A stretch of 64,000 nt of DNA from positions 62,001 to 126,000 of the IMG/VR virus record IMGVR_UViG_3300028840_006257. One strand, given 5' to 3'. Within the stretch, counting starts at the first letter, position 1, and each line of letters opens with the position of its first letter. Under the pieces are notes generated by a model. It worked only from the letters and a program-made list of their open reading frames with translations. It searched no databases and had not been told where the DNA came from. Below are positions 1 through 64,000 of this stretch, piece after piece. Made by a program: the position numbers and the translations under genes.

Positions 1-115
1 ACCCACTTCTGATTTTCATGAAGAAAAGGTTCCATCAACCCGTGACGGCGCTCGGTAGTGCGCCTATGTTTCACTATGGTTGGTCTCACGTGACCTGAAA
101 GGGCAGTCGACCGCG

Positions 116-475
116 ATGGCACGCCGCGAACCCCAGACGAAACCTCTCCTGCAGGGGGACCTCACCCCTCGCATGACGGACGGGACGGACCTGCGGAACG
201 ACAACGCGGGCGACTACCAGAAGCAGGCCCGGAGCCTCGTGATCCGGTATCTCGAGAGCCTCCCGGCCGAGGCCACGGTGGACGTCGCGACGATGGCGCG
301 GGACATCGAGCGGCACTATCCTTTCCACGGAGAGGGAGAGGGCTTCTTCAACAAGATCGTGAACGGCCTCGCGAAGGAGGGCTGGGTCAAGAAGGAGGGC
401 AGTCAGGTCCACCTCCACAAGATCGCCCGCGTGACGCGCCGGTTCCTCTTGGCGAGCTGCGAGAAGTCCCGATAG
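116..475 (+). CDS. Small hypothetical protein, possible winged-helix fold, basic C-terminal tail (ARVTRRFLLAS)
   Basis: ORF 80..475; ATG at 116 preceded by GAAAGGG is the likelier start. Helix-helix-helix-beta-hairpin pattern (ARSLVIRYLESL...VATMARDIERHY...FFNKIVNGLAKEGWVKKEGSQVHL). Confidence 0.6.
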   Translation: MARREPQTKPLLQGDLTPRMTDGTDLRNDNAGDYQKQARSLVIRYLESLPAEATVDVATMARDIERHYPFHGEGEGFFNKIVNGLAKEGWVKKEGSQVHLHKIARVTRRFLLASCEKSR

Positions 476-480
476 CGCCT

Positions 481-500
481 CTATAGCAGATCCTCTGTAG
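481..500 (+). promoter_or_regulatory. Intergenic dyad motif CTAT-N12-GTAG (candidate late promoter/operator), copy 1
   Basis: CTAT 481-484, GTAG 497-500, just after the stop at 475. Same motif recurs in four other short intergenic gaps. Confidence 0.55.
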
Positions 501-554
501 GAGTTCTGCGTCCAGATGCCCTCTAGCTCGACCATCGCGACGAAGGAAGGCGCC

Positions 555-815
555 ATGAGGTTCTTCGACATTGCGCTGAAAGTCCTCTCGATGCTCGTGA
601 TCCCGGTCATCATCTGGGCCGTGAAGCTCGAGGTGAAGAACGCGATCCAGGACGAGAGGATCGTCGAACTTCAGGAGGACCTGGACAAGCTGTCCGACGT
701 GACGAACGTGGTCCAGGCGAACTCCCTCGCGCTGGTCCGGCTCGAGGGAAAGCTCGACAACGTCGACGAGAAGATCAGTGAGGTCAAGACGCTGCTTCGC
801 GACCGCGGTCAGTAG
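555..815 (+). CDS. Single-TM, coiled-coil membrane protein (i-spanin-like or holin-like)
   Basis: ATG 555 after GAAGGAAGG. N-terminal hydrophobic segment IALKVLSMLVIPVIIWAV followed by a heptad-rich coiled coil; 86 aa. Confidence 0.6.
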   Translation: MRFFDIALKVLSMLVIPVIIWAVKLEVKNAIQDERIVELQEDLDKLSDVTNVVQANSLALVRLEGKLDNVDEKISEVKTLLRDRGQ

Positions 816-1326
816 CCTCCTTCTGCTCGCGATTGCCTGCGAGGGCGCCGAACCGAGGGACGCCACGGTCCCGGCTCGCGCGGCGGGCGGGGGCGAGGTC
901 GAGCACAAGGAACCGCCTCCACCTCCGGTGCCCGGAGCTCCGCCGTCCGAGGCTCCCGAGCAGACCGGAGTCGAGGACGATCCTCCGCCCGAAAACGCGG
1001 ATCCTGGCTCGCCGCCGGAGGACGGTGTCTCTAAGACCAAGCGGCCCGAGCGAGGGAGGGACGGCTGCCGCCTGGGCGAGATGCGATTCGAGGGCGAGTG
1101 CTGGTCGAAGAAGTACGTGAAGATGCTGCTCAAGCGGCGCGAGCAGGAGGCCCTGGAGAAGGTCCAGAAGGCGCGGGACGTCGCCGACGCCGCGCAGGGA
1201 GCCCGCGACCTGCTCGAGCAGAAGACGGTCCAGATGGATAAGGTCGAGGACGACCTGGACGAGATCCTCGACGAGTTCAGGCGCCAGCAGGAGGAAGAGA
1301 AGAACAAGAAGGAGGAGGGCCCCTGA
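778..1326 (+). CDS. Predicted lipoprotein, Pro-rich linker plus C-terminal coiled coil (o-spanin-like)
   Basis: Signal peptide MRSRR-FATAVSSLLLLAIA|C21 with a lipobox-like end; PPPPPVP linker; start lies inside the 3' end of the upstream membrane gene. Confidence 0.55.
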   Translation: MRSRRCFATAVSSLLLLAIACEGAEPRDATVPARAAGGGEVEHKEPPPPPVPGAPPSEAPEQTGVEDDPPPENADPGSPPEDGVSKTKRPERGRDGCRLGEMRFEGECWSKKYVKMLLKRREQEALEKVQKARDVADAAQGARDLLEQKTVQMDKVEDDLDEILDEFRRQQEEEKNKKEEGP

Positions 1327-1369
1327 CGGTTTTCACGAAGGGATTTTCGCCGGTCGGTAGAGTTCCGGC

Positions 1370-1738
1370 GTGTCAGAGACCGAGATGAACACCCCACCCG
1401 AGACACCACCAAGCGACGACGGCGCCGCGACGCCGCCCGAGGATCCAGACGTGATCGGCAAGGTCACGCCCGAGGAGCAGGCGGCCATGATGGCGATTCG
1501 CGGCGAGCAGCAGCAGCTCATGCTGAAGATCGGAGAGCAGGAGTTCCTGAAGACGCGCATCCTCGCGCGACTGGACGAGCTCGAGCGCAAGCAGCAGGAG
1601 TTCGTCAACGGAATCTCGCAGCGCCTCGGCATCAAGGAGGGGCAGCAGTGGGTCGCCGTCGCCGACGGGACCATCCGGCTGGTCAAGCGCGGCGAGCCGG
1701 TCCAGACTCAGGAGGGAGCAGGACCACCCTCAGGATAG
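1370..1738 (+). CDS. Hypothetical coiled-coil protein
   Basis: ORF with host-like codon usage; alternative ATG at 1385; central amphipathic helix (QQQLMLKIGEQEFLKTRILARLDELERKQQEF). Confidence 0.65.
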   Translation: MSETEMNTPPETPPSDDGAATPPEDPDVIGKVTPEEQAAMMAIRGEQQQLMLKIGEQEFLKTRILARLDELERKQQEFVNGISQRLGIKEGQQWVAVADGTIRLVKRGEPVQTQEGAGPPSG

Positions 1739-4468
1739 GTGTCCATGACGTGCGTGAACAGCGGCAAGGAACCGTGGGCCAGCAAGGCTAATCCCCTGGA
1801 GCCGGCCTCGTGCGACGACGGTGACACGCCGCCCGACACGCCGCCGTGTCCCGATCCGTCGCCCAGTCCGGGTCCCTTCGGACCGGGCTGCGTGGGTTGG
1901 GAAGTTGGTCCCAACGAGTGCCCGGTTCCGCCGACCAACGTCCAGGTCGTGAGCCCGCTGTTCGCGGGAACCCTCGACGTCCGGTGGGATGATCCCGCGA
2001 TCCTGGCCAAGAACGGCAAGTTCAACGTGGTCGGGGTGAACGTCTACCGGAGCGACTCCTCCGAGCGAGGTCCCTACGCGCGCCTGAACAGGACGCCCGT
2101 CGGGGGCCTGTTCTACCGAGACTTCACGGACAACGTCCTGGTCGAGGACGAGGTGGTCGACTGGGACACGAGCTGGCTCTCGAGGGGGGAACAGTCGAAC
2201 GACCGCAAGTGGGTCTTCAGGACTAGCCGCTACCCCATCGTGAAGAAGTCGGGGCAGGCCATCGCGGCCGACAGCCCGATGGACGTGCGCCTCGTGATCG
2301 ACGGGCAGATCGTTCCGGTCCAGGCCGTGTTCGGACCGACGGGAGAGGTGACGCTCATCAACGTGCGGGGCTACAACTTCGCCACGGAGCGCTGGATCGA
2401 GCCGACCCTGCCGACGGGGCCCGAGACGGCGGTGTCGCTCAGCTACTGCTACAACGCCAACGCGATCCGCACGAGCCTGGACAGGAAGATCTGGTATCGG
2501 GTCACGACGGTCGCCGCCGATCCGAGCTCTCCGACGGGCTTCCGCGAGACGCCGCTCGACTTCGCCGAGCCCGCGACGCACAGGGCGGTCGAGTCCCTAG
2601 ACTACATGTGGCGAGAGGCGATCAGGCGCAACAACTGGGTGCTCGAGCAGGGCGGCGAGCGCGTCAAGATCTTCGTCAAGAAGACCTCGGGCGAGCAGTG
2701 CTTCTGCGGGCGCGACCCGCGGGCCATGGAATACGCGCAGCACCCGAGCGCGCGCTGCGAGACCTGCTTCCCGCTTGGCACCGAGGTCATGATGGGAGAC
2801 TTTACCCGCAAACCCATTGAGGAGGTGCAAGTCGGAGACGAAGTTCTGACCCACGCAGGTAAAGTCCGCCGCGTCTACGAGACGATGAGCCGTCCGGTTC
2901 GAGAGTGCCTCATCGACATCCAAGCGACCCACGGTGTGGGGTTCTCTCCGACCGGGAATCATCCGGTGCTCATTGTCAGACGTGAGGACGCGCGCTGCGT
3001 CAGGAACAAGAGGAGCTTGTGCACGGGGCCGGAGAGCAAAGTCATCTGCACCCGCAAGTCTTGGGCGGATCCTTGCCAACGAGACGTGCAGCAACATGCC
3101 CAGTGGGTGAGGGCTGACGAGGTCCGCGAAGGAGACTATCTCGTGTTCTGCCTGCCGAGCGACGAACTTTTCACGAACGGGATGAGTCGTGACCGGCTGC
3201 GTGTGCTCGGGTACTACGCGGCCGAAGGAAACACGGCCAAGAAGCAGCGCAAGGATGATGGGTCGACGACCCCGGACGACAAGACGACCGTCTTCGGATT
3301 CCACGTTGATGAGATTCCGTCGTTCGTGACCGAGCTTCAAGAATGTTTGCGGGATGAGTACGGGGCCTCCTCTTCTGTTCAGCCGTGCAGCAACACCGAG
3401 AACGGCTGCGCCTTGGTCGTGAGTCGTCAGGCCGTGGCTAAGGACATATTGGCTCACGTTGGGAAGTACAGTGTGGCCAAGCGACTCAGCCGAAATCTCG
3501 CGTGGCAGCGTCCAGAGATGGCGCGCGAGTTCCTGGGCGCCTATTTCAACGGGGATGGCTGGCAGTGTCTGAACGAGTCCAGGACGCACCTTGGAGTGAG
3601 TAGCGCTTCGTACGCCATGGCGCGGCAGGTGGAGGTCATGCTTCTCCGACAAGGAATAGTTCCGAGGTTCGACTCTCGGTATCGCACGGGGGTTGCGAAT
3701 CCGGGCCGTCCGGGCACGCACGAGACGACGGAGCACACGGTGGCTGTTCGCAAGACAGACATGCACGTGCTTGCCAGTACGATGCAGAAGATGACCGACG
3801 TGCCTTCGGAGAGGCGCCGAGGAGGATGGGCTGTCAGTGCAGGTCGTCTCGTTCTCTATCCCGTCCGCAGCGTTCGTCACATCCCGTACGAGGGCTCCGT
3901 CTACAATCTTGAAGTCGAGGAGGACCATTCCTACGTGGCCAACGGGGCGGTTGCCCACAACTGTTTTGGAACGGGTTTTATCGGTGGGTTTGAAGGGCCC
4001 TACGACGCCATCGTCGCCCCCGACGACGCCGACCGTGCCGTGCGCCAGACGCCGAACGGGCGCTACCTCGAACACATGCAGGACGTGTGGACGGGCCCGA
4101 GCCCGATGCTCACGCAGAGAGACTTCATCGTCAAGCAGACGAACGAGCGCTACAGCATCGGTCCCGTGCGGAAGCCGAGCAACCGGGGCAACGTCCTCCA
4201 GCAGCACTTCCAGATCCGGTACCTCGACGAGCAGGACATCCGGTACAGGGTGCCCCTGTTCGACACCACCGAGCTGTGCTGGCCCGAGACCCGCGAGCGT
4301 CCGGCCGTCCTGCAGCGGGGCGCGTGGGAGACGGAGTATCCGCCCGAGGGTCCGCACCCCGTGGGCGCCGACTACCAGCAGACTCCGATGGAGACCGAGA
4401 AGGAGAACGTCCCTGACGAGCGCGAGCAGAGAGGCCGGACGCCGGTCTGGTCCAACATATCGTACTGA
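1739..4468 (+). CDS. Neck/head-closure-like virion protein with N-terminal FN3-like domain and Zn-finger, interrupted by an intein (spliced product ~510 aa)
   Basis: FN3-like PPTNVQV...LDVRWDDP...GVNVYRS. After splicing the extein reads CFC...RCETCFGTGFIGGF (CxxCxGxG) then WTGPSPMLTQRDFIV...ERYSI. Sits at the start of the tail gene block; the neck assignment is by context. Confidence 0.6.
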   Translation: MSMTCVNSGKEPWASKANPLEPASCDDGDTPPDTPPCPDPSPSPGPFGPGCVGWEVGPNECPVPPTNVQVVSPLFAGTLDVRWDDPAILAKNGKFNVVGVNVYRSDSSERGPYARLNRTPVGGLFYRDFTDNVLVEDEVVDWDTSWLSRGEQSNDRKWVFRTSRYPIVKKSGQAIAADSPMDVRLVIDGQIVPVQAVFGPTGEVTLINVRGYNFATERWIEPTLPTGPETAVSLSYCYNANAIRTSLDRKIWYRVTTVAADPSSPTGFRETPLDFAEPATHRAVESLDYMWREAIRRNNWVLEQGGERVKIFVKKTSGEQCFCGRDPRAMEYAQHPSARCETCFPLGTEVMMGDFTRKPIEEVQVGDEVLTHAGKVRRVYETMSRPVRECLIDIQATHGVGFSPTGNHPVLIVRREDARCVRNKRSLCTGPESKVICTRKSWADPCQRDVQQHAQWVRADEVREGDYLVFCLPSDELFTNGMSRDRLRVLGYYAAEGNTAKKQRKDDGSTTPDDKTTVFGFHVDEIPSFVTELQECLRDEYGASSSVQPCSNTENGCALVVSRQAVAKDILAHVGKYSVAKRLSRNLAWQRPEMAREFLGAYFNGDGWQCLNESRTHLGVSSASYAMARQVEVMLLRQGIVPRFDSRYRTGVANPGRPGTHETTEHTVAVRKTDMHVLASTMQKMTDVPSERRRGGWAVSAGRLVLYPVRSVRHIPYEGSVYNLEVEEDHSYVANGAVAHNCFGTGFIGGFEGPYDAIVAPDDADRAVRQTPNGRYLEHMQDVWTGPSPMLTQRDFIVKQTNERYSIGPVRKPSNRGNVLQQHFQIRYLDEQDIRYRVPLFDTTELCWPETRERPAVLQRGAWETEYPPEGPHPVGADYQQTPMETEKENVPDEREQRGRTPVWSNISY
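2765..3961 (+). mobile_element. Intein (399 aa) with LAGLIDADG homing endonuclease
   Basis: Block A CFPLGTEVMMGD at 2765; block B PTGNHPVL; LAGLIDADG helices LGYYAAEG (3206-3229) and FLGAYFNGDG (3530-3559); block F/G VYNLEVEEDHSYVANGAVAHN ending 3961, then +1 Cys (TGT). Codon usage is more AT-rich than the exteins. Confidence 0.95.
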
Positions 4469-4484
4469 TCCGAGGACCTGATCG

Positions 4485-5018
4485 ATGCTCGGGATCAAGA
4501 TCAGGACGACGCGCGGCAAGACCTGGACGAACGTCGCGTCGGAGGACTTCATCACGCGGAAGTTCCTGCAGAAGGTCGGCAGGCTCTTCGTGAAGTCCAT
4601 CGTGTACGAGGCCCGCAAGGACTTCGCCAAGCAGGGGGGCTCGCGGACGCCGACGGGACAACCCGAGGGGATTCCGGCCGACGAGGCTTTCTACAAGTCG
4701 TTCAAGTTCAGGACCACGGAGAAGACCGTCGAGATCTACTGCTCGTGGCCCCAGATCGAGCAGATCACCGAGGGCAGGCGCCCGTACCCGATGGACTGGC
4801 TCACGCAGCAGGCCGGGATCTCCCGCGTGCCCATGAAGGGCCCGGGCGGTACAGTGCTGATCAAGACTACCCCCGCCAGCTCCGAGGACGCCTGGATCCA
4901 TCCGGGCTTCCGCAAGAACAACTTCCTTCGTCGGGGGTATGAGCGGGCACGGCGCGAGATGGACACGATGCTCCAGCAGCAGATAGTCGAGACCCTGAAG
5001 AAGCTGCCCCTTGCATGA
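4485..5018 (+). CDS. Putative neck/tail-completion protein (HK97 gp10-like)
   Basis: 177 aa basic protein with C-terminal IHPGF...FLRRGYERARREM pattern typical of this class; neck-region context. Confidence 0.45.
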   Translation: MLGIKIRTTRGKTWTNVASEDFITRKFLQKVGRLFVKSIVYEARKDFAKQGGSRTPTGQPEGIPADEAFYKSFKFRTTEKTVEIYCSWPQIEQITEGRRPYPMDWLTQQAGISRVPMKGPGGTVLIKTTPASSEDAWIHPGFRKNNFLRRGYERARREMDTMLQQQIVETLKKLPLA

Positions 5019-5719
5019 TCGAGGCCCACATCATCTGCTGTCGGAAGTGCGAGATCCGAGACCTCGGGCTCACGATGCTGCCCGGTCAGGAGCAGTGGGT
5101 CTCGGAGGTCGTCGCGGGGAACTCCGAGGACCTCCGCGCGGAGCAGCGCAAGGGGAACGTCCGCGTCTACCGGAGGACGCGGCCCGTGAATAGGGAGCCG
5201 AAGCGTCCTCCCCCTCCGTTCGTCGTGCGCTCTCGACCCCAGGTTCGGGAGCGCGAGGAGCCTAGGGTCATCCAGAAGGTCATCGAGAAGGTCGTGGAGG
5301 TCGTCGAGACCAAGGTCGACACCGAGGAGGTCGCGCGCCAGGTGCGAGGAGCCCTGCTGGGGGACATGAGGGAGATAATCGCGGAGGAGATGAGCAGGCT
5401 GCTCGAGGCCCAGGCGACGCCCCAAAGGGCCCAGGCGACGCCCCCGACGGTCGACGCGGCCGCCCTGGAAAGCGCCCTGGAGGCGGTCTTGGGGCGCCTG
5501 GCGGGTGCTGTGGCGCTTCCGGTCGCTCGGACGGCTCCTCCGTCTCCCGACAGGCCCCTCTACCTGCCCGAGAACCTGGTCGACAAGGACGCCAAGGTCA
5601 GGATCAGGGTGAGCGAGCGTGCTCAGGACGAGGGCGCCGACCTCGACGACGCCGCCGACGCGCTCCGAAAGTTCAAGAAGCGCCACGCGGGTAAAACGAA
5701 GGAGAGCGAGGAGAGCTGA
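5015..5719 (+). CDS. Hypothetical protein
   Basis: ATGA overlap with the upstream stop; 234 aa, helical centre, low-complexity Pro/Ala stretches. Confidence 0.7.
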   Translation: MIEAHIICCRKCEIRDLGLTMLPGQEQWVSEVVAGNSEDLRAEQRKGNVRVYRRTRPVNREPKRPPPPFVVRSRPQVREREEPRVIQKVIEKVVEVVETKVDTEEVARQVRGALLGDMREIIAEEMSRLLEAQATPQRAQATPPTVDAAALESALEAVLGRLAGAVALPVARTAPPSPDRPLYLPENLVDKDAKVRIRVSERAQDEGADLDDAADALRKFKKRHAGKTKESEES

Positions 5720-5723
5720 GACG

Positions 5724-6731
5724 ATGACCGAACGTGAAACTCCGATCCACGGCGTCGGGCTAGATTGCGGGACCATGAACCTCGTCGCGGCCAGGCGGAG
5801 CAAGGAGGGCGTCGTGACGACCCGCATCAGGGACGCCTTCCTCGACCTCCCCCGGGAGCACAAGAAGATGCTCCGGCTCTCCAACGTGAACTACGTCGAG
5901 AAGGGGGAGGACCTGGTAATCGTCGGGGACGCCGCCTACGAGATGGCCAACGTCCTCGGAAAGGAGGTGAGGCGTCCGCTGCATTCCGGGGTCGTCTCTC
6001 CACAGGAGATGGAGGCCCTCGAGATCCTCGCCATCCTGATCCGACACGTCCTCAAGGAACCGGTCCAGGAGGATGAGATCTGCTACTTCTCCGTCCCTGC
6101 TCCTCCCGTGGATCAGCCGGGGAGGGACGTGATCTACCACCGCGGCATCCTGGAACGCATCATCACGGAGTGCGGCTACCAGGCTCACGCCTCGAGCGAG
6201 GCGCTGGCCATCATCTACTCCGAGTGCGCACAGGACCAGTTCAGCGGCATCGGCATCTCCTTCGGCAGCGGCCTGTCGAACGTCACGCTCGCCATCAACA
6301 CGGTCGAGGGGCTCAGCTTCTCGGTCGCCAGGGCGGGCGACTGGCTCGATCGCGGCGCGGCCAGCAGCACGGACCTCACGCGGGCTCGGATGTGCACTCT
6401 CAAGGAGAAGGGCCTCAACCTGATGCAACCCGGAGGACGCGAGGAGGAGGCGCTGTGCGTCTACTACAAGTCCCTCGTCGAGTACGTGCTCGACCACATC
6501 GCGAGCGAGTTCGACAAGATCAAGGGTCGCTTCGCGCTGCCCCACCCGATCCCCATCGTGGTCTCGGGAGGCACGAGCAAGGCCGGGGGTTTCCTCGAGT
6601 TCTTCACGCGGGTCTTCGAGGAGAAGCGCCGGAAGTTCCCCATCGAGGTCAGCGAGGTCCGGGCCGCGAAGGAGCCGCTCGACGCCGTCGCCAGGGGGCT
6701 GCTCGTCCAGGCCCTCCAGGAATATGAGTAG
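5724..6731 (+). CDS. Actin-fold (MreB/ParM/FtsA superfamily) ATPase
   Basis: ATG 5724; phosphate-1 GLDCGTMNL, connect-1 SEALAII, phosphate-2 GISFGSGLSNV, adenosine IVVSGGTS, connect-2 PLDAVARG; 335 aa. Confidence 0.85.
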   Translation: MTERETPIHGVGLDCGTMNLVAARRSKEGVVTTRIRDAFLDLPREHKKMLRLSNVNYVEKGEDLVIVGDAAYEMANVLGKEVRRPLHSGVVSPQEMEALEILAILIRHVLKEPVQEDEICYFSVPAPPVDQPGRDVIYHRGILERIITECGYQAHASSEALAIIYSECAQDQFSGIGISFGSGLSNVTLAINTVEGLSFSVARAGDWLDRGAASSTDLTRARMCTLKEKGLNLMQPGGREEEALCVYYKSLVEYVLDHIASEFDKIKGRFALPHPIPIVVSGGTSKAGGFLEFFTRVFEEKRRKFPIEVSEVRAAKEPLDAVARGLLVQALQEYE

Positions 6732-7779
6732 GTCCGACGGCCTGTCGCTCTGGACGGGGACGAGGACCGACCTGTCGTGCGTCCCCGAGCGGCTCGAGGA
6801 GTACCAGCCCGTCGTCAGCTTCAGCGGCGGCAAGGACTCGGTCGCGACCACCCTCGCGCTGCGAGAGCACGAGATCGAGGCGCGGCACGTCTTCGCCGAC
6901 ACGGGCTGGGAGTCCGAGCAGACCACCGACTACGTCCGGGAGATCGGCCAGAAGCTCGGCATCCCGATAGAGGTCGTCGAGACGACGCCGCCCGAGCTCG
7001 AGCCGTGGGTCGAGGAGCTCGTCGCCGAGGCCGAGAAGCGCCTCGGTCGAAGGTTCGGCGCGCTCCCGAGGGGGATGCTGCACCGGGGAGGGACGCCGCT
7101 GAGGATCGGCCGGTGGTGCACCATCGAGTACAAGCTGCGCCCTATCAAGGCGTACCACGAACGCGTGAGCGACGAGACGGGACTAGACGTGGTCAACGTC
7201 GTGGGCGTCCGGGCCGAGGAGAGCCTGTCTAGGGCCCGGAGGGAGACGTGGTACCTCGACCGGCAGTGGGACGGCTACATGTGGCTGCCCATCCACCACT
7301 GGCGCACGGACGACGTCCTCCGCATCCACCAGAGGCACGGCATTCCCGTCAATCCCCTCTACAGGAAGGGCCACGACCGCGTCGGCTGCTACCCGTGCAT
7401 CCTCGCGCGGAAGGACGAGATCCGCCTCATCGCTCAGCTTGAGCCCGGGCGCATCGAGATGGTGCGCGAGCTCGAGCAGCTGTTCGAGAAGATCAGGACG
7501 CGCCGTAACAGGGAGCGGCCTGGGCGCTACGGCAAGGAGGATCCCGGTTTCTTCGAGGCCGTGATCGAGCGCGGCAACTCCACGGTCCCCGCGAAGATCG
7601 ACGACGTGGTGGACTGGGCGCGTACGGGACACGGCCGCAGGGTGAGGCTCACCGAGGTCCCGCCGGGCGGCGGCTGCTTCCGGTGGGGACTGTGCGAGAC
7701 GGTGGAGAGGCCCGACGATTCCGACCGGGAGTCCATCGCTGCCGTCCTGAACGAGGCCCTGGGCACCTCGAGCGAATGA
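6724..7779 (+). CDS. PAPS-reductase family (PP-loop, Fe-S) protein
   Basis: PP-loop VSFSGGKDS, VFADTGWE, RWCTIEYK, VVGVRAEES, RVGCYPCI, C-terminal GCFRWGLCE. Start overlaps the actin-like gene stop. Confidence 0.85.
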   Translation: MSRSDGLSLWTGTRTDLSCVPERLEEYQPVVSFSGGKDSVATTLALREHEIEARHVFADTGWESEQTTDYVREIGQKLGIPIEVVETTPPELEPWVEELVAEAEKRLGRRFGALPRGMLHRGGTPLRIGRWCTIEYKLRPIKAYHERVSDETGLDVVNVVGVRAEESLSRARRETWYLDRQWDGYMWLPIHHWRTDDVLRIHQRHGIPVNPLYRKGHDRVGCYPCILARKDEIRLIAQLEPGRIEMVRELEQLFEKIRTRRNRERPGRYGKEDPGFFEAVIERGNSTVPAKIDDVVDWARTGHGRRVRLTEVPPGGGCFRWGLCETVERPDDSDRESIAAVLNEALGTSSE

Positions 7780-7784
7780 TTCTC

Positions 7785-7805
7785 CTATCGGGCGCCCCTC
7801 GGTAG
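7785..7805 (+). promoter_or_regulatory. Dyad motif CTAT-N13-GTAG, copy 2
   Basis: CCTAT CGGGCGCCCCTCG GTAG in the 30-nt gap between stop 7779 and TTG 7810. Confidence 0.55.
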
Positions 7806-7809
7806 GATC

Positions 7810-8289
7810 TTGATCAGGAGGCCCCGCGCTGTGACCCTCGAGGAACGCGTCCGCGCCGTCAAGGCGAAGTTTGAAGAAGCGGCCGACGAGCTGCTCGCAC
7901 TCGTCTCCGAGAGTCCGAGCCAGGTCTCGGACATCATGCGGATCGCGCGGCCGAGCACGGAGGACGGGCCCTCCTTCTCGGTCAGCAGCGAGCTCGTGGA
8001 GCGGCTGCAAGTGGAGGGCCACCCTCCCAGCGAGGACCGTCTCTCGCTTCCGTGGGAGGGTCGCTTTCTCCAGGTCTCGTCTCGCAGCGTCCGACACGAG
8101 AAGGAGCCCGTAGACGTCCTCATCCCGGAGGGAGAGGTCTTCGTCCTGGTCAACGTCTGGCCCGAGAACCCGGCGCGCACCCAGGCGTTTCGCGAGCTGA
8201 ACGCGGGAGCCGGGGGGCCCGAGGAGATTCAGCGGCGTCTGGCCGAGATCAGCGAGGCTGAAGAGGCTGGTCCATGTACTACTTCCTGA
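7810..8289 (+). CDS. Hypothetical protein
   Basis: 159-aa ORF filling the gap, TTG start, overlaps the next gene's start. Confidence 0.55.
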   Translation: MIRRPRAVTLEERVRAVKAKFEEAADELLALVSESPSQVSDIMRIARPSTEDGPSFSVSSELVERLQVEGHPPSEDRLSLPWEGRFLQVSSRSVRHEKEPVDVLIPEGEVFVLVNVWPENPARTQAFRELNAGAGGPEEIQRRLAEISEAEEAGPCTTS

Positions 8290-9533
8290 CGGGTCAGCTC
8301 CAGCGCAAGTTCATCCACGAGCTTCGGCGCTACTGGCGGTACCACCCCAAGTACTCGGACATCGTCGAGCACATTCAGGGGAAGTACTCGCACCGGGAGC
8401 GGCCGCAGTACGGCATCGTCCTGAAGAACAGTTCGGGCAACCAGGTTCAGCTGGCGGCGGACAACTTCCAGGGGTACGTCCACTCCTACGTCTACCTGGC
8501 GCACGTGGAGGGGAGACCGAACCTGTCCGTGGAGTGGGTGCGCGAGGACATGATCGCCATCCAGGACAACGGCGGCATGTTCCCGTCGCCTCCCGGCATC
8601 TACTACCTCGACTTCTGCGACGCGAACGGGAACCCCACGGACGAGACGTTCTACGTCGACCCGCTCCTCGACGTGATCGACGAGACCGTCCTCAAGATCA
8701 ACGACACCCAGTACCAGCTCGAGGAGGGCAAGTTCCTCGCCGGAACGCTCAGACTCTACCGGATGCCGGGCAACATCAGGCTCTACGACGGCACGAACTA
8801 CACGGCCGTCCCGGAGACGGGTGTCGTCACGCTGATCGACACCCTGACCGACGACGAGTTCCTCTCGGCCGACTACCGCTGTCCCGCCGAGAGCACGGGA
8901 CCATGGGTCGTGCGGGAGGAGTACGCCCTGCGCGAGCCCATCCCGGGCTGCGTCCTGGCCTTCGGACGCCGCGTCACTCCCGGCGACCGGCTCGCCGTGG
9001 TCGTCCAGCAGAGGCGCACCATCGCCGCCCTCGAGTACGGGGGGCGCTGGGACCTCTCGCTCGACGTGGACGTCATCGCCCGGGACCCGGACTCGCAACG
9101 TGAAATTCTCGATCAGACCTCCCTGTACCTCTGGTCTACGGCGCGGCCGAGGCTCTCGAGCCAGGGCATCGAGATCTCGGCCGTGACCATGGGAGGCGAG
9201 ACCGAGGAGACCTACGATGACGTGGCGGACGACTGGTTCTACAATGCCAGCTTCAGCATCCAGGTCCAGACCGACTGGATGATCCACGTTCCGCTCGGCA
9301 TCTGCATCCGGGCCATCGAGCCCGGCAGCGGGGAGGCCATCGTGCCCGGAACTGCTCCCCTCGTGGCCCCGTTCGTCGAGCAGATCGCGGGCCTAACGGA
9401 CGAGCAGATCGCCCAGATCCAGGCCAACTTCCGCAAGATGGCCGACCTCGGATTGCGGGCTCCATGGGATCCGTGGTTCGTGGGCAAGGAGGGCCACCCG
9501 GGCGTCTACGGCACGGGTCCGATGCTCCGTTAA
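8274..9533 (+). CDS. Tail terminator/tail-completion-like protein with an inserted beta domain
   Basis: 419 aa. C-terminal RWDLSLDVDVIARD...ILDQTSLYLW...FYNASFSIQVQTDW pattern fits a gpU/gp15-like alpha/beta fold; lies just upstream of the sheath gene. Confidence 0.5.
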   Translation: MYYFLTGQLQRKFIHELRRYWRYHPKYSDIVEHIQGKYSHRERPQYGIVLKNSSGNQVQLAADNFQGYVHSYVYLAHVEGRPNLSVEWVREDMIAIQDNGGMFPSPPGIYYLDFCDANGNPTDETFYVDPLLDVIDETVLKINDTQYQLEEGKFLAGTLRLYRMPGNIRLYDGTNYTAVPETGVVTLIDTLTDDEFLSADYRCPAESTGPWVVREEYALREPIPGCVLAFGRRVTPGDRLAVVVQQRRTIAALEYGGRWDLSLDVDVIARDPDSQREILDQTSLYLWSTARPRLSSQGIEISAVTMGGETEETYDDVADDWFYNASFSIQVQTDWMIHVPLGICIRAIEPGSGEAIVPGTAPLVAPFVEQIAGLTDEQIAQIQANFRKMADLGLRAPWDPWFVGKEGHPGVYGTGPMLR

Positions 9534-9538
9534 TGGGC

Positions 9539-9558
9539 CTATGTAGGTCCCGATATAG
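9539..9558 (+). promoter_or_regulatory. Dyad motif CTAT-N12-ATAG, copy 3
   Basis: CCTAT GTAGGTCCCGAT ATAG in the gap between stop 9533 and TTG 9574. Confidence 0.55.
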
Positions 9559-9573
9559 ACGGAGCACGCGCGC

Positions 9574-10080
9574 TTGCCGATTTTCCAGTATCAGTGCCCG
9601 AGCTGCGCCCTGCGGTTCGGATCCATGCAGCCTCGGGAGGGGGTGCGCGACTCCCTTCCCTGCAGGCGCTGCGGCAGACCTGCGACTCGGCAGCTCAGCG
9701 CGTCGAAGTTCAAGTTCGGCCACCGACCCGACGGGCCTCGCCCCCAGAACACGGGCGCGAGCTCGGTCGACCACGACGTGGACGTGATCATCGGCCGGAG
9801 CGCGAAGCAGAACCTCCGCGAGTTCCAGAAACGCCAGGACCACAAGCGTCGCGTGATCGCCGCCAACGGCACCGCGGGCGACAACCTCAGTCGGCTCGAC
9901 GACGGCGACTACTTCGTCATGACCGAGCAGCAGAGGATCGCGGCGAAGAAGGCGCGCCTCTACAACCAGGAGGCGATGAGACGGATCGTCGAGTACCGAA
10001 AGGAGCGACGCGCGTACGGCGGCCAGCCCGAACGCGTCCTCACCAGCGTCCACGAGATTCCCGACGAGGCTGCTTCCTGA
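9574..10080 (+). CDS. FmdB-like zinc-ribbon protein
   Basis: N-terminus MPIFQYQCPSC...LPCRRCG is the FmdB-type MP(I/L)YEYxCxxC...CPxCG signature. Confidence 0.75.
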   Translation: MPIFQYQCPSCALRFGSMQPREGVRDSLPCRRCGRPATRQLSASKFKFGHRPDGPRPQNTGASSVDHDVDVIIGRSAKQNLREFQKRQDHKRRVIAANGTAGDNLSRLDDGDYFVMTEQQRIAAKKARLYNQEAMRRIVEYRKERRAYGGQPERVLTSVHEIPDEAAS

Positions 10081-10516
10081 GGAAGCGGTCGCGAACCCCG
10101 GCCTCCCTCGGGAGGACCCAGACGAACAGACAGACGGATCAGATGGAGACGAATCCCGCCTAGCGGACGAGACAGACTCCCCTCCCTCGGGAGGCGGTCA
10201 GACGGAAACCGACGGAACGAATGCGGACCTGAACGCGATGTGAATGTCAGCCCGCGCTGAGCGGGCAAACCGCGACTGCAACCAGGGCCTCGAGCTCCAC
10301 AGGAGTTGTGCGCCCTGAAGGCTCGGAGAGGCTACCTCTCGTTGACTCTTTCCATTCAGACATCCCCTGCGACCTGGCAGGGCGCCGCTGATCGCGGCAT
10401 CGGACTCGTGATGGCTCGAGCCCGACGTTCGGTGACGAGCGGGCGAGCCGTCCGTACAGGTTCCACGTTCACCAGAGACAACCGGGTTCCGCAGGAGCCC
10501 GCAAGGGGTTGAAACC
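10081..10516 (+). ncRNA. Candidate structured non-coding RNA or long leader upstream of the sheath gene
   Basis: 436-nt gap in an otherwise tightly packed operon. Hairpins: CCTCCC-TC-GGGAGG twice (10102, 10181), GCCCGC/GCGGGC, GAGAGG/CCTCTC, CCCTGC/GCAGGG, GCCGC/GCGGC, and a multi-segment stem at 10413-10449. Confidence 0.45.
10119..10245 (+). repeat. Dispersed non-coding element, copy A
   Basis: Shares CAGACG...ACGAA...TAGC...CTCCCTCGGGAG[G/A]CGGTCAGA...GAATG...GAAC...ATGTGAAT with 22234..22352. Confidence 0.8.
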
Positions 10517-13500
10517 ATGGCAAATTTCCCTGGGACCATCTACGCGCCTCCTGGCGTCTACACCCGCACCAGGTTCCAGAGCCCCGTCTCTGGCGTCCTG
10601 GCGGGCGTTCGCATCCCCGTCTTCATCGGCACCGGCAACGAGCTGCTTCAGCAGCAGGACCTCGAGGTCATTCGTGGCTCTAGCAGCTCGGTCGATCAGC
10701 AGGTCCCGCAGGAGGACGAGACCGGTCGTGCCGTCGTGAGCATCTCCGATACGGGTCAGGTGACCCTCGGGGACTTCAACGGCGCGCGACAGCGCATCCA
10801 GGTCCGCAACTTCCCGATCACGAACGGAGACGGAAGCGGGACCACCGCCACGGACCCGAGTTCCATCCTCGTGACCATCAACGGCAGGCCCGACGTGGTC
10901 CTGAGCGTGGCTCGCGCCGACATCGGCGTCATCGAGATCAGCACGGCGCCCGACCTGAACGACGACGTGCGGGTGACGTACTTCTTCAAGCGGCACGACA
11001 CGCAGATGACGGACAACGTGTCGGACCAGGTGACTCCCGAGTCGGCCATCCTCGAGGGCGCCATCGGCAACCTCTTCGAGTTCACCTCGGACGACAACGT
11101 GTTCACCGTCACGGTGGACGACGACCAGAACCAGGTCGTGACGGCCACCTTCCCGACGGGGAGCGTCTCGGCCTCGACGGTCGTCTCGCTGATCAACGGC
11201 GCCGCGGCGGGAACGTCGCTCATCGCGTCGGAGTACACGAACAACTTCGGCCTCACGGCCGTTCGCCTCGTGGCGGACCGCAACCTCCTCATCGGGAGCG
11301 GTTCGGCCAACGTCGTCCTCGGCTTCACGCAGGGCCAGGCGACGAGCCGCAACAAGAACTTCGTGACGTTCAACGGTCCCATCGTGGACGGGACGAACGG
11401 GGGCATCACGACGACAGACACGTCCAAGGTCACGGTCCGCGTGAACGGGACCCAGGTCATCCCGACCGAGCTCGACGGACGCAACCGCACCGTGACGCTG
11501 CCCTTCGCGCCGGCCGCCGGCGATCTCGTCACGATTCAGTACTACTTCAACACGTGGCAGGACACCTTCGACTACCTGGCCAACATCAACGTGACGGAGG
11601 TCCTCCGCTGCGGGATCGTGCCGGGCAACAACGACTTCATCGAGCAGGCGGACTTCGTCCTGAAGGACGACCTGATCGTGTGGGGGAGCGCTTTCCTGGT
11701 GAGCGCCGGCGTGACGAGCGTCGGGGCCCCGGCCTTCGGGCCGACGCAGATCAGCGGCCTTCTGGTCGACAACCGCTGGTTCCTGTCCGAGACGACCGTC
11801 GTCGTGGACGACACGGTCTCCCCGCCAGTCGAGAACCGTCGGCAGTTCCAGCTCCCGGCCCAACCCACGACGGGCAACGGCCGCGACACACCGCTCGGCC
11901 AGAACGTCTTCCTGTCCATCTCCAACCGGCGGGTGGACCTGCCGACCAACAACCCGAACCTCGTCAAGGCCTACTGGGGTTGGAGCGTGCAGGACGCCCT
12001 CCAGCGCGGTCCCGTGACTGTGACCGAGGTCAAGGGGTCGATCATCACCCTCGAGGAGTCCGTTCCCGTCGGAGCGGGCGTCTGGGCGACCTTCTGGTAC
12101 AACATCCTCGTCGACGAGGAGTACACGGTCCAGGTCGAGACCTCGGGACCGTCCGGCATCGGCACCTACTTCCTCTTCGACGGCGACGGAAACCCCGTCT
12201 ACACGCCGACCTTCGGGAGCAAGGGCCCCGCCATGACCGGGGTGACGATTTCGTTCCCCTCGGGCTCCGAGCTCACCCCCGACGTGCACTTCGAGGGCGG
12301 CACGAGTGGTCCCGTCGAGGAGACGGTGACGGTCCAGTTCGCGGACAAGGACGCCACCATCGCGAAGTTCACGGTCGGCGGCAGCGGTCCCTACGCGTTC
12401 GTCTCGGGCGAGTCCGACAGGGCCCGGTTCATGATCGACAGCAGCGCCCTCGCGGGCGGCACGGCCGGGATCGACCTGTCCGCGCCGCACGGCATCCAGG
12501 GACTCGGTTTCAGCGCGAGCCTCCTCGGAGAGGAGATCCAGTACGACGAGGATACCGGCACCACGACCTACGACGTCCTCGCGGGCATCAACGACGACGT
12601 GTCGATGTCCGTGGACGGCGTGGTCATCTCGGTGACGGTCCCGGCCCAGACCGGCGTGAACGCGGACGCCTACGTCGAGGCCATCAACGCCGAGGCGAAG
12701 CTGTCCGCGAACTCTCCGTACCTCGACGGCACCACCCGGTTCCTCGGGACCACGGTCGTGACCGCGGGCGAGTACGACAAGCTCGTGTTCAACTACACGG
12801 GCGTCACCAACCCCGCGACGGGCCCGGTGACCGCCGTCATCGCCCCGGGAACGTACGCCTCCCCGGCCTTCATGGCCGCGGCGGTGGACACGGCCCTGAA
12901 CACGGCCATCGCGGCCCTGCCGGCGGGGTATGCGGGCCTCGACATCGCCGTGACTGCGAACGCCGACGGACAGATGCGGTTCACCTACAAGGCGGCCGAC
13001 ACCGACCTGGGCACCTCCGCGAGCGGGACCGTCACCGAGGTGGGAGCCATCGTGGGAGACACGATCACCATCGACACGGTGACCTTGACCGGGGCTCTGA
13101 CGCAGGTTTCGGGCGGTCTCGACTTCGACACCGGGCAGGCTCGGGCGACTCTCGTGCCGACCGGCGTGGAACCCGGCGACAACTTCACGATCAACGCGGG
13201 GGGTGGCCCGATCACCATCACCGCGTTGGGCGCCCAGACCCCGGGTGGCCTGAACTTCGATGAGGGGGACCAGGCGACGGGCACTATCACCGTCTCGGGA
13301 CCAATTCCGAACGACACCGTCACGATCAACGGGATCACGCTGACGGCGCTCGGAGCTCAGACCCCGGGTGGCCTGAACTTCGACGAGGGCACGCGAGCCA
13401 CCGGCACCGCCACGCTCACCGGGGTCCAGTACGGCGACACGATCTCCATCGACACCACCGCGGTCGGGGGAGGTCCCGTCACTCTGACGGCTAGCAACAC

Positions 13501-16500
13501 GCTGACCCCGGGCGGCCTTGACTTCAACGTCGGCACGGCGGCGACGGGAAGCATTCAGCTCGTGGGCGTGCGGCCCGCGACCATCGCGCCGTTCCCGGTG
13601 ACCGCGGCCGACACCGTCACCATCGGCGGGAACGTCCTGACGGCGAACGAGGGGCCGCGCACGCCGGGCGCCGACGACTTCGACGCCGGGACCAGGGCGC
13701 TCGGGAGCGTCACGGTCGTCGTGGACGCGCTCCCGGCGACGGGCGTCCTGTACGGCGACACGATCACCGTCGGGGGCATCGCCCTCGTCGCGGACAACGT
13801 CACGACTCCGGGTGGCCTGAACTTCGACGCGGGCACCCAGGCGTTCGAGGTGCTGACCGTGCTCCTGGCTCCGGGCGTCCCGACGCCTCCCGCGGTCATC
13901 ACTATCGACGTGGGCGGCGCGGCGGGCGGACCGTTCCCGCTCATCCCGGCGGGCGGTCCGCGCACCCCGGGCGCGAACGACTACGACGAGACGCTCGGGA
14001 CCACGATGGCGATAGCGGCCGACATCGCGGCGGCGATCAACGATCCGCTCAACGTGTTCTCCGCGTTCATGAGCGCGGCCGTCGGGCCCGGTCCTTCGGA
14101 CGTGACGTTCACGTGGAACGTGCCCGGCGTGGTCGCCAACGGCATCGTGAACCTGACGGCCGATCCGATGCTCTCTCCGCTCGTCGGCTTCGCCGGCGGC
14201 GTTGGCACGGAGGTCACGACCGCGACGGCCCTCGTCACGGCGCTCAGCGATCCGCTGAACGGGCTCACGGGCCTCATCCAGGCGCACAACACCGGCGGCG
14301 TTTCCAACGTCGTGAACCTGCAGGCCCTCACCCCGGGCCTCGCGGGCAACTCGATCAGCCTCGTCTCCACGGCGCCGGCGCGGCTCGTGCCGTCGGCGGC
14401 GACCATGGCGGGCGGCGTAGGCGACGACCTCACGGCCGCAACCGACGTGCAGGCGGCGGTGAACGACGTCGCCAACTCGTTCGCCACGGCGGTGACGGCC
14501 CTCACGACCGGAGACACGGCGGCCCTCACGGCGGTCACGCCCGGAGCCGTGGGCAACCTCATCACGCTGACCACGACGGCGGCCGGGAGGTTCGTGCTGT
14601 CCGCCGGGACGCTCACGGGAGGGGTCGGCGACGACATCTCGGCGGCGACGAGCCTGGTCGCGGCAATCTCCGACGCGGGCAACGGACTCGTCGGCGGCGT
14701 CGTCGCGGACAACGCCTCGGGCACGACCAACGTCGTCACCATCGACTCGTACACGCCGGGACTGGTCGGTAACGGCGTCCTCCTGGCGGAGTCCACGGCC
14801 GGAGCTCGGATCGCGCTCTCGGGCGCCACGCTGCTCGGCGGCGTCGGCGACAACACGACGGTCGCGGCCTCCATCGCGGCGGCCATCAACGACGTCGGAA
14901 ACGGCATCGTGACCTCCGTGACGGCCCTCGCGGCCCTGGCCGTCGTCACGATGACGGCGGTGACGCCGGGCAACGCCGGAAATTTGATCGGTACCACGTC
15001 GTCAGACGCGACGCGCCTGCTCATGTCGGGCCTGACCCTCGCCGGGGGCTCGGGAACCGACCTCAGCGTCGCCACGAGCATCGTCGCGGCGATCAACGAC
15101 CCGGGCAACGGGCTCGCCGTGGACGTGATGGCCGACAACGCCAGCGGAACCTCGACCACGGTCACCGTGTGGGACCTGACTCCGGGCGTGCTCGGCAACA
15201 CGAACACCATCGCCTCGTCCACGGGCACGCGGCTCCCGGTCTCGGGCGCCAACTTCACGGGCGGCGACACGGTGGTGGGCGTGGGTTCGAACATCGTCAC
15301 CGCGATCAACGACGCGGCCAACGGCCTGAACGGAATCGTGACGGCCGACAACAGCGGGGGCACCTCGGCGGTCGTGGATGTCACGGCGGCCGTGCCGGGC
15401 CCGCAGGGGAACTTCATCGTGCTCGCCTCGAGCGACGCGGGGCGCCTCCCGGTCTCCGGCGCGACCCTCACGGGAGGTGCCGGCCTCGGCGGCGGCGTGT
15501 TCGAGTTCCTCGACGCGGCGACGGTCGCGGAGGACTTCGCGATTCTCGCGGGCCTCTCCACGGACGCGCTGCCCAGCCAGGAGCAGACCAAGGTCGTCGA
15601 CGGAGATCTCGTGCGCCGGTTCACGGCGTCGGGCAGCTCCGGGCGCCTGATCTACGACCGGCTCGTCGTCCGCAACCGCGTCGTGCCCGGCAGCGGGTCG
15701 CTCGCGGCCGAGTCTCAGGTCGACCAGACCCAGCTCGTCATCGAGGGCACGAACGCCGAGGACGAGACGGGCCTCCAGCCGAGGGCATTCGGATCGGCGG
15801 GGATCGAGGCGACGATCCGGTCCGCCTCCTTGTACGGGGAGGTGGGCTTCAAGGACGGTCAGGTGGCGTCGGGGACGTACGGGGACTCGCGCGACGGACA
15901 GCCCGCGGTGATGTTCTACGCCCAGGGTGGCATCAATCCCCAGAACAACGTGTTCAAGTTCAACATCGACGGGACGCCCGTGACGGTGGTGTTCACGGAC
16001 GGCGTCGGGGCCGCGATTCCCGCGGCCGGGAGCGCCAGCGTGCCTCTCGGTCCGGTCACGACGGCGAACACGGTCCTCGCCCAGATCCTCGCCGGGGCGG
16101 TCGGCGCCGGACTGCCAGCCTCGGTCGTGCTCCAGGAGGGCGCGGGCACCCGACTGCTGAGCGCCACCGCCACCACGGACTCCGCCGTCACGATAGGTGC
16201 CGGGAACGCGAACGACGTCCTCGGCTTCTCCGACGACGCCACGGCGGCCCGGACCCTGGTCGAGCCCGAGGTCACGGCCTCCGCGCTCATGATGCACCAC
16301 AGCGCGTCCCTCAACGACGCGCTCCTGGACTACCAGAACCCCGACGCGACGTACTTCGCAGAGCAGGCCCTCGCGGGCGTCGAGACCGACTCGAGCAACG
16401 CGCAGTTCCTCTTCATCGAGTCGCAGGCCAACAACATCGTGGGCCTCGGGGCCTCGTCCAACATTACGTTCCTCACCGCCACGAGTGACTCGTGGCTGCG

Positions 16501-17965
16501 CACGGGGACGGGAGTCGGCGTGGCGACGGGCGAGGGGGCCGCGGGCGAGAGCGGATTCCAGGGCTACTACGTCACGAGCTCGGACCCGGTCGACGGCTCG
16601 GGTTCCGCCAACACGTCGTCCCTCAACAACGGCACGGGCCAGGACGGCATCATCGGCACGACGTACCGCGACGCGGTGACGGGCCTCACCTTCACCGTCC
16701 TCGAGCGCGAGGGGGGCTCCGCCTACCCGACGGGCGCGGGGGCCTGGTTCACCTTCGAGGTGCGCAAGCTCGTCACCACGGACGCGAACATCCCGGTCAA
16801 CTCCATCCCGGGCCTCGAGATGACGGTCGCGAATACCGAGGGATCCACGATCCCGCAGGGAGACACGGCCATCGTCGAGACGTTCGACCGGGGCGGCCAG
16901 GAACCCGCGGTGGGGGACTCCTACTTCGTGACCTACAACTTCTCGAAGACGGAGGCCGACTTCGAGACGATGCTGTTCACGAATCAGCGGGCCGTGGAGG
17001 CGAACTACGGGGAGGTCAACCCGGACAACCCGGTGTCCCTCGCCGCCTACCTCGGCTTCCTGAACGGCGGGGTCGTCCTCGCCATCAAGCAGGTGCCGAA
17101 GATCCCGGGTTCGAACCAGGCGAGCACCCAGAGCTACCTCGACGCGCTCGACGACCTCAGGGGACCGCTGCCGGGAGGCGCCACGCTGGACACGATCACG
17201 CCGCTCAAGGGCGACGACGAGGACCTGTTCCTCTCCCTGTCGAACCACTGCGACATCCAGTCGAGCATCCGGTACCGCTCCGAGCGGACCGGGCTGATCG
17301 GGGTCTCGTCGGGGACGCAGCCGACGGACGTCGGCGGCATCGCGCAGCAGATCGCGAACACGCGCATCAGGCTCGTGTACCCGGACATCGTGACCCTCAC
17401 GATCCAGGACGCCCTCGGGAACGACAAGCAGTTCCTCGTGGACGGGACCTTCCTCGCGGCGGCGCTCTCGGGCAACCGAGCCGCCCCGAGGATCGACGTG
17501 GCGACCCCGTGGACGAGGGCCCGCATCGTCGGCTTCGACGAGCTCGCCCGTACCCTCGACGCGGTCGAGCAGAACCAGGTGGCCGTACAGGGCGTCACCG
17601 TCCTGGACCAGCGCGGCACGATCATCCGAGTCCGTCAGGGCCTCACGACGGACATGAGCAACATCCTCACCAAGCTCCCGACGGTCATCACCATCGCGGA
17701 CGAGGTGCAGCGCTCCGCTCGCAGGGATCTCGACAGGTTCATCGGGGTCAAGTTCCTGCCGGGCATCCTCTCGGAGATCGAGGGCCAGCTCGCGACCACC
17801 ATGAAGGCGCTCAAGAACGCCGAGATCATCGCGGCGTTCACGGGCATCCAGGCGCGGACCACCAACGACCCGACGCTGGTGGAGATCGAAGCATTTTATC
17901 AGCCGATTTTCCCGCTTTTATACATCGTTATAACCTTCAACCTTCGCAGCAACCTTGGAGGTTGA
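10517..17965 (+). CDS. Contractile tail sheath protein, greatly enlarged (2482 aa)
   Basis: N-terminal APPGVYTRT; C-terminal sheath core (VLAIKQVP...RTGLIG...RIRLVYP...VRQGLTTD...IADEVQRSARRDLDRFIG...EIEAFYQPIFPLLYIVITFNL). Tube gene lies downstream. Confidence 0.92.
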   Translation: MANFPGTIYAPPGVYTRTRFQSPVSGVLAGVRIPVFIGTGNELLQQQDLEVIRGSSSSVDQQVPQEDETGRAVVSISDTGQVTLGDFNGARQRIQVRNFPITNGDGSGTTATDPSSILVTINGRPDVVLSVARADIGVIEISTAPDLNDDVRVTYFFKRHDTQMTDNVSDQVTPESAILEGAIGNLFEFTSDDNVFTVTVDDDQNQVVTATFPTGSVSASTVVSLINGAAAGTSLIASEYTNNFGLTAVRLVADRNLLIGSGSANVVLGFTQGQATSRNKNFVTFNGPIVDGTNGGITTTDTSKVTVRVNGTQVIPTELDGRNRTVTLPFAPAAGDLVTIQYYFNTWQDTFDYLANINVTEVLRCGIVPGNNDFIEQADFVLKDDLIVWGSAFLVSAGVTSVGAPAFGPTQISGLLVDNRWFLSETTVVVDDTVSPPVENRRQFQLPAQPTTGNGRDTPLGQNVFLSISNRRVDLPTNNPNLVKAYWGWSVQDALQRGPVTVTEVKGSIITLEESVPVGAGVWATFWYNILVDEEYTVQVETSGPSGIGTYFLFDGDGNPVYTPTFGSKGPAMTGVTISFPSGSELTPDVHFEGGTSGPVEETVTVQFADKDATIAKFTVGGSGPYAFVSGESDRARFMIDSSALAGGTAGIDLSAPHGIQGLGFSASLLGEEIQYDEDTGTTTYDVLAGINDDVSMSVDGVVISVTVPAQTGVNADAYVEAINAEAKLSANSPYLDGTTRFLGTTVVTAGEYDKLVFNYTGVTNPATGPVTAVIAPGTYASPAFMAAAVDTALNTAIAALPAGYAGLDIAVTANADGQMRFTYKAADTDLGTSASGTVTEVGAIVGDTITIDTVTLTGALTQVSGGLDFDTGQARATLVPTGVEPGDNFTINAGGGPITITALGAQTPGGLNFDEGDQATGTITVSGPIPNDTVTINGITLTALGAQTPGGLNFDEGTRATGTATLTGVQYGDTISIDTTAVGGGPVTLTASNTLTPGGLDFNVGTAATGSIQLVGVRPATIAPFPVTAADTVTIGGNVLTANEGPRTPGADDFDAGTRALGSVTVVVDALPATGVLYGDTITVGGIALVADNVTTPGGLNFDAGTQAFEVLTVLLAPGVPTPPAVITIDVGGAAGGPFPLIPAGGPRTPGANDYDETLGTTMAIAADIAAAINDPLNVFSAFMSAAVGPGPSDVTFTWNVPGVVANGIVNLTADPMLSPLVGFAGGVGTEVTTATALVTALSDPLNGLTGLIQAHNTGGVSNVVNLQALTPGLAGNSISLVSTAPARLVPSAATMAGGVGDDLTAATDVQAAVNDVANSFATAVTALTTGDTAALTAVTPGAVGNLITLTTTAAGRFVLSAGTLTGGVGDDISAATSLVAAISDAGNGLVGGVVADNASGTTNVVTIDSYTPGLVGNGVLLAESTAGARIALSGATLLGGVGDNTTVAASIAAAINDVGNGIVTSVTALAALAVVTMTAVTPGNAGNLIGTTSSDATRLLMSGLTLAGGSGTDLSVATSIVAAINDPGNGLAVDVMADNASGTSTTVTVWDLTPGVLGNTNTIASSTGTRLPVSGANFTGGDTVVGVGSNIVTAINDAANGLNGIVTADNSGGTSAVVDVTAAVPGPQGNFIVLASSDAGRLPVSGATLTGGAGLGGGVFEFLDAATVAEDFAILAGLSTDALPSQEQTKVVDGDLVRRFTASGSSGRLIYDRLVVRNRVVPGSGSLAAESQVDQTQLVIEGTNAEDETGLQPRAFGSAGIEATIRSASLYGEVGFKDGQVASGTYGDSRDGQPAVMFYAQGGINPQNNVFKFNIDGTPVTVVFTDGVGAAIPAAGSASVPLGPVTTANTVLAQILAGAVGAGLPASVVLQEGAGTRLLSATATTDSAVTIGAGNANDVLGFSDDATAARTLVEPEVTASALMMHHSASLNDALLDYQNPDATYFAEQALAGVETDSSNAQFLFIESQANNIVGLGASSNITFLTATSDSWLRTGTGVGVATGEGAAGESGFQGYYVTSSDPVDGSGSANTSSLNNGTGQDGIIGTTYRDAVTGLTFTVLEREGGSAYPTGAGAWFTFEVRKLVTTDANIPVNSIPGLEMTVANTEGSTIPQGDTAIVETFDRGGQEPAVGDSYFVTYNFSKTEADFETMLFTNQRAVEANYGEVNPDNPVSLAAYLGFLNGGVVLAIKQVPKIPGSNQASTQSYLDALDDLRGPLPGGATLDTITPLKGDDEDLFLSLSNHCDIQSSIRYRSERTGLIGVSSGTQPTDVGGIAQQIANTRIRLVYPDIVTLTIQDALGNDKQFLVDGTFLAAALSGNRAAPRIDVATPWTRARIVGFDELARTLDAVEQNQVAVQGVTVLDQRGTIIRVRQGLTTDMSNILTKLPTVITIADEVQRSARRDLDRFIGVKFLPGILSEIEGQLATTMKALKNAEIIAAFTGIQARTTNDPTLVEIEAFYQPIFPLLYIVITFNLRSNLGG
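13016..15483 (+). repeat. Seven N-half repeats (ending TPGGLNFDxG-like) followed by seven C-half repeats (AAIND...TPG..GN...TLxGG) within the sheath
   Basis: N-half loop motifs near 13105, 13238, 13361, 13505, 13661, 13805 and 13964. C-halves contain AINDPLN, ALSDPLN, AVNDVAN, AISDAGN, AINDVGN, AINDPGN and AINDAAN. Confidence 0.9.
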
Positions 17966-17974
17966 TCTAAGCGG

Positions 17975-18002
17975 TTGCGGCAGTCCTACCGGGTGGTAGG
18001 AT
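17975..18002 (+). promoter_or_regulatory. Possible sigma70-type promoter (TTGCGG-N16-TAGGAT, extended -10 TG) overlapping hairpin TCCTACC-GGGT-GGTAGGA
   Basis: -10 ends at 18002 and the GTG start is at 18009 with no RBS, which fits a leaderless transcript. 7-bp perfect inverted repeat at 17984-18001. Confidence 0.35.
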
Positions 18003-18008
18003 TGGCAC

Positions 18009-20606
18009 GTGACCCCTGAACAACTCGAACAGGTTCTTGCGGCGTTTGCGTCCGACGACGCGGCCGCCGTGATTGCGAAATGCACAGGTGTGCCACGGGG
18101 TCACGTCTACAAGCTCTGGAAAGAACAGTTCGGACCGCGAGCTCTTCGGGATCGGGGCAACCGACTTCGCGGCCTGGCGAAGAGTCGTTCGGGAAACTCG
18201 GCCAGAACTGAGGTTCGCGACGCCGCCATCGCTGCCTTCGAAGAGGGGGAGGCGATGAAGGCCGTCGCGCTCCGGTTGGGGGTTCACTACACGCAGATTC
18301 GTGAGTGGTGGGTTGAGGTTTACGGGGTGGAGACGGTGGCCGAGCGGGGCCGTGCCCTTCAGAGGACTCGAACTCGTGCTAACCATGAGAGGCTCAGGGG
18401 AAAAGCGCGAAAGGTCCGCGTTATCTCGGTACCTTGTGACGCGTGCGGTCGGGATCTTGAGGTTTCTACCATCTCGGCGGCTAAAAGTTCGCGAATCGTG
18501 TGTTCCTCCTGCGAGCAGTCGGAACGAGGGGCCGACACCGCGTGTCCCGTCTGTGGTCGACTCTGCGTCGGGAAAAGGGGACTCGCGAGCCACTTAGGGA
18601 GCGCCAAAGATGAGGTCCATCGCGAGTATCTTCGGCACCAGGAAGAAGAGCGTCTTGGAGAGGAGGGTCACGGGCACGTGGTGTGCCTTGAGTGCGGCCA
18701 TCGTGCTCGGAATCTGTGGAAGCATCTTGAGGCGGAACACGAGATGACACCCTCCGAGTATGTCGGAAAGTGGCCGGGTGCGTGCTGGCGTACCGAGGCG
18801 GCAGAACGAGCACGAGTGCGACGGTCCTCTGAGGCACGTTCGGCCAGCGGCTTTGGAAAGGGGACGCGGAAGATCGTGGCATGTCCCCAGTGTTCAACGG
18901 AGGTCGAGGTCTCTCGTTTTGCGGGGCCGCTTCACGATCTACGCTGTGACGAGTGCAGGGCAGAGGACGAACTGAAGACATGGTGTGGGAAGAGCGAACC
19001 CGAGGACTACGTCTCCTGTCGAGAGTGTGGATTTCGGGCAGAATTTCTCATCTCTCATGTCCGATCCGCACACGACCTTGCAGAGTACGTGACTCGTCAT
19101 CCGGATGCGCCGTTCACGGCGTGTCGGGCTGGTCAGCGGAAATCACCGAGTACGAAGCTCGTGCTAACGAAGGAGCAGCTGGTGCCCTTCATGGATGAGG
19201 GGCGCGTTGTCGCGGCCGCCGCGGCGAGGGCCTTCGGGTGCGCGCAGTTTCAAATTCGTCGGGCGTGCAACGAGCTGGGGCTGCAAACCCGACGGCGGCT
19301 CGCCTGGCAGAAAGCGGTCCTGGATCGTGCCGCGTCGTATCTGGGCGTCGGCTACAAGTCGGAGTGGACCGATTCAAGGATCGTCAACGAGGCAACCGGC
19401 CGGAAGCTTCACTACGATGGCTTCTTTCCTTCCCGGAACTTGATCATCGAGGCTCACGGGGACCAGCATTTCTTCTTCATCGAAGCGTGGCACCGCACCT
19501 ACGAGGAGTTCGAACGCCTGCGCGAGTTGGATCGCTTCAAGCTCAGGCGCGCTCAGGAGCTCGGGTTTGCCGTGAAGGTCGTCCGGTACGGGGACGCGAT
19601 TCACGAGAGAGGCTTCTGGAGACGGCTCCTGGAGGACGACCGGGCGCTGTGGGCCAACAAGTCGGAGAGCGAGCGCCGGGACGACGTGGAGAGGGTGCTG
19701 CGGGAACTGAGGGTCTCGGGATTCCCCGACATCCTTCCCTCCCCGAAGACACGCGCCGAATTCACGAAACTCCAGAGACAGACGATCTATCTGGACTCGT
19801 CGGGAACGATCCGTCCACAGACGACGCGAGGCACGACGGCGTGTGCCTCTTTTTTTCCGAACAGGTACCGGGCCCGTTACAAGGGGGCGCCGAGCGTGCT
19901 GGAGGCGTGGGACGACGACGACAGGTTGCGCAGGGCAGTTCGGGTACAGATGGAGGCGGGACATCCCACCACCCCTCACCGTGTGCTGCGGGCCCTCCAG
20001 ATGATCTGTCGAACGCCCTCCGTGTTTCGTCCCGGAGTCGCCAAATACGTCTGTCAGACCTACTGTCGCGAGGGGGGGACCGTCTGGGATCCGTGTGCCG
20101 GCTACGGGGGGCGTCTTTTCGGCGCGATGGCAACGCACGTGGGGGCCTACCTGGGCACGGACGTCGAGCCCGAGATCGTCGAGGGAAATCGGAGATTGGC
20201 GCAGGAGATCGGCGTCTCCGATCGATGTCAAGTGGTTCAGGCGGCGGCCGAAGAGTTCGATCCCGAGTCCCCCCTCGATTTGGTATTCACGTCTCCACCG
20301 TACTACGACCTTGAAAGCTACGGGTCGCGGTCCGATGCTCGGGCCTACTCCGACGTGGGCGAGTGGCTTGAGCGTTTCCTGGTGCCCGTGATCAACAAGG
20401 GCGCCGAGCATCTCAGGTCCGGCGCCTACTTGATCCTGAATCTTCCGGCCAAACCCCGCGCCGGCGTCGTCCTTGCCGACGAGGCCGTCAAGATCGCCGT
20501 ACGAGCTGGTCTCGGGGTTCAGCCCGTCGTTTTCATGCCCGTCAGGCGCCTTCGGACCTCTCGATCTGCATGGAAGGACCCGCTAGTCGTTTTTCGCAAG
20601 CCGTAG
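18009..20606 (+). CDS. Fusion: HTH and Zn-finger array, Vsr/DUF559-like PD-(D/E)xK endonuclease, and amino-DNA methyltransferase (SPPY)
   Basis: Repeated CxxC/C2H2 units (CPVCG...SHL, CLECG...KHLEAEH, CRECG...SHVRSAH). Nuclease motif LHYDGFF...IIEAHGDQHF (19407-19472). MTase motif I DPCAGYGG (20088) and motif IV FTSPPYY (20286-20306). Codon usage is more AT-rich than the flanks. Confidence 0.85.
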   Translation: MTPEQLEQVLAAFASDDAAAVIAKCTGVPRGHVYKLWKEQFGPRALRDRGNRLRGLAKSRSGNSARTEVRDAAIAAFEEGEAMKAVALRLGVHYTQIREWWVEVYGVETVAERGRALQRTRTRANHERLRGKARKVRVISVPCDACGRDLEVSTISAAKSSRIVCSSCEQSERGADTACPVCGRLCVGKRGLASHLGSAKDEVHREYLRHQEEERLGEEGHGHVVCLECGHRARNLWKHLEAEHEMTPSEYVGKWPGACWRTEAAERARVRRSSEARSASGFGKGTRKIVACPQCSTEVEVSRFAGPLHDLRCDECRAEDELKTWCGKSEPEDYVSCRECGFRAEFLISHVRSAHDLAEYVTRHPDAPFTACRAGQRKSPSTKLVLTKEQLVPFMDEGRVVAAAAARAFGCAQFQIRRACNELGLQTRRRLAWQKAVLDRAASYLGVGYKSEWTDSRIVNEATGRKLHYDGFFPSRNLIIEAHGDQHFFFIEAWHRTYEEFERLRELDRFKLRRAQELGFAVKVVRYGDAIHERGFWRRLLEDDRALWANKSESERRDDVERVLRELRVSGFPDILPSPKTRAEFTKLQRQTIYLDSSGTIRPQTTRGTTACASFFPNRYRARYKGAPSVLEAWDDDDRLRRAVRVQMEAGHPTTPHRVLRALQMICRTPSVFRPGVAKYVCQTYCREGGTVWDPCAGYGGRLFGAMATHVGAYLGTDVEPEIVEGNRRLAQEIGVSDRCQVVQAAAEEFDPESPLDLVFTSPPYYDLESYGSRSDARAYSDVGEWLERFLVPVINKGAEHLRSGAYLILNLPAKPRAGVVLADEAVKIAVRAGLGVQPVVFMPVRRLRTSRSAWKDPLVVFRKP

Positions 20607-20659
20607 ATCTCTCCGCTTTTCCCCCTATCGGGCCCCCTCGGCATCAGGAGGGCACTGTC

Positions 20660-21055
20660 ATGCGGGACGACCTGTACGCGGGCTGGCATCTGCTCTTCGA
20701 TGCCTTCGTAGACCCCGAGCACGCCGAGCGTCTGGACGACGCCGAGTTTCTTGAACGGTTATTCCGAGATCTCGTGGAAGTGCTCGACATGGAGATCCTC
20801 GGGGAACCGGCGTTCAAGAAGATTCCCTGCGATCCCTCCAGGCTGGACACGGAGCATGACGAGGGCGGCGTGACGGGTACCGTCATCGTCACCACGAGCC
20901 ACCTGAGCATCCACACGTGGCCCCTGCGGAAACGCTTCTGCCTCGACGTGTTCTCGTGCAAGCAGTTCGATCACCTCGCGGTCGAGAGGCTCGTGAGGGC
21001 ACGCCTCCGCGTCGAGAGGCGGTCGAGTCGCTGGATCCCACGGACGTGGCCGTGA
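20660..21055 (+). CDS. speD: S-adenosylmethionine decarboxylase proenzyme family (class 1B)
   Basis: GWHLLFD...GGVTGTVIVTTSHLSIHTWP...LDVFSC; RBS AGGAGG before ATG 20660; 131 aa. Confidence 0.85.
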   Translation: MRDDLYAGWHLLFDAFVDPEHAERLDDAEFLERLFRDLVEVLDMEILGEPAFKKIPCDPSRLDTEHDEGGVTGTVIVTTSHLSIHTWPLRKRFCLDVFSCKQFDHLAVERLVRARLRVERRSSRWIPRTWP

Positions 21056-21258
21056 GCGATTTTCACGAACGGCTCTCCGAATTCATGAACGTGTCGCCGA
21101 CCGAGCTCGCGCGTCGGCTCAGAAGAGAGGATGACCCCGAGAAGCGCCGAGCGATGCGCCGGGCCCTCGAGGCATGGCGGCTGACGGAGGGGAATCCCCT
21201 GACCCGGAGTGCCTCGCGCGTCGCCCGCACGTGGCTGGCTTCGTTTCTACGTTTATAG
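21052..21258 (+). CDS. Small basic hypothetical protein (68 aa) ending SASRVARTWLASF
   Basis: GTGA overlap with the speD stop; alternative ATG at 21085. Confidence 0.55.
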   Translation: MSDFHERLSEFMNVSPTELARRLRREDDPEKRRAMRRALEAWRLTEGNPLTRSASRVARTWLASFLRL

Positions 21259-21333
21259 GCGGTCGATCTACAGGAGGGGACCGTCCTGTCCCCATTTTGA
21301 GCGGTGTAAGCCGCCTGACGAGAGGAAGGCAAC

Positions 21334-22125
21334 ATGGCTAACAAAGACCTCGCCCCCGCGAACGGCGTACAGGGCTCGAGCTACATCTACGACTTCGGAA
21401 CGTCCCCGCAGACGCGAACGGCGGTGAGTCAGAAGGTCCGTCTCCTGACGCCGGCCTACGGCTCGGATGCGAACCTCCTGTTCCAGATGGGGGTCCTGAG
21501 CTCCTTCACGCCGAACGAGACGCGCACGATCGACACCCTGCGCGGGATCGGCTTCGGCGACATGATCGCCGAGCTCGTGCCGTCGGTGACGGAGGCGATG
21601 ACGGCCGGCTTCGAGCGGGCACTCCTGTACCTCTCGAACCTCTGGCAGGCCACGGGCTACGCGGGGGGCGCCTCGGGCCCCGTCAGGAGCCTGCGGCACC
21701 ATCGCTGGCCCTTCGACATCGAGCAGCAGCTCGTGTTCTCGACCCTCGCCGACTACGACCTCACGGGTCAGGCGGGCGTCGGGTTCAACGGGGGCGGCGG
21801 CACCTTCGACGGGGGCGTGAAGGAGATCGTCTACCCGCAGGTCACCAACGATCCCAACAACTTCCCCGGCGACCTCCGGGGTCACACGGCGATCATCACG
21901 CTCTACGAGACCTGCTGGTTCAACTCCTGGTCCCTCACGAACGTGAGCCGCGACACGGGGATGCTGATGGAGACCGGGGACGTGACCATCAGCGACGTCC
22001 ACGACTTCAGCTCCGAGTACGGAGAGTTCCTCGCCACCGGCAACGACCCGACCATCGGTCAGGTCGGGTCCGTCCGGTTCAACGTGGGCGATCAGCGGAC
22101 CGCCTCCGACTTCATCACGACGTAA
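21334..22125 (+). CDS. Tail tube protein
   Basis: 263 aa, downstream of the sheath, RBS GAGGAAGG. Pattern QMGVLSSFTPNETRTIDTLRGIG...PFDIEQQ...TLYETCWFNSWS matches gp19-type tube strands. Confidence 0.8.
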   Translation: MANKDLAPANGVQGSSYIYDFGTSPQTRTAVSQKVRLLTPAYGSDANLLFQMGVLSSFTPNETRTIDTLRGIGFGDMIAELVPSVTEAMTAGFERALLYLSNLWQATGYAGGASGPVRSLRHHRWPFDIEQQLVFSTLADYDLTGQAGVGFNGGGGTFDGGVKEIVYPQVTNDPNNFPGDLRGHTAIITLYETCWFNSWSLTNVSRDTGMLMETGDVTISDVHDFSSEYGEFLATGNDPTIGQVGSVRFNVGDQRTASDFITT

Positions 22126-22233
22126 CCCTGAGACTTCGCGGGTAGGGTGAGGGAAAGCGCCCTTCCCGCACGGTGCCTCTCGGCCCCAGGGTTGGGAGGT
22201 CTTAGTGCTAACCGAGCAATCGGTGGAGCGTCG

Positions 22234-22352
22234 CAGACGCAAACGTGAATGTGAAACACATGGGAACGAACAGATCCCTCGAGCTGTAGCCTCCTCCTCT
22301 CCCTCGGGAGACGGTCAGATGTGGACGAGAATGGGATCGAACCAATGTGAAT
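22234..22352 (+). repeat. Dispersed non-coding element, copy B
   Basis: TCTCCC-TC-GGGAGA-CGGTCAGA (22298-22319), plus GAATGGGATCGAAC and ATGTGAAT, collinear with copy A. Confidence 0.8.
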
Positions 22353-22408
22353 CTCTTGCGCTGTGAAAACGACCCACCGGCTTGCTCCACGACAGAGTGG
22401 AGAGAGTC

Positions 22409-23857
22409 ATGGTCACTTTAAAAGCCCTTGAGGCCGCGATCGTTCAGGTCGAGCGCATCCGCGATTTCGAGTATTCGTTCGAAGCCAATGACGTCGAGAT
22501 CACGCTGAGACCTCTGCGTCCCGACGAAGAGACCGAGGTCCAGCGATATGCCCAGATCGCGATGGAGGACTTGGAGGAGGGTGAGGCGACTCAGGCGGCC
22601 TTCGCTGACTTCATGGATAGGATGCGGCATGCTTCGTTGGCGTTCGCCATCGTGCAGATTGGGGACCTGGATCTTCGGGACGTCGAGTACGTCGAGACTG
22701 GCGAGCAGGACGAACAGGGCAGGCCCGTCTCGGTGCCGAAGTGGGAGGGTCTCCGGAACATGATCGGGCAGGAGTGGACGCGCTCAATGCTCAGTCAAGT
22801 GTTCGCGCGATTCGGAGAACTTCTCGAACGAGTGGAGCTGAGAGCGTCCAAAAGCGTGAAATTCGACGCCGTCGACCTGGACGAGGAGATCGCTCGTGTG
22901 GAACGGCGGCTCGCCGAGCTCCGCGCCGCGAAGCAGACTCTTGAGGCATCTCCTGAGGAGGACAACGTACGCAAACAGCAGCGTCTCCTGACGGAGATTC
23001 AGAGGACTCGGCAGCAGCAACATGACAACATCCGCGGCGGCACGGCGACGGGGGACGTCGAGGAGTCCGCGAGCGCGTCGGAGCCCTCAGGAGAGAAAGT
23101 CGAGGCGTCGAAACCCGCACCGAGCGACGGTTCGGCAGTCGAACCCCGGCCCTCCTCGGCTGAGACGACCTCTCGACCCGTGGGAGAGCGGCCCTCGGCT
23201 TTCCCCGATGCCGGGCCTCCGCCTGAAGTCGATCGGCCGGACGCTTCTGAGGGGCCTCTCGGCGGCGCCGAGACGCAGGACCAGGAAGGTTCCGAATCCC
23301 CGTCGAAGCGTACCGAAGCCGTCGATTCACAGAACATTCCACTTCCACATGGAGGAGACTCCTTCTTTGATCCCACTGACCCAGATGAGGCCATGGAGAT
23401 CGAGGCCCATCGTCAGGAGATGCTGCATCGGCAGCACATCCTCCGACAACGCGAACGTAGGCTGGAGGAACAGAGACGCGAGGCTTTGGGGATGCCGAGT
23501 GCGGCTGAGGCGGCTCGAAAGGCGCAAGAGGCCCAGAGACAGGCGCAGGTCCCGCAGAAGGCAGCTCGGCTCGATCCTCGCACGAGCTCCCTGAGAGAGG
23601 CCGCCAACGTCTCCGATGCCGTCTTCGACGCAGGCACCGGCAGCATTCAGTCGGCGCGCCCCCCAACTCCTCGATCGCAGAGATCCGGTAAGGGGACGAC
23701 GGCCACCTTACACGGCAAGCCCGTCTACAAGATGCCCCCACAGACTCTTGAGAGGAAGGAGGCCACCGGAACGCCGGATCAAGGCGAACCCATGGTGCCG
23801 ATCAACCCGCCTCCGGGATCGAGGAACGAGCGATTCAGAGGTCCTGGCGAACGGTAG
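22409..23857 (+). CDS. Tail assembly chaperone-like protein with long low-complexity C-terminal region
   Basis: Lies between the tube and tape measure genes. Acidic folded N-terminal ~170 aa (ITLRPLR...SLAFAIVQIG) then a Pro/Ser/Glu-rich tail. ATG 22409 after GGAGAG. Confidence 0.6.
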   Translation: MVTLKALEAAIVQVERIRDFEYSFEANDVEITLRPLRPDEETEVQRYAQIAMEDLEEGEATQAAFADFMDRMRHASLAFAIVQIGDLDLRDVEYVETGEQDEQGRPVSVPKWEGLRNMIGQEWTRSMLSQVFARFGELLERVELRASKSVKFDAVDLDEEIARVERRLAELRAAKQTLEASPEEDNVRKQQRLLTEIQRTRQQQHDNIRGGTATGDVEESASASEPSGEKVEASKPAPSDGSAVEPRPSSAETTSRPVGERPSAFPDAGPPPEVDRPDASEGPLGGAETQDQEGSESPSKRTEAVDSQNIPLPHGGDSFFDPTDPDEAMEIEAHRQEMLHRQHILRQRERRLEEQRREALGMPSAAEAARKAQEAQRQAQVPQKAARLDPRTSSLREAANVSDAVFDAGTGSIQSARPPTPRSQRSGKGTTATLHGKPVYKMPPQTLERKEATGTPDQGEPMVPINPPPGSRNERFRGPGER

Positions 23858-23860
23858 AGA

Positions 23861-25105
23861 ATGCAGCTTCCCAAGACCACCTCAGACGAGAGGACGTCCA
23901 TTTATGACGACGTGCGAGCTCTGATCGTACCCGGATTCATTGCTCATCCTCTTGAGGTGCACGGAGCGCGTTTCGTCATGCGCTCACTCGATGCTTCGGA
24001 CTGGCATCTTTTGAGGTTCAGAGCACACGGTCTCCGGGATCGAGAGTGGATCGCGTGGGTGGTCGCATCGTCGATCTGGATGGCCGACGGCATCGTCTAC
24101 ATGGGTGAAGAAGAGGCGCTGCGAATGCTCGTCGAGATGTGTCGCAGGCTCCCGACGACGGTTCTCGACGACCTTTATGGAATCCTCGATGGTCTCATGC
24201 GGAGGATGCGGCGTGCCACAGAGATAATCGAAGCGTTCCTGTACGAGGCGGAGTCGCGTCAGCTCTGGCGCAGCGAGGGAAACGCCGTCTTGGCCCGCGT
24301 TGGAAGCCCAGGTCTGCTGCGTTCGCACAACCCTGTTTTGCAGCTGTGGATCTTCTTCAATCAGATGGAAGACGCTCGCGAGCATGACGACTACCTCTGG
24401 TCCTTGGCCAAGTTCGTGGCAGGTCCGCACGTCCCGAAGGGTGTCAAGAAGCTGAACGCCAAGGACAAGCAACGAGAGACCGACCTGCGGAATAGACGGC
24501 AGGGCGTGATGGATCGCGCCTACTACGAGACGAGAGGCGTCATTCCCAGGCGAGAACGGGATGCCAACGGGAAGAAATCGAGACGGCGATTCCAGGAAGT
24601 ACACATGGCCGAGTCTCCCGAGGAGCTCAGGGAGGAAATGCGTCGATGGGTCCTCGGAGTAAAGGACGACCATGATCGTGTCGTCGACGGGGTAAAGGCT
24701 CGGATCAAACACGAGGTCGAGATGCACCGACGAGAAGATGCGGAGCGTCGGATAGCTCTCCAGCGTGCGATGGAGGAGGAGGGCATGACCCGAACCGGGC
24801 TCGTCCCACTCGTCGGCGAGGCGGGACGAGAGTTCATCGAACGCATGAAGGCTCGCGTACCTGGTCTGTCGAGAGTGCACGACGAAAAGGGACACAACAG
24901 CGCTTACGAGAAGTACATCGCCAACAATCCCGAGGCAGGAGAACTTCGCGTTGCCGAAGATGGCCGCATCATCTCGGAGCGCCCCGTCGATCCTCGTTTG
25001 CTTGAGATGATGCGCGCCCCGGGGACCGGCGAAGAAACGCCGCTACAACGCCTAGTCGAAAAGCGTCGTCCCGTGGCGGTGATCGAGGAGGACGAGGAGC
25101 GGTAA
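23861..25105 (+). CDS. Second tail assembly chaperone-like protein
   Basis: 414 aa, directly before the tape measure gene; helical and charged. Confidence 0.55.
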   Translation: MQLPKTTSDERTSIYDDVRALIVPGFIAHPLEVHGARFVMRSLDASDWHLLRFRAHGLRDREWIAWVVASSIWMADGIVYMGEEEALRMLVEMCRRLPTTVLDDLYGILDGLMRRMRRATEIIEAFLYEAESRQLWRSEGNAVLARVGSPGLLRSHNPVLQLWIFFNQMEDAREHDDYLWSLAKFVAGPHVPKGVKKLNAKDKQRETDLRNRRQGVMDRAYYETRGVIPRRERDANGKKSRRRFQEVHMAESPEELREEMRRWVLGVKDDHDRVVDGVKARIKHEVEMHRREDAERRIALQRAMEEEGMTRTGLVPLVGEAGREFIERMKARVPGLSRVHDEKGHNSAYEKYIANNPEAGELRVAEDGRIISERPVDPRLLEMMRAPGTGEETPLQRLVEKRRPVAVIEEDEER

Positions 25106-25108
25106 CAG

Positions 25109-28100
25109 ATGCCAGACCGTCCGCAATTGATCGCCGACGTCATCCTGGAAACGAGGGGTGCGCGAGACTTCGCGAACAAGTTCGGAAGCCTGCTTTCGAA
25201 GGCCGCGACGTCGTGGCGCGACGAGCTCAAGAAGACGACGGCGGAGGGGGCCAACGCTGGTTTTAAGCTGGCGATGGCTTCCGGCAAGAGCGGCGCGGCT
25301 ATGCGCGCCTTCGTGAAGTCCAACATCGCGGACGTCTACGGGAAGTTCATGCAGGAGCTTCGAGCCGGCAACGTCGCGGAAGCCGAGAGACTTGAGCGAA
25401 TTTTGGAATCACGCACGCGTCGCTTTCAGAAGGAGGCCGACTCGATAGCCGAAGCCTTCGCTCGCATGCAGGAGAGGCAGGCGCGGACCTTTACAGAACA
25501 CACGGACCAGTTCAAGGAGAAAATCGGTTTCTTGCAGCGAGGTCTTTTCGGAGGGCTTGCGGGATTCGCTGACTTGGCTCGCGGAGGCGGTGCCCTGACA
25601 CGACGTCTGGGCGAGGAGAGAATGGAGAGAGGCCGACGGCTGCAGAAGGCCGCCGGAGAAGCGGATCCGGCGGCGACGGCCCGAGCCAACCGCATGGCCA
25701 AGATGGGCAAGGCCATCGCGACCATCGGGAAGGCGACCGTTGCCTTCGCGGCCGTTGCCGGAGCTCTCCTCATGCTCATCAAACTCTTCGCCGATCTTGA
25801 ATCGAAGATCAAGGACATGAACAAGGAGCTGATCGGCTCGGCGGGCGCGGCCCAGTTTGGTCTCACTCATGTTGAAATCGTGAGCGGTAAGCTGGCCGAT
25901 CAACTGGAACGCATGCGGAAGGAGACCACGGGGCTCAACAAGAACTTCATGGCCTTCCGAGCTGGTGCAGAGGAGCAGCAGAGGATCCTCGCGGGCTTCA
26001 ACCAGGCCGGTTTCACGTTCGCACGCATGAGCGAGGAGATCCGGAAGGGAACCAAGTTCATGGAGTCCTACTCGGACATCACGGCCTTGGCACTCACCTA
26101 CGCTCGAAACCTCGGAATGGAGTCGAGCGAGGTCACCGAGAAGATGGGTCAGTTCGCGTTCGAGACGGGGATGGGTCTTCGCGACGTCGCCGAGCAGTTC
26201 AGCATCATCTCCCGGGAGGCGATGCTCGCGGGGTTCGTGACGAAGCGATTCTACGCCGCGGTGATCGAAGTCACTTCGGGCATGGCCTTCTACGGGGTAC
26301 GAATCGAGGAGACCACGAAGCTCCTCAAGACATTCGACGCGCTCCTCGGAGAGGCCGTCGGCGCGGAGGCGTTCAAGAGGCTCGTCGGACAGTACAAGGA
26401 CAAAGGGGCACAGGATCGGATACGAGAACTGATCCTCAAGGATCAGGAGTTCGCGCAGGAACAGTTCGCGAGTGCCTTCGAACGCCGGATTCGGCAGCTC
26501 GGTCAGGAATTCAGCACGCAGCTGGGAATGGATCCTCAGGAGGTCAGGGAATTGTTGGCCCTCGATGAGATTAGCATGACCGCTGCGCTCGAGAGACAAG
26601 GATTGAAACCTGAGGAGATCGCGAGATTCCGGGGCGCCAGGCTGGTGGGCCGCGCTGCTGGTGGCGGCCTCGGGGCCATGGAGAGGGCGATGCCGTATGC
26701 CGGGCCCGGGTTCGATGTCGCCATGGCCGCTCAGGCCACGCGCATATTCGGAGGAAGGCGCATCGACGAGGTGCTTCGAGAGATGGGCACGGGCCCTGAG
26801 GCAGCCGCACAGATGGCCGCCCTTGAAGAGGCCACGGGTCTCAGTCGCGACCTGATCGAAACGGTGGGAGCGCAGTTCACCACGATGGAGGGACATTTCC
26901 GCAACCTGCGACAGATTCAAGAGAAGATGGCCACGGGGACGCCACTCTCCGAGGAGGATAAGAGGATCCTGGAGGATCTTCGTGATAAGTTCGGCATTTA
27001 TGTTGACGAGTCCACCAAGAAGATCATGAAGGGAGATTTCGACGCGAACAAACAGCTCATCAAAGGTACCGGGATAGAGTTGAAGAATGTGATGGATGCC
27101 GTCACCGAGACGACCACCATGGGCGAGAAGGAGATCGAAGAACAGATGACGAAAGACCAGGAGATCGCCACGGAGATCTCCCACAGGATCACGGGCCTGA
27201 CGGAAGTCATGCAGCAGACGGTCCTTGGCGTCCTCAATGACATCTACGACGTGCTCGTCAGCATGGCCAAGTTCTTCTTCGAGGACGAAACGGAAAAGCT
27301 GGCGAGGTTCGCCGCGTTAGACGAGGCACACAAACAGCGAGAAGCGGCACAGGCGGAGGCCGAGGAGGCGCGGGAGAAGGAGAGGAAAGCTCGTCAGGCT
27401 TTGGAGGAGGCCAAAGCCGGGGGTGACGAGGAGAAGATCGCCCTCGCGGAGGAGAACCTCAAGGAGACTACCCGCGCTGCCGACGAGACAACCCGTCAGG
27501 CGGTGGCCACGGAGGCGGCCGCGCGGACGGCCGAGAACTTGACGGCCGAGCAGATCGCCGCGCAGGGAGCTGGTTTCAAGGCAGAGGTCGACGCCATCGA
27601 AGGTGCAACCGGGGTGAAACTCTTTCGAAGCGAGTCCTTCAAGAAATCCTTCGGAACCGCCCTCGAAGACGTTCTACCACGTCTTGGCAAGGAAGTGACC
27701 GAGGCCTCCTTCGGCATGAAGGTTTCCGAGGCCATGCTGGGTCTCTTTACAGGTCAACGCCCGTTGACTCGCGAAGAGCGTGCGGCGAAAGAGCTGCAGC
27801 CCAAGAAATTCGCCGAACAGTTCATCGCCCAGATGTCGGCGAGGCCGGCACTGCTTGAACAGGCCGGAGGAATCGAGAACGTGAGATCGGCTGCCGCGGC
27901 AGGCATGGCCCAGATGATGAAACACGAGGACTGGTCGGACATGTGGTGGACCGATCAGAACAAGAAGGAGTTCGCGGCGATATTCTCCGCCGCTGCCTCG
28001 ACCGCACTTGCCGCCAATCTTCCCACCCAGGCCGAGCGGGAGCGACTGGAGGCCGAGCGTAAGGCGGAAACCGATCAGCTCATCAGAGGGCTGCAGGAAA

Positions 28101-28336
28101 TGGTCCAGGTTTGGACAGGGGCCACGGCGGCCAAGGATTTGATTCTGCCTGCCAGAGGAGGTGCCCCGATCATCACCGACATGGCCGACACAATCTTTGC
28201 CGCGCAACCGGGAGGTCCCGTCGCGGAAGCGATAACCGGAAGAGGCGGCACGGTCAACGTGAACGTTTATGGGGGCGACCAGAAGAAGGTCTACGAGACC
28301 GTCATGCGTGCCCTGAAGGTGACCGGAAATGCCTGA
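25109..28336 (+). CDS. Tape measure protein
   Basis: 1075 aa, Ala/Glu/Lys-rich and helical, hydrophobic segment AFAAVAGALLMLIKLF, C-terminal GGTVNVNVYGGD; canonical position. Confidence 0.8.
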   Translation: MPDRPQLIADVILETRGARDFANKFGSLLSKAATSWRDELKKTTAEGANAGFKLAMASGKSGAAMRAFVKSNIADVYGKFMQELRAGNVAEAERLERILESRTRRFQKEADSIAEAFARMQERQARTFTEHTDQFKEKIGFLQRGLFGGLAGFADLARGGGALTRRLGEERMERGRRLQKAAGEADPAATARANRMAKMGKAIATIGKATVAFAAVAGALLMLIKLFADLESKIKDMNKELIGSAGAAQFGLTHVEIVSGKLADQLERMRKETTGLNKNFMAFRAGAEEQQRILAGFNQAGFTFARMSEEIRKGTKFMESYSDITALALTYARNLGMESSEVTEKMGQFAFETGMGLRDVAEQFSIISREAMLAGFVTKRFYAAVIEVTSGMAFYGVRIEETTKLLKTFDALLGEAVGAEAFKRLVGQYKDKGAQDRIRELILKDQEFAQEQFASAFERRIRQLGQEFSTQLGMDPQEVRELLALDEISMTAALERQGLKPEEIARFRGARLVGRAAGGGLGAMERAMPYAGPGFDVAMAAQATRIFGGRRIDEVLREMGTGPEAAAQMAALEEATGLSRDLIETVGAQFTTMEGHFRNLRQIQEKMATGTPLSEEDKRILEDLRDKFGIYVDESTKKIMKGDFDANKQLIKGTGIELKNVMDAVTETTTMGEKEIEEQMTKDQEIATEISHRITGLTEVMQQTVLGVLNDIYDVLVSMAKFFFEDETEKLARFAALDEAHKQREAAQAEAEEAREKERKARQALEEAKAGGDEEKIALAEENLKETTRAADETTRQAVATEAAARTAENLTAEQIAAQGAGFKAEVDAIEGATGVKLFRSESFKKSFGTALEDVLPRLGKEVTEASFGMKVSEAMLGLFTGQRPLTREERAAKELQPKKFAEQFIAQMSARPALLEQAGGIENVRSAAAAGMAQMMKHEDWSDMWWTDQNKKEFAAIFSAAASTALAANLPTQAERERLEAERKAETDQLIRGLQEMVQVWTGATAAKDLILPARGGAPIITDMADTIFAAQPGGPVAEAITGRGGTVNVNVYGGDQKKVYETVMRALKVTGNA

Positions 28337-29108
28337 ACAGAGAGCCGTGTTCACGGGTTCATTCTCAGGGCCCGACGAGGAGAAACTCCGACGCGGGCGT
28401 CGCCCAGTCATCTTCGACGTGCTCGCTCCGGACCGGGAGACGAGCCTGCTCGACCTGGCGGAGAAGGACCTGCGCCTGGTCCTCCACGTCAACCCGCGGA
28501 CGATGCGGCTCGGTTATACGAAACAGACTGAACGCTTCCTGACGCGAGGTGGCTTCGTCGAGTACCACTGGGGCGACGCGGTCGAGGAGATCACGTTCGA
28601 CGCGGCCACGGGCGGTTTCATGCGGATGTACACGGGGCTCTCGAACATCGCGTCTTCAGGGGGGGGCCAGCCTGGACGTAGGGACACGATCGCCTATGAC
28701 AAGTACCTGGATCTCCTCGCGCTGTTCCACAACAACGGCGCGATCTACGACATGTTCGGAAACATCGCACTCCAGGGTTACCTGAAGATCATCTTCGACG
28801 GGGGCGTGCACATCGGATGGTTTGACGGGGCGTTCACGGTCACGGAGGACGCGAACGTCCCCTATATGTTCAGCCTCTCGGCCCGGTTCCTCATTGACCG
28901 CGAGATCATGCAGTTCCGCTCGCCCAACCTCTTCGACTACGGTGCCCAGGCGGTCTCCGCTCCGGGTGGCCTGGGCGACCAGCCGGAGGGCGCGACCTCG
29001 ACCATGCTGGCCGACCCCTTCGTCGGGCTGGAGGGTCGCGACTACGTCGGTCCGACGGCGGTCCCGTTCCGGTCTCAGACCGCGAACCCCTTCGAGGAGG
29101 AGCTGTAG
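28329..29108 (+). CDS. Tube initiator/baseplate tube-like protein (gp48/gp54-like)
   Basis: LHVNPRTMRLGY...EYHWGDAVEEITFDA...FSLSARF pattern; follows the tape measure gene. Confidence 0.6.
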   Translation: MPEQRAVFTGSFSGPDEEKLRRGRRPVIFDVLAPDRETSLLDLAEKDLRLVLHVNPRTMRLGYTKQTERFLTRGGFVEYHWGDAVEEITFDAATGGFMRMYTGLSNIASSGGGQPGRRDTIAYDKYLDLLALFHNNGAIYDMFGNIALQGYLKIIFDGGVHIGWFDGAFTVTEDANVPYMFSLSARFLIDREIMQFRSPNLFDYGAQAVSAPGGLGDQPEGATSTMLADPFVGLEGRDYVGPTAVPFRSQTANPFEEEL

Positions 29109-29111
29109 GCC

Positions 29112-30566
29112 GTGCCCGCCCAGACCGACAGGCAGCCGACCAGGTTCCAGCCGCTCGAGGCATACAGCGGCCCGGACGTCGGAGTCAACTTCGTGCGGGC
29201 GGCGATGGCGAGCGAGTCGGTCGCCTTCGACGGCACGAAGCAACGCCTCCGAGACGCGCGGCTCGGGTCGCCCTTCACGTTCAACTTCGCGCCCCCGTCC
29301 ATCCTGCTCGACGCCCTCCTGGGTCGCGGCCAGGCGCGCACGCAGGACGTGTTTGATCCCCTCCTTCGGAGGGCGTTCGACGACGCCGAGGCGAACTTCC
29401 TCGTCACCCAGGCGGCGTTCGAGGCCGGCAACGCGACCGCGGAGCAGGTCGAGGCGGCGCGCAAGGGCATGCTCGGGACGCGAGCTCCAGCTCCGGGCCA
29501 GAACATCGACATCATCGAGGGCGCCCAGCGGTCGATGAGCAACTTCTCGACTTTGGTGGAGCGGCGGAACCAGCTGAGGGCGTCCAACTTCTTCGCGACG
29601 GGTCCGACTAGGGGCGCCACGCTGACGCGGCTTGAGAACCTGATCGCGAGGAACGGAGTCCGCTTCAATCCGCGCGACGTCAACGAGTCGCAGGCGAACC
29701 AGGCGGCGGTCTCGGACCTGACCCAGGCGCTGGACGTGATCCTCCAGCTGAATCGCATCCTGGCCACTCCGTCCCTGACTCTGCTCGTCAATCCCGAGTC
29801 CCTGCAGATCACCTACTCGAAGAGGCAGGCGTACACCGACCGCAACAGATTCAACTACGTTTTCCAGTCGTGGGGGGAGGAGCAGGTTCGTCTCTCCGTC
29901 TCCGGACGGTCGGCGGGATTCGTCGTCGGGTCCCGAGGACCGGGAGACCTCGACCTCGCCCTCGAGCCCTCGGGAGGGGGCAACCTCGCCGTCTCCGAGA
30001 CGGCGGGCGTGAGCGGCTACCAGTACGCGTCGAAGTGGGACTCGGCCGCGTGGCAGAACCTCATGAGCCTCTTCACGATCTACCGCAACAACGGCTACAT
30101 CTACGACACGTCAGGGCGTCCCAAGTCGGAGGCGCACCTCTTCATCGGCAGCATCGAGATCGCCTACGACCAGTGGGTCTACGTCGGAAACTTCGACAAC
30201 TTCAACTACAACTACGAGGAGGACAAGCAGCACGGGGCCGTGCAGTTCAGCTTCGAGTTCACCGCGTCCTACATCTTCGACCGAAACCAGCGCGAGGCCG
30301 TGCGTCCCTACCAGACCCCTCCGACGCCCAGCCCGTCGGAGGCTCCCGAGGGCGACGTTCCCTTCATCCCGAACCAGCAGGCGAAGGCGACCCTCACCCA
30401 GACTCTTCCGACGCTCGGGCCTGGCGCGCAGACGTCCGGCGGCATGACTGAGGACCCCGTCCAGATCCAGGTCATCGACGAGCAGCCGATCGAGGTTCCG
30501 GCGCGGACCGAGCCCGTCTTCGACCCCGTGATCGACCCGCTCCCGTCGCTGGAGCCCGGAGGCTAG
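29112..30566 (+). CDS. Second tube-initiator-like baseplate protein
   Basis: LLVNPESLQITYSK...FQSWGEEQVRLSVSG...QFSFEF, paralogous in pattern to the preceding gene. Confidence 0.55.
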   Translation: MPAQTDRQPTRFQPLEAYSGPDVGVNFVRAAMASESVAFDGTKQRLRDARLGSPFTFNFAPPSILLDALLGRGQARTQDVFDPLLRRAFDDAEANFLVTQAAFEAGNATAEQVEAARKGMLGTRAPAPGQNIDIIEGAQRSMSNFSTLVERRNQLRASNFFATGPTRGATLTRLENLIARNGVRFNPRDVNESQANQAAVSDLTQALDVILQLNRILATPSLTLLVNPESLQITYSKRQAYTDRNRFNYVFQSWGEEQVRLSVSGRSAGFVVGSRGPGDLDLALEPSGGGNLAVSETAGVSGYQYASKWDSAAWQNLMSLFTIYRNNGYIYDTSGRPKSEAHLFIGSIEIAYDQWVYVGNFDNFNYNYEEDKQHGAVQFSFEFTASYIFDRNQREAVRPYQTPPTPSPSEAPEGDVPFIPNQQAKATLTQTLPTLGPGAQTSGGMTEDPVQIQVIDEQPIEVPARTEPVFDPVIDPLPSLEPGG

Positions 30567-30572
30567 TCGACG

Positions 30573-33500
30573 ATGGCGGGCATCCAGGACAGGCCCTACG
30601 CGGGCACGTGGAAGCTCAACAACCGGACGGTGGTGAAGTACACCCCGGACGCGCTCGTGTTTATCAACGGGGACACGTCGCTGCCCGGCTGCCCGCGCTG
30701 TCGGGGACGCCTCGACATCCAGCGGTACGTCACGTCTATTGGTGTCGAGGCCGGAACCGAGCCGGGATCCCACTCCGCGAACATCAGCCTCACGCTTCCG
30801 CGGGTTCAAGGACAGCAAGTCTTCATCGACGGCTACAACATCCTCCGCGCGGGCCTTGAAGTTCACGTCTTCTTCCGCGGGTACTTCCCGGTGCGGGGGA
30901 TGTTCAAGCACCTGGCCGATCCTCAGTCCGGGCGCAACGTGAACTTCCCGAACCCGACGGACGACGACGAGCTGGATCTCTCCAAGTATGCGAGCTACCC
31001 CTACTACCCCGTGTTCCACGGGGTGGTCACGCAGGTCACCTACCAGTACGCCGACGGCTTCTACAACGGGAGCCTCAACTGCGCGTCCCTGCTCCACTTC
31101 TGGAAGTTCCAAAACGTCGTGGCGGCTGGCGCGTGGCTAGCTCAGGGCAAACTCCCTGAGGGCGCCGAGGCACGACCCACGCTCTACGGGCACAACTTCT
31201 CGAACATGCACCCGTTCTCGATCATCTACACCCTGTATCGAGACGTGGCGGGTGCGGCGGCGGGCCTCGACTACGCTCTTGACGAGGAGTCCAACCTCGC
31301 CGCGACGACTAGTCGAAGAGGGCAGTCGCTTTATCATCAGATCTCCATCTACTGGGAGCAGCGTTTCAAGACGAGGGTCCAGAGCCTGCGGATGTACGGG
31401 GTCAATGGAAGGCTCTTCAACGCGGCCCAGCAGGCGTGGTTCGGGAAGGCGGGAAAAGAGGAGATGGAGGGGTTCATCTCTAACCCGACGTACAACGATC
31501 CGCAGACGACACGAACCGAGCATGACCCTCTTGCTAGTCGTTTGGACGTTGCCAAGGCTCTCGGACTCCAGGACCAAGGCGCAGACTTGATCTGGTCGCC
31601 GCTCATCGGTCAAGACGGCGAACTCGCCAATCTCTCGGTCCTGGACATGTGGGCATTCAATTTCCAGCTCAGCGAGTTGGGAGTCACGAACAAGTGGGTG
31701 ACGACCTACGAGACGAAGATGGACGTCGCTCAGGCGGTGATGGATGCCACGGGTTACGAGTTCTATCAGGACGTTGACGGGGACCTCGTGTTCAAGCCCC
31801 CGTTCTGGAACCTCGACACGTCGCCCAACCGCTACTACCGGCTCGAGGATCAGGACATCATCAACATCAGCTTCGTCGAGAAGGAACCACAGGCGACGTA
31901 CATCATCGTGCGTGGCGTCTGGATCGCCGGCGTGTCGGATGCGACCTCCAACAGTGGGCCGCAGCACAAGCGGGCCATGTACATCGACTACAGGCTCGTG
32001 GCGCAGTTCGGCTGGCGTCCCGCGCCGTCCGTCGATATCACCTACCAGACGGACCCGAAGGTCCTGTTCTGGATGGCGGTGGGACGTCTCGATGCGACGA
32101 ACGTCGATACTTTCGGCGCATCCGTGACAATCCCGATTCGACCGGAACTACGTCCTGGATATCCGGTCTACATACCGTTCGTCGATTCCTACTACTACAT
32201 CAGCCAGATGAGTCACCAGTTCACTTTCGGGGGGCGCCCGACGACGAGTCTGGTGCTGACCTGTCGCCGACGCAAGTGGCATGCTCCGGGGATTCTGGAA
32301 GCGGCTCCCGAAGGCGAGAGCGCGATCAAGTTGATTCATCTCGATCGTCCCGACTTGCCACCTCGTCCCCTCGAGATCTTCGACAACGGGATCTCAAGGA
32401 TCGCGGGGTTCCCCAACGTCGTCATGGCACTCGACCCTCGCAAGATGAACGCCAGCTTCTCACTCGTGGGGGCCGGAATCGACTACTTCGATTCCGTGGA
32501 CGGCCCGGCGGATCTCCTGTTCGACCTGCTCGTGCGTGATGTGGCCGATCTCGAGGCATTTGAGACCGTGGCACCGGAGCCTGATGCGGATGGTAGGGAA
32601 ACACCGACCGACCCGACGAAGCCTACGAGGCTGGGTCTGCGATACGGTCCGAAGGACGAGCTCATCGAGTTCGATTTGAAGGACCTGCAATCGGGTTTCC
32701 AGGCGTTGAAGGATGTCCGTGAAGATCTCAAGGCGACGGAGCGGCGGATCGAGGACGTGACGCTTGCCGAGATCATGGCACGATCTTCCGAAAACGCCTT
32801 CGATCCTGCTCGAGGAGGGGTAGATCCCCCCAGCACGAGCATAGATCGTCGGGATTCCCTGAGCGAACTCGATCGACTCTCCCAGGAGGAGCAGACGGCC
32901 CTTGAGAACATTCGCAAGAACCTGGGCAACAATAGGAACATACAGCTCCTTGCGCTCATTTTCGACGCCCTTCAACCTTCCGGAAACAAGGCCATCCGTC
33001 GCAGGGTCGGCGGGATTCCAGGCTCCGACGTCACGCTGTCCTACTTCGACAGCCTCACACACCTGAAGTCGCAGTACCTCGCGGGGGCACTACCAGGTCA
33101 CTACCGTTACTTCTCCTGCTCGCATCCCGATCCGGAAATGCAGGGAATGCCGATCATCGAGTGGGATGACGGTGAGCGTCCTCCGTCGCGGACTCCCTCG
33201 ACGGGCCAGACACGACAGAACGGACCCGGCGCCCAAACGCCCGGCACCCCCATATCTACAGATACCAATCGCAACAGACGGCTGAGAGGAGAGGCAGCCA
33301 ACCTACAGGGACGACTTGAAGAGAGTGGAATAACCTGGGTTGGCGCGGATAGTCTGTTGAGGGAACGTGATGAGGGATCGAGCACCGACGCCGAAAGCTC
33401 GGAAGAGGAGGTTCGTAATGCTTCGTTGACGAAGGATATCGCCGAGAATCTGACCAATGTTTCGGAAGCTGGCCAGGTGCTGGCTGACCGTCTAGCTGGT

Positions 33501-35984
33501 CGGTCGGATTTCGGCGGAAGAGGGTTGACTCTGAGTGTCGGGTCGGCGTGGCGCGTGAATGCCAGCGTGGAGGGTACCGGCAGAGCGAGCGCGCACCAGT
33601 ACGGGGCAGCTCTTGATCTTGGACCGCGGGGACCTGGGATTCCCAGGAGGATTCCTCCTGATCCGAAGAAGGACAAGAGCAATCTTTACGCGGCGCCCGT
33701 GGAGGACCTCGATCCCGTACTGCGGGACGGTTACAGGGCCCTGAAGGAGGAGGCCACCAAGATGTACCAGGAGGGGTTGATCAGTGGGATTGGTTTTTAC
33801 GAGGAACGCAAGGATGGGAGTCGAAAACCCTTCGTTCACATCGACGTGTTCTGGGGCCCCCGTCGTCCTGGACGCTGGGCACAGGTACAGGGTGTCGAGA
33901 CCTACAAAGAGAATGACAAGATCGTGCAGGACTGCAAGAGAGATCAGCCGGGAAACGTCCCGGCGTGTATCAGGGGGCAGAAACTTCTCCGAGACGAGAT
34001 AGGTCCTGAGCGCTTGGACAAGGCGCTCCGCACCGCCATCGACCAGGGGGCCCCCACACGCCGTCCTCGTGGAAAACTGCCACCTTACGGGCAGTCGCTT
34101 GAACCCGGGCTGGCTGCGGCTCCTCCTCCACCGACGACTGAAGGAGGCGCAGAGGAGATCTACAAGCGTCCTACGATCAAGACCCGCGACGTGGACGCCG
34201 ACGTCGCGAGACTCGTCGTCCAGTTCAAGCCGACGGTCAGTGCTCCCGACGGGGCTCACCGGGCACCCGAAGCCGAACTCACGACGGGCAAGTGCCGCAA
34301 GGGCTTGCAGATCGCCCTGGGGCCCCAGAAGGCACCTCGCGTGATCATGACGGACCAAATCCAGACGATCTCGTTCGTTCGTCACCAGGCATCGAAGTTC
34401 ACGCAGGTCGTGGGGACCTCGCAGGCGGGCCGTAGGCTCTCTTTCAATGCGACTGGCCTCGCCCTCCAGATCGCGGCGAAGTTCGACGAGGCATCCGAAC
34501 CCTTCCTCGACGACCCGAGTACGACGGTCGCCGGGGTTTTCGGAGGGGTTTACGAGCAGATGAAGGAGGACCTAGCCTCGGTGAAGATCCCACTCTACGA
34601 GAACGGGAACGAACTCAGCGATTTCAGGATCGAACTCAGCGACTTCAGGGACGCTGTCGTACCCCCCGATGACGTACCTCCCGACCTTGACACGGTACTG
34701 GCCGCCAGTCTCGGGGTGGCCTCACTTGATCAGGTCGAGATTCCCGACCTGCGATTCGACGAGCTGGCGACGATCCCCGGATACAAGGTCCAGGGCACGC
34801 AGAAGGACGACGGGATGTCGTACGAGAGGGCGACGAGGGCCCTCGGCACGAACTACGCGAAGAGCATCGCCAGGGACATCGAGGCCGCGTTTCTTAAGGG
34901 CCAGACCGCCGCGATGCCTCCCAGTCCGGGGCGCCCTGGTCGCCTTCAGAAGGTGCAGAAGGCGATCAACGAGGCCACAGCCAAGGCGTTCGGCTCCGAG
35001 CAGGCCGTGGTCGCCACCCAGGAGAACACCACCGAGGAGAAGACGCCGAAGCAGGGCAAGAACGCGACGGGGGTTCACTCGCCGGTGTTCCCCGTGTCGG
35101 ACGAGAAGGGCTACGAGCACTACGGGGCGTACCGCTACGGGCGCGGGCTGTCCGTCGAGCCCGGCGGCACGTTCGAGTTCATCCACAGCGGCCAGGACCC
35201 GTTCACCAACGTGACCGCCCAGACCGCCGAGGAGTTCTACCGCGTGTTCCTGCTCACGAAGACGCAGAAGACCTCCGTGGCAAGCAACATCCTCAAGGGG
35301 TCTCAGGAGGGGTTGGCGAAGATCGCGGAGTTTGTGCTCGGCCAGCGCGAGCAGCCGCTCACGAACACCCTGGGCCAGACGACCGCCGAGGGCGTCGTGG
35401 AGAGCGAGGACACGCTCCAGGAGCTCGGGGTGCAGGAGGTCGGGCTGAGCGACCGCGACCGGGCCGAGATCGAGGGGTCCGTGCAGGGGCTCGCGGAGAC
35501 CGTCACGGCGCTCGGCAAGACGGCCCGTGGACAGGACACGCTGCGCGAGCTCCTCGTCGCCAACGGCGACAATCCCAACCTGCTCAAGCAGGACTCCTTC
35601 GACATCACCGACACGCAGTTCGCCCGCAACTTCGTGAACTACGCCGTGAACTACGGCAAGAGCGACGTGTTCAAGACCACGGCCGCCAACGCGGCCTACC
35701 AGCTCGCCGACCTCACGGGTCACCTGGTTTCCCGCGCGGGCGAGGCGTGCACCTGCCGGGGGTCCTATGCCGACATCATGCTGGCCGCCTACACCCGTCG
35801 CAACTTCGTGGCGGTGGAGGGCATCGATCCTCGGGTGAGCCCCGCCACGGCCTTCCAGAGCGAGGAGATGCTCAAGAAGGTCGAGCAGCACGCTCTCCAG
35901 CAGCGTCGGTACCGCGGAGCGATCACCGAGGGCGCGGCCCCGGACGCGAAGACAAATCCGAGAGGGGGCACGACGGGAGGCTAG
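30573..35984 (+). CDS. Baseplate hub protein (gp27/VgrG-like) with inserted peptidoglycan hydrolase domain
   Basis: 1803 aa. Hub-type motifs YEFYQDVDGDLVFKPP and IPIRPELRPGYPVYI; internal M15 motifs. Confidence 0.75.
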   Translation: MAGIQDRPYAGTWKLNNRTVVKYTPDALVFINGDTSLPGCPRCRGRLDIQRYVTSIGVEAGTEPGSHSANISLTLPRVQGQQVFIDGYNILRAGLEVHVFFRGYFPVRGMFKHLADPQSGRNVNFPNPTDDDELDLSKYASYPYYPVFHGVVTQVTYQYADGFYNGSLNCASLLHFWKFQNVVAAGAWLAQGKLPEGAEARPTLYGHNFSNMHPFSIIYTLYRDVAGAAAGLDYALDEESNLAATTSRRGQSLYHQISIYWEQRFKTRVQSLRMYGVNGRLFNAAQQAWFGKAGKEEMEGFISNPTYNDPQTTRTEHDPLASRLDVAKALGLQDQGADLIWSPLIGQDGELANLSVLDMWAFNFQLSELGVTNKWVTTYETKMDVAQAVMDATGYEFYQDVDGDLVFKPPFWNLDTSPNRYYRLEDQDIINISFVEKEPQATYIIVRGVWIAGVSDATSNSGPQHKRAMYIDYRLVAQFGWRPAPSVDITYQTDPKVLFWMAVGRLDATNVDTFGASVTIPIRPELRPGYPVYIPFVDSYYYISQMSHQFTFGGRPTTSLVLTCRRRKWHAPGILEAAPEGESAIKLIHLDRPDLPPRPLEIFDNGISRIAGFPNVVMALDPRKMNASFSLVGAGIDYFDSVDGPADLLFDLLVRDVADLEAFETVAPEPDADGRETPTDPTKPTRLGLRYGPKDELIEFDLKDLQSGFQALKDVREDLKATERRIEDVTLAEIMARSSENAFDPARGGVDPPSTSIDRRDSLSELDRLSQEEQTALENIRKNLGNNRNIQLLALIFDALQPSGNKAIRRRVGGIPGSDVTLSYFDSLTHLKSQYLAGALPGHYRYFSCSHPDPEMQGMPIIEWDDGERPPSRTPSTGQTRQNGPGAQTPGTPISTDTNRNRRLRGEAANLQGRLEESGITWVGADSLLRERDEGSSTDAESSEEEVRNASLTKDIAENLTNVSEAGQVLADRLAGRSDFGGRGLTLSVGSAWRVNASVEGTGRASAHQYGAALDLGPRGPGIPRRIPPDPKKDKSNLYAAPVEDLDPVLRDGYRALKEEATKMYQEGLISGIGFYEERKDGSRKPFVHIDVFWGPRRPGRWAQVQGVETYKENDKIVQDCKRDQPGNVPACIRGQKLLRDEIGPERLDKALRTAIDQGAPTRRPRGKLPPYGQSLEPGLAAAPPPPTTEGGAEEIYKRPTIKTRDVDADVARLVVQFKPTVSAPDGAHRAPEAELTTGKCRKGLQIALGPQKAPRVIMTDQIQTISFVRHQASKFTQVVGTSQAGRRLSFNATGLALQIAAKFDEASEPFLDDPSTTVAGVFGGVYEQMKEDLASVKIPLYENGNELSDFRIELSDFRDAVVPPDDVPPDLDTVLAASLGVASLDQVEIPDLRFDELATIPGYKVQGTQKDDGMSYERATRALGTNYAKSIARDIEAAFLKGQTAAMPPSPGRPGRLQKVQKAINEATAKAFGSEQAVVATQENTTEEKTPKQGKNATGVHSPVFPVSDEKGYEHYGAYRYGRGLSVEPGGTFEFIHSGQDPFTNVTAQTAEEFYRVFLLTKTQKTSVASNILKGSQEGLAKIAEFVLGQREQPLTNTLGQTTAEGVVESEDTLQELGVQEVGLSDRDRAEIEGSVQGLAETVTALGKTARGQDTLRELLVANGDNPNLLKQDSFDITDTQFARNFVNYAVNYGKSDVFKTTAANAAYQLADLTGHLVSRAGEACTCRGSYADIMLAAYTRRNFVAVEGIDPRVSPATAFQSEEMLKKVEQHALQQRRYRGAITEGAAPDAKTNPRGGTTGG
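33430..33860 (+). other. Peptidase M15-type Zn peptidoglycan peptidase domain inside the hub
   Basis: SAWR (cf. SGYR) at 33543, SAHQYGAALD (SxHxxGxAxD) at 33588, GIGFY, and FVHIDV at 33831. Confidence 0.85.
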
Positions 35985-35987
35985 ACA

Positions 35988-38453
35988 ATGGCAGAGAAAA
36001 GACGACCTCCGAGCACCATCCACGACGAGGGAGTCATTCCCTCGATGCAGATGCAGTTCGACGAGTCGCCTGAGCATCGATTTAGGCGGCGCGATCCGAG
36101 CACTGGGCCGGGAGCCTTCGGCCTGTCCGTCGCCCGAGTCACCCGAGTGGACTACGCACAGAACGAGATCGACATCCAGGTCATATCGGGAGAGCACGGA
36201 GTCTCTCCCTACGCGGGAATCACCGTGACGTGCCCGGCGGCCGGTGCCCGGCACCTCATGACCGCGATGCCCGAGTCGGGCGACATGTGCATCGTGGGGT
36301 GGCTCGCCACCGAACCGAAGAGCCCCATCATCCTTTCCTGGATTCCTCACAGTCGGAAGGCTGGCCTGGAGTGGCTCCCGGTACAGGACGTGCTGCCCAC
36401 CGAGGCGGACATGAATCCGAAGACGCGGACGCACTTCGAGGGGATCTACTCGCGCACCCGGTACAAGACGCCCCCCCTGCGCCCGGGCTGCATCTACCTC
36501 TCCTCGAGTCAGGGCTCCGACGTGATGCTCGACGAGGGAGTGCTGCTCACGAACCGTCGGGGCAATGAGATCGTCCTGCGGGATCCCGACCAGGCCATCG
36601 TGTTCCGCTCCCTCCAGCAGTTCCACGCGACCGGGGGTGCCCGCGTTTACGCGGGGATGGTCCAGCGCGATGCGCAGTTCCTTCCGAGGCGCATGTTCAG
36701 CGACGGCATCGACTGGGCCGCCAGCGTGCAGCAGGACTCGAACGGAGATCCTCTACCTCCGTCTGCACTGGGTTCCAGTCCGCAGTCCATCAACCGCCTC
36801 ACTCCTCACGAGGTGTTCGTCCGCTCGGACGGGAACCAGCCCTTCGCGGACAGCGGCGTCCTGCTCCAGGACAACGTGGACCCGTACGCGTTCCTGAATC
36901 GCGGCTTCTACATCGGGACGGACGGCTTCGCCCTCGATCCGGCGACGGTCACCTCCGACGCGGAGTACGCGGGCAAGCCCATGTTCCGGGTGTCCATCGA
37001 CCCGAGCCCCGAGAACACGGCGCTTCCCACGAACGGCCTGACGGCGGAGGAGAGCACCGAGGCTGACACCCTGACGGAGTACCGGATCGAGGTCGACCAC
37101 TCCTGGGATGGGCGCCTTCCGGTCACCGAGCAGACCGACGGATTCGACGCCGACCGCCTCCCCTCCGACGCGGTCCAGGAGAGTCCCGTGAGCTTCGGGG
37201 GTCCGTTCGTCCAGTGGGTGCTCGGCTCCGTCGTGGGCAACGACCCGTACTCGAACCGAGGACGCCAAGTCTACGGGTTGCCCCTTGTGCCGAGGGTGTT
37301 CGACGGAGAGACGGTCGATCCGAGGCTCGAGTCGGGCGTCGGAATCTCACTCGGCGAGCACGCCGCTTCGCTGTTCCGAGTGGTCCCCCCGGTCGAGGAT
37401 CCCACGGCGGTTCCCCCGACCTTCCTCTCGACCACGAAGGACGGGAGGGTCAAAGGATTCATCAGCGGACCGCAGAACGAAAACTCCGTGGAGCTTGCCC
37501 TGAACGGGGGCCTCCGGCTCGACGCGAACGGCCCGCTCGAGCTCAACGCTCCCAACACGGTCCTGAACTTCTCGCAGGGCAGCGACCTGGACAACTGGGC
37601 GCTGGCGCTGAAGTCCGACACGGGAGGCATCCTGATTCGCTCGAGCGGCCCGACGACTAGGTCTAGCTTCTCCGCGCGCACCGGAAGTCCCGACAACCAG
37701 GAGCAGAACCAGCCCTCCGTCGCCGTCGAGAGTCCGAACGGAAACGTCCACGTCTCGGCCGGGCGCTTCGCGAAGATCTCGGCCGCGAACGGCGTGCAGA
37801 TCTGCGACACGGACGAGATCACGGCGATAGCCAAGAAGAACTACGCGAATTTCTCCGACAAGTGGTCTCTCCAGTGCAACACGAGCAGCCGCGTCGTCCA
37901 GGGGAAGGAAGACAACCTCTACTCGGGACCCAAGACGTTCCTGCCCACGAACCGGCCCATCCGCTCGACCAAGTTCATCGCGAACCCGCTGACGGGACAC
38001 TTCGGAGGGGAGACCGACAGCTATTTCATGCTCCTCGGCGACCGCGAGGAGACGTTCGTCGCGGGGAACCACCGTACCACCGTCGCGGTCGGCAACGCCA
38101 CGTGGCAGGCCGGACTCGGTACCGTCCGCCTCGCGTCGGGCACCGTGCCGATCCCGACGGGGTTCGCCCCCGCCACGAGCTCCGTGACGGTGTCTCCGAC
38201 GAGCGTCCAGACGTCGACGGTGGGCGTCGCGTCCACTCAGGCGCTTTCCATCTCGGGTCGCGCCCTCACCACCCTCACGCTCCAGTCGCTCGGTCCCGCC
38301 AGGGTCGGCTCGACCGCGATGTCCATCACCCTCACCGCGGGCGGCGGCAAGGCGGGCGGCATCGTCTGCTCGAGCGACCGCGATCCACTCACCAACCTGC
38401 CCTTCGCCACGTTCGGCGTCGGCAGCCCCACCCATCGCCTGGGGGCGATCTAG
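35988..38453 (+). CDS. Central spike protein (gp5/gpV-like OB fold plus beta-rich C-terminus)
   Basis: VARVTRVDYAQ...MPESGDMCIVGWL OB-fold pattern; beta-strand-rich C-terminal half; follows the hub gene. Confidence 0.7.
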   Translation: MAEKRRPPSTIHDEGVIPSMQMQFDESPEHRFRRRDPSTGPGAFGLSVARVTRVDYAQNEIDIQVISGEHGVSPYAGITVTCPAAGARHLMTAMPESGDMCIVGWLATEPKSPIILSWIPHSRKAGLEWLPVQDVLPTEADMNPKTRTHFEGIYSRTRYKTPPLRPGCIYLSSSQGSDVMLDEGVLLTNRRGNEIVLRDPDQAIVFRSLQQFHATGGARVYAGMVQRDAQFLPRRMFSDGIDWAASVQQDSNGDPLPPSALGSSPQSINRLTPHEVFVRSDGNQPFADSGVLLQDNVDPYAFLNRGFYIGTDGFALDPATVTSDAEYAGKPMFRVSIDPSPENTALPTNGLTAEESTEADTLTEYRIEVDHSWDGRLPVTEQTDGFDADRLPSDAVQESPVSFGGPFVQWVLGSVVGNDPYSNRGRQVYGLPLVPRVFDGETVDPRLESGVGISLGEHAASLFRVVPPVEDPTAVPPTFLSTTKDGRVKGFISGPQNENSVELALNGGLRLDANGPLELNAPNTVLNFSQGSDLDNWALALKSDTGGILIRSSGPTTRSSFSARTGSPDNQEQNQPSVAVESPNGNVHVSAGRFAKISAANGVQICDTDEITAIAKKNYANFSDKWSLQCNTSSRVVQGKEDNLYSGPKTFLPTNRPIRSTKFIANPLTGHFGGETDSYFMLLGDREETFVAGNHRTTVAVGNATWQAGLGTVRLASGTVPIPTGFAPATSSVTVSPTSVQTSTVGVASTQALSISGRALTTLTLQSLGPARVGSTAMSITLTAGGGKAGGIVCSSDRDPLTNLPFATFGVGSPTHRLGAI

Positions 38454-38457
38454 CTGC

Positions 38458-39048
38458 ATGGCCATCGTAGCTTCGGCGGCCCTTATCACCCAGCAGATCA
38501 TCCTCGCTGGACAGCCGACGTTCGCCGGCTCGAGCGTGCTTCCCAGGATCGCCTCGGCCGTGGGACGCTCGATCCCGGCCTGGATTCCGATCCCGACCAA
38601 CGTGTTCGTGACCGGAACCGCCGCGGGTCTGGCGGGCGTCGGCGCCGTCACGGGCAAGATGTTCTTCGCGGGCAACGCAGGCCTCGTCGTCGCCGCGCTG
38701 AACCAGGTGGGTTTGACCGGCGTGAACGCCCAGAGACTCGGTCTGGCCGTCGGACACGGCACATGGGCGGCGCTGAACCAGGCGACGCAGTACGTCGGCG
38801 TCTCTCCGGGAGTCGGCGTCGGCGGCGACGCCTCCTTCGTGTTGTACGCGAATGAGGCCGCGCTGCTCCCGATCCTCCAGGCCAACCTGGCCTCCGTCAC
38901 GGTCGCGGGGGCCACGTCGGCACAGCTCGCGCTCGGGTTGTCTCGCGGCATCGCTGACCTCGTCAGGACTGGCCTCGGAACGGGCGCGGTCGTGGGTTCT
39001 CCGTCTCCCGTCGCGACCGTGAGCACGAGCGTCTCGTCGGTATTCTGA
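38458..39048 (+). CDS. Small Gly/Ala/Val-rich protein after the spike (possible spike-tip/baseplate part)
   Basis: 196-aa ORF with host-like codon usage; function from position only. Confidence 0.55.
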   Translation: MAIVASAALITQQIILAGQPTFAGSSVLPRIASAVGRSIPAWIPIPTNVFVTGTAAGLAGVGAVTGKMFFAGNAGLVVAALNQVGLTGVNAQRLGLAVGHGTWAALNQATQYVGVSPGVGVGGDASFVLYANEAALLPILQANLASVTVAGATSAQLALGLSRGIADLVRTGLGTGAVVGSPSPVATVSTSVSSVF

Positions 39049-39055
39049 AGGACTC

Positions 39056-42000
39056 ATGAGCTTCGACCTCACAGGATTCGTTCTCAGGGCGCCGCGCACG
39101 GCCCCGTCGAACTTCACGACGACGGATGAAGCCTCGAACGGGGTCGACCGTGACTTCAAGCCGCTGTCCGACGACTACGCGATTCCGGCGCCGGAGTTCG
39201 TGGAAATCGCGGCGGACCAGTATCGCGCCGCGGTCCTGCTCAGGGGCCTCGACGGGCAGACCGAGTACCTCGTGTGGGCGGCCAACAGCGCTAACCTGAG
39301 CGACTCGGCCAGCTTCGAGGTCGAGAACGAGGGGAGCGTTACCTTCCCGCAGGGGGACACCATCGTCACCGACGAGGACTCCGAGTTCGGCGCCTCGGGT
39401 TCGAATCGGGCGATAGTCGTCGACGACGCGAACCGCACCGTCGACATGCTCACGAGCCTCGTCGTTCGTCGTGGAGACACAGGAGAGGACCTCGAGCTCG
39501 TCGACGGTGGCGATTTCAATCCCGTGAGCGGCGTGTTCACGGTCACCGACGAGGACCTGTTGACGGCGCTCGGCGGGGGCCTCTCGGCCCCTCGCGGCGA
39601 CAGGGCCAGGGAGGTCAAGTACGAGCTCGCGGCCCCGACGTTCTGGTGGTCTCGCAACGACAGGTACGAGAACAGGTTCCTCTGGGACGGCCGGACCCAG
39701 CGGTGGAGGCCCCTCAGGGGCACGCCCCCTCGAGACCTGGGGGCCCTCCTTCAGGACGAGGACTACGTGCTCTCTCCCGCGCCCAGCACGATCACCGTGG
39801 GAAACTACCTGCCGGGAAACAGCGCGGAACCCGACTCCTACTCGATGGTGCGGATCGGTACGCGTCCCGACGCGGCCTCGGTTCCCGTGGCCGAGCCCGT
39901 CGCCGCCTCCGGCTTCGGGGGCATCAAGGTCGTGAATGACGAGGAGGTCGAGGACTACGACTTCGGGGCCGAGCCGATGCTGGCTGGGGTCGTGGGCCAG
40001 GCAACCGGATCCGTCGCGTGGAATCCCGCGTTCCTCGACGAGTACGCGGGCCAGACCGTGTTCTACTCGTACCGGAGTTTCGTGGACCAGGCGGAGGTTG
40101 AGCCGCTCGGGTCGCTCGAGGACGCCGACCTGCGACCCCTGTTCCTCTCGCCCATCCCAGGGCCGACGGAGTACCCGTTCGTCCGCATCGGTTCCCGGCA
40201 GGCTCTCGAGGTCGTGTTCGCGGACACCGAGGCACTCCTCTCGACCACGACCGTCGAGGAGGGTCAGGTCGGCCTGGCGTTCTCCACCGGACGCCTGAAG
40301 TTCTCGGACGCGGACGTGGCCAAGGCGGACCCCGACGATCCCGGCTTCGACGAGAACTACCTGTCCGCCCAGGTCTTCTACGAGGGGGTCAGCCTGACGC
40401 AGAGGCCCGTGCCCATGCGGCGCCCGGTCGAGATCGTCGGCAAGGGCGGCTCCCCGACGGTCGTGGACGGGAAAGACAACAGCCTGTACATCCCGGACGC
40501 CCAGCCGACGCCAAGCCCGGGCGTCTCGGGGATTCTCCACCTTCCGGACGGGACGGGGACGATCCCCAACACCTCGACGGACGCCGGCATCCGTGCCGGA
40601 GAAGGTTCGGGACTCGTGCGTGCTCTCGAGGGGCCCTGGGACGTGCTCCTGTTCACCGAGAGCGGTCAGATCAGGACGATCCGCACCTTCGACGACGACG
40701 ACGAGGTCCCGCGCTTCCGTTTCCGCATTCCTCGTGGCACCGCGTACGTCGACCTTCGCAAGGGCTCGGGCGGCAGCGAGATCATCCTAGGGAACCAGGA
40801 CCTGAAGCGTTTCCACGGCGAGCAGATGTACTTTGTCCAGTCGGGGGTGCAGCCGTCGGCCTTCGCGAGGGAGGCGCGGATGTACTCGCGCGTCCGCGAC
40901 GAGTTCGTGCTCGAGGGCGACGAGGTTCTGGTGTTTCGCATCGGGGGTTCGACCTCGACGTGGGACGCCTCGGCCGATCCAGGAGGCATTCCGACCTCGG
41001 CGGGCGGCGCGTTCACTCCCGAGGACATCGCCGCGAGCCTCGACGCTGCGGCGGCGACGGGGAGCGTCGTGGCGGTGGGGGGTCGTCTCGTGCTCCAGAC
41101 GGACACGACCTCCAACCAGGCGCACTACGGCGAGATCGAGATCGGATTCGGTCCGGGAGGCGAGAAGAACCTCTCGGGCCCCGCGGCACTCGGCCTCCTT
41201 CCCGGCTGGAAGATCCGCATCGCCGGACCGTCCGAGGTCGACCCTCCGCCCGATCTCACGTGGCTTCCCGACAACGGCACGGTCCTCGGAGTGTTCCGCA
41301 GTCCGTTCAACCTGAACGGAACCAGGGACGACATCTCCGACGTCCGGCACCTGGGCCGGTTCGACGACGCGGTCATGCTCGGCTCGATCCCCGAGTCTCC
41401 GATAGTGCTCCTCGACCGGGCCCCGCTCGAGGACGTGGCCGGCTACGACGACGGCATCTTCTTCCGTATCGAGGACGGTCTCGTCAGCCGCGACCTCGAC
41501 AACTTCGAGGAGATCTACCACGAGTTCGGCATCGATCGCTTCTCCTGGGTGCACGACGACACCCAGAACTCCACGCTCGAGCAACCTGCGAACAGCCTGT
41601 TCGTGGGCCAGACGAACGTGATTCCCGACTCCTTCCGCCTTCCCGGCAAGGGCCTGAGGGTCTCCGATGGAGGTCAGCCTCTGGAGGACCAGACCCTCGA
41701 CGAGGACTTCCTCATGCTCGACGGAGGGGCTCCCGGGGTCGCGGCGCTGATAGACACGGTGGGCGCGCTGGTCCAGCTCGGAGGCGCCGGGACGTTCTCG
41801 AGCGGCACGACGACGTTCACGGACGACTCGCCCGACGTGGACTTCGTCGTCCTCGGAGTCAAGGCAGGCTACCAGCTCAAGGTGACGCAGGGGAACGCGG
41901 AGGGCACGTACGTGGTCGCGCAGGACGCGACGCAGACCAACACCCTGGAGGTCGAGCAGCGCTTCCCGGCGGACGGGGGCCCGGTTCCGTGGGAGTTGTA

Positions 42001-45000
42001 CGACGGGGTGACTCGCGAGGAGTTCGACCTGGGCCTCGTGGCGGACGCCCAGTACGTCCCTTTCAGCAGCCTGCCCGACGAAACCTTCCGCGTGCGCGTC
42101 CTGTCGCCCCTCGGAGACGTTCCGGTGGACCAGGACGCTCAGTACGCCCAGCGCCTCGTCGCCGTCCTGGGAGATGCGCTGGCGAGCGGAAGGACCATCT
42201 CGGTGCGCTTCGGCCGAGAACCGCAGAATCAGGAGGCGAGCATGGTCGCCCTGGGTCAGGAGAACCTCGGGGAGATCGCGAACTCCGCGCTGACGGTGCC
42301 TGATCCCGGTTCGGAGCGGTTCGCCAACGACAACTTCTCGATCCGTGTCGGAACCAAGACCTACAGCTTCGCGGCGGGAGACCTGATCAAGGTTTCCGGC
42401 GCACTGACCTATCCTTTGGTGGGAGACGTGATCGAGGTCCAAGAGGGATCGGGCTTGTTGAACTTCGGGACGGAGGTCTTCACCCAGTTCGACGGTCAGG
42501 ACGCGGTCTACGTGGAGGAGTTCCTGACGCCAAACTCCAGTCCCCAGGAGCTCCCGCCGAGCAAGGTCGAGTACCGGGCGAGCGACGGCGAGCTCAACTT
42601 CTCCGCCGTGGACATGCAGAACTACGGCGGAGTCGAGGCATATCTCGTCGAGCAGCTCGTGGCCACCAACGGAACGGACGTGACCCTCAATCCGATTCAG
42701 GGTTCGTTGCTGCTCACGAAGGCTCTGCGAGAGTTCCAGATCGTCGAGGTTCACTACTTCCAGGCCGAGACGGGAACGGGCAGCCTTCGGCTAGAGTCCG
42801 TCGATCCGGACGACCCCTCTCAGGGCACGCAGCCCGTCGAAATCACCGAGCAGCTTCCCCTGTTCGTGCGCCTGGAGGAGGCGACTCCCGAGGAGCCGAA
42901 CGCCACGGACAGGTGGAAGTTCAATCCGACCGAGCGTACCGTCGACGAGGACGTGGAGCCCGCGCTCTACGTCGGGTCGACGCTATACAACGTCGGGAGC
43001 AGTCCGACGGCCACCTTCGACCTGCCCAACAGCGTCGCCATCCTTGAGAACGCGGTGGCGGACACGAGCGAGGTGCTCGTGACCTACGCGGTGTTTGAGG
43101 CGTTCGGAGGCGAGCAGTCGTACACGGTGAGCACGCCCCCCGTTTACCGCCCTCCCTTCAGGATCGAGGCCGGAAGGACGAGGTTCACGCTCGAGACGGA
43201 CCGCACGGAGGACCTGTTCGTGGGACAGCTGCTCCGGGTCGGGGAGTTCCCATTCTACGTGACGGCGGTCTCCTACGACTCTGGCACGAACCAGACCACG
43301 GTGGACTTCACGCCACAGACGGATGTCGAGGTGGGTTCGCGCGACCCCGCCTCGGACTCGCTGTCGCTCGTCTCCGACGTCCCGCTCGCCACGGACCTAG
43401 CACCCGAGGCCCCCGACGGTTTCTGGGCTGAGGTCGTGGTGCCCTACGAGCCCGTGAATCGGGGCTTCAATCAGATCATCTTCCACGCCGACCTCACTGC
43501 CGTGGCCGTGACCGGGCATCTCCTTGAACTCGGCGGTCTGCCGTTCATCGTTGCCGCGGCCAGCCTGTCCGGTGACGGGTCGAGGACCGCGGTCGACCTG
43601 ACGAGTTTCTTCCCGCGTGGATTCGCCTTCGGTCAGGACGCCGCGAAGATCAGCGTCCGACCCGTCTACCAACCGCAACCGACTAGCTTCATCGGGCGCG
43701 GGGCCGTGCTCCCCGACGCGCCCTTCGAGCTGATCCTCTTCGGGGAGAGAGATGGTGCTGGCAACCTACTTCCTGGAAAGACGCTCCGGCCGTCGATCGA
43801 CTACGAACTCAACACCGACGACGGGGCGGTCGAGTTCCTCGATCCTCCGAAGGGTCCGCTCCTTCCTACGCAGAGCCTTTATCTACGGCACACGCGACAG
43901 CGGTCCGTGGCTCCGATAGTCTCGGGGGACATCCTCCTGAATCCGCGCTTCGTCGCGAAGTTCGTCTACGTGAGCACGCCGTCCGAGGAGGACAACCGCC
44001 TCGGCAAGATCCTGCGCGCCACCTACAGCTTCGCGAACCCGGACACGTTCTTCTACCGGACGCTCCCGCTCCTGGACTACCTGGGAGAGGTTTCAGACGA
44101 GGTGGCGCAGGACATCGCGGCGCAGCTCCCTTCGTTCGGTCCTGCCCCGGCCGTGATCCCGCCGACCGAGAACGCCGATCAGGGTCGGCTCGGACTCAAG
44201 TCCCAGCTGCGCGACCTCCAGGACACCGACCGCGCCGCCCGCGTCTTTCTCCAGTTCTACAACGAGGCCATCGTCGGCTTCGAGCAGGTGCAGGAGACGA
44301 TCTCTGGCAACATCGTCGGAGACCGCGACGGCAAGTTCAGGTTCCACGTCGGGCGCGGCTCGGACGTTCCGCCCCCCGGCTACGAGGACGCCATCACCGG
44401 CGAGCTGAACGAGCGCAACCTCTTCAGCGAGGTTTTCTTCGGCTACAACCCGAAGGTCACGTTCCTGGTACGCGACCCCCTCGTGGACCCGACCAACTTC
44501 GTCCTCGCCGGGGACCAGCTCGAGGGGGCCTTCATCGACCCCGACTTCCTCGGGGATCTTCAGGGGCTCCAGAGGGGGTTCTCCACCAACGACGTGGACG
44601 ACGTGGTGCTCGTCTCTCGCACGCGCAAGCGTCTGCGCATCCGCCCCCTTCGTCTTGAGGCGTTTGGCCGCTACAAGCGTCTCGGAGAGCCTAGCCGGTA
44701 CTCCCGGATCTTCCCTGAGCGTGCCGAGCTCTTTACCCTGACCGATCCCGGCATCCAGGCCGATCTCGAGGCCGATCCTGTCGATCCGGGCGTCTACGCC
44801 TTCCGCAAGAAGGTGAGGCGCCTGTCCATCAAGGGCGACGGCGGCCGCCTCAAGATTCAGCTCCCGAAGCGTGCTAGCACCTTCCTCAAACCCATCGCGG
44901 ACATCGGGAATCCGGTCCTCGGACAGGTCGAGAACGTCGGGTCGGTCAGCGCCCGCGTGCGGTTGCCCCGGGCGCGAATTTTCGCCTACTCCCGAACCGG

Positions 45001-48000
45001 CTTCCCCGAGCTCGATCACCTGATGGTCGGCTTCCCGACCTTCGCGTCCCAGCCTCGACCCGCCGTCATCGCGACGCCCCTCCCGCTGCACGAGTTTCCG
45101 CTCGGCGAGGACGGCCTTCCTGACGTGGCACAGTTCGTCGCCAACGGGGGGGACGTCATCGACCTGACGACGGGGGACCCCGATCTCTTCACACCGCCCT
45201 TCGCAGAGACCGACGCCGCGAGCAACTTCCGTCCCAAGATCACCTTCGGACGGCCCGACGGGCGCATCATAGACGTCCAGACCTCGGAGGTTGTCACCTT
45301 CGAGTTCCCGCCTTCGGGCGGCACGCTGACTCCGGTGGCGTACACGGTCGCCAAGTCCGTGTTCGTGGGCGAGGTAATCCTGGGTTGCATCATCACGTTC
45401 GCGGAGGAGACTCACGACGCGGGCGACACGGCCACGCTCATTACGAGCGACGAGAACCTGCTCGAGGTGTCCGAGGACCCCGCCGCCGCCGCCGGGCCCA
45501 TCGACCTGTCGCGCGGGGACACGGTCTTCGTGACCCCCTCGGATGCCGAGGTCGTCCCGGCGGCCAACATCGACGACCCCTCAACGAACAGCGAGAAGCA
45601 GGCGCAACTCGAGGGACTCACCAGCTACCGCATCGGCTTCGATCTGGGCGTGGACAGGCCCGACGGCGAGTTCCGAGACATCACGTTCTCCTCGTTCTCC
45701 GACCCGAGCTTCTTCGGTATCAAGGAGATCCTGGGCCAGAGTCCTCCGAAGCCGCTGAGTTACCTGGAGGGCCATGTCACCTTCCGCAGCGGCCGCACGG
45801 AACCCGCGCCCATTCCGGCCCTAGTCGGAGGGTTCACGAACGACAGCGGCGACTACACGCTACCGTACCTCTACGCGCAGAACACCGAGATCGACCAGCT
45901 CGGCATCGTGCAGGGCCTCTTCACCGACGTCCTCGCGGACACGGCGATCCCGAGCGCGGCGTTCCCCGACGAGGTTCAGGGGACCGACGGGGAGATCGTC
46001 GGAGTGCTGACGGGTTCGCTTCTCCCGGCGGCCCTCAACACCTCGCTCGACGCGACGCCCGTGACGACCGCGGGAGGTTACACGCCTCTGAGCGGCGTGG
46101 GTGACGTGGTCCCCTTCGACGTCCTACTCATCGAGACGGGCCAGACGGCCAAGGGTCTCCCGGCAGGTTCCCAGGGTATCCTGTCCGTCGGGTACGTGCG
46201 GGGCTCCGCGTCGGAAAGCTTGGTCGAGCCTCCGCGTTTCGTGTCCCCCACGGCTCCTCCAGCCGCGGCGGCCGACCGCATCCGCTACAAGTTCCGATCC
46301 GCCATGGGTTTCGTGAACCAGGCGGTGCTCGAGCAGCCTCCCGGCGTGGTCGCTCGGATCGTCGGAACCGTGACCCAGTTCGACATCACGGCGATCTCGA
46401 CCGGCATCCTCGTCTTCAACGACGGGTCTCCTGGCCTGCTCTCGGGCGGGCTCAACGACATCTTCAGTCCGCCCTTCGTGGGCGCGCACAACAACGTCGT
46501 CACGATCAACCTCTGGACGGCGGCCTCCAACGCGAACCCGGTGCCGGTTTTCCTCCAGAGCGTGGTCATCGACTTCGGTGCGGGAACCGTCACCGGAAAC
46601 CTCGGAGCCTCGGTGATCAACTCCGTGACGGCGGACGACAACGTGATCTACGTCGACACCGTGGCGCCCTTCCTCTCCATCGGGTTCGCGGGGCCGCCCG
46701 AGCTGCCCGCGGATCCCACGACGCCCGGGGACTCCCTTCCCCTGTGGTTCACCGTCGACATCGACCTGACGGTCGGGGGCGGCGTCGGAACGGGCGCGAG
46801 CACGACGGGCTTCATCAGCTCGGACAGGCTCACGCTCGACGAGAGTTTCGACCTTCGTGCCGTGCTCCCCCGAGACGAGCCCGCGGTCGCGGGCGTCCCG
46901 GTCTTCAGCGAACTCGACGTCGCGTTCGTGAGGAGCGAGAGCGTGCAGGACTGCACCGTCAACGCGATGGCCGAGGTGAACGGGGGGACGCCTTTCACCT
47001 TCGTCGCGCGCTCGGACTTTGCCCCGAAGGTCGGGACGTTCGATCCCGCTCCGGCCGGCTCCGGCCGCGGGACTGTCCGGGTGATGGGGTTCGAGGGACA
47101 CGGGAACACCCCCATCACGACGACGGGCGACGTGGTGTTCTCCGCGATCCCGTCGAGCGCCTACGCGACGGGGAGCGCGGTCAAGATCGCGGAGGGAACC
47201 GGCGTCGGAGGTGTCGGCACCGACCGCGACTTCCGCATCTCTAGCGACGGGGTCACGTCGCTGGCCGCGACGACGGGGGCCCTCGGAGACATCCGGCCCG
47301 CGGACGTGCTCTCCATCTCGTCCAGCGCGTCCGGCTTCGCCTCGACCAAGGCGGGAACCTACCTGGTAAAGCACGTGATCGAGCCGAACGCGAGCGCCAC
47401 GCAGACGCGCGAGCTGATGATGCGGACGACCACGCTACCCTACAACACGGGGCGCGGCTGGGCGGCCGTCGACTTTCCGACGCTCGTCTCGGCCGACCTG
47501 AGCGTCGCCAACGAGGTCGTCCTGTCGAGGACCCTCCTCGAGTCTGACGGGACGACGAGCGCGTTCGACCCGACGGGGGGCACGCTCTACTTCGTCGTAC
47601 GGCCTGACCCCGACGACCCCGACTACGGCACGCGCAACCTCAAGGTCGACTACACGAGCGTCAATACGGCAAGCAACCTCTTCCAGGTCGATAGGACGAC
47701 GGCCACGGACTTCGCGGGCTCGGCCCTTCCGCTCCAGACCTTCGTCGACGCCATCGAGGCCCTCCCCGACACCACGATAGTCACCGGTTTCTACCGCTTC
47801 GACGTCCTGATGGATCGGGTCGGGTTGAAGTTCGCGGGTCCACCCTACGTCCTTCCACTGCTCGAAGTGCCCGAGAACCTCCCCCGCAACGTGGTCGGGT
47901 TCGACTCTGGGATCACCACGGCGGCCGGGTTCTCTCACGTGTTCGTCCGCGGCCAAGGAATGGGTTCCGGCGGCTTCGGCGTGAGCTACGGCGGCGGCGA

Positions 48001-50077
48001 CCTCGTGCTCGACGTGCCTCCGGCGGCCGACGAGCTGGCCGTCTACCGGGCGACGCCCATCGCCAACACGGCGTTCGTAAACGACGAGAACGCCTACGTG
48101 TACCAGGACGTCCCGCAGTACGTGGAGATGAACCTCACGCAGGTCACGTGGGACCTCGTCCACGCGAACTCGGCCGCGGGAGTCGGGGCCCTCCTTCCGG
48201 GCGACAGCCTCACGACCAGTGACGGCGTCCTGACCGTCGGCTTCGTCGCCCAGGCCGGGATCTTCCTTGAACCCTCGTGGCCGAGGCCCACGCTGGATCT
48301 CGCGGGAGCGAACGAGCGCATCGTGGACGCGGCTCACTCGGTTCCGGCCGGGGCGATAGGCTTCAGGAACGAGACCCTCTTCGGGGAGCCCGGACCCGTC
48401 GAGGCCGTGGGCTGGGAGGTCCGCCGCGTCCGGCGATTCCACGAGGAGCTTGAGGCCGTGGGCGAGCTGCTCGGACCTCTTCGGTACGTCTACGAGACGC
48501 GCTCGGGCGTCGTGACGGGTTACGGCGAGGACCAGGTGGGACCCGACCTGGTGGACTACCCCTTCGTGGTGATCGCCAGCGCGGGCACGAACCTCGGTCC
48601 CTTCAATGACGAGCTCGTCAACGTCAATCCAGGCGACACCTTCCGGCTCCTGGACGATGACGGGACCCTCCTCGACGAGGTGGAGATCGGGGGCGTCCAG
48701 AGCGGAACCCAGATCTGGCTGAAGGAGCCCGGCATCACGGCGATCTCCGCCGGGGACGTGCCGGGCAAGACCTTCGAGGTCTATCTGCGACAGGTTCCGG
48801 TACCGCACACTCAGAGCAACGAGCAGCTCCTCGGTCAGGTCACCACCACGGTCCTGCTCGACCGGAAGGCCGACGTGTCGCTCCAGGAGGGAGGCGAGGT
48901 TCCCGTTCAGGCGGAGCCCACGGATCCGCGCGTCCTGGAAGACACCGACAAGTCCATAGACTTCGCGGGCCTGGGAATAGAGGAGGGCGACATCGTCATC
49001 GTCGATCCGGCCGGGGACCTGACGGGAAAGTTCGGAGCTGTTCCGACCACGGGTCAGGAGAGGGGCGTGCGCGCGTTCGGGGACCGGAGCGTTCCGGGCC
49101 GTACGACCGCGACGACCGGCCAGGAGGCGCCCTTCGTCGCCGGGGCACCCTCCGAGCTCGACGACAACCGCGGCTGGTACCGCGTCACTCAGGTGAGCGA
49201 GGACCAGATGGTCGTGAGCTCGCAGACCGAGTTCTCGGCCGATCCTGGCGGCGGCTTCGTGACGTTCGGCGTAGATGCCGAGTACGCCGTGCTGCCGACC
49301 ATCTCGAGCTCGACGGCCGCCTTCGCGGATCCGCCGGGAGGTCCCGGCGTCGAAGGCCAGATGGACCTGAGGCCCACGGCGTTCGCGGGGACTCTCGGGT
49401 CGCCCCCCAACTCCTTCCTCGGCAATGGCTTCTCGATAGCTCCCTTCTCCTACAAGGTGATCCGGCCCAACACCCTGTTCAGCGACGAGGCCATCGACCT
49501 CGTCCTCCTCATGCGCGAACGCACGCTGAGCTTCCTCGAGGAGTTCGACGTGTTCTTCTCCGAGAGCAAGCACGGGAGCTACTTCGTGTTCCAGCGCGAC
49601 GAGCACGTTGCGGACCTCGGCAATCCCCTGATCCCTGACGAGGGGAAGGGCGTCATGAGCAACGAGCTCATCGACGGCGTGAGGGGGCTCGTCGCGATCA
49701 GTCCGTTTGCCAACACGACGGACTGCCTCTCCGTCCTCGACCGGAGGTTCTGGGTCAACGACTACCGGCTGGACTCGGAGTTTCCTCCGGGTTCGCCTCC
49801 GGCGGTCCCGAGCTACTCGACGCTCGAGACCAACGCCAACAATCCGGCGGCCGACGAGGGCGACGGACGCCCCGTGCTGCCCGACCGAATCGACGACGTG
49901 CTCGACAACAACGATCAGTTCCGCGAGCTGCGCCTCGCGTGGCTCGACTTTCGGGTGAACCGCGAGGACGGCACCCTTGAAGAGATCGAGCGTTTCGTCG
50001 CCGCGCTCCCGAAGAAGCGGCGGGAGGAGATCCAGCAGCTTCGACTGTCTCAGTCGGTGGAGGACGCCGGGACGTGA
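39056..50077 (+). CDS. Giant (3673 aa) acidic, beta-rich virion protein, probably baseplate-associated
   Basis: Uninterrupted 11-kb ORF with RBS GAAGGA; lies between the spike and wedge genes; no catalytic motif recognised. Confidence 0.8.
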   Translation: MSFDLTGFVLRAPRTAPSNFTTTDEASNGVDRDFKPLSDDYAIPAPEFVEIAADQYRAAVLLRGLDGQTEYLVWAANSANLSDSASFEVENEGSVTFPQGDTIVTDEDSEFGASGSNRAIVVDDANRTVDMLTSLVVRRGDTGEDLELVDGGDFNPVSGVFTVTDEDLLTALGGGLSAPRGDRAREVKYELAAPTFWWSRNDRYENRFLWDGRTQRWRPLRGTPPRDLGALLQDEDYVLSPAPSTITVGNYLPGNSAEPDSYSMVRIGTRPDAASVPVAEPVAASGFGGIKVVNDEEVEDYDFGAEPMLAGVVGQATGSVAWNPAFLDEYAGQTVFYSYRSFVDQAEVEPLGSLEDADLRPLFLSPIPGPTEYPFVRIGSRQALEVVFADTEALLSTTTVEEGQVGLAFSTGRLKFSDADVAKADPDDPGFDENYLSAQVFYEGVSLTQRPVPMRRPVEIVGKGGSPTVVDGKDNSLYIPDAQPTPSPGVSGILHLPDGTGTIPNTSTDAGIRAGEGSGLVRALEGPWDVLLFTESGQIRTIRTFDDDDEVPRFRFRIPRGTAYVDLRKGSGGSEIILGNQDLKRFHGEQMYFVQSGVQPSAFAREARMYSRVRDEFVLEGDEVLVFRIGGSTSTWDASADPGGIPTSAGGAFTPEDIAASLDAAAATGSVVAVGGRLVLQTDTTSNQAHYGEIEIGFGPGGEKNLSGPAALGLLPGWKIRIAGPSEVDPPPDLTWLPDNGTVLGVFRSPFNLNGTRDDISDVRHLGRFDDAVMLGSIPESPIVLLDRAPLEDVAGYDDGIFFRIEDGLVSRDLDNFEEIYHEFGIDRFSWVHDDTQNSTLEQPANSLFVGQTNVIPDSFRLPGKGLRVSDGGQPLEDQTLDEDFLMLDGGAPGVAALIDTVGALVQLGGAGTFSSGTTTFTDDSPDVDFVVLGVKAGYQLKVTQGNAEGTYVVAQDATQTNTLEVEQRFPADGGPVPWELYDGVTREEFDLGLVADAQYVPFSSLPDETFRVRVLSPLGDVPVDQDAQYAQRLVAVLGDALASGRTISVRFGREPQNQEASMVALGQENLGEIANSALTVPDPGSERFANDNFSIRVGTKTYSFAAGDLIKVSGALTYPLVGDVIEVQEGSGLLNFGTEVFTQFDGQDAVYVEEFLTPNSSPQELPPSKVEYRASDGELNFSAVDMQNYGGVEAYLVEQLVATNGTDVTLNPIQGSLLLTKALREFQIVEVHYFQAETGTGSLRLESVDPDDPSQGTQPVEITEQLPLFVRLEEATPEEPNATDRWKFNPTERTVDEDVEPALYVGSTLYNVGSSPTATFDLPNSVAILENAVADTSEVLVTYAVFEAFGGEQSYTVSTPPVYRPPFRIEAGRTRFTLETDRTEDLFVGQLLRVGEFPFYVTAVSYDSGTNQTTVDFTPQTDVEVGSRDPASDSLSLVSDVPLATDLAPEAPDGFWAEVVVPYEPVNRGFNQIIFHADLTAVAVTGHLLELGGLPFIVAAASLSGDGSRTAVDLTSFFPRGFAFGQDAAKISVRPVYQPQPTSFIGRGAVLPDAPFELILFGERDGAGNLLPGKTLRPSIDYELNTDDGAVEFLDPPKGPLLPTQSLYLRHTRQRSVAPIVSGDILLNPRFVAKFVYVSTPSEEDNRLGKILRATYSFANPDTFFYRTLPLLDYLGEVSDEVAQDIAAQLPSFGPAPAVIPPTENADQGRLGLKSQLRDLQDTDRAARVFLQFYNEAIVGFEQVQETISGNIVGDRDGKFRFHVGRGSDVPPPGYEDAITGELNERNLFSEVFFGYNPKVTFLVRDPLVDPTNFVLAGDQLEGAFIDPDFLGDLQGLQRGFSTNDVDDVVLVSRTRKRLRIRPLRLEAFGRYKRLGEPSRYSRIFPERAELFTLTDPGIQADLEADPVDPGVYAFRKKVRRLSIKGDGGRLKIQLPKRASTFLKPIADIGNPVLGQVENVGSVSARVRLPRARIFAYSRTGFPELDHLMVGFPTFASQPRPAVIATPLPLHEFPLGEDGLPDVAQFVANGGDVIDLTTGDPDLFTPPFAETDAASNFRPKITFGRPDGRIIDVQTSEVVTFEFPPSGGTLTPVAYTVAKSVFVGEVILGCIITFAEETHDAGDTATLITSDENLLEVSEDPAAAAGPIDLSRGDTVFVTPSDAEVVPAANIDDPSTNSEKQAQLEGLTSYRIGFDLGVDRPDGEFRDITFSSFSDPSFFGIKEILGQSPPKPLSYLEGHVTFRSGRTEPAPIPALVGGFTNDSGDYTLPYLYAQNTEIDQLGIVQGLFTDVLADTAIPSAAFPDEVQGTDGEIVGVLTGSLLPAALNTSLDATPVTTAGGYTPLSGVGDVVPFDVLLIETGQTAKGLPAGSQGILSVGYVRGSASESLVEPPRFVSPTAPPAAAADRIRYKFRSAMGFVNQAVLEQPPGVVARIVGTVTQFDITAISTGILVFNDGSPGLLSGGLNDIFSPPFVGAHNNVVTINLWTAASNANPVPVFLQSVVIDFGAGTVTGNLGASVINSVTADDNVIYVDTVAPFLSIGFAGPPELPADPTTPGDSLPLWFTVDIDLTVGGGVGTGASTTGFISSDRLTLDESFDLRAVLPRDEPAVAGVPVFSELDVAFVRSESVQDCTVNAMAEVNGGTPFTFVARSDFAPKVGTFDPAPAGSGRGTVRVMGFEGHGNTPITTTGDVVFSAIPSSAYATGSAVKIAEGTGVGGVGTDRDFRISSDGVTSLAATTGALGDIRPADVLSISSSASGFASTKAGTYLVKHVIEPNASATQTRELMMRTTTLPYNTGRGWAAVDFPTLVSADLSVANEVVLSRTLLESDGTTSAFDPTGGTLYFVVRPDPDDPDYGTRNLKVDYTSVNTASNLFQVDRTTATDFAGSALPLQTFVDAIEALPDTTIVTGFYRFDVLMDRVGLKFAGPPYVLPLLEVPENLPRNVVGFDSGITTAAGFSHVFVRGQGMGSGGFGVSYGGGDLVLDVPPAADELAVYRATPIANTAFVNDENAYVYQDVPQYVEMNLTQVTWDLVHANSAAGVGALLPGDSLTTSDGVLTVGFVAQAGIFLEPSWPRPTLDLAGANERIVDAAHSVPAGAIGFRNETLFGEPGPVEAVGWEVRRVRRFHEELEAVGELLGPLRYVYETRSGVVTGYGEDQVGPDLVDYPFVVIASAGTNLGPFNDELVNVNPGDTFRLLDDDGTLLDEVEIGGVQSGTQIWLKEPGITAISAGDVPGKTFEVYLRQVPVPHTQSNEQLLGQVTTTVLLDRKADVSLQEGGEVPVQAEPTDPRVLEDTDKSIDFAGLGIEEGDIVIVDPAGDLTGKFGAVPTTGQERGVRAFGDRSVPGRTTATTGQEAPFVAGAPSELDDNRGWYRVTQVSEDQMVVSSQTEFSADPGGGFVTFGVDAEYAVLPTISSSTAAFADPPGGPGVEGQMDLRPTAFAGTLGSPPNSFLGNGFSIAPFSYKVIRPNTLFSDEAIDLVLLMRERTLSFLEEFDVFFSESKHGSYFVFQRDEHVADLGNPLIPDEGKGVMSNELIDGVRGLVAISPFANTTDCLSVLDRRFWVNDYRLDSEFPPGSPPAVPSYSTLETNANNPAADEGDGRPVLPDRIDDVLDNNDQFRELRLAWLDFRVNREDGTLEEIERFVAALPKKRREEIQQLRLSQSVEDAGT

Positions 50078-50361
50078 CGCGCGCCAAGTACGAGAGTCCG
50101 TTCGACTTCAACGTCGGCGAGATGTCCGTGGAGGAGGTGAAGGAGCGTCTCCGCGCGGAGGGGTTCCCGGTGGACTCCTGGGTGAGCAACGAGGGCCGGG
50201 TCAGGGAGGGAGACAAGGCCCGGCTCCCCACGTTCACCAAGTGCGCGGAGATGCTCATGCGGATCCGAGACCTCCTCGAGCAGCAGAAGAAGCACGATCT
50301 GCGCGAGATCGACGACCTGAGCTACCAGCTGCGGCGCCTGCAGCGGGGAGGGGGTCAGTAA
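50074..50361 (+). CDS. Small coiled-coil hypothetical protein
   Basis: GTGA overlap with the giant gene's stop; 95 aa. Confidence 0.65.
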   Translation: MTRAKYESPFDFNVGEMSVEEVKERLRAEGFPVDSWVSNEGRVREGDKARLPTFTKCAEMLMRIRDLLEQQKKHDLREIDDLSYQLRRLQRGGGQ

Positions 50362-53028
50362 GTGGCGAATCCCGAACAGGGACCCGAGGAGCAGGGAGTC
50401 CTCGGAACATGGCAGAGCGTCTCGCTGGAGGTACCGGACTTCCTTGAACCCGTCCGCGAGGCGATCGACGCGTTCTTCTCGTTCCTCATTCAGATCCTCA
50501 ACATCCTGATCGCCGTCCTCGAGCTCCTCAAGGTCTTCGCCACGGGGTTACTCGACCCCCTCATCGCGATCATCGAGGCGATCCGAGACCTGATAGAGGC
50601 GCTCCTCAATGACCTGCGGCAGCTCGGCATCTACATTCACGGAGACTTCTACCTGATCGAGGGCCCCGACTTCGCCGCGCTCAAGGGCGGCTACCTCGGC
50701 TACGAGGGCCGGATGACGGCACGCTTGACGGACACGTCGGACCCGAACCGGCCGGACATCAGCCAGTTCTCCACGTGCCTGGCCGTGTTCCTCTACGTGA
50801 GCGCGGACATCCGAGGAATCAACCGGATCATCCAGCTGATCAAGGCGATCCTTGGCCTCTTCAGGCGCAAGTTCCCGGGACGCCTGCACAACCAGGTCAC
50901 GAACATCCGAGCGACGTACGGCTATGACGGGGCCACTATCTTCTCGTTCAACAAGGGCTTCTTCCGCGGCTTCCAGCTCAACAAGGAGAACATCGAGGAC
51001 AACTTTACGGAACCCTACAACGCCGTGAACCTGACCTGGGAGATGGCCCCGATCCCAGGACAGGACATCCCGAGCAACCCGATCATGGCGCCCGCCGGAT
51101 TCCTTGTGGAGTTCTCGACGCTCGAGCAGCCGCTCAAGGTGGTCTGCGAGCGCGTCATCGAGGGCTCGGCCCAGGACATGCAGCTCCAGAACCAGCCCGC
51201 GAAGACGGAGGTTGTGGAGTGCCTGGACGAGGACGGGAACGTCATCCTCGTGCGCGGCGGGGCCGAGTCGCTGAGGATCGAGGGGACCGTCGACTGGAAC
51301 GACGCGGTGAACTTTAAGGGAGAGTTCAAGCCTGACGCCGTGCGTGCCTACGCCATCAAGAACCTGTCCGACAACTCGCCGGTTCAGCTCTCGGATCTGC
51401 AGGACGGAGACCGCCACTACCTCCAGAGGACGTTCTTCGTTCCCTTCGCGCAGAACGTGTTTTTCCCCGGCAAGGGATACGGTGCGACCTTCGAGTTCAA
51501 GGACATGCCGTACGCGGCGGAGTGGGAACTGAACACGGGCCTCTTCAGCGTCGACCGGGGCAAACTCGAGCGGATCAACGACGACCGCCAACCCGAGCGC
51601 TACTTCGTCCGCATACGAGCCGTCAGCCGCGCGATCAAGGACGCCGACGACTACCAATTCCTCGTGGACCAGACGAGCCTCCGCGACCGGGACGGTCCGG
51701 TCCTGCCGCTCGTCAAGTCCGACGAGGTCGACCTGAACGACGCCGGACCTCCATCGTTCGTGGTGCCTATCCTGTTTCCCGACGCGAGCACGCAGCTCTA
51801 CCTGCGGGCCGTGGCCGAGGCCCTCGCGATCATGGTCCTGAGCCGGTCGGACATCCCGGTCCTCTTGGGGAAGGAGGGTCCCGTGGACTTCCCGATGGCG
51901 GCCGGTCAGGTACTCGCGAACGGTCTCCGGGAGCCGTTCTGGGAGGCGTTCCAAGATCACGCGCGGCTCGCCACGGGACTTGAGGAGGTCGCTCAGTTCC
52001 TCATGGTGAAGGTCATCGGGCGACGGCACATCAAGAAGTACTTTGCTGACGCCGACGCCTCGGTCGCGAAGTTCCGTCGCAAGCTGTTCATCAGCTGCAT
52101 CAACTTGACCAATCGAATGCTCACGCAGAACCTCCCGCCCCTTCCCGCGCGCCAGCTCGTGGTGGAGAAGGCGGAGGACCTGCTGAACTTCCAGATCCTC
52201 CGGTCCCTGACCGACACGATCATCTCGACGGTGGATCCGAACTTTCCGGGCGACCTTCAGGGCGGCTCGGTGCTCGAGCTTCTCCAGAGCGACGACACGC
52301 TCTTCGGCGTGTCTCCGAACCCCCTGTCGCTGGCGATAGCGGACGGCCGCGCGGCCGACGGGGTCCTGGTCTCCACGAGCGACCGCACTGTGCTGCCCCG
52401 AGAGCCCCACTTCTTCTTCGCGCAGCAGGGGAACACCACCCGAGGGCGAGGCTCCCTGGACATGGCGCCCGTCGTCTACAGCCGCGACGGCTCGAGGCTT
52501 CGGGACATCGAGTTCTTCCGCAACCTGGTCCCCGACAGCGTGTACGAGGGGGCACAGTTCGCCCTTCAGGTCGCCGCGGGTCCCCAGGTGCGGCCGAAGG
52601 AGCGCGGCTGGATCGCTTTCCGCGTTTTCCCGCAGGGCATCCCGTCCATCGACAGGTTCTTCGACCAGATCCTCGCCCTGCTTCGGGCGGTGCAGGCGGC
52701 CATCGAGAGCATCGCCGAGACGATCCGCCGCTACATCGAGTTCCTCCAGTCTCGTCTCCGCGAGCTACAGTCGTTCCTGAATCGCCTGAACGCCCTGATC
52801 CAGCGGCTGCTTCGTTTCTTCTTCTCCATCACGCCCGCCGCCGGGCTCATCGTGGCGGCGCCTGGTACCGACGGCGTCACGACGGCCTTCCTCTCGGCGG
52901 AGAACAAGCCGCTTGAACCCGCCAACCCGCAGGCGGACTCCTACGCGGGTGGCGTCGTGTTGTTCGCTGGTGGGATCCCCAACCTCGCCCTCGACGTGTT
53001 CCGGGCGCTCTTCAGGGGGGACACCTGA
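50362..53028 (+). CDS. Baseplate-region protein with long amphipathic helices at both termini
   Basis: 888 aa; AIDAFFSFLIQILNILIAVLELLKVF at the N-terminus, LQSFLNRLNALIQRLLRFFFSI near the C-terminus. Confidence 0.7.
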   Translation: MANPEQGPEEQGVLGTWQSVSLEVPDFLEPVREAIDAFFSFLIQILNILIAVLELLKVFATGLLDPLIAIIEAIRDLIEALLNDLRQLGIYIHGDFYLIEGPDFAALKGGYLGYEGRMTARLTDTSDPNRPDISQFSTCLAVFLYVSADIRGINRIIQLIKAILGLFRRKFPGRLHNQVTNIRATYGYDGATIFSFNKGFFRGFQLNKENIEDNFTEPYNAVNLTWEMAPIPGQDIPSNPIMAPAGFLVEFSTLEQPLKVVCERVIEGSAQDMQLQNQPAKTEVVECLDEDGNVILVRGGAESLRIEGTVDWNDAVNFKGEFKPDAVRAYAIKNLSDNSPVQLSDLQDGDRHYLQRTFFVPFAQNVFFPGKGYGATFEFKDMPYAAEWELNTGLFSVDRGKLERINDDRQPERYFVRIRAVSRAIKDADDYQFLVDQTSLRDRDGPVLPLVKSDEVDLNDAGPPSFVVPILFPDASTQLYLRAVAEALAIMVLSRSDIPVLLGKEGPVDFPMAAGQVLANGLREPFWEAFQDHARLATGLEEVAQFLMVKVIGRRHIKKYFADADASVAKFRRKLFISCINLTNRMLTQNLPPLPARQLVVEKAEDLLNFQILRSLTDTIISTVDPNFPGDLQGGSVLELLQSDDTLFGVSPNPLSLAIADGRAADGVLVSTSDRTVLPREPHFFFAQQGNTTRGRGSLDMAPVVYSRDGSRLRDIEFFRNLVPDSVYEGAQFALQVAAGPQVRPKERGWIAFRVFPQGIPSIDRFFDQILALLRAVQAAIESIAETIRRYIEFLQSRLRELQSFLNRLNALIQRLLRFFFSITPAAGLIVAAPGTDGVTTAFLSAENKPLEPANPQADSYAGGVVLFAGGIPNLALDVFRALFRGDT

Positions 53029-53981
53029 TGCCCTTCAACTTTCTCGGGACGATGAGAGAGACCCAGTGGCGGTTCTTCCGCAACTGGGTGCTGAACGAGC
53101 GCCGCAGCGTCTCTCCGCGCCTCAAGGTGATTAACGCCGAGCTTCGTCGCATCGGACGCATCACTGTCTTCTACCGACGCAGGACGGAGACGGTAAACAC
53201 GCCCGACGGCGCCGTGCGGGAGCTCGAGACGGTGACGGAGGAGCGCGAAGCCTTCTTCGTCTCGCCTGGGTCATCTCTCGAGAAGCTCGTTCAGGCCTAC
53301 GTCGCGGCCGGGGGCAATCCCATGTCCATCTCCCTGTGGTTGCAGCCCGACCAGGTTCAGTTCACGACGGAGAACGATCCCACGGCCGACGCGAAGGACG
53401 ACCCGAACGAGAAGACGACGGAGAAGGGGTTTCAGAGCACGCCCTTCGACCAGCCGTACGGCGGGGTCGTGGCCCCTCGAAGCGCGGACTCGTACGGGCC
53501 GGGCGGACGCTACGTGGGAGGACTGCCGACCTTCATCCGAGACGTGCCCACGCAGATGGGACGCGATGCTGCCCAGGCGGACGAGACGGCGAAGATTGCG
53601 ATCAGGGTCGACCACGCTCGCAGGTGGGTGAGGCAGGAGATCGCCACGATCCAGGCCCTCGAGGCCCGGATCATGAAGTTGATGGATCTGCGCGAGCAGC
53701 TTATGGACGAGCGAGAGATGGTCATCCAGCAGGCCGTCGGCGGCTCCGTCGAAGACTTCCCGTTCGCTCCCGACCCCGACAGGTTCGCCCGAAACCTGCA
53801 CCTGACGAAGATTCAGGAAATCGACAGCGCTTTTTACAAAAGAAACGAGGACGGGAGCCTCGACTTCAACACCATCAACGTCGGTGACACGTCGGATCCG
53901 CACAACGTCGTCGTGGCGGGCATCTCCGGGGAGCCGGGCCTCCTTCGGAATCCCAGGGGGGCCGATCCCTTCGCGGAGTGA
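53028..53981 (+). CDS. Hypothetical baseplate-region protein
   Basis: 317 aa, TGATG stop-start overlap. Confidence 0.7.
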   Translation: MPFNFLGTMRETQWRFFRNWVLNERRSVSPRLKVINAELRRIGRITVFYRRRTETVNTPDGAVRELETVTEEREAFFVSPGSSLEKLVQAYVAAGGNPMSISLWLQPDQVQFTTENDPTADAKDDPNEKTTEKGFQSTPFDQPYGGVVAPRSADSYGPGGRYVGGLPTFIRDVPTQMGRDAAQADETAKIAIRVDHARRWVRQEIATIQALEARIMKLMDLREQLMDEREMVIQQAVGGSVEDFPFAPDPDRFARNLHLTKIQEIDSAFYKRNEDGSLDFNTINVGDTSDPHNVVVAGISGEPGLLRNPRGADPFAE

Positions 53982-53986
53982 TTCGC

Positions 53987-54007
53987 CTATAGAAGACCCC
54001 GAGGTAG
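53987..54007 (+). promoter_or_regulatory. Dyad motif CTAT-N13-GTAG, copy 4
   Basis: CCTAT AGAAGACCCCGAG GTAG between stop 53981 and ATG 54011. Confidence 0.55.
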
Positions 54008-54010
54008 ACC

Positions 54011-55183
54011 ATGAGTTTCGACTTCCAGCTCGCGCACGCGTGTCCTCACCTCACGATAGAGGAGGAGGTGCTCCTGGGCGACGACCGCCGCGAGCTCAGG
54101 ACCCGGCAACCCGTGGCCTCGGCCAACCACATCCGCATCACCGCCAACGATCAGGTGTCGATCCCGCGCCAGGGTCTCCTCTCGAACGCGTCGCTCACGG
54201 GTTCGAGCAGCGGTCCCTTCAAGGTCGTCAAGAACGAGAACGAGGTCACCCTCTCCAACCGGACCCAGTCGGTCGCGGACGTTGTGCTCCCCACCGGGAC
54301 GCGGGTGCCCACGGATCGTATCGTCGAGGTGCTCAACTCGGCCGTCCGCAACGCCGACGTCCAGATCCGCGTGGTCAACAGGAACGGCTCCCTCGTCCTC
54401 ACGGATTCTTCCGACCAGGGCAACTCGTCCCAGATTCGGGTCGAGGGCCCGGCCGCGGCCTTTCTGGGGTTCGTGAACCAGACGCGCGCCCGGGGGCGAA
54501 AGGTCTATCCGGCCTGGGACTTCGCGGAGCGCGAGCTCGTCGAGACCGGACGGTACCTCAACGTGAGGAGGGTGCCCACGCGCTTCCCGAAGTTTCGCGA
54601 GCCGGTCAGGGGCAACCCGGTGTTCAAGGTCTCCTACACGACCTATCAACAGCACTGCCGGCGTTGTCTCGGATACGGCATCGAGAACGACTACCGAGTC
54701 GGGGCGAACGGCGAACCCTCGACCATCGAGAACGAGGACCTCCTGAACCAGGACTGCCTCAAGGTCCTCAGCACGGTCAAGAACTCCAACCCGTTCCATC
54801 CGGAGTATGGCACGCAGCTCCTGAACCGAATAGGCACCAAGGCGCTCGGCACAGGCGTGGCGACCATCAACGAGGACGTCATCACGGCCCTGACCGTGTT
54901 CCAGCGCACGCAGGACTTCGCGGGCCGCTGGCAGGAGATCACGGCGCGGCAGAGGCTGGCCTCGGTCATCTCGATAGACACGACCCCGTCGCCGTTCGAT
55001 CCGACGATCTTCGAGGTCGTCATCGTGGCCGCGAACGCGGCCAACGTCCCGGTGGTGATCTCGACGGTGTACGCGGCCCCGGGCACGGCCGCCCTGGCAG
55101 GCTCGAACGGGCTGTCGCTCGGACTCGAGGGATTCGGACTGGATCCGCGCACGCGGGCGCTTCCAGGGATGGCGCCCAGCTAG
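54011..55183 (+). CDS. gp25-like baseplate wedge/sheath initiator with N-terminal extension and CxxCxGxG motif
   Basis: C-terminal LLNQDCLKVLSTVKNSNPFHPEYGTQL...IFEVVIV is the GPW/gp25 pattern; CRRCLGYG precedes it. Confidence 0.75.
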   Translation: MSFDFQLAHACPHLTIEEEVLLGDDRRELRTRQPVASANHIRITANDQVSIPRQGLLSNASLTGSSSGPFKVVKNENEVTLSNRTQSVADVVLPTGTRVPTDRIVEVLNSAVRNADVQIRVVNRNGSLVLTDSSDQGNSSQIRVEGPAAAFLGFVNQTRARGRKVYPAWDFAERELVETGRYLNVRRVPTRFPKFREPVRGNPVFKVSYTTYQQHCRRCLGYGIENDYRVGANGEPSTIENEDLLNQDCLKVLSTVKNSNPFHPEYGTQLLNRIGTKALGTGVATINEDVITALTVFQRTQDFAGRWQEITARQRLASVISIDTTPSPFDPTIFEVVIVAANAANVPVVISTVYAAPGTAALAGSNGLSLGLEGFGLDPRTRALPGMAPS

Positions 55184-55192
55184 GAGTCAACG

Positions 55193-58100
55193 ATGGTAGC
55201 CACTCCAAAAGTCATCGGCCCCGACGGCGTGGCGCGCGAGACCACCATTTTCTCGACCACCATGTCCTCCAGGTTTTTCCAGGGGACCATCGACTCCGAC
55301 ACGGTGGACATGCAGATCTCGGTTCGCGGAGGCGCCTTCACCTCCGATCCCGACCTCATTGTGTTCGAGGGTGATACTTTCGCGTTTCCCAACACGACGG
55401 TGTTCCCCGAGGGCCTCGAGCTGGTGGCGGGGCTCAACGTGATCGAGGTGCGCTCCATCTCGTTCTCCGGGGCCGTCTCGGCGTCCGCCGTCGTCCAGGT
55501 CACCCTCGTCCAGGAGGCGGATGTCGGCCTGATCGGCACGACGCCGACCGACATCAGTATCGAGCAGCGCGAGGACGAGGTCGAGATCCGCATCGAGGGC
55601 GTCTCGGACGCCACCTTTCGTGGCTGCAACTTCTACGCCTCCCGCTTCGAGGGAGGCGGCGCCACGGGTTTCCAGCGTATCAACGTCAACACGATCACGG
55701 ACTCGGAGACGGTGTTTGAGACGAGCACCCTGGCGACCATCGAGTCGGACAACGCGGTCGCCACGAATCCTGATGGTACCCCCGCGGCCGATCCCCTCTA
55801 CGTGAAGACGAGGCAGACTCAGACGAGCAGCCCGGACGTCATCGAGGACCTCGAGGACATCACGCTGACCCCGGAGCTCGCCGCCGCAATCACGGAGCAG
55901 GAGCAGGAGAACCTCCTCAAGACCGACTTCGTCGAGGTCACGGAGGTCCCCGAGACCGCCACGGTTCTCCGGACGACCGTCACGGTCGACTTGGTCGTCG
56001 AGCGTTCGTTCTACACCTTCCGGCATAACCGGCAGTTCGGTCCCTCGAACGATCCGCCGACGATTCCGGTCGGCGAGTTCGCTAGCGCGCCAATCACGGA
56101 GTCCCTGTACTACGTCGCGACAGCCGTGTTCTTCGACTCTGATCGGCAGGTCGAGATCGAGTCCCCCTTCTCGGCCGAGGTCGTCGGCAAGCCGGTCCTG
56201 ATCGAGCAGAACGTGGGCACCTTCCCGGCTCCGGCTCGTCTTCAGATCGTAGAGGACACGATCTCCTCGCTCTCCCGGACCACCCCGCAGCTCGCGGTCC
56301 AACCCGGGGCCGTCATCCGGGACACTTTCGTGGATCCGTTCTCGAACGAGGTGACGCGGCTTCGGCTGCTCGTCGACTTCATGTACCGGGTCCAGTCGTT
56401 CGACACGCTGCTCCAGGTCGACGGGATCGAGCCCGACGGAACCTCCACCCCGGTCCTGCGTTCCCCGTACAAGCAGGCCCTTGCCCGCGTGTTCGAGATC
56501 AGCAATCCGAACGACGTCCAGACTATCGTGGACACCGCGTTCGAGCAGCTCGCCTCGCGCGACAACGTGTTCCGCAGCGCCGGCATCCGGGCGCGCGGCT
56601 TCGTCACGTTCTTCACGCGCACGACGCCGACCTCGACCATCTACATCCCGCTCGGAACCCGCGTCGCCAGCGGCACCGTGCAGTTCGTCACGACGACGGA
56701 CGCCTCGATTCCCATCAGCAACGTGGGGGCGTTCTTCAACCCGACGACCGGGCTCTACCAGATCGACGTACCCGTCGAGGCCGAGCAGCCGGGTGCGGCG
56801 AGCATCCTCGGGGCGGGCCAGATTCGCACCATAGTGAGCGCCCTGCCGGGCCTCTCGGTCACGAACCAGAACGCGACGTTCGGCGGCACGGATCAGGAGA
56901 CGAACCTCCGGCTGTCCGTCAGGGCGCGCAATGCCCTGGCCTCCGTGGACAGCGGCACGGAGCGCGGAATTCTCCAGACGGCGGCCGACGTGGCCGGCGT
57001 CCAGGACGTGCGCGTGGTGGCGGGCGGCGACTCGCTCATGCAGCGAGACTTCGATACCGACTACGACAAGCACACTGGAGGGAAGGTGGACGTGTGGGCG
57101 CGTGGGGAGTCTCTCGGCACCGTCACGGACACCTTCGCCTTCTCGTTCGAGGTGGCGAACGACGTCCAGTTCCAGATCATCGGCAACCCGCTGAGCTACA
57201 CGTTCCGTGCCCTCGACCCGAACCTCTCCGAGAGCAACCCCATCGCGGAGATGCTCGACGACGAGACGCTGGGCCTGGGACTGCGCAACGCGTCGAGCGG
57301 GATCTTCTTCGACCTCACCGACGTGCAGGTCGTCGACTACCGGACGGTCCAGCTTTCGACGGACGTAGTCCAGCCGACGGTCACCTTCGGGGATATCGTC
57401 CTGGGGGACTACAGGTACGTCACCTCCACGAGGTTTGTCTTCACACGCCAGCCCGTGGACTCCGTCGTCAGCGTGACCGGAGAGATCTCCGGGGAGCTCC
57501 CCGAGGACAACTACAGCTTCGTGCGTCCCGACGATCCGCTCCTCGACGGGCGCTCCACGAGGGCGCAGGCGTACCTCGACATCGTGCAGGTCGACGGGAT
57601 CCCAAGCGGAGAGTTGGTGTCCGTGACGAGCGAGCAGCACATCCTGCTCGGCCAGTACAACGAGTTTTTGCACAGTCTCGGCGCCAACCCCCTGACCGTG
57701 CAGGTGTTCAACTCGACCGGGACCGTCCAGTTCAAGGGACCTGAGGACCCGAGCGGCCAACCCGACTACGTGATCGTGCCCGGATCGCAGACGGTGGCTC
57801 TGGCCATCCGAAGGACCTTGAACAGCCAGATCAGGAGCGGCGAGACGGTCCTCGTCGACTACGAGCACGCCGAGAACTTCACGGTCGAGTACCAGTCGAA
57901 CTTCGTGATCCCCACCGTCCAGGACGCCCTGGACGCCCGCAAGCACGCGACCGCGGACGAGCTCGCGAAGGCCTCGATCCCGGTTCCGGTCGACCTCACG
58001 GCGACGATAGTCACGCGATCTGGCTCCCGCGTCTCCACGGTAGACAGCAACGTGAGGACCAACCTGACGGCCTTCCTGCGCGCCGTGCCGCAGGGCGGCG

Positions 58101-58741
58101 CCGTCCGGGAGTCGGACATCATCGCAGTGATTGACAACACGCGAGGCGTCTCCTTCGTGGAGAACCCGCTGACGAAACAGGCGCGTTCCGAGGGGGCGCT
58201 CGTCGTGCGCGAGAGCGTCCCGTCCACAACCGGCGAGGTGGAGATGCTCCTCGGCACGAGCGACGTGCCCTACTCGACCACCACCGTCAAGACGTGGCTG
58301 CTCGAGAATGAACTCGAGAATCCCACGTCGCAGGGAGGCGGCGACGGCACGCAGTTCGCGGGCGTCTTCAAGGACGACGTCCTTATGTCGCTGCTCACCT
58401 CTAACCCTACGGCCCTCAAGAACAGGGCCGACCAGGCGTTCCTCATCGGGAACGACGGACTCGTGATCCCGGGTTTCAGCGACGACGCCACGATCCAGGC
58501 AAACTACCCGGCCGCCAACACGCCCGAGGAGATCGAGGACGTACGTCAGCAGATCACGGGAAACCGCGTGCTGGTCTCGCTCGCGGCCGACGACCGGCCG
58601 CAGCTCCACTCGTTCACGGCGACCTACGCCGTGGCGTTCGTGGAGACCCGCGTGCAGGACCTCGAGGCGAGCAGCCTTGAGTTCTTCTCCGTGGGCAACT
58701 TCATTTTCACCTTCGCGGAGGACGTGCGCGATGTCGTGTAA
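55193..58741 (+). CDS. Baseplate J-like (gp6) wedge protein with extra domains
   Basis: GIRARGFVTF...IPLGTRVASG...VPVEAEQPG...GAGQI...VTNQNATFGGTDQETNLRLSVRA baseplate-J motifs; 1182 aa. Confidence 0.85.
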   Translation: MVATPKVIGPDGVARETTIFSTTMSSRFFQGTIDSDTVDMQISVRGGAFTSDPDLIVFEGDTFAFPNTTVFPEGLELVAGLNVIEVRSISFSGAVSASAVVQVTLVQEADVGLIGTTPTDISIEQREDEVEIRIEGVSDATFRGCNFYASRFEGGGATGFQRINVNTITDSETVFETSTLATIESDNAVATNPDGTPAADPLYVKTRQTQTSSPDVIEDLEDITLTPELAAAITEQEQENLLKTDFVEVTEVPETATVLRTTVTVDLVVERSFYTFRHNRQFGPSNDPPTIPVGEFASAPITESLYYVATAVFFDSDRQVEIESPFSAEVVGKPVLIEQNVGTFPAPARLQIVEDTISSLSRTTPQLAVQPGAVIRDTFVDPFSNEVTRLRLLVDFMYRVQSFDTLLQVDGIEPDGTSTPVLRSPYKQALARVFEISNPNDVQTIVDTAFEQLASRDNVFRSAGIRARGFVTFFTRTTPTSTIYIPLGTRVASGTVQFVTTTDASIPISNVGAFFNPTTGLYQIDVPVEAEQPGAASILGAGQIRTIVSALPGLSVTNQNATFGGTDQETNLRLSVRARNALASVDSGTERGILQTAADVAGVQDVRVVAGGDSLMQRDFDTDYDKHTGGKVDVWARGESLGTVTDTFAFSFEVANDVQFQIIGNPLSYTFRALDPNLSESNPIAEMLDDETLGLGLRNASSGIFFDLTDVQVVDYRTVQLSTDVVQPTVTFGDIVLGDYRYVTSTRFVFTRQPVDSVVSVTGEISGELPEDNYSFVRPDDPLLDGRSTRAQAYLDIVQVDGIPSGELVSVTSEQHILLGQYNEFLHSLGANPLTVQVFNSTGTVQFKGPEDPSGQPDYVIVPGSQTVALAIRRTLNSQIRSGETVLVDYEHAENFTVEYQSNFVIPTVQDALDARKHATADELAKASIPVPVDLTATIVTRSGSRVSTVDSNVRTNLTAFLRAVPQGGAVRESDIIAVIDNTRGVSFVENPLTKQARSEGALVVRESVPSTTGEVEMLLGTSDVPYSTTTVKTWLLENELENPTSQGGGDGTQFAGVFKDDVLMSLLTSNPTALKNRADQAFLIGNDGLVIPGFSDDATIQANYPAANTPEEIEDVRQQITGNRVLVSLAADDRPQLHSFTATYAVAFVETRVQDLEASSLEFFSVGNFIFTFAEDVRDVV

Positions 58742-60164
58742 AGACGACCCTCTCGTCTTCCCGAAAGACCCGTACCTCCCGTTCACTCGGGACCAGAACC
58801 CGGCCCCGGTTTCCCAGACGGGACAGCAGGCCATCAGGACCCTCCGCGACATCGTGGACTCCATCCTGCGGACTTTCCAGCAGGTGCTCCCCTCGAACTA
58901 CGTCGCGGAGATCCCCGGTCCGTACTACGTCCTCCAGTTCCAAGCGGCCGCGGAGGAGCTCGCCAAGATCCAGCTCGCTCTTGAGGAGATCGGCCTCGAG
59001 TCGGACGTGGACTTCGCCCGGCCCGAGTACCTCTGGCAGATGATCGGGACCCTGGTGTTCCCGGACACCACGAAGGCGCCGGTGGGCATCCCCGAGGTGG
59101 ACGGCGACCTCACCTACCGGGAGTTCCTGCGTCGGATGATCCTCCTGCTCCTCCAGGGGGCGACGCTCAAGGTGCAGGAGCAGGGGCTGGAGCTGCTTAC
59201 CCAGGCCGTGATCGACGTCATCGCGAAGGTGGACTGGAGCGACCGGGAGATCTCGGCGTGGGGCTTCGGCGAGCAGCACGAGTTCGAGATCAACGTCCTG
59301 TGTCGGACGATCTTCACGGACCCGACGACCGGGGAACTCATCGAGGGCGCGCTGGGCACCGGCTTCCCGCCCGATCCCTTCGTCGCGCTGCGGAACAACC
59401 TGCGCATCTTGAGGGCCCTCAAGCCGGGCAAGGCTCTCTTCGAGTACCGGCACCTCTTCCTCGACGCCTTCGGGGACCTGTTCACGGCCGAACCTTTCAT
59501 CCAGCTTGACCCCTGGTACTACGAGGACTTCCGCAAGTTCTGCTGCGGCATGAAGGAGGTCTCGGGAGACGAGGGGGAGACCCTCGCCTCTCGCATGCTG
59601 TTCTCCGACGTGACCCGCGACTTCAGCTCCGTCTGTTCGGGCGCGAACCTCGAGGTCCTCGACGGCCCGAACAGCAAGCCGACCAGCGGGGGCGACGACT
59701 TCGCGACGCTCGGGTTCTACCGGGTCGTGGGGGTCCGGCGCCTGATCACCGAGCTCGAGACGGACGAGGACGGCGAGGTCGTCCCCGACATCCAGGAGTA
59801 CACGACGAGCCCGACCGGGCTCTCGGGCACGCTCGCGATCCTGAACGACGACGGCGATCTTGAAGATACGAACCAGGATTTTTCCGATGCCGTCGAGGGC
59901 GAGGTTCTCACGATCCTCGGAGGGACGAACGCTGGCGATTACCGGCTTGGCACCCTTTTGGGAAACTCGGGAGGGCCGGTCGGGAAGGTGCCTCCCGGCT
60001 CTGGAGTCACGCGAGTGCGTGTCGCGCCTAGCATTCTCCAGATCCTCACTCGGATGCCTCGACAGGCCACAGGACAGGCCTACCGAGTCTCCATCGAACG
60101 ACTCGGAACACGCACGCCCTTCACCGTCCTGGGGGAGGACGCGTCCGCTCAGTTCTACATCTAG
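58731..60164 (+). CDS. Baseplate wedge protein (gpI/gp7-like)
   Basis: ARPEYLWQMIG...YREFLRRMILLLLQGAT...RALKPG pattern; ATG 58731 overlaps the baseplate-J end; 477 aa. Confidence 0.6.
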   Translation: MSCKDDPLVFPKDPYLPFTRDQNPAPVSQTGQQAIRTLRDIVDSILRTFQQVLPSNYVAEIPGPYYVLQFQAAAEELAKIQLALEEIGLESDVDFARPEYLWQMIGTLVFPDTTKAPVGIPEVDGDLTYREFLRRMILLLLQGATLKVQEQGLELLTQAVIDVIAKVDWSDREISAWGFGEQHEFEINVLCRTIFTDPTTGELIEGALGTGFPPDPFVALRNNLRILRALKPGKALFEYRHLFLDAFGDLFTAEPFIQLDPWYYEDFRKFCCGMKEVSGDEGETLASRMLFSDVTRDFSSVCSGANLEVLDGPNSKPTSGGDDFATLGFYRVVGVRRLITELETDEDGEVVPDIQEYTTSPTGLSGTLAILNDDGDLEDTNQDFSDAVEGEVLTILGGTNAGDYRLGTLLGNSGGPVGKVPPGSGVTRVRVAPSILQILTRMPRQATGQAYRVSIERLGTRTPFTVLGEDASAQFYI

Positions 60165-60177
60165 CTCGGTGGCGGGC

Positions 60178-60198
60178 CTATAAGGGCATCAAGGATAG
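60178..60198 (+). promoter_or_regulatory. Dyad motif CTAT-N13-ATAG, copy 5
   Basis: CCTAT AAGGGCATCAAGG ATAG between stop 60164 and ATG 60229. Confidence 0.55.
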
Positions 60199-60228
60199 AA
60201 CCGTGGAAATCCGGGCCGAGGAATCGTC

Positions 60229-62574
60229 ATGACCGCACTGATCCAGAGCCAAGTGATCGCTCCCACGCCGAAGCCTCCGGTGGTGGGGGCGAGCCGCGAC
60301 GACCTCCGTGCCGGGGACGTCGTGCAGCTGGACCACGTGGGCCCCCCGGCCTCGACGTACGCCTGGTCGATCGCGTTCGCGCCACAGGACCGGAATCGAA
60401 ACCCCTCCGCCGCCGTCCTGGTCGGAAACGTCCTGGGCCCGGGCCCCGTGACCTTCACGGTCGACAACGAGGGCCCCTACCTCATCCGTCTCGTCACCGA
60501 TGCTGGCCTCCCGAGTTTCGACGAGCAGTACGTCCGTCTCAGGTACGACACGTTCTTCGCCGACCTCAAGCTGGTCGCCGCGGGCGAGCGCCGGGACGGC
60601 ACGGGAATCATCCCCGTGGATGTGGATGCCGAGGGGTGGGCGAACGACCAGAACTTCAACCTGAACCAGCTCCTCTGGCTCGTCCAGCACGTCAGCGCGA
60701 GCGGTCGCATCATCTACGTCGACGCCAACCGCGGCAAGGACAACCTCCACGCGCAGAACGATCCCGCGGTGGCCGAGGGCTTCGCCGACTTCTACTCGAT
60801 CAACTCCGCCATCCTGGCGGCCGAGACCGACGCGAACTACAACGGAGGCATCCCGCCGAGCGCGACGCAGCCCATGATCGTCGCGGTGCGTCCGGGCCTG
60901 TATCAGGAGGACCTCCTGTGGAAGCCGTACGTGCACGTCATCGGCTGGCCGAGTACGGGCGGGGGCCGGGGCGAGCATCCCGACTACGACAGGTCGGTGA
61001 CCGTCCGCTGTGCCAACTCGGGCGGCCCTCCGGCCGGGACGCACACTGCGAACCTCCCGAACCTCGGGGAGTATTGCTACGTCGCCAACCTCGTCTTCGA
61101 GAACACGGGCGCCACGACGAACGGCTTGGTCCGAAAGGTCGGTGAGGGCGACGTCTACTTCTTGAACTGCGAGCTCCTTCAGAGCGGCGGCGGGGCACCG
61201 AACCAGGGTCCCGGCATCGCACCCGAGCGTGGCCGCGTGTTCATGCACGACTGCCGGACGATCCAGGAGGACACCTTCAGCGGAACATCGCTGGCCTTCC
61301 AGGTCCAGTCCCCCGCGGCCCAGAGCGCGCAGCTCATCGCCCGCGAGTCGGCCTTCATCGGTCCCAGCATCGGTACCGTGGATCAGAACCTGGTCGGCAA
61401 CAACACCGCCGTCCTCTCGAGGTGCTCGCTCCAGCAGACGGGCATCGACCCGACCTCGTTCGCGATCCGCACTTGGGGCGAGAACCTCATCGTCGAGGAG
61501 AGCGAGCTGACCGTCGAGCTCGGCGCCATCACCGACGGTATCGAGGCGAACCCGGACGCGACCGGGGCGGCCACCGATCTGGTCGTCTGCGTGCGCCGGT
61601 CCCTCCTGGGAGACGAGAGCAACGTCCCCGCCTCCTACCTCGGGATCTCGATGAACCAGACGAACGTGCCGGGCAACGCCGAGCTGAGGCTCGGTTCGTC
61701 CGAGTACGGACCGATCACCACGGTGGGGGCCGTCACCCGGACGGCCCTGACCATCGGTACGTCGCTGTACTACGACAACACGATCTCGGGCCTCGTCTCC
61801 GAGAACGTGCAGGACGCCATCGACGAGATCGCGGGCGGCGGCGGGGGCGGCGCGGCGCCGAGCAACGCGGAGTTCGTCACGTACGCGGTCGCGGCAGGGC
61901 TCACGAACGAGCGCGTCCTGAGCGCGGGCAGCGGCACGGCCGTGAACCTGGCCGTCCCGAACGCCGTTTCCGTGGACCTCACGAACACCGGCATCGCCCC
62001 GGGAACGTACACGAACGCGACGGTGGTCGTCGACGCCCAGGGACGCCTCGGTCCCGGCACCGCCTCGGGAATCGTCGAGCAGACGTACTCGCGGCAGATG
62101 TTCATCCCGACGCAGGCGATCCCGGTGCCTCCTCTCGTCGTGCAGGAGTTCGACGTCATCTACGTGACGAGCGCGGCTGGCTTCCTCGCGCCGGCGAATC
62201 CGGGAGTGCAGCCCGCCGGTCCGGGTCCGGGTCCGCTCCAGTTCTACTTCAACGTGGGAGGTCCCTTCGCGCCAGACACGTGGCTTCAGGTCTACTACGG
62301 ACCCGCGGGAGCACTCGTCCCGATCCTCGATCCGGGCGCGACGGGCCCGCAGGGAGTCTACGCCGCCACGGGACTGGACTTGGGCACGCTGCCCGGAATT
62401 CCGATTCCGCCCGGCGTCCCGACCGGACCCGGTCTCTCGATGCCCCTCGCCACGATCCTGCCCGTCTCGGTGCCTCCGCTGACGGCGGCGATCCTCCTCA
62501 TCGAGGTTACCTATCCGGCCCAGGCGGCGGCCGGAACGGATGGCCTCACCGTCTCCCTCACGGGTACGGTGTAA
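60229..62574 (+). CDS. Tail fibre/spike-like protein: Ig/PKD-like N-terminus, right-handed beta-helix, fibre linker
   Basis: IIYVDANRG...SINSAILAA...VRPGLYQED beta-helix entry motif; ENVQDAIDEI fibre linker; 781 aa. Confidence 0.6.
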   Translation: MTALIQSQVIAPTPKPPVVGASRDDLRAGDVVQLDHVGPPASTYAWSIAFAPQDRNRNPSAAVLVGNVLGPGPVTFTVDNEGPYLIRLVTDAGLPSFDEQYVRLRYDTFFADLKLVAAGERRDGTGIIPVDVDAEGWANDQNFNLNQLLWLVQHVSASGRIIYVDANRGKDNLHAQNDPAVAEGFADFYSINSAILAAETDANYNGGIPPSATQPMIVAVRPGLYQEDLLWKPYVHVIGWPSTGGGRGEHPDYDRSVTVRCANSGGPPAGTHTANLPNLGEYCYVANLVFENTGATTNGLVRKVGEGDVYFLNCELLQSGGGAPNQGPGIAPERGRVFMHDCRTIQEDTFSGTSLAFQVQSPAAQSAQLIARESAFIGPSIGTVDQNLVGNNTAVLSRCSLQQTGIDPTSFAIRTWGENLIVEESELTVELGAITDGIEANPDATGAATDLVVCVRRSLLGDESNVPASYLGISMNQTNVPGNAELRLGSSEYGPITTVGAVTRTALTIGTSLYYDNTISGLVSENVQDAIDEIAGGGGGGAAPSNAEFVTYAVAAGLTNERVLSAGSGTAVNLAVPNAVSVDLTNTGIAPGTYTNATVVVDAQGRLGPGTASGIVEQTYSRQMFIPTQAIPVPPLVVQEFDVIYVTSAAGFLAPANPGVQPAGPGPGPLQFYFNVGGPFAPDTWLQVYYGPAGALVPILDPGATGPQGVYAATGLDLGTLPGIPIPPGVPTGPGLSMPLATILPVSVPPLTAAILLIEVTYPAQAAAGTDGLTVSLTGTV

Positions 62575-62599
62575 CCGGATCGACTTTGTGCTGTGCTAG

Positions 62600-64000
62600 A
62601 TGAGCGTCCTCGGATACGGACTTGAGCCCTTCGGCATGGGCCCCTACGGGGGGCTCGGCGGGGTCATGCTTCCGGCCATGGTGCCTCCTCTAGGAGGCTA
62701 CGGAGGCTACGCCTACGGGACGAGCTCGTACGGGTCGCTCGGCAGCTTCGGATCGCCTGCCATCGGGACCACGAGCGGCTTCGGCGGCTGCGGCTACGGG
62801 ATCAACTCCTACGGCTGCATCGGCATGCTCACGATGCCGCCCATGGTCATCTCGGCCGTGTCGATCACGGGGTTCATCATCGAGGTGTTCTTCTCGAACG
62901 AGATGTCGCCCGACGCCGACCTGTTCGACCCGGCAAGCTACACTCTGACCGACCTGGCCGGGGCGGCTCCGGCGACGGTCCTGAGCGTGCAGTCGGGCGT
63001 CCCCGGCGTGTGGGGACCTACCTCGGTGCTCCTGCACCACACGGGGACGACGCTGGGCGGCCTCTATCGCGTGACCGTGGTCGGCCCGCGCGACGTCTCC
63101 GGAGTTGAAATCGCCGCGTACGCGCCGCTCAACGAGGCCGACTGCCTCTGCAAGGGGGAGCCGCCGCCCTTCACGATCACGCCCACCTCGGGTACGGACC
63201 TGCTCTACGAGTTCGAGCAGGACATGCTGCCCGAGAGCGGGTTCACCCCCGGGATCCTCCAGACCGACGCCTACGACTACGAGACCGACTATCCCCAGAA
63301 CCTGATCCCGGTCGCCGTGGACCATCCGTTCGGCGGGAACCCGAAGCACGTGGAGGTGGAGGTCGTCGGGATGACGGCCGCCGAGTACCTCGGGATCGTG
63401 AGCTCCGCGACGGCCATCGACTACGACGGGACCTACCTGCCCGACGACCCCCAGGCGGACTTCACGGGGCAGCAGGTCGGCACCGGCACGACCACCCAGG
63501 GCACAGACGAGGTGCTGCTCTCGAGCGCGGTGGGGTTCTCCTACGGCTGGCGGTTCCTCGACACGTCGGGGCGCGTGCTGCCGAACTCGAGCTACCGCGT
63601 GGACGTCACCTTCGACGCGTCGGCCGCCGTCCTCCTCGATCCGGCCCCCGGGGTCGACCCGGTCGTGCTCGTGCTGATCAACGACGGCGCCGTGCAGGTC
63701 GAGCTGTCGTTCAAGCGCGTGGTGGGGGTGGATACCCTCGAGGTCGCCTCGGGCGCGTTCGTGGCCTCGTCGAGCATCGGCTGGACGGCCCAGGAGACAA
63801 CCGTCTCGCTCGCGCGTAACCAGAAGGCGGACACCTATACGGTGGTCGTCAACGGGGAACCCATCGTGGCGGGCCCCACCGCGAGCTTCACGGCGCCCCC
63901 GGGATTCCCCGCCGGCGTCCAGTTCATGGTCGATCCGAACGGGACGTACGAGGTCGTCGACCTCCCGCTCAAGGCGCTCCTGTTCACGGCGACCCAGACC
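62600..64000 (+). CDS. Partial virion protein with Gly/Tyr-rich N-terminus and Ig-like domains (runs off the window)
   Basis: Translated by hand from ATG 62600 (MSVLGYGLEPFGMGPYGG...YGTSSYG...YGINSYG...EVFFSNEM...DPASYTLT); no stop codon seen before 64000. Confidence 0.75.
   Translation, partial: MSVLGYGLEPFGMGPYGGLGGVMLPAMVPPLGGYGGYAYGTSSYGSLGSFGSPAIGTTSGFGGCGYGINSYGCIGMLTMPPMVISAVSITGFIIEVFFSNEMSPDADLFDPASYTLTDLAGAAPATVLSVQSGVPGVWGPTSVLLHHTGTTLGGLYRVTVVGPRDVSGVEIAAYAPLNEADCLCKGEPPPFTITPTSGTDLLYEFEQDMLPESGFTPGILQTDAYDYETDYPQNLIPVAVDHPFGGNPKHVEVEVVGMTAAEYLGIVSSATAIDYDGTYLPDDPQADFTGQQVGTGTTTQGTDEVLLSSAVGFSYGWRFLDTSGRVLPNSSYRVDVTFDASAAVLLDPAPGVDPVVLVLINDGAVQVELSFKRVVGVDTLEVASGAFVASSSIGWTAQETTVSLARNQKADTYTVVVNGEPIVAGPTASFTAPPGFPAGVQFMVDPNGTYEVVDLPLKALLFTATQT

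What the first reader, a model, noticed from the sequence alone, without database searches (positions are those of the whole stretch)
13016..15483. Seven-level nested (matryoshka) domain stack inside the tail sheath
Seen: the sheath has exactly seven tandem N-half repeats (A(T/S)GTxT...GDT(I/V)TI...LTA...TPGGLNFDxG) and then exactly seven tandem C-half repeats (xxxxxAxx(I/L)xxAIND...V(T/M)A...TPG..GN.I.L.S...RL..SG.TLxGG). Only the innermost pair is contiguous (…TPGANDYDE-TLGTTMAIAADIAAAIND…, about 13829-14204), and it reads as one complete ~120-aa beta-rich domain. Each outer N-half ends at FxxG and each C-half resumes with T/D-x-x-x-A-A/T. This is what recursive insertion of the domain into the same loop of its previous copy would give (N1..N7-C7..C1). 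Known: T4 gp18-type sheaths have nested insertion domains, but those are different folds and few. Inference: each subunit would carry a rigid radial stalk of seven domains, making a densely bristled tail used for adhesion, shielding or receptor sensing. It also implies an unusual nested mode of domain amplification.
Basis: partly seen in the sequence, partly recalled or inferred. Interest (0 to 1): 0.88.

Follow-up and report, generated by a model that had tools for sequence, protein, structure and literature searches.

The report
Seven-fold self-nested domain in phage sheath
A 2,482-residue tail sheath protein of an uncultured large phage carries one ~115-residue domain inserted into itself seven times like Russian dolls, which is probably the deepest and most regular case of a domain nested in itself yet seen and would give each sheath subunit a long seven-domain stalk.

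Summary
ORF 10517-17965 (+) has seven N-type units (aa 832-1158) and then seven C-type units (aa 1159-1656). Its C-terminal 380 residues match tail sheath families.

The nested reading (N1-C7 … N7-C1, C units numbered in order of appearance) is supported by independent tests:
- **Homologues.** N+C is one contiguous domain in some homologues, single or in tandem (NC)2, (NC)3 and (NC)5. Others have N3C3, and all 60 complete close orthologues have N7C7. No complete array has unequal counts.
- **Covariation.** Across 49 orthologues, mirror pairing ranks 2nd of 5,040 possible pairings.
- **Similarity and evolutionary rate.** Both favour the mirror pairing, each ranking in the top 1%.
- **AlphaFold2, whole region.** Mean pLDDT is 89.8.
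- **AlphaFold2, truncation.** In a construct N1-N7+C1-C3, only N5-N7 stay above 90. N1-N4 drop to about 75, with the step at the N4/N5 boundary.

The domain resembles the outer domains of solved sheaths. It belongs to a large unnamed phage domain family that also forms stand-alone N2C2, N3C3 and N4C4 proteins.

Function (a radial stalk for adhesion or sheath bracing) is inferred only. The closest architectural precedents are cyanobacterial RNA polymerase Si3 and flagellin. Verdict: a new variant of a known kind.

The parts
10517..17965 (+). Tail sheath ORF, 2,482 aa
   Evidence: ORF list and translation. About 120 homologues of 1,624-2,489 aa were listed, from 178 hits. The window equals IMG/VR contig IMGVR_UViG_3300017963_000244.
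13010..13135 (+). N1 (aa 832-873), N half of level 1, the outermost and proximal domain; partner C7
   Evidence: Covariation block N1xC7 is the row maximum.
13136..13267 (+). N2 (aa 874-917), level 2; partner C6
13268..13390 (+). N3 (aa 918-958), level 3; partner C5
   Evidence: N3xC5 is the sharpest covariation block.
13391..13534 (+). N4 (aa 959-1006), level 4; partner C4
   Evidence: It loses pLDDT when C4-C7 are removed.
13535..13690 (+). N5 (aa 1007-1058), level 5; partner C3
   Evidence: It stays at pLDDT 90-96 in the truncation that keeps C1-C3.
13691..13834 (+). N6 (aa 1059-1106), level 6; partner C2
13835..13990 (+). N7 (aa 1107-1158), N half of the innermost, distal domain; contiguous with C1
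   Evidence: A junction-spanning match to the independent whole-domain HMM covers aa 1141-1210.
13991..14206 (+). C1 (aa 1159-1230), C half of the innermost domain (level 7)
14207..14422 (+). C2 (aa 1231-1302), C half of level 6
14423..14629 (+). C3 (aa 1303-1371), C half of level 5
14630..14848 (+). C4 (aa 1372-1444), C half of level 4
14849..15055 (+). C5 (aa 1445-1513), C half of level 3
15056..15265 (+). C6 (aa 1514-1583), C half of level 2
15266..15484 (+). C7 (aa 1584-1656), C half of level 1 (outermost)
12971..13009 (+). Host-domain strand before the nest (aa 819-831, …MRFTYKAADTDLG)
   Evidence: In homologues without the array this strand runs directly into the GYLEF strand (consensus).
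15485..15520 (+). Host-domain strand after the nest (aa 1657-1668, LGGGVFEFLDAA)
16796..17944 (+). Conserved C-terminal sheath region (aa 2094-2476)
   Evidence: tblastn to annotated tail sheaths, with Bacillus phage G gp178 at 2e-26, plus Mycobacterium, Gordonia and Rhodococcus phages. The C-terminal 421 aa match phrog_2839 'tail sheath' at 2.1e-25 and phrog_279 'tail sheath' at 1.1e-7.

Best explanation
The ORF is the contractile-tail sheath protein of a large uncultured phage. In a surface loop of one of its outer domains it carries a ~115-residue alpha/beta module, which I call the NC domain. The N half is four short strands. The C half is a 12-residue helix followed by strands and a short helix. 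This domain has been inserted recursively into the loop between its own N and C halves, so the chain runs N1…N7 and then C1…C7. Seven complete domains form by mirror pairing: N1+C7 (outermost, next to the sheath) through N7+C1 (innermost in sequence, farthest from the sheath). Each level joins the next through two chain crossings. The seven domains should therefore form a fairly stiff stalk, roughly 15-20 nm long by analogy with other seven-domain rods, projecting from every sheath subunit. Shown here: the repeat anatomy, the fact that N+C is a single domain elsewhere, equal N and C counts, mirror-specific covariation, similarity and rate correlation, and AlphaFold2 behaviour. Inferred: the physical stalk, and its role in adhesion to cell-surface or matrix polymers and/or lateral bracing of a long sheath. 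The NC domain's N|C loop appears to be a general self-insertion site, because the same family also forms N2C2, N3C3 and N4C4 proteins outside sheaths. The confidence given applies to the nested topology; the proposed function is much less certain.
For: 1. **N+C is one contiguous domain in homologous sheaths.** At least 18 have a single NC unit. P0083 has (NC)2, P0075 has (NC)3, and P0062, P0067 and P0087 have (NC)5. P0119 is N3C3, and all 60 complete close orthologues are N7C7.
2. **Independent profile.** A whole-domain HMM with no window sequence in it matches the window protein as split N-part hits, one junction-spanning hit and six C-part hits.
3. **Covariation.** Across 49 unique orthologues (Neff 38), block-corrected MI between N_i and C_j ranks the mirror pairing 2nd of 5,040. 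The best pairing differs only by swapping the partners of N4 and N5. Parallel pairing ranks about 4,800.
4. **Similarity.** Distance matrices among N units and among C units correlate at r=0.83 under the mirror mapping (rank 52 of 5,040) and at -0.14 under parallel.
5. **Rate.** Per-unit conservation of N_i and C_(8-i) correlates at r=0.86 (rank 49 of 5,040).
6. **AlphaFold2, whole region.** For aa 815-1672 with a 43-sequence alignment, mean pLDDT is 89.8 and pTM 0.52, and all N units are at about 90-95.
7. **AlphaFold2, truncation.** With the same alignment and aa 832-1371 (N1-N7+C1-C3), N5-N7 and C1-C3 stay mostly at 88-97 (two loops dip to 78-81, and the N7 loop is also low, at 70, in the full model). 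N1-N4 fall to 57-86, with the step at model residues 171-180, which is the N4/N5 boundary, and some strands are lost.
8. **No linker.** N7 runs straight into C1, so a parallel N_i-C_i pairing is sterically impossible.
9. **Fold.** Foldseek's best PDB hits are outer domains of solved sheaths: cyanophage A-1(L) 8kee at E 2e-4 and prob 1.0, then phage Milano and Pa193.
10. **Sheath identity and context.** Baseplate_J and Phage_base_V genes lie downstream.
11. **Other nests.** Stand-alone N2C2, N3C3 and N4C4 proteins exist in the same domain family.
Against: No atomic coordinates or PAE were available to me, so inter-half contacts were not read directly. The AlphaFold2 evidence is indirect (pLDDT, DSSP, pTM) and rests on one truncation. 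The alignment is shallow (43 sequences, 52-75% identity). The covariation optimum is mirror with N4 and N5 partners swapped, not the exact mirror. N2-C6 and N6-C2 are only weakly supported individually. Shared duplication history could produce the similarity and rate correlations without physical pairing. That would still mean the halves were copied together. Pfam sheath models do not hit the protein, and neither sequence search against PDB chains found anything relevant. Nothing tests rigidity, orientation or function of the stalk. No virion or isolate exists.
Confidence: 0.85

Rival explanations
1. The N units and C units fold separately. The seven N units would form a tandem beta array or solenoid, and the seven C units a tandem string of small alpha/beta domains. 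Equal counts would then be coincidental or due to some other constraint.
For: The two unit types are segregated in sequence. N units alone still get moderate pLDDT (about 72-86) in the truncation model.
Against: N+C is a contiguous unit in single and tandem homologues. Counts are always equal: 7/7 in 60 proteins, 3/3 in P0119, and 2/2, 3/3 and 4/4 in the stand-alone proteins. Covariation is mirror-specific. Partnerless N units lose 15-20 pLDDT points, with the step exactly at N4/N5.
Confidence: 0.05
2. The halves pair, but between neighbouring sheath subunits. This would be an intermolecular domain swap that zips the lattice together, not seven intramolecular domains.
For: Sheath subunits are known to exchange strands in their core ('handshake'; my own knowledge). 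Nothing computed here models the assembled lattice.
Against: The AlphaFold2 monomer gives a confident self-contained solution. Stand-alone N2C2 to N4C4 proteins have the same architecture outside sheaths. The covalent N7-C1 junction forces at least the innermost domain to be intramolecular.
Confidence: 0.05
3. The nest exists but is functionally neutral. It would be a selfish or tolerated expansion of a self-inserting module in a permissive surface loop, with no adaptive role for the stalk.
For: The array is absent from 85 related sheaths. It sits at three different insertion sites in different lineages. It evolves faster (62% mean identity) than the sheath core (75%).
Against: Exactly seven levels are kept in all 60 complete orthologues despite 55-80% sequence divergence. 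Every unit keeps its motifs and open reading frame. That implies purifying selection on about 825 extra residues per subunit, in a protein made in hundreds of copies per virion.
Confidence: 0.1

Closest known systems
Multi-domain ('type 3') phage tail sheath proteins such as T4 gp18 and jumbo-phage sheaths (Evseev et al. 2022, PMC9230969)
   Same: A conserved core is built from the N and C termini. Extra outer domains face away from the tube, and some are built from an N-side segment plus a returning C-side segment. Larger genomes have more domains. The proposed roles are adhesion or tail stabilisation.
   Different: Those sheaths have up to 'five and more' domains, described mostly as Ig-like, and no repeated self-nesting is reported. 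Here one non-Ig alpha/beta domain is nested in itself seven times, and the protein is 2,482 aa. The largest two-domain sheath in that survey is 713 aa.
Si3 insertion of cyanobacterial RNA polymerase beta' (SBHM domains; PMC10895346, PMC13114784)
   Same: Copies of one fold are inserted into each other recursively to build an elongated rod (150 Å for seven SBHMs). It is described as a six-level nested architecture.
   Different: It is an unrelated fold and protein. Its topology is irregular: SBHM-1, -6, -7 and -8 are continuous and only SBHM-2 to -5 are discontinuous, with branching. Here the nest is strictly linear (N7C7), seven deep, always at the same loop, and sits in a virion protein.
Flagellin and FliD outer domains (D1-D2-D3)
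   Same: The hairpin topology is the same: each outer domain is formed by an outgoing and a returning segment, projecting radially from a helical polymer. Foldseek gives weak matches to FliD D2-D3 and to flagellin outer domains (E 0.08-1).
   Different: In flagellin the nested domains have different folds and are at most about four deep (my own knowledge). The matches here are too weak to claim homology.
Outer domain of ~500-aa sheaths with solved structures (cyanophage A-1(L) 8kee, Agrobacterium phage Milano 8foy/8fqc, Pseudomonas phage Pa193 9b42)
   Same: These are the best structural matches to the repeat model (E 2e-4, prob 1.0, 137-144 aligned columns, rmsd 4.7-5.8 Å). The NC domain therefore looks like an ordinary sheath surface domain.
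   Different: Those sheaths carry a single copy. Sequence identity is only 14-17%, and homology is not established.
Unnamed NC-domain family (overlaps phrog_28344, 'unknown function')
   Same: The window's units match a 116-position profile of this family. The family has 854 representative clusters at E≤1e-3, in proteins of 163-3,800 aa. Four of ten sampled members match phrog_28344.
   Different: Most members have one copy or tandem copies, up to 9. Nested forms are rare, and none seen is deeper than 4 outside this sheath clade.

Membership tests
Contractile tail sheath protein | C-terminal sheath domain recognisable by sheath family profiles | tested here: met
   The C-terminal 421 aa hit phrog_2839 'tail sheath' (2.1e-25, profile 208-566 of 581) and phrog_279 'tail sheath' (1.1e-7). 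tblastn matches 222 phage records, and every listed row that carries annotation calls the gene a tail sheath or its product.
Contractile tail sheath protein | Match to the curated Pfam sheath models (Phage_sheath_1, _1N, _1C) | tested here: not met
   No Pfam hit for the whole protein or its pieces. The intermediate, Bacillus phage G gp178, hits Phage_sheath_1C only below threshold (20.3 bits against a cut-off of 26.9). The clade is too divergent for Pfam, so this weakens but does not overturn the PHROG result.
Contractile tail sheath protein | Core fold built jointly from the N and C termini, with strand exchange between subunits | not tested
The N-terminal PGVY-type motif is present, but that recognition rests on memory only.
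Contractile tail sheath protein | Located in a contractile-tail gene module | tested here: met
   Phage_base_V spike-like ORF at 35988-38453 and Baseplate_J ORF at 55193-58741, on the same strand. In Tunturiibacter phage Tunturi_5 the homologue is annotated as tail sheath and lies next to a tail terminator. No tube gene was identified.
Nested (discontinuous) domain-insertion architecture | Each domain is formed by an N-side segment and a returning C-side segment that enclose the next domain | tested here: met
   N+C is contiguous in homologues. Mirror pairing ranks 2nd of 5,040 by covariation. The AlphaFold2 truncation shows the pLDDT step at N4/N5. A direct contact map was not available.
Recursive self-insertion of one fold (as in cyanobacterial RNAP Si3) | Host and insert belong to the same domain family at every level | tested here: met
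   All 7 N and all 7 C units match the same N and C HMMs and a single whole-domain profile.
Recursive self-insertion of one fold (as in cyanobacterial RNAP Si3) | SBHM fold or homology to RNAP Si3 | tested here: not met
   No RNA polymerase chain appears among the 50 listed Foldseek PDB matches. This is an analogy of architecture only.
NC-domain family (unnamed; phrog_28344 region) | Full-length match to the 116-position profile built from contiguous units | tested here: met
   The window's N7-C1 aligns end to end with the contiguous units.

The most novel reading that the evidence does not exclude
The NC domain is a self-nesting building block. Its N|C loop accepts another copy of itself, or a whole pre-formed nest, so phages can build doubly connected rods of set length: k = 1, 2, 3, 4 and 7 levels are seen, in sheaths and in stand-alone proteins. 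In this clade the result is a sheath carrying a seven-domain stalk on every subunit. That would be a brush-like tail several times wider than an ordinary sheath, with the fastest-evolving domain at the tip acting as a distributed adhesin. It would also be the deepest regular self-nested protein architecture known.
Probability: 0.4. Interest if true: 0.88.

Novelty: new variant of a known kind. Interest (0 to 1): 0.8.

Why it matters
Domain insertion is common, but deep recursion of one domain into itself is very rare. A recent survey of 2.7 million classified domains gives as its example of complex organisation six irregular levels in cyanobacterial RNA polymerase (PMC13114784). This case is cleaner and deeper: seven levels, strictly linear and always at the same loop. 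It also has a natural comparison series in homologues, with no array, one unit, tandem 2/3/5, nested 3 and nested 7, plus stand-alone nests of 2 to 4. That series makes several questions testable:
- How nested repeats arise.
- How a chain whose first and last 40 residues of an 825-residue stretch must meet manages to fold.
- Why nesting was chosen over tandem repetition, for example for stiffness from double connections.

For phage biology it predicts an unseen tail morphology in a widespread group of large soil and sediment phages. For protein engineering it suggests a natural scaffold for rigid rods of chosen length.

Tried and rejected
- **Family searches on the whole protein.** Pfam and PHROGs found nothing. 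Pfam on the pieces gave only noise. The first attempt used out-of-frame coordinates and failed.
- **PDB by sequence.** The C-terminal third gave only a chance filamin hit. A 78-sequence profile of the family and Bacillus phage G gp178 each gave nothing.
- **Tandem DNA repeats.** Tandem Repeats Finder found no array, so the units are old and diverged, not a recent expansion or an assembly artefact.
- **Raw covariation.** The uncorrected N×C block matrix was dominated by a high-variation block (N4-N7 × C1-C3) and was not interpretable until a block-level correction was applied.
- **Order of layer addition.** I hoped the tree of mirror-paired units would show it. It shows only that levels 1-6 mostly group together, except part of level 5, and that level 7 sits apart on a long branch. 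Support is too weak to read a growth order.
- **Contacts from the AlphaFold2 model.** Coordinates are not exposed to scripts, so I used a truncation design with pLDDT as the read-out.
- **The ~510-aa proteins.** I considered that those carrying one NC domain might be ordinary sheaths. One hits Pectinesterase just below Pfam's cut-off, and two of the proteins first scored as nFc carry a methyltransferase domain, so that idea was dropped.
- **Cluster look-up.** It gave no names for the stand-alone nest proteins.
- **Misassembly.** Rejected, because 60 independent contigs share the N7C7 architecture.

Full report
**1. What is in the window**

Window 10517-17965 (+) is one 2,482-codon ORF in a 65-70% G+C region. 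Residues 832-1158 are seven copies of a 41-52-residue unit, N1-N7. Each has the motif A(T/S)GTxT…GDT(I/V)TI…LTA…TPGGLNFDxG.

Residues 1159-1656 are seven copies of a 69-73-residue unit. Each has the motif xxAAxxIAAAIND…VTA…TPG..GN.I.L.S..RL..SG.TLTGG.

- HMMs of the units find exactly 7+7 hits, and nowhere else in the six-frame translation of the window.
- At DNA level the copies are 60-80% identical. The TPGGLNFD motif recurs seven times at 123-159 nt spacing.
- Tandem Repeats Finder sees no array, so the repeats are ancient.

**2. Is it a sheath?**

Pfam and PHROGs give nothing for the whole protein, and sequence searches against PDB chains give nothing relevant. The positive evidence is:
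- The C-terminal 421 residues match phrog_2839 'tail sheath' (2.1e-25) and phrog_279 'tail sheath' (1.1e-7).
- tblastn matches residues about 2094-2476 to annotated sheaths of Bacillus phage G (2e-26) and of Mycobacterium, Gordonia and Rhodococcus myophages.
- The protein matches more fully to the annotated sheath of Tunturiibacter phage Tunturi_5 and to an unannotated 485-kb uncultured phage.
- A spike-like ORF (Phage_base_V) and a Baseplate_J ORF lie downstream on the same strand.
- The window is IMG/VR contig IMGVR_UViG_3300017963_000244. Relatives lie on viral contigs of up to 618 kb.

I accept the sheath assignment. Two caveats remain: the curated Pfam sheath models do not reach this clade, and the core fold was not modelled.

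**3. The homologue series**

A search of 5.8 billion proteins gave 178 relatives, of which 120 were listed. IMG/VR gave 70 loci. Counting N and C units with HMMs gave:

| Architecture | Proteins |
|---|---|
| N7C7 | all 60 complete close orthologues (55-80% identical) |
| N3C3 | P0119 |
| (NC)5 | P0062, P0067, P0087 |
| (NC)3 | P0075 |
| (NC)2 | P0083 |
| single NC | 18 clear cases, plus 17 where only C is recognised |
| no array | 85 sheaths of about 1,625-1,830 aa |

Four conclusions follow:
- N followed by C is one contiguous unit in nature.
- That unit can be repeated either in tandem or in the N^kC^k pattern.
- No complete array has unequal N and C counts. The only N-only strings are contigs truncated inside the gene (L013, L016, L026).
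- Arrays sit at three different loops of the host domain in different lineages, so the module has entered the sheath more than once.

A whole-domain HMM was built only from tandem units of other phages. It matches the window protein as N-part hits, one hit across the N7/C1 junction, and six C-part hits. It matches P0119 as two N-part hits, one full-length hit and two C-part hits.

**4. Which N goes with which C?**

Five lines of evidence bear on this.

- **Geometry.** N7 runs into C1 without a linker, and neighbouring units abut. A parallel pairing (N1-C1 and so on) would need a return connection about seven domains long, which does not exist.
- **Similarity.** The distance matrix among N units correlates with that among C units at r=0.83 under the mirror mapping (rank 52 of 5,040 permutations). 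Under the parallel mapping it is -0.14.
- **Rate.** Conservation of N_i across orthologues tracks that of C_(8-i), with r=0.86 and rank 49 of 5,040.
- **Covariation.** I computed normalised, APC-corrected mutual information across 49 unique orthologues, summarised it per N_i×C_j block and corrected it at block level. The mirror pairing ranks 2nd of 5,040 for three different cut-offs. The top permutation differs only by swapping the partners of N4 and N5. Parallel pairing ranks about 4,800. N1-C7, N3-C5, N5-C3 and N7-C1 are individually clear. N2-C6 and N6-C2 are weak.
- **AlphaFold2.** Residues 815-1672 with a 43-sequence alignment give mean pLDDT 89.8 and pTM 0.52, and every N unit is at about 90-95. 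Coordinates are not exposed, so I designed a truncation whose outcome differs between the models: N1-N7+C1-C3 (aa 832-1371) with the same alignment.
  - Nesting predicts that only N5-N7 find partners.
  - Parallel pairing predicts that N1-N3 find partners.
  - Autonomous N domains predict no change.
  - Result: N1-N4 fall to 57-86 and lose strands. The pLDDT steps up to 90-97 at model residues 171-180, which is the N4/N5 boundary at 175/176. N5-N7 and C1-C3 stay mostly at 88-97, with two loops dipping to 78-81. pTM is 0.68.

The truncation gives the nested prediction. It also argues against the N4/N5-swapped alternative, in which N5 would have been left without a partner.

**5. What the domain is**

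By DSSP on the model, each N half has three or four short strands. Each C half has a 12-13-residue helix, then strands and a short helix.

- Foldseek's best PDB matches are the outer domains of solved sheaths: cyanophage A-1(L) 8kee at E 2e-4 and prob 1.0, then phage Milano and Pa193. Weak matches go to FliD and flagellin outer domains.
- Against predicted viral structures, the best hits are uncharacterised phage proteins and Baseplate-J-like proteins.
- A profile of contiguous units finds 854 representative clusters (262 at E≤1e-10) among 1.84 billion proteins, in proteins of 163-3,800 aa.
- The family has no Pfam model. Four of ten sampled members overlap phrog_28344, 'unknown function'.
- Among the best 148 proteins, most carry one copy or tandem copies, up to nine.
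- Three stand-alone proteins are nests: P0161 (302 aa, N2C2), P0129 (406 aa, N3C3) and P0121 (521 aa, N4C4). Their innermost unit closely resembles the window's N7-C1. P0121 lies in a phage-like contig.

Self-nesting is thus a recurring property of this domain family and is not confined to this one gene.

**6. How it probably works**

Shown: seven complete domains are encoded as a linear nest in a surface loop of a sheath protein. The number seven is kept under clear constraint in all 60 complete orthologues.

Inferred:
- Each level is tied to the next by two chain crossings, so the stack should be stiffer than a tandem string. It should project away from the tube-facing core, as all extra sheath domains described so far do (PMC9230969).
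- By analogy with the 150 Å rod of seven SBHM domains in cyanobacterial Si3 (PMC10895346), the stalk would be roughly 15-20 nm long.
- The nest evolves faster than the core (62% against 75% mean identity). Within it, the distal levels 5-7 are less conserved (56-60%) than the proximal levels 1-4 (60-72%). That fits an exposed, interaction-prone tip.

I therefore favour a role in adhesion to cell-surface or matrix polymers, with lateral bracing of the sheath as a second possibility. Neither was tested.

How nests grow is unresolved. One route is insertion of a copy into the N|C loop. Another is insertion of a pre-formed nest into a resident NC domain. In the unit tree, levels 1-6 mostly group together (part of level 5 falls outside) and level 7 sits apart on a long branch. 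The stand-alone nests share the level-7-like core. Both hint that a nest with this core was wrapped by further layers or moved as a unit.

**7. Comparison with what is known**

- Sheaths with extra, sometimes discontinuous domains are well known (PMC9230969). So is the nested hairpin topology of flagellin (my own knowledge).
- Recursive insertion of one fold into itself is documented for cyanobacterial RNA polymerase Si3. There four of eight SBHMs are discontinuous (PMC10895346), and a 2026 survey of 2.7 million domains calls it a six-level architecture and uses it as the example of complex organisation (PMC13114784).
- My literature searches found no description of a self-nested sheath domain or of this protein family.

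This case is therefore a new variant of a known kind. It uses the same principle, but goes deeper, is strictly regular, sits in a virion polymer, and comes with a natural series of tandem and nested relatives.

**8. Limits**

- No coordinates or PAE were available, and only one truncation could be run.
- The alignment is shallow.
- Pairwise support for levels 2 and 6 is weak.
- The sheath core was not modelled.
- There is no isolate and no image of the virion.
- Intermolecular swapping in the assembled lattice cannot be excluded by these computations.

Noticed in passing
P0121, P0129, P0161; locus L077:3221-4786: These are stand-alone small proteins made almost entirely of a nest: N4C4 (521 aa), N3C3 (406 aa) and N2C2 (302 aa). 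Their innermost unit closely resembles the window's N7-C1. P0121 lies in a phage-like contig beside ribonucleotide reductase and a RecD-like helicase.
   Followed up: partly
Homologous sheaths P0001/P0051/P0044 vs P0062/P0075 vs P0119/P0083: NC arrays occupy three different loops of the same host domain in different lineages: between the RFT…G and GYLEF strands, after YLEFV, or before the GRLxF strand. This implies repeated independent acquisition.
   Followed up: partly
window 1739-4468 (+): A 909-aa ORF contains an intein (Hint/Intein_splicing plus a LAGLIDADG homing endonuclease domain). The host protein was not identified.
   Followed up: no
window 18009-20606 (+): An 865-aa ORF directly after the sheath combines ROS/MucR, an HTH and a methyltransferase-like domain. 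In homologous loci L071-L073 a 227-254-aa ORF follows the sheath instead, so this may be an inserted element.
   Followed up: no
window 20570-21055 (+) and 6724-7779 (+): There are auxiliary-metabolism-like genes in the structural region: an S-adenosylmethionine decarboxylase-like ORF (phrog_3125, 7e-18) and a PAPS reductase-like ORF (PF01507, 5.5e-28).
   Followed up: no
window 39056-50077 (+) and 30573-35984 (+): Two giant ORFs of 3,673 aa and 1,803 aa lie in the tail module and have no Pfam hit. They flank the Phage_base_V spike-like ORF (35988-38453) and lie upstream of the Baseplate_J ORF (55193-58741).
   Followed up: no
sheath aa 214-253, 682-716, 786-819 (window about 11157-11276, 12560-12665, 12873-12974): The helix part of the NC profile (the 'A..I..AIN' motif) gives very weak matches (i-E 0.04-1) in three other outer regions of the same sheath. 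This hints that other outer domains, including the host domain, may be distant relatives of the NC fold.
   Followed up: no
window 13010-15484, across 49 orthologues: There is a conservation gradient along the nest. Proximal levels 1-4 are 60-72% identical among orthologues and distal levels 5-7 are 56-60%. The whole nest (62%) evolves faster than the sheath C-terminal core (75%).
   Followed up: yes
BFVD entry A0A6J7VL40: A 614-aa uncharacterised protein of an uncultured phage matches the seven-level model over 679 alignment columns (E 2.8e-26). It probably holds another multi-copy NC array. I did not check whether it is nested or tandem.
   Followed up: no
P0218, P0231: Two ~510-aa proteins scored as 'nFc' also carry an N-terminal methyltransferase domain that overlaps the putative outer N hit. 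That N hit may be spurious, or the NC domain may occur in non-structural proteins.
   Followed up: no

What the first reader, a model, noticed from the sequence alone, without database searches (positions are those of the whole stretch)
17888..20606. Homing-endonuclease-like/methyltransferase fusion inserted after the sheath, with an apparently recoded sheath 3' end
Seen: an 865-aa gene splits the usually adjacent sheath and tube genes. It joins HTHs, about six Zn-binding units, a Vsr/DUF559-like nuclease (D...E-x-H-G-x-x-H) and a complete amino-MTase (motif I before SPPY, suggesting m4C or m6A). The last 25 sheath codons (17888-17962) switch abruptly to A/T-ending codons (TTT TAT ATT CTT TTA GTT ATA), unlike the other ~2450 codons. 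Known: free-standing phage homing endonucleases cut a neighbouring conserved gene and co-convert it to a resistant allele. Inference: this is a mobile selfish element targeting the sheath 3' end. The fused MTase may give self-protection, a single-chain restriction-modification activity against co-infecting phages, or anti-restriction.
Basis: partly seen in the sequence, partly recalled or inferred. Interest (0 to 1): 0.72.

Follow-up and report, generated by a model that had tools for sequence, protein, structure and literature searches.

The report
Homing endonuclease–methyltransferase fusion after phage sheath
A selfish, mobile nuclease gene that also carries a DNA methyltransferase sits just after the tail-sheath gene of a huge environmental phage. 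The end of the sheath gene has been rewritten with silent changes wherever this element is present, the expected mark of a homing endonuclease protecting its own genome.

Summary
ORF 18009-20606 (865 aa) follows a 2482-aa tail sheath in a fragment of a huge phage (213 kb, GC 65%). It has N-terminal HTHs, five Zn units, an HTH plus Vsr-like nuclease with conserved E-D-x-H-D residues, and a C-terminal SPPY amino-methyltransferase. Of the last 25 sheath codons, 13 end in A/T against 1.4 expected (P<5e-7).

Among 60 distinct related sheath loci the element is present or absent sporadically (at least 14 gains or losses). Element-free relatives such as L012 keep G/C-ending codons and a terminator after the sheath. 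Excess A/T-ending codons track the element: Mann-Whitney p about 1e-5, and 12 phylogenetically independent pairs give about 8 concordant, 0 discordant. In close +/- pairs, synonymous divergence spikes only in the last 25 codons.

This is most likely a free-standing Vsr-like homing endonuclease with a recoded, immune target in the sheath 3' end. A hairpin hides its ribosome-binding site and start codon.

The methyltransferase is an optional module. Many elements at this site lack it, and a homologous module is fused to LAGLIDADG endonucleases after a capsid-like gene in the same phage group. Its role is unresolved, and cleavage, homing and methylation are untested.

The parts
10517..17965 (+). 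Giant tail sheath gene (2482 aa). The conserved sheath core is in the last ~450 aa, and the C-terminal peptide ...AFYQPIFPLLYIVITFNLRSNLGG is near-invariant in relatives.
17888..17962 (+). Last 25 sheath codons, recoded to rare A/T-ending synonymous codons. This is the proposed immune (cleavage-resistant) version of the homing target and/or a co-conversion tract.
17915..17934 (+). Recoded 20-nt core CTTTTATACATCGTTATAAC. It is identical in L011, has two changes in L018, and is unique in the window.
17970..18017 (+). RNA hairpin (-27.3 kcal/mol, z -3.3) that pairs the Shine-Dalgarno GGTAGGA (17995-18001) and the GTG start (18009). It is conserved with compensatory changes in L011 and L018. It replaces the terminator found at element-free sites.
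18009..20606 (+). Element ORF, 865 aa: DNA-binding modules + Vsr-like nuclease + methyltransferase.
18009..18434 (+). Residues 1-142: two helix-turn-helix-like modules (HTH_23 match at 72-108).
18435..19073 (+). Residues 143-355: five Zn-binding units (C4 ribbon, C2H2, C2H2 Ros/MucR-type, C4 ribbon, C2H2). Residues ~257-377 are an extra block present only in the window's sublineage.
19143..19289 (+). Residues 379-427: helix-turn-helix directly before the nuclease (HTH_28 match; resembles the Mos1 transposase HTH in the model).
19293..19664 (+). Residues 429-552: Vsr-like (restriction-endonuclease-fold) nuclease. Conserved residues are E452, D470, (H483), H487, D508, K511.
19743..20603 (+). Residues 579-865: helical lead-in plus class-I SAM methyltransferase. 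Motif I is D694-P-C-A-G-Y-G-G-R and motif IV is T761-S-P-P-Y. The motif order is circularly permuted relative to beta-class DNA methyltransferases.
20660..21055 (+). S-adenosylmethionine decarboxylase gene. The start is inferred from homologues, and the longest ORF starts at 20570. The gene is itself variably present in relatives.
21334..22125 (+). Highly conserved 263-aa virion structural protein, probably the tail tube. It directly follows the sheath in L034 and L054.

Best explanation
The 865-aa gene is a free-standing homing endonuclease gene of the Vsr-like (EDxHD-type) kind. It has colonised the intergenic site just after the tail-sheath gene in a clade of huge phages.

Inferred mechanism: during co-infection, the N-terminal HTH and zinc-finger modules bind the conserved, G/C-ending nucleotide version of the sheath 3' end in an element-free phage, and the nuclease cuts it. 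Repair from the element-bearing genome then copies in the element together with the adjacent sheath end. The element-bearing allele escapes cutting because up to 14 of its last 25 codons carry silent changes. In a GC3 0.93 gene such changes are mostly to rare A/T-ending codons.

Expression is probably kept low and tied to sheath translation. The element has replaced the sheath terminator. Its ribosome-binding site and GTG start are locked in a hairpin that begins 5 nt after the sheath stop codon, which a terminating ribosome would melt.

The C-terminal SPPY DNA amino-methyltransferase is an optional cargo module shared with LAGLIDADG homing endonucleases of the same phages. Its most likely role is to modify the carrier phage's DNA, either as protection from its own or other nucleases or as an anti-restriction benefit that favours keeping the element.

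Shown here: domain identities, sporadic distribution, and recoding linked to the element. Inferred: cleavage, the target position, homing, coupling and methylation.
For: 1. Nuclease. The model (pLDDT 87.6) matches Vsr (Z 8.5, 109 residues), the DUF559 protein 3hrl (7.8) and the homing endonuclease I-Bth0305I (7.5). E452, D470, H487, D508 and K511 are conserved in 20-21 of 21 element copies, and position 483 is variable, as is the 'x' of EDxHD (PMC3239194). More distant relatives carry homing-endonuclease-associated repeats, AP2 and Ros/MucR modules with the nuclease at the C-terminus.

2. Presence/absence. The element is present or absent at one site. L012, L020-23, L027, L031, L034 and L054 lack it, with the sheath followed by a terminator, SAM decarboxylase or the tube-like gene. 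At least 14 state changes are needed on a 60-tip sheath tree. Several deeply diverged element lineages occur within one tight sheath clade.

3. Recoding. The window has 13 A/T-ending codons against 1.36 expected. Element-bearing loci differ from empty plus other loci with Mann-Whitney p 1e-5. Of 12 independent pairs, about 8 are concordant and 0 discordant (p about 0.008). Synonymous divergence in the last 25 codons is raised in +/- pairs: L035/L036 0.46 vs 0.18 (p 0.003), L084/L080 0.67 vs 0.31 (p 0.001), L018/L012 (p 0.006). It is not raised in -/- pairs, for example L036/L045 0.12 vs 0.47. Different element lineages carry different recodings.

4. Hairpin. It covers the SD and start codon and is conserved, with 4 compensatory pairs.

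5. Methyltransferase. Motifs I and IV are intact in all methyltransferase-bearing copies. It resembles DNA methyltransferases: 2zie 8e-6, PADLOC mad2 1.7e-11, MTase_II 2.7e-6. A homologous module is fused to LAGLIDADG endonucleases after a capsid-like gene, again sporadically.
Against: - No biochemical or genetic test exists.
- The nuclease has no significant sequence match to Vsr, DUF559 or I-Bth0305I. Only fold and residue pattern connect them.
- The target has not been located. The recoded stretch could instead serve expression of the element: recoding is strongest where the terminator is missing (the window's lineage and L013/L017) and weak in L014 and L024.
- Some element-bearing loci show no excess (L014, L059, L063). 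One locus with no detectable element does (L052, z 3.7).
- The gene keeps its position across relatives down to 41% identity, which also fits long vertical inheritance.
- No empty-site junction was seen in the three metagenomes that hold this phage, though only assembled contigs were available.
Confidence: 0.65

Rival explanations
1. The recoded A/T-rich sheath end is a cis-regulatory feature for expressing the downstream gene. It could be an embedded promoter, or a structure-free or slow-translation zone that lets sheath-translating ribosomes open the hairpin. On this view it is not a cleavage-immune target. The element may still be mobile.
For: Recoding is strongest where the sheath terminator is absent and the element abuts the sheath (window, L011, L018, L013, L017). 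It is weaker where a terminator is retained (L010, L014). The hairpin over the SD and start suggests translational coupling. A 20-nt recoded core is identical in the window and L011 although other synonymous sites differ by about 30%.
Against: No sigma-70-like promoter is present, and the motif occurs nowhere else in the window. No related k-mer is enriched in the genome's intergenic regions. Different element lineages use different recodings of the same peptide, where a shared signal would be expected. Rare codons 5-25 codons before the stop would not hold a ribosome on a hairpin that lies after the stop.
Confidence: 0.2
2. The protein is a single-chain restriction-modification-like weapon. 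The nuclease cuts unmethylated DNA of the host or of competing phages at short sites, and the fused methyltransferase protects the carrier. Its position after the sheath would be incidental.
For: It has a nuclease plus an intact DNA-type amino-methyltransferase in one chain, in the nuclease-then-methyltransferase order of Type IIG/IIL enzymes. The nuclease domain of DrdV appears among the fold matches (Z 5.5). PADLOC hits to mad2 and Type II methyltransferases.
Against: At least 13 dereplicated loci carry the same N-terminal region and nuclease at the same site with no methyltransferase, and they show equally strong recoding (L013, L017). There is no target-recognition domain after the methyltransferase, and no hit to Type IIG models. 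The long array of HTH and Zn modules fits a long, rare target. The element-linked recoding of the neighbouring gene is unexplained by this view.
Confidence: 0.1
3. The gene is a domesticated, vertically inherited DNA-binding regulator or DNA-modifying enzyme of this phage clade with an inactive nuclease remnant. The codon anomaly would be an unrelated local effect such as amino-acid composition, chance or donor composition.
For: Its position after the sheath is conserved in relatives down to 41% identity. Ros/MucR and HTH modules are typical of regulators. The element's GC3 (0.71) equals that of many neighbouring genes.
Against: The catalytic residues are conserved in all lineages. There are at least 14 gains or losses. 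The codon anomaly survives conditioning on amino acids. It is absent in element-free relatives. The recoded stretch is also more A/T-rich than the element itself.
Confidence: 0.05

Closest known systems
EDxHD / Vsr-like homing endonucleases (prototype I-Bth0305I of Bacillus phage 0305phi8-36; the family also includes phage 'Hef'; PMC3239194)
   Same: Both have a C-terminal Vsr-like nuclease fold and the conserved E, D, H, D residues with a variable third position. Both have N-terminal modular DNA-binding regions that include an HTH. Both are phage-borne, and free-standing members are known. I-Bth0305I tolerates most single substitutions in its target, which would explain why immunity needs many silent changes.
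   Different: No significant sequence similarity was found. I-Bth0305I is intron-encoded in recA, uses NUMOD motifs, and is 266 aa. Here there are five Zn units, extra HTHs, a free-standing gene after the sheath, and a fused methyltransferase.
Free-standing homing endonucleases of T4-like phages (SegF, SegG, MobE, Hef: 'intronless homing'; from my knowledge of the literature, not re-read here)
   Same: The gene is inserted between conserved genes and varies in presence among relatives. The target lies in the neighbouring conserved gene of element-free phages. Resistance comes through sequence polymorphism, with co-conversion of flanking markers. Expression is restrained by RNA structure over the ribosome-binding site.
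   Different: Those are GIY-YIG or HNH enzymes (Hef is Vsr-like) of about 200-250 aa with no methyltransferase. Here the evidence is only comparative.
Type IIG/IIL single-chain restriction-modification enzymes (MmeI, DrdV)
   Same: One polypeptide carries an N-terminal restriction-fold nuclease followed by an amino-methyltransferase with motif I before (N/S)PPY.
   Different: Those have a C-terminal target-recognition domain, recognise short sites, are cellular defence genes and are not tied to one insertion site. None of these features is seen here.
Beta-class N4C/N6A DNA methyltransferases (Pfam N6_N4_Mtase; e.g. TTHA0409, PDB 2zie) and the MADS methyltransferase mad2
   Same: They give the best sequence matches to the C-terminal domain. 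They share the SPPY catalytic motif and the F-x-P...DP-x-x-G-x-G SAM-binding region.
   Different: The two halves align in swapped order, a circular permutation, and the Pfam match is below threshold. The domain has no separate recognition domain and is fused to a homing endonuclease.

Membership tests
Free-standing homing endonuclease gene (intronless homing) | Encodes a nuclease domain of a recognised homing-endonuclease type with its catalytic residues intact | tested here: met
   Vsr-like fold (Z 8.5 Vsr, 7.5 I-Bth0305I). E452, D470, H487, D508 and K511 are conserved in 20-21 of 21 copies.
Free-standing homing endonuclease gene (intronless homing) | Sporadic presence or absence at the same site among close relatives | tested here: met
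   Empty sites in L012, L020-23, L027, L031, L034 and L054. At least 14 changes on the sheath tree.
Free-standing homing endonuclease gene (intronless homing) | Element-bearing allele differs from the element-free allele at a nearby conserved sequence (immune target or co-conversion) | tested here: met
   The A/T-codon excess and the synonymous-divergence spike in the last 25 sheath codons are tied to the element. That this stretch is the actual target is inferred.
Free-standing homing endonuclease gene (intronless homing) | Site-specific cleavage of the element-free allele, and gene conversion in mixed infection | not testable with these tools
   Needs enzyme assays or crosses. The contig-level read check found no empty-site junction.
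EDxHD (I-Bth0305I) family | Vsr-like catalytic fold | tested here: met
EDxHD (I-Bth0305I) family | Conserved E...D...x...H...D active-site residues | tested here: met
   E452, D470, x483 (H/Q/M), H487, D508. The D-to-H483 spacing of 13 residues equals that of Vsr D51-H64, and H487 lies 17 residues after D470 against 18 for Vsr H69 (PMC3239194). The equivalence rests on pattern and fold, not on a residue-level superposition.
EDxHD (I-Bth0305I) family | Detectable sequence homology to family members, Vsr or DUF559 | tested here: not met
   No Pfam Vsr or DUF559 hit at E<=0.01. The profile found no PDB match to 3r3p or Vsr at E<=10. Best treated as a separate lineage of the Vsr-like superfamily.
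DNA amino-methyltransferase (N6A/N4C, (D/N/S)PPY) | Class-I SAM-methyltransferase fold with motif I and motif IV (S)PPY | tested here: met
   pLDDT 93.7. Matches Trm11, TrmN and PrmC-type (D/N)PPY enzymes. Both motifs are conserved.
DNA amino-methyltransferase (N6A/N4C, (D/N/S)PPY) | Specific relationship to DNA rather than RNA or protein methyltransferases | tested here: inconclusive
   The best sequence hits are DNA methyltransferases (2zie 8e-6; N4C methyltransferase 0.01; PADLOC mad2 1.7e-11 and MTase_II 2.7e-6; PHROG DNA-methyltransferase families). Pfam N6_N4_Mtase is below threshold, and the nearest folds are tRNA and protein methyltransferases.
DNA amino-methyltransferase (N6A/N4C, (D/N/S)PPY) | SAM binding, methylated base and recognition sequence | not testable with these tools
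   The complex prediction with SAM was not folded by the tool. A methylome is needed.
Type IIG/IIL restriction-modification enzyme | Target-recognition domain after the methyltransferase, and similarity to known IIG enzymes | tested here: not met
   The model ends with the Rossmann fold plus a short beta-hairpin. PADLOC gives only methyltransferase-type hits.

The most novel reading that the evidence does not exclude
The fused methyltransferase is a portable self-immunity or addiction module for homing endonucleases. Recruited by the endonuclease's own DNA-binding array, it would methylate the homing site or off-target sites in the carrier genome. That would make the fusion a natural intermediate between homing endonucleases and restriction-modification systems. 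The module has been exchanged between unrelated nuclease families (Vsr-like after the sheath, LAGLIDADG after the capsid-like gene) within one group of huge phages.
Probability: 0.25. Interest if true: 0.82.

Novelty: new variant of a known kind. Interest (0 to 1): 0.62.

Why it matters
Free-standing homing endonucleases and immune, recoded targets are textbook for T4-like phages. They have not been described for the huge uncultured phages. In the papers I could search I also found no natural homing endonuclease fused to a DNA methyltransferase.

Here the same methyltransferase module rides on two unrelated endonuclease families at two structural-gene loci. This raises a testable question about how homing endonucleases and restriction-modification systems are related, and whether methylation can replace or supplement target recoding as self-protection.

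The dataset of about 60 natural alleles gives an unusually clear comparative footprint of target-site immunity written in rare codons of an essential, highly expressed gene. Practically, a long-site nuclease coupled to a site-directed methyltransferase could interest genome engineers.

Tried and rejected
- DNA-level search of the locus against GenBank phages found no match.
- Pfam, PHROG and NCBIfam gave nothing for the sheath or the five other structural-looking ORFs tested (8274-9533, 21334-22125, 22382-23857, 23861-25105, 25109-28336). A profile of the sheath C-terminus found no PDB match. The sheath was identified by tblastn to annotated phages instead.
- Amino-acid composition or chance as the cause of the codon switch was rejected by conditioning on amino acids.
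- Donor-composition carry-over was rejected. The stretch (GC3 0.48) is more A/T-rich than the element (0.71), and the same excess is seen in the lower-GC relative L018.
- For an embedded promoter, I found no sigma-70-like site, no second copy of the motif, and no enriched intergenic k-mer resembling it. This does not exclude a phage-specific promoter.
- The terminator-like hairpin plus T7 run inside the gene (19828-19859) is not conserved in L011, L018, L024, L003 or L008, so it was set aside.
- Tunturi_5, the nearest cultured relative, has unrelated genes between the sheath and the tube-like gene. Its 827-aa protein is not a homologue.
- Reads were available only as assembled contigs. The element is intact in three metagenomes. 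One 2566-nt 'skip' has only 20 nt of support on one side and was disregarded.
- The complex prediction with SAM was not folded by the tool.
- Tandem Repeats Finder found no DNA-level repeats in the sheath.
Full report
**Context.** The window is positions 62001-126000 of a 213-kb IMG/VR virus record that CheckV rates about 40% complete, so it is a fragment of a very large phage. GC is about 65%. Almost all genes lie on the + strand. Relatives of the gene in question sit on contigs of 140-530 kb.

**The observation.** ORF 10517-17965 encodes 2482 aa with no Pfam, PHROG or NCBIfam match.
- Its last 450 residues match annotated tail sheaths by tblastn: Tunturiibacter phage Tunturi_5 (5e-45), Bacillus phage G gp178 (7e-30) and some 200 mycobacteriophages. 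It is therefore a giant sheath.
- ORF 18009-20606 (GTG start, 865 aa) follows after 43 nt.
- The gene after that is an S-adenosylmethionine decarboxylase (Pfam 4.6e-19). Its true start, judged from homologues, is about 20660.
- The next strongly conserved structural gene, 21334-22125, is the probable tube. It matches a Tunturi_5 'virion structural protein' (3e-39), and in relatives L034 and L054 it directly follows the sheath.

**The codon switch is real.** Thirteen of the last 25 sheath codons end in A/T, against 6.6% elsewhere in the gene.
- Given the amino acids and the gene's own usage, 1.36 are expected. No other 25-codon window exceeds 7, and none of two million simulations reached 13.
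- The stretch holds the gene's only TTT (1 of 93 Phe codons), its only TTA (1 of 194 Leu codons) and 3 of its 6 CTT.
- It is the longest AT-rich island in the 64-kb window.

**Anatomy of the 865-aa protein.**
- Residues 1-142 carry HTH-like modules (HTH_23).
- Residues 143-355 hold five Zn units: two C4 ribbons and three C2H2, one matching ROS_MUCR at 5e-12.
- Residues 379-427 are another HTH.
- Residues 429-552 fold (pLDDT 87.6) like Vsr endonuclease (Z 8.5, 109 residues, 20% identity), the DUF559 protein 3hrl (7.8) and the catalytic domain of the homing endonuclease I-Bth0305I (7.5).
- E452, D470, H487, D508 and K511 are conserved in 20-21 of 21 element copies from all lineages, while position 483 varies (H/Q/M). 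This reproduces the E-D-x-H-D pattern that defines the I-Bth0305I family and corresponds to Vsr E25, D51, H64, H69, D97 (PMC3239194).
- Sequence searches do not connect the domain to Vsr, DUF559 or I-Bth0305I. I call it a Vsr-like lineage rather than a proven family member.
- A profile search of 1.84 billion representative proteins found 6357 relatives. Most are 300-580 aa with the nuclease at the C-terminus. Sampled ones carry Ros/MucR fingers, AP2 domains or 'homing endonuclease associated repeats'.
- Residues 579-865 fold (pLDDT 93.7) as a class-I SAM methyltransferase nearest to (D/N)PPY amino-methyltransferases such as Trm11, TrmN and PrmC.
- By sequence, the closest solved relative is the beta-class DNA methyltransferase 2zie (8e-6). 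It aligns in two pieces in swapped order, so the domain is a circular permutant with motif I before SPPY.
- PADLOC gives mad2 (1.7e-11) and Type II methyltransferase models (2.7e-6).
- A DNA N6A or N4C methyltransferase is the likeliest reading, but the substrate is not established.

**Comparative evidence for mobility.**
- The closest homologues (64-41% identity) all lie directly after a giant sheath.
- A scan of IMG/VR with a profile of the sheath C-terminus returned 80 loci. In these the element is a presence/absence polymorphism.
- L012 has a sheath C-terminus 87% identical and a tube-like protein 96% identical to the window's, yet it runs sheath, strong intrinsic terminator, SAM decarboxylase, tube-like gene, with no element.
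- L020-23, L027, L031, L034 and L054 are also empty.
- On a tree of 60 distinct sheath sequences, built without the last 25 residues, presence/absence needs at least 14 changes.
- Within the tight clade that holds the window (85-87% sheath identity) there are at least three deeply diverged element lineages. These are the window's type (L026, L011, L018), a second methyltransferase-bearing type (L010, L014) and a type without methyltransferase (L013, L017). The first two have their nearest relatives in more distant sheath clades (L024, L028).

**The recoding tracks the element.**
- For each dereplicated locus I computed the excess of A/T-ending codons in the last 25 codons, relative to that locus's own amino-acid-conditioned usage.
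- Element-bearing loci have a median z of 1.9 (window 15.2, L017 11.9, L011 7.8, L018 5.9, L013 5.4). Empty loci have -0.55, and loci with other genes downstream have -0.65.
- Mann-Whitney gives p 5e-4, 1e-4 and 1e-5 for the three comparisons.
- Of 12 phylogenetically independent pairs that differ in element state, about 8 go the same way and none the other way (sign test about 0.008).
- The sheath peptide itself is unchanged. Element-free alleles share a G/C-ending version: CCG GTG TTC CCG CTG CTC TAC ATC GTC.
- The window's lineage has CTT TTA TAC ATC GTT ATA, and the methyltransferase-less lineage has TTG CTG TAT ATT GTG ATC.
- In +/- pairs, the synonymous difference rate in the last 25 codons exceeds the upstream rate. 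L035/L036 is 0.46 vs 0.18 (p 0.003), L084/L080 is 0.67 vs 0.31 (p 0.001), L018/L012 has p 0.006 and L011/L012 has p 0.017.
- In -/- pairs the rate is equal or lower, for example L036/L045 at 0.12 vs 0.47.
- Exceptions exist. L014, L024, L059 and L063 carry an element without excess, and low-GC genomes give the test no power. L052 has an excess with no detected element.

**Expression signals.**
- In the window, L011 and L018 the terminator seen at empty sites is gone.
- Instead a hairpin (17970-18017, -27.3 kcal/mol, z -3.3) pairs the Shine-Dalgarno GGTAGGA and the GTG start. Four base pairs show compensatory changes among the three loci.
- The hairpin begins 5 nt after the sheath stop codon. 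I infer that a ribosome terminating on the sheath message opens it, so the endonuclease is made at low level and only when the sheath is translated.
- From my knowledge of T4 homing endonuclease genes, sequestered ribosome-binding sites are usual for them.

**The methyltransferase as a module.**
- At least 13 dereplicated loci carry the DNA-binding region and nuclease at this site without any methyltransferase, and they include strongly recoded ones. The methyltransferase is therefore not required for immunity.
- The same domain (42-47% identical) is fused to LAGLIDADG_2 endonucleases in proteins of about 650 aa.
- These sit after a very conserved 290-aa capsid-like gene in the same phage group, in some cases on the same contigs as sheath loci. 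They are again sporadic (16 present, 33 absent) and again occur with or without the methyltransferase. Recoding of the capsid gene's end is weak there.
- I found no description of such fusions in the searchable literature, which is not proof that none exists.

**Judgement.**
- The best explanation is a free-standing Vsr-like homing endonuclease whose carrier genomes hold a recoded, presumably cleavage-resistant sheath 3' end (confidence 0.65).
- I-Bth0305I tolerates most single substitutions in its target (PMC3239194 abstract). For an enzyme of this kind, immunity would need many silent changes. In a gene with GC3 0.93 these changes are necessarily mostly to rare A/T-ending codons.
- The main rival (0.2) is that the recoded block serves expression of the element. 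It fits the link between recoding and loss of the terminator, but it has no positive motif evidence.
- A general restriction-modification-like weapon (0.1) and a domesticated regulator (0.05) fit the data less well.
- Cleavage, target position, homing and methylation are all untested.

**Limits.**
- All relatives are metagenomic contigs, and several are short, so 'absence' was scored only where at least 400 nt of downstream sequence was available.
- The Mann-Whitney tests ignore phylogeny, which the independent-pair test addresses.
- Read data were contigs only.
- The residue equivalences to Vsr rest on fold, spacing and conservation, not on a residue-level superposition.

Noticed in passing
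window 5619-6731 (+); also L003, L004, L008: The phage encodes an actin-like protein matching Pfam Volactin (9.8e-75), a family named after a haloarchaeal actin homologue. It is conserved a few genes upstream of the sheath in distant relatives.
   Followed up: no
window 1739-4468 (+): A 909-aa ORF contains an intein with a LAGLIDADG homing endonuclease (Intein_splicing, LAGLIDADG_3, Hom_end_hint). This is a second selfish element in the window.
   Followed up: no
window 20660-21055 (+): An S-adenosylmethionine decarboxylase gene lies directly after the SAM-dependent methyltransferase fusion. It is itself variably present in relatives and only about 50% identical between phages whose tube-like protein is 96% identical. 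A functional link to SAM use or depletion is possible but untested.
   Followed up: partly
window 10517-17965 (+), roughly residues 800-1750: The sheath is about twice to five times normal length. Read by eye from the translation, it contains many diverged copies of two repeat types, (T)PGGLNFD-type and GGVGDD..AA..V.AAINDP.NGL-type. Tandem Repeats Finder sees nothing at the DNA level. Sheath length varies from 1421 to 2482 aa among relatives.
   Followed up: partly
window 19828-19859 (+): A terminator-like hairpin plus a T7 run lies inside the element's coding sequence at the nuclease/methyltransferase boundary. It is built with rare TCT TTT TTT codons. It is not conserved in L011, L018, L024, L003 or L008.
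   Followed up: yes
L010 7439-11770: In this relative the site holds a 325-aa HTH fragment related to the element's N-terminus, then a complete C-5 cytosine DNA methylase (Pfam 9e-71), then a 685-aa endonuclease-methyltransferase element. This looks like nested or successive insertions at the same site.
   Followed up: partly
L090-L169 (capsid-like gene loci); L006 10001-11944: LAGLIDADG endonucleases, with or without the same methyltransferase module, are sporadically inserted after a capsid-like gene that is 87-94% identical across the phage group. L168 appears to hold three tandem LAGLIDADG-like matches.
   Followed up: partly
window 39056-50077 and 30573-35984 (+): Very large ORFs of 3673 and 1803 aa lie downstream in the same strand block. 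They were not analysed.
   Followed up: no
L037 5952-6015; L052 7290-7356: L037 is a contig that ends 60 nt after the sheath. It shows the window-type recoding (CTT TTA TAC ATC) and the start of a CCTAC...GTAGG hairpin, so it probably carried an element. L052 has a strongly recoded sheath end (z 3.7), but only reverse-strand ORFs and no detected element lie downstream. This may be a lost or replaced element.
   Followed up: partly

What the first reader, a model, noticed from the sequence alone, without database searches (positions are those of the whole stretch)
22126..22408. Second copy of the non-coding element between the tail tube and chaperone genes
Seen: the only other large intergenic gap in the tail block (283 nt) holds the homologous element (CAGACG, ACGAACAGA, TAGC, TCTCCCTCGGGAGA-CGGTCAGA, GAATGGGATCGAAC, ATGTGAAT). 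It also sits where codon usage shifts to a more AT-rich style. Inference: both copies flank the sheath-to-tube segment. They could set transcript stoichiometry (high-copy sheath and tube versus low-copy tape measure) or act as recombination points for module exchange.
Basis: partly seen in the sequence, partly recalled or inferred. Interest (0 to 1): 0.6.

Follow-up and report, generated by a model that had tools for sequence, protein, structure and literature searches.

The report
Conserved regulatory leader after tail-tube gene
The 283-base gap after the tail-tube gene of this huge phage holds a terminator-like hairpin, a promoter and a long folded mRNA leader that shares a stem-loop module with the leader of the tail-sheath gene, so it most likely tunes tail-gene expression rather than marking a recombination point.

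Summary
Gap B (22126-22408) and gap A (10081-10516) share a colinear stretch of about 70 nt. Their local alignment scores 47, against 19.7±2.4 in 1000 shuffles. Both elements sit at the same places in dozens of related huge-phage contigs. The flanking genes are homologs of the sheath and a virion protein of myophage Tunturi 5.

B has four parts:
- Two hairpins closing the tube gene. The second is a canonical terminator in relatives but has a decayed U-run here.
- A GGTAnnnT -10 box, present in 39 of 51 relatives. The same box drives leaderless genes elsewhere in this genome. It predicts a start near 22155.
- A leader of about 250 nt built from tandem modules (stem-loop, YGGYCARAY, purine-rich spacer, UGUGAA box). 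One module is the paralog of those in A.
- A conserved helix covering the ribosome-binding site and start codon of the next, chaperone-like gene.

It matches no Rfam family. My best reading is a cis-acting RNA leader that sets the output of downstream tail genes. The shared module is probably an operator for a common factor. The stoichiometry idea is plausible but untested, because no RNA data exist. The recombination idea is not supported: homology runs straight through B. I file it as a new RNA motif of a known kind.

The parts
21334..22125 (+). 263-aa probable tail-tube gene; its stop codon bounds element B
   Evidence: It is 38% identical to Tunturi 5 gp329, annotated as a virion structural protein and placed downstream of the sheath gene. 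286 viral contigs encode relatives. The Atlas gives a lead to Phi812_tail_tube. There is no Pfam or PHROG hit, and the AF2 model was poor at pLDDT 37.
22138..22169 (+). Hairpin H1. Its 5' arm contains the -10 box.
   Evidence: Read from the sequence. RNAalifold pairs are supported in 11 relatives. L009, L012 and L014 keep the stem with different sequences.
22140..22148 (+). GGGTAGGGT: an extended -10-type promoter box (hexamer 22143-22148). The predicted transcription start is about 22155.
   Evidence: GGTAnnnT lies 3-80 nt after the tube stop codon in 39 of 51 non-redundant relatives. In this genome TANNNT sits 6-7 nt before start codons and almost never at other spacings, which is the leaderless arrangement. 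No -35 box was found by the consensus scan. The start site is inferred, not mapped.
22175..22200 (+). Hairpin H2, terminator-like. It is the first stem-loop of the leader.
   Evidence: An 11-bp stem appears in the MFE fold. In 10 of 11 close relatives the stem covaries and is followed by a run of T. It is flagged as terminator-like in L005. In the window the tail is TCTTAGTG and the scan does not flag it.
22212..22240 (+). Hairpins Ha (CCGA-GCAA-TCGG, 22212-22223) and Hb (GCGTC-GCA-GACGC, 22228-22240), which open the second module.
   Evidence: Both are nearly invariant in close relatives, with variable loops in Hb. Both appear in the MFE or centroid fold.
22290..22366 (+). The module shared with A. 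It runs: pyrimidine tract; stem-loop TCTCC-CTCG-GGAGA (22298-22311); box CGGTCAGAT (22312-22320); purine-rich spacer; ATGTGAAT (22345-22352); CTTGCGCTGTGA (22355-22366).
   Evidence: It aligns to A at 10177-10250. Stems differ but stay paired across 26 B-type and A-type copies, for example TCCCG/CGGGA, ACCTTC/GAAGGT, ACCTG/CAGGT and ACCCCTGC/GCGGGGGT. nhmmer and the covariance model detect it in relatives.
22371..22414 (+). Helix that covers the Shine-Dalgarno sequence (GGAGAG, 22399-22404) and the start codon. Its core is CTCCAC 22385-22390 paired with GTGGAG 22397-22402.
   Evidence: Seen in the RNAalifold consensus and the MFE fold. An equivalent hairpin is predicted in all 28 non-redundant long-leader relatives, with different arm sequences. 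On the model-fitted alignment 93% of cells pair, against 32-50% when partners are slid.
22409..23857 (+). 482-aa downstream gene. Its N-terminal ~160 aa are conserved; it is possibly a tail assembly chaperone.
   Evidence: tblastn matches residues 1-158 in most relatives. The Atlas gives weak leads to tail assembly chaperone clusters, score 0.88-0.89. There is no Pfam or PHROG hit.
10081..10516 (+). Element A, the leader of the sheath gene. Its modules are at 10102-10124 (stem-loop + ACCCAGACG) and 10181-10203 (stem-loop + CGGTCAGAC), with ATGTGAAT at 10238-10245. About 200 extra nt (10300-10516) are absent from relatives.
   Evidence: The element is conserved upstream of the sheath gene in relatives.
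10517..17965 (+). 2482-aa tail-sheath homolog
   Evidence: Residues 9-654 and 2041-2477 match Tunturi 5 gp326, annotated as tail sheath, at 29-32% identity. The middle part holds internal repeats.

Best explanation
Element B is the junction between two tail transcription units of a huge contractile-tailed phage, and it works at the RNA level in cis.

Transcripts coming from the tube gene meet two stem-loops, H1 and H2. H2 is a classical hairpin-plus-U terminator in relatives and is weakened in this genome.

A host-type -10 promoter nested in H1 starts a new transcript near 22155. That transcript carries a leader of about 250 nt. The leader is built from tandem modules: a short C-rich/G-rich stem-loop, the box YGGYCARAY, a purine-rich spacer and a UGUGAA box. 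It ends in a helix that buries the ribosome-binding site and start codon of the chaperone-like gene.

Together these features keep the genes after the tube gene at a lower, controllable level than sheath and tube.

The module shared with the sheath-gene leader (A) is most likely a common operator. It could be a binding site for one trans-acting factor, or a shared stability or processing determinant, that couples the two tail mRNAs.

Shown here: homology, conservation, the hairpins, the promoter-type box and the occluding helix. Inferred: the start site, attenuation, translational gating and the existence of a factor.
For: - A and B are homologous beyond chance.
- Both are syntenically conserved in many relatives across 43-68% GC.
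- The strict module pattern occurs exactly twice, and zero times in the control, in a 618-kb 92%-complete relative.
- Stems change sequence while staying paired, and loops vary from 3 to 11 nt.
- On the model-fitted alignment 87.7% of cells pair, against 32-50% when partners are slid. 13 pairs carry double changes, and 0 of 500 shuffles reach the observed values.
- The sense strand folds better than the antisense strand in 20 of 28 leaders. The window leader has z = -1.9.
- The -10 box is conserved in 39 of 51 relatives, and the same box is used at leaderless gene starts.
- H2 is terminator-like in relatives.
- An SD/AUG helix is predicted in 28 of 28 long-leader relatives.
- GC3 drops from 0.94 to about 0.70 across B, consistent with lower expression downstream.
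- There is no conserved ORF in the gap.
Against: - There are no expression data of any kind. No RNA run holds the sequence.
- The window's own H2 lacks a U-run, and no terminator or -35/-10 promoter is called by the consensus scan.
- The folding energy of the start region (-21.6 kcal/mol) is ordinary for this GC-rich genome. It ranks 30th of 155 gene starts.
- Within the distant group alone, covariation of the SD helix does not exceed shuffles: 62-75 of 500 shuffles reach the observed value.
- The strongest counts come from an alignment fitted to the structure, which also includes a few doubtful rows.
- Element A has no equivalent SD-covering helix, so the shared module and the translational gate are separable.
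- No candidate binding factor was identified.
- L009 and L012 lack the -10 box.
Confidence: 0.6

Rival explanations
1. The modules are nut/put-like processive antitermination signals. A stem-loop plus a conserved linear box in the nascent RNA would load a factor onto RNA polymerase, or act on it directly. The polymerase could then transcribe the 7.4-kb sheath gene and the >40-kb run of giant tail genes without premature termination.
For: - The form is a structure-conserved hairpin followed by a sequence-conserved single-stranded box, in tandem.
- There are two sites per genome, at the heads of two long co-directional gene runs containing ORFs of 2482, 1803 and 3673 aa.
- They lie promoter-proximal in B.
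Against: - The box is unlike boxA as I know it (from memory, not tested).
- In B the terminator-like H2 lies upstream of two of the three modules.
- No NusG-like gene was found in the 213-kb fragment, but the record is only about 40% complete.
- There is no match to any Rfam family.
Confidence: 0.15
2. The shared sequence acts as DNA: a binding site for a phage activator or repressor that defines late tail promoters. The inverted repeat would be the protein's dyad site.
For: - Late operons of P2/Mu-type myophages start before the sheath gene and share activator sites (general knowledge).
- The element has dyad symmetry and sits at the heads of two tail gene blocks.
Against: - Arms change sequence while staying complementary. 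The spacer between arms varies from 3 to 11 nt, which suits RNA hairpins and not a dimeric DNA site.
- G-U pairs occur in stems, and the sense strand folds better.
- No -10 box follows the module at promoter distance. The conserved -10 box in B lies about 150 nt upstream of it.
Confidence: 0.08
3. The modules encode short upstream ORFs. The G-rich arm would serve as a ribosome-binding site for an AUG 6-9 nt later. Translation of a 2-16-codon leader peptide, ending in the UGA of the UGUGAA or GCGCUGUGA boxes, would open or close the downstream helix.
For: - An ATG follows the stem at 6-9 nt in about 15 of 24 B-type and 6 of 9 A-type copies.
- In the window, L005, L007 and L008 a 15-codon ORF ends at the conserved TGA, about 45 nt before the main start (and reading).
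Against: - About 40% of copies have ACG, ATT, ACC, ATA or ACA at that place.
- The distance from the ATG to the TGA is 48, 49 or 50 nt in close relatives, so the frame is not kept.
- Peptide sequences are not conserved.
- Purine-rich sequence full of ATG and TGA gives such ORFs by chance.
Confidence: 0.1
4. The two copies are recombination points that let the sheath-to-tube cassette be exchanged between phages, or are remnants of a mobile insertion.
For: - An endonuclease-like ORF is inserted between A and the sheath gene in L088, L090 and L091, and the window has about 200 extra nt there.
- GC3 changes across B.
Against: - Homology to relatives is continuous across B. It breaks about 500 nt further on, inside the next gene.
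- The variable genes lie between sheath and tube.
- The copies are direct, about 70 nt long and diverged.
- Both elements are vertically conserved along with their flanks.
Confidence: 0.04

Closest known systems
Lambda nutL/nutR and the rrn leader antiterminators (boxB hairpin plus boxA)
   Same: A hairpin whose structure, not sequence, is conserved lies next to a sequence-conserved single-stranded box. It is present in two copies per genome at the heads of long transcription units.
   Different: The box sequence (YGGYCARAY) is unrelated. The modules are tandem and followed by purine-rich spacers. No N-, Q- or NusG-like gene was found, though the genome fragment is incomplete. No function has been tested.
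HK022 putL/putR RNAs
   Same: Paralogous cis-acting RNA elements made of stem-loops, in two copies in a phage genome just downstream of promoters.
   Different: No sequence or Rfam-level similarity. The stems here are much shorter (4-8 bp). Direct action on polymerase is untested.
Start-associated sequences (SAS/ESAS) of Cluster K mycobacteriophages (PMC3203893)
   Same: Phage-specific repeated motifs containing SD-like GGAG sit upstream of gene starts in one orientation. Their function is unknown and is thought to concern translation or a bound factor.
   Different: SAS is a 13-bp motif 3-7 bp before the start codon, in 11-19 copies, at non-structural genes. ESAS inverted repeats do not covary, according to the paper. 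Here there are 2-3 loci, 35-230 nt upstream, at tail genes, with stems that do covary.
SD-sequestering leaders (riboswitch expression platforms, RNA thermometers, phage translational operators such as T4 gene 32/regA targets)
   Same: A conserved helix pairs the ribosome-binding site and start codon behind a long structured leader.
   Different: No ligand, temperature dependence or repressor is known. No convincing alternative (anti-sequestor) pairing is conserved across the family. The helix stability is ordinary for this genome.
Intercistronic terminator/promoter junctions after major structural genes of phages (for example lambda pR'-tR')
   Same: A hairpin (plus a U-run in relatives) directly after a high-copy structural gene is combined with a promoter for the following genes. 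A promoter is followed shortly by a terminator-like hairpin.
   Different: Here the -10 box is nested in or just before the hairpin. In short-leader relatives the predicted start falls inside the stem. The leader is unusually long for a genome that otherwise uses many leaderless starts.

Membership tests
Any Rfam 15 RNA family | Score at or above the family's gathering threshold | tested here: not met
   There were no matches in the whole window at gathering thresholds. Only chance-level hits (E 0.7-10, 13-18 bits) appeared in 22000-22500.
Intrinsic (Rho-independent) terminator (H2) | G+C-rich stem-loop directly downstream of a gene | tested here: met
   An 11-bp stem at 22175-22200. It is conserved, with covarying arms, in 11 relatives.
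Intrinsic (Rho-independent) terminator (H2) | Run of U immediately after the stem | tested here: not met
   The window has TCTTAGTG and the scan does not call it. 10 of 11 close relatives have TTTT(T), and L005 is called terminator-like.
Sigma-70/sigma-A type promoter, -10-only (leaderless-type) class | TANNNT hexamer, conserved in position among relatives | tested here: met
   TAGGGT at 22143-22148, preceded by GGG. GGTAnnnT is present in 39 of 51 non-redundant relatives.
Sigma-70/sigma-A type promoter, -10-only (leaderless-type) class | The same motif is used as a promoter elsewhere in the genome | tested here: met
   The spacing of TANNNT to ORF start codons peaks sharply at 6-7 nt: 10 cases, against 3 at all other spacings from 3 to 12 (examples).
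Sigma-70/sigma-A type promoter, -10-only (leaderless-type) class | -35 hexamer at 16-18 nt, or a mapped transcription start | tested here: not met
   No -35/-10 pair was found by the consensus scan. Start mapping is not possible because there are no RNA runs.
nut / rrn boxB-boxA antitermination site | Hairpin adjacent to a conserved linear box in the leader RNA | tested here: met
   Stem-loop plus YGGYCARAY in 33 copies.
nut / rrn boxB-boxA antitermination site | boxA-type consensus and a cognate factor (N, NusB/E, NusG paralog) | tested here: inconclusive
   The box differs from boxA as I know it (from memory). There is no PF02357 (NusG) match in G000, but the record is about 40% complete. 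Binding is not testable here.
SAS/ESAS of Cluster K mycobacteriophages | 13-bp motif 3-7 bp upstream of start codons, 11-19 copies per genome | tested here: not met
   The modules lie 35-230 nt upstream. There are three loci in 213 kb and two in a 618-kb relative. The definition is from PMC3203893.
Riboswitch-like leader with SD sequestration | Helix pairing the SD and start codon, conserved among relatives | tested here: met
.
Riboswitch-like leader with SD sequestration | Conserved mutually exclusive pairing (anti-sequestor) and a ligand | tested here: inconclusive
   TCGGTGG (22220-22226) can pair with CCACCGG (22374-22380) in the window; the fully complementary CCACCGA stands there in its close relatives. 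In distant relatives the GGTGG pairs locally instead (reading). A ligand is not testable.
Leader peptide / uORF | Start codon, reading frame and peptide conserved | tested here: not met
   An ATG is present in only about 60% of copies. The ATG-to-TGA distance is 48, 49 or 50 nt in close relatives, and the peptides differ.

The most novel reading that the evidence does not exclude
The tandem 'stem-loop + YGGYCARAY' modules are recognition sites of a dedicated, still unidentified phage system that marks the two big tail mRNAs of a clade of huge phages. The system could be a processive antiterminator or an RNA-binding translational regulator. It would be a nut- or operator-like control layer specific to giant-gene tail operons.
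Probability: 0.2. Interest if true: 0.7.

Novelty: new member of a known kind. Interest (0 to 1): 0.48.

Why it matters
Almost nothing is known about how huge phages control their late genes. Their structural proteins here match no Pfam or PHROG family. This element gives a concrete, conserved and testable handle. It consists of a promoter type shared with leaderless genes, a terminator/promoter junction after the tube gene, and a paralogous RNA module placed before the sheath gene and after the tube gene. If the module binds a factor, it would reveal how sheath, tube and low-copy tail-assembly genes are balanced in genomes with 7-11-kb ORFs. It also adds a candidate family to the catalogue of structured phage RNAs.

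Tried and rejected
- **Rfam.** A scan of the whole window and a permissive scan of the gap gave nothing. There are no tRNA or tmRNA genes.
- **Expression.** The only holders of this sequence are DNA metagenome runs from sediment and seawater.
- **Protein identity of the flanks.** Pfam and PHROGs gave no hits for the tube-like, sheath-like and downstream proteins. A PDB sequence and profile search gave nothing. The AlphaFold model of the 263-aa protein was unusable at pLDDT 37, so no fold search was run.
- **Small protein gene in the gap.** The 53-aa GTG ORF at 22205-22366 is not conserved in relatives.
- **More copies.** nhmmer, a hairpin-plus-box scan and the covariance model found only three loci in 213 kb. 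Look-alikes at G000 137198 and 95204 lie inside coding regions and are taken as chance.
- **Looser pattern in other large relatives.** It matched no more often than its control.
- **'Exceptionally strong' SD occlusion.** Rejected: the energy is ordinary for this genome.
- **Covariation of the SD helix within the distant group alone.** Not significant against shuffles.
- **MAFFT alignments of the short hairpins.** They were not structurally consistent, so RNAalifold on them found little.
- **Three-strand switch.** An upstream GTGGAG competing with the SD for CTCCAC does not hold in distant relatives.
- **Tunturi 5.** The only cultured relative lacks the modules.

Full report
**Setting.** The window is bases 62001-126000 of a single 213,010-bp virus record with 65% G+C. 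CheckV rates the record about 40% complete. Nearly all large ORFs are on the + strand.

The 263-aa ORF ending at 22125 has relatives on 286 viral contigs, from 4 kb to 619 kb long. Among deposited phages it matches a 485-kb uncultured phage. It also matches gp329, a 'virion structural protein' of the jumbo myophage Tunturi 5, at 38% identity.

The 2482-aa ORF at 10517-17965 matches the Tunturi 5 'tail sheath' gp326 at both ends, with about 1400 extra residues in the middle. The 419-aa ORF before it matches the 'tail terminator'. Tunturi 5 has a contractile tail (PMC11924767).

The Atlas feature search gives weak leads to a tail-tube family for the 263-aa protein and to tail assembly chaperones for the N-terminus of the next protein. 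Pfam, PHROGs, PDB sequence searches and an AlphaFold model gave nothing usable.

**The observation.** The gap is exactly 22126-22408, 283 nt. The 'first copy' is the 436-nt gap at 10081-10516 before the sheath gene.

- blastn finds a 26-nt core at 92% identity, with E about 1e-4 in the genome.
- The best local alignment spans about 70 nt and scores 47. In 1000 dinucleotide shuffles the mean is 19.7±2.4 and the maximum 33. The best of 285 other window chunks scores 32.
- A covariance model built only from B-type sequences hits A with E = 0.007.
- GC3 falls from 0.94 in the tube gene to 0.71, 0.70 and 0.76 in the next three genes.

There are three corrections. The 278-nt gap before the tube gene is mostly a probable 68-aa ORF. 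A third, short copy of the module lies at G000 43840-43887, 25-50 nt before a DUF5659 gene. Only the module is shared between A and B, not the whole gaps.

**Conservation.** The tube gene and the next gene are adjacent in nearly all relatives. The spacer between them is 210-290 nt in one large set and 45-130 nt in another.

In eleven close relatives the spacer is conserved about as well as the flanking coding DNA. Indels are not multiples of three, and there is no conserved ORF. Element A is likewise conserved upstream of the sheath gene.

In a 618-kb, 92%-complete relative the strict pattern GGRGAYGGYYARAY occurs exactly twice, at the A and B positions on the gene strand. The reversed control pattern gives no matches. 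Tunturi 5 itself has short spacers without modules, so the element belongs to a subclade.

**Anatomy of B, from 5' to 3'.**

1. *Hairpin H1 (22138-22169).* L009, L012 and L014 keep it with different sequences.

2. *The box GGGTAGGGT (22140-22148), inside the 5' arm of H1.* GGTAnnnT is found shortly after the tube stop codon in 39 of 51 non-redundant relatives. These span 43-68% G+C and include those with 45-nt spacers.
   - In this genome the same box lies just upstream of many start codons.
   - The TANNNT-to-start spacing is 6 nt seven times and 7 nt three times. It falls at any other spacing from 3 to 12 only three times.
   - That is the signature of leaderless transcripts. It identifies the box as a working -10 element and puts the start 7 nt after it, near 22155. 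This is an inference, since no -35 box is found.
   - In short-spacer relatives a strong hairpin begins 1-2 nt after the hexamer, so the predicted start falls inside its 5' arm. Read-through transcripts could form the full hairpin, but transcripts from the promoter could not.

3. *Hairpin H2 (22175-22200, 11 bp).* Its arms covary among relatives (CTCCTC/GAGGAG, CCTTCC/GGAAGG, TTCCTC/GAGGAA, CCCCC/GGGGG). In 10 of 11 it is followed by TTTT(T), and L005 is flagged terminator-like. In the window the tail is TCTTAGTG and nothing is flagged.

4. *Hairpins Ha and Hb (22212-22240)*, followed by a purine-rich stretch that ends in TCGAGCTGT.

5. *The module shared with A.* It consists of a pyrimidine tract, stem-loop 22298-22311, CGGTCAGAT, a purine-rich spacer, ATGTGAAT and CTTGCGCTGTGA.
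   - Across 26 B-type and A-type copies the stem keeps pairing with changed sequences, and the loop is 3-11 nt long.
   - H2 and Ha are also followed by (Y)GG. In mid-distance relatives H2 is followed by ATGGTTSAT, so the leader reads as three tandem modules. A holds two.

6. *A helix from 22371 to 22414 that pairs the SD and the AUG.* An equivalent hairpin is predicted in all 28 non-redundant long-leader relatives. The arm pairs include CTCCAC/GTGGAG, GCTTCC/GGAAGC, GTTTCCC/GGGAAAC, GCTCCC/GGGAGC and CTGTTCCC/GGGAGCAG.

**How strong is the structural evidence?**

In favour:
- On the model-fitted alignment 87.7% of cells pair, against 32-50% for slid partners. 13 pairs show double changes, and no shuffle reaches the observed values.
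- The sense strand folds better than the antisense strand in 20 of 28 leaders.
- The window leader has z = -1.9.

Against:
- That alignment is fitted to the structure and contains a few doubtful rows.
- Within the distant group alone the SD helix is 81% paired, against 35-60% when slid, but its covariation does not beat shuffles.
- The folding energy of the start region is ordinary for this GC-rich genome.

I therefore treat the hairpins as well supported. Their regulatory strength remains unproven.

**What it most likely does.** The element joins three things: the end of a high-copy gene, a promoter, and a long structured leader ending in an occluded ribosome-binding site. This occurs in a genome that otherwise favours tight spacing and leaderless starts.

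The simplest reading is post-transcriptional and attenuating control of the genes after the tube gene. The module shared with the sheath leader would serve as a common operator or stability determinant.

It could not be tested, because no RNA run holds this sequence, and read laying was therefore not used.

The rival readings are:
- *nut/put-like antitermination.* This is attractive because both copies head long runs of giant genes.
- *A DNA-level activator site.* This is disfavoured by covarying arms, variable loop length and G-U pairs.
- *Short upstream ORFs.* An ATG follows the stem in about 60% of copies, but frame and peptide are not conserved.

**Recombination.** DNA similarity to six close relatives runs unbroken from before the tube gene, through B, to about 22,900. 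It breaks there, after the conserved N-terminal ~160 residues of the 482-aa protein.

The genes that come and go lie between sheath and tube. They are the 865-aa zinc-finger/HNH/methyltransferase ORF and the AdoMet-decarboxylase-like ORF.

The only insertion activity next to an element is downstream of A. L088, L090 and L091 carry an endonuclease-like ORF there, and the window carries about 200 extra nt. B is therefore not a module boundary.

**Comparison with known systems.** No Rfam family matches. In form the modules recall boxB-boxA sites and put RNAs. In genomic behaviour they recall the SAS/ESAS repeats of Cluster K mycobacteriophages (PMC3203893). The last helix recalls SD-sequestering leaders.

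The element fails or cannot be tested on the defining features of each of these (see the membership table). I file it as a new motif within the known kind 'cis-regulatory phage mRNA leader at a terminator/promoter junction'.

**Verdict.** This is a real, conserved, paralogous non-coding element. Its function is inferred, not shown. It is moderately interesting and worth an experiment in a tractable relative.

Noticed in passing
whole G000; e.g. G000 577-594, 16099-16115, 163304-163320, 204030-204046; window 1370 region (G000 63370): Many genes appear leaderless. A GGTAnnnT(G) box ends 6-7 nt before the ATG/GTG, and the spacing distribution peaks sharply there. This hints at a host with frequent leaderless translation, for example an actinobacterium-like host.
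   Followed up: partly
window 10517-17965: The sheath homolog is 2482 aa, about twice the size of Tunturi 5 gp326. It has a ~1400-aa insert that carries 207-426-nt tandem-like repeats at about 13.2-15.5 kb.
   Followed up: partly
window 18009-21055: Two accessory-looking genes sit between sheath and tube. One is an 865-aa ORF with a Ros/MucR zinc finger, HTH, HNH-like and methyltransferase signatures (GC3 0.71). The other is an AdoMet-decarboxylase-like ORF. Relative L002 lacks the 865-aa ORF.
   Followed up: partly
window 21053-21258: A probable 68-aa ORF (GTG start overlapping the preceding stop) fills most of the 278-nt 'gap' before the tube gene. It looks like a small helix-turn-helix-type protein. 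This was not tested.
   Followed up: no
window ~22,900 (inside ORF 22409-23857): The mosaic joint lies here. Only the first ~160 residues of the 482-aa protein are conserved among relatives, and DNA similarity stops at this point.
   Followed up: partly
L088/L090/L091 1663-2493; window 10300-10516: A 276-aa endonuclease-like ORF is inserted between element A and the sheath gene in three relatives. The window has about 200 unrelated extra nt at the same spot.
   Followed up: partly
G000 43803-43890 (L104 4203-4290): This is the third, single-module copy: a terminator-like hairpin, then a stem-loop plus ACGGCCAAAC, then the SD and ATG of a 91-aa DUF5659 protein.
   Followed up: partly
window 22247-22252, 22345-22350, 10238-10243: ATGTGA (a start codon directly followed by a stop codon) recurs inside the UGUGAA boxes of both elements. 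Whether these minimal ORFs are used is unknown.
   Followed up: no
window 9574-10080: The gene just upstream of element A encodes a 168-aa Zn-ribbon (FmdB-like, PF09723, below the cut-off) protein. It is conserved next to A in relatives and could be a candidate regulator. This is pure speculation.
   Followed up: no
window 6724-7779: A PAPS-reductase/DndC-like gene (phrog_424, E = 1e-54) lies upstream of the tail block.
   Followed up: no
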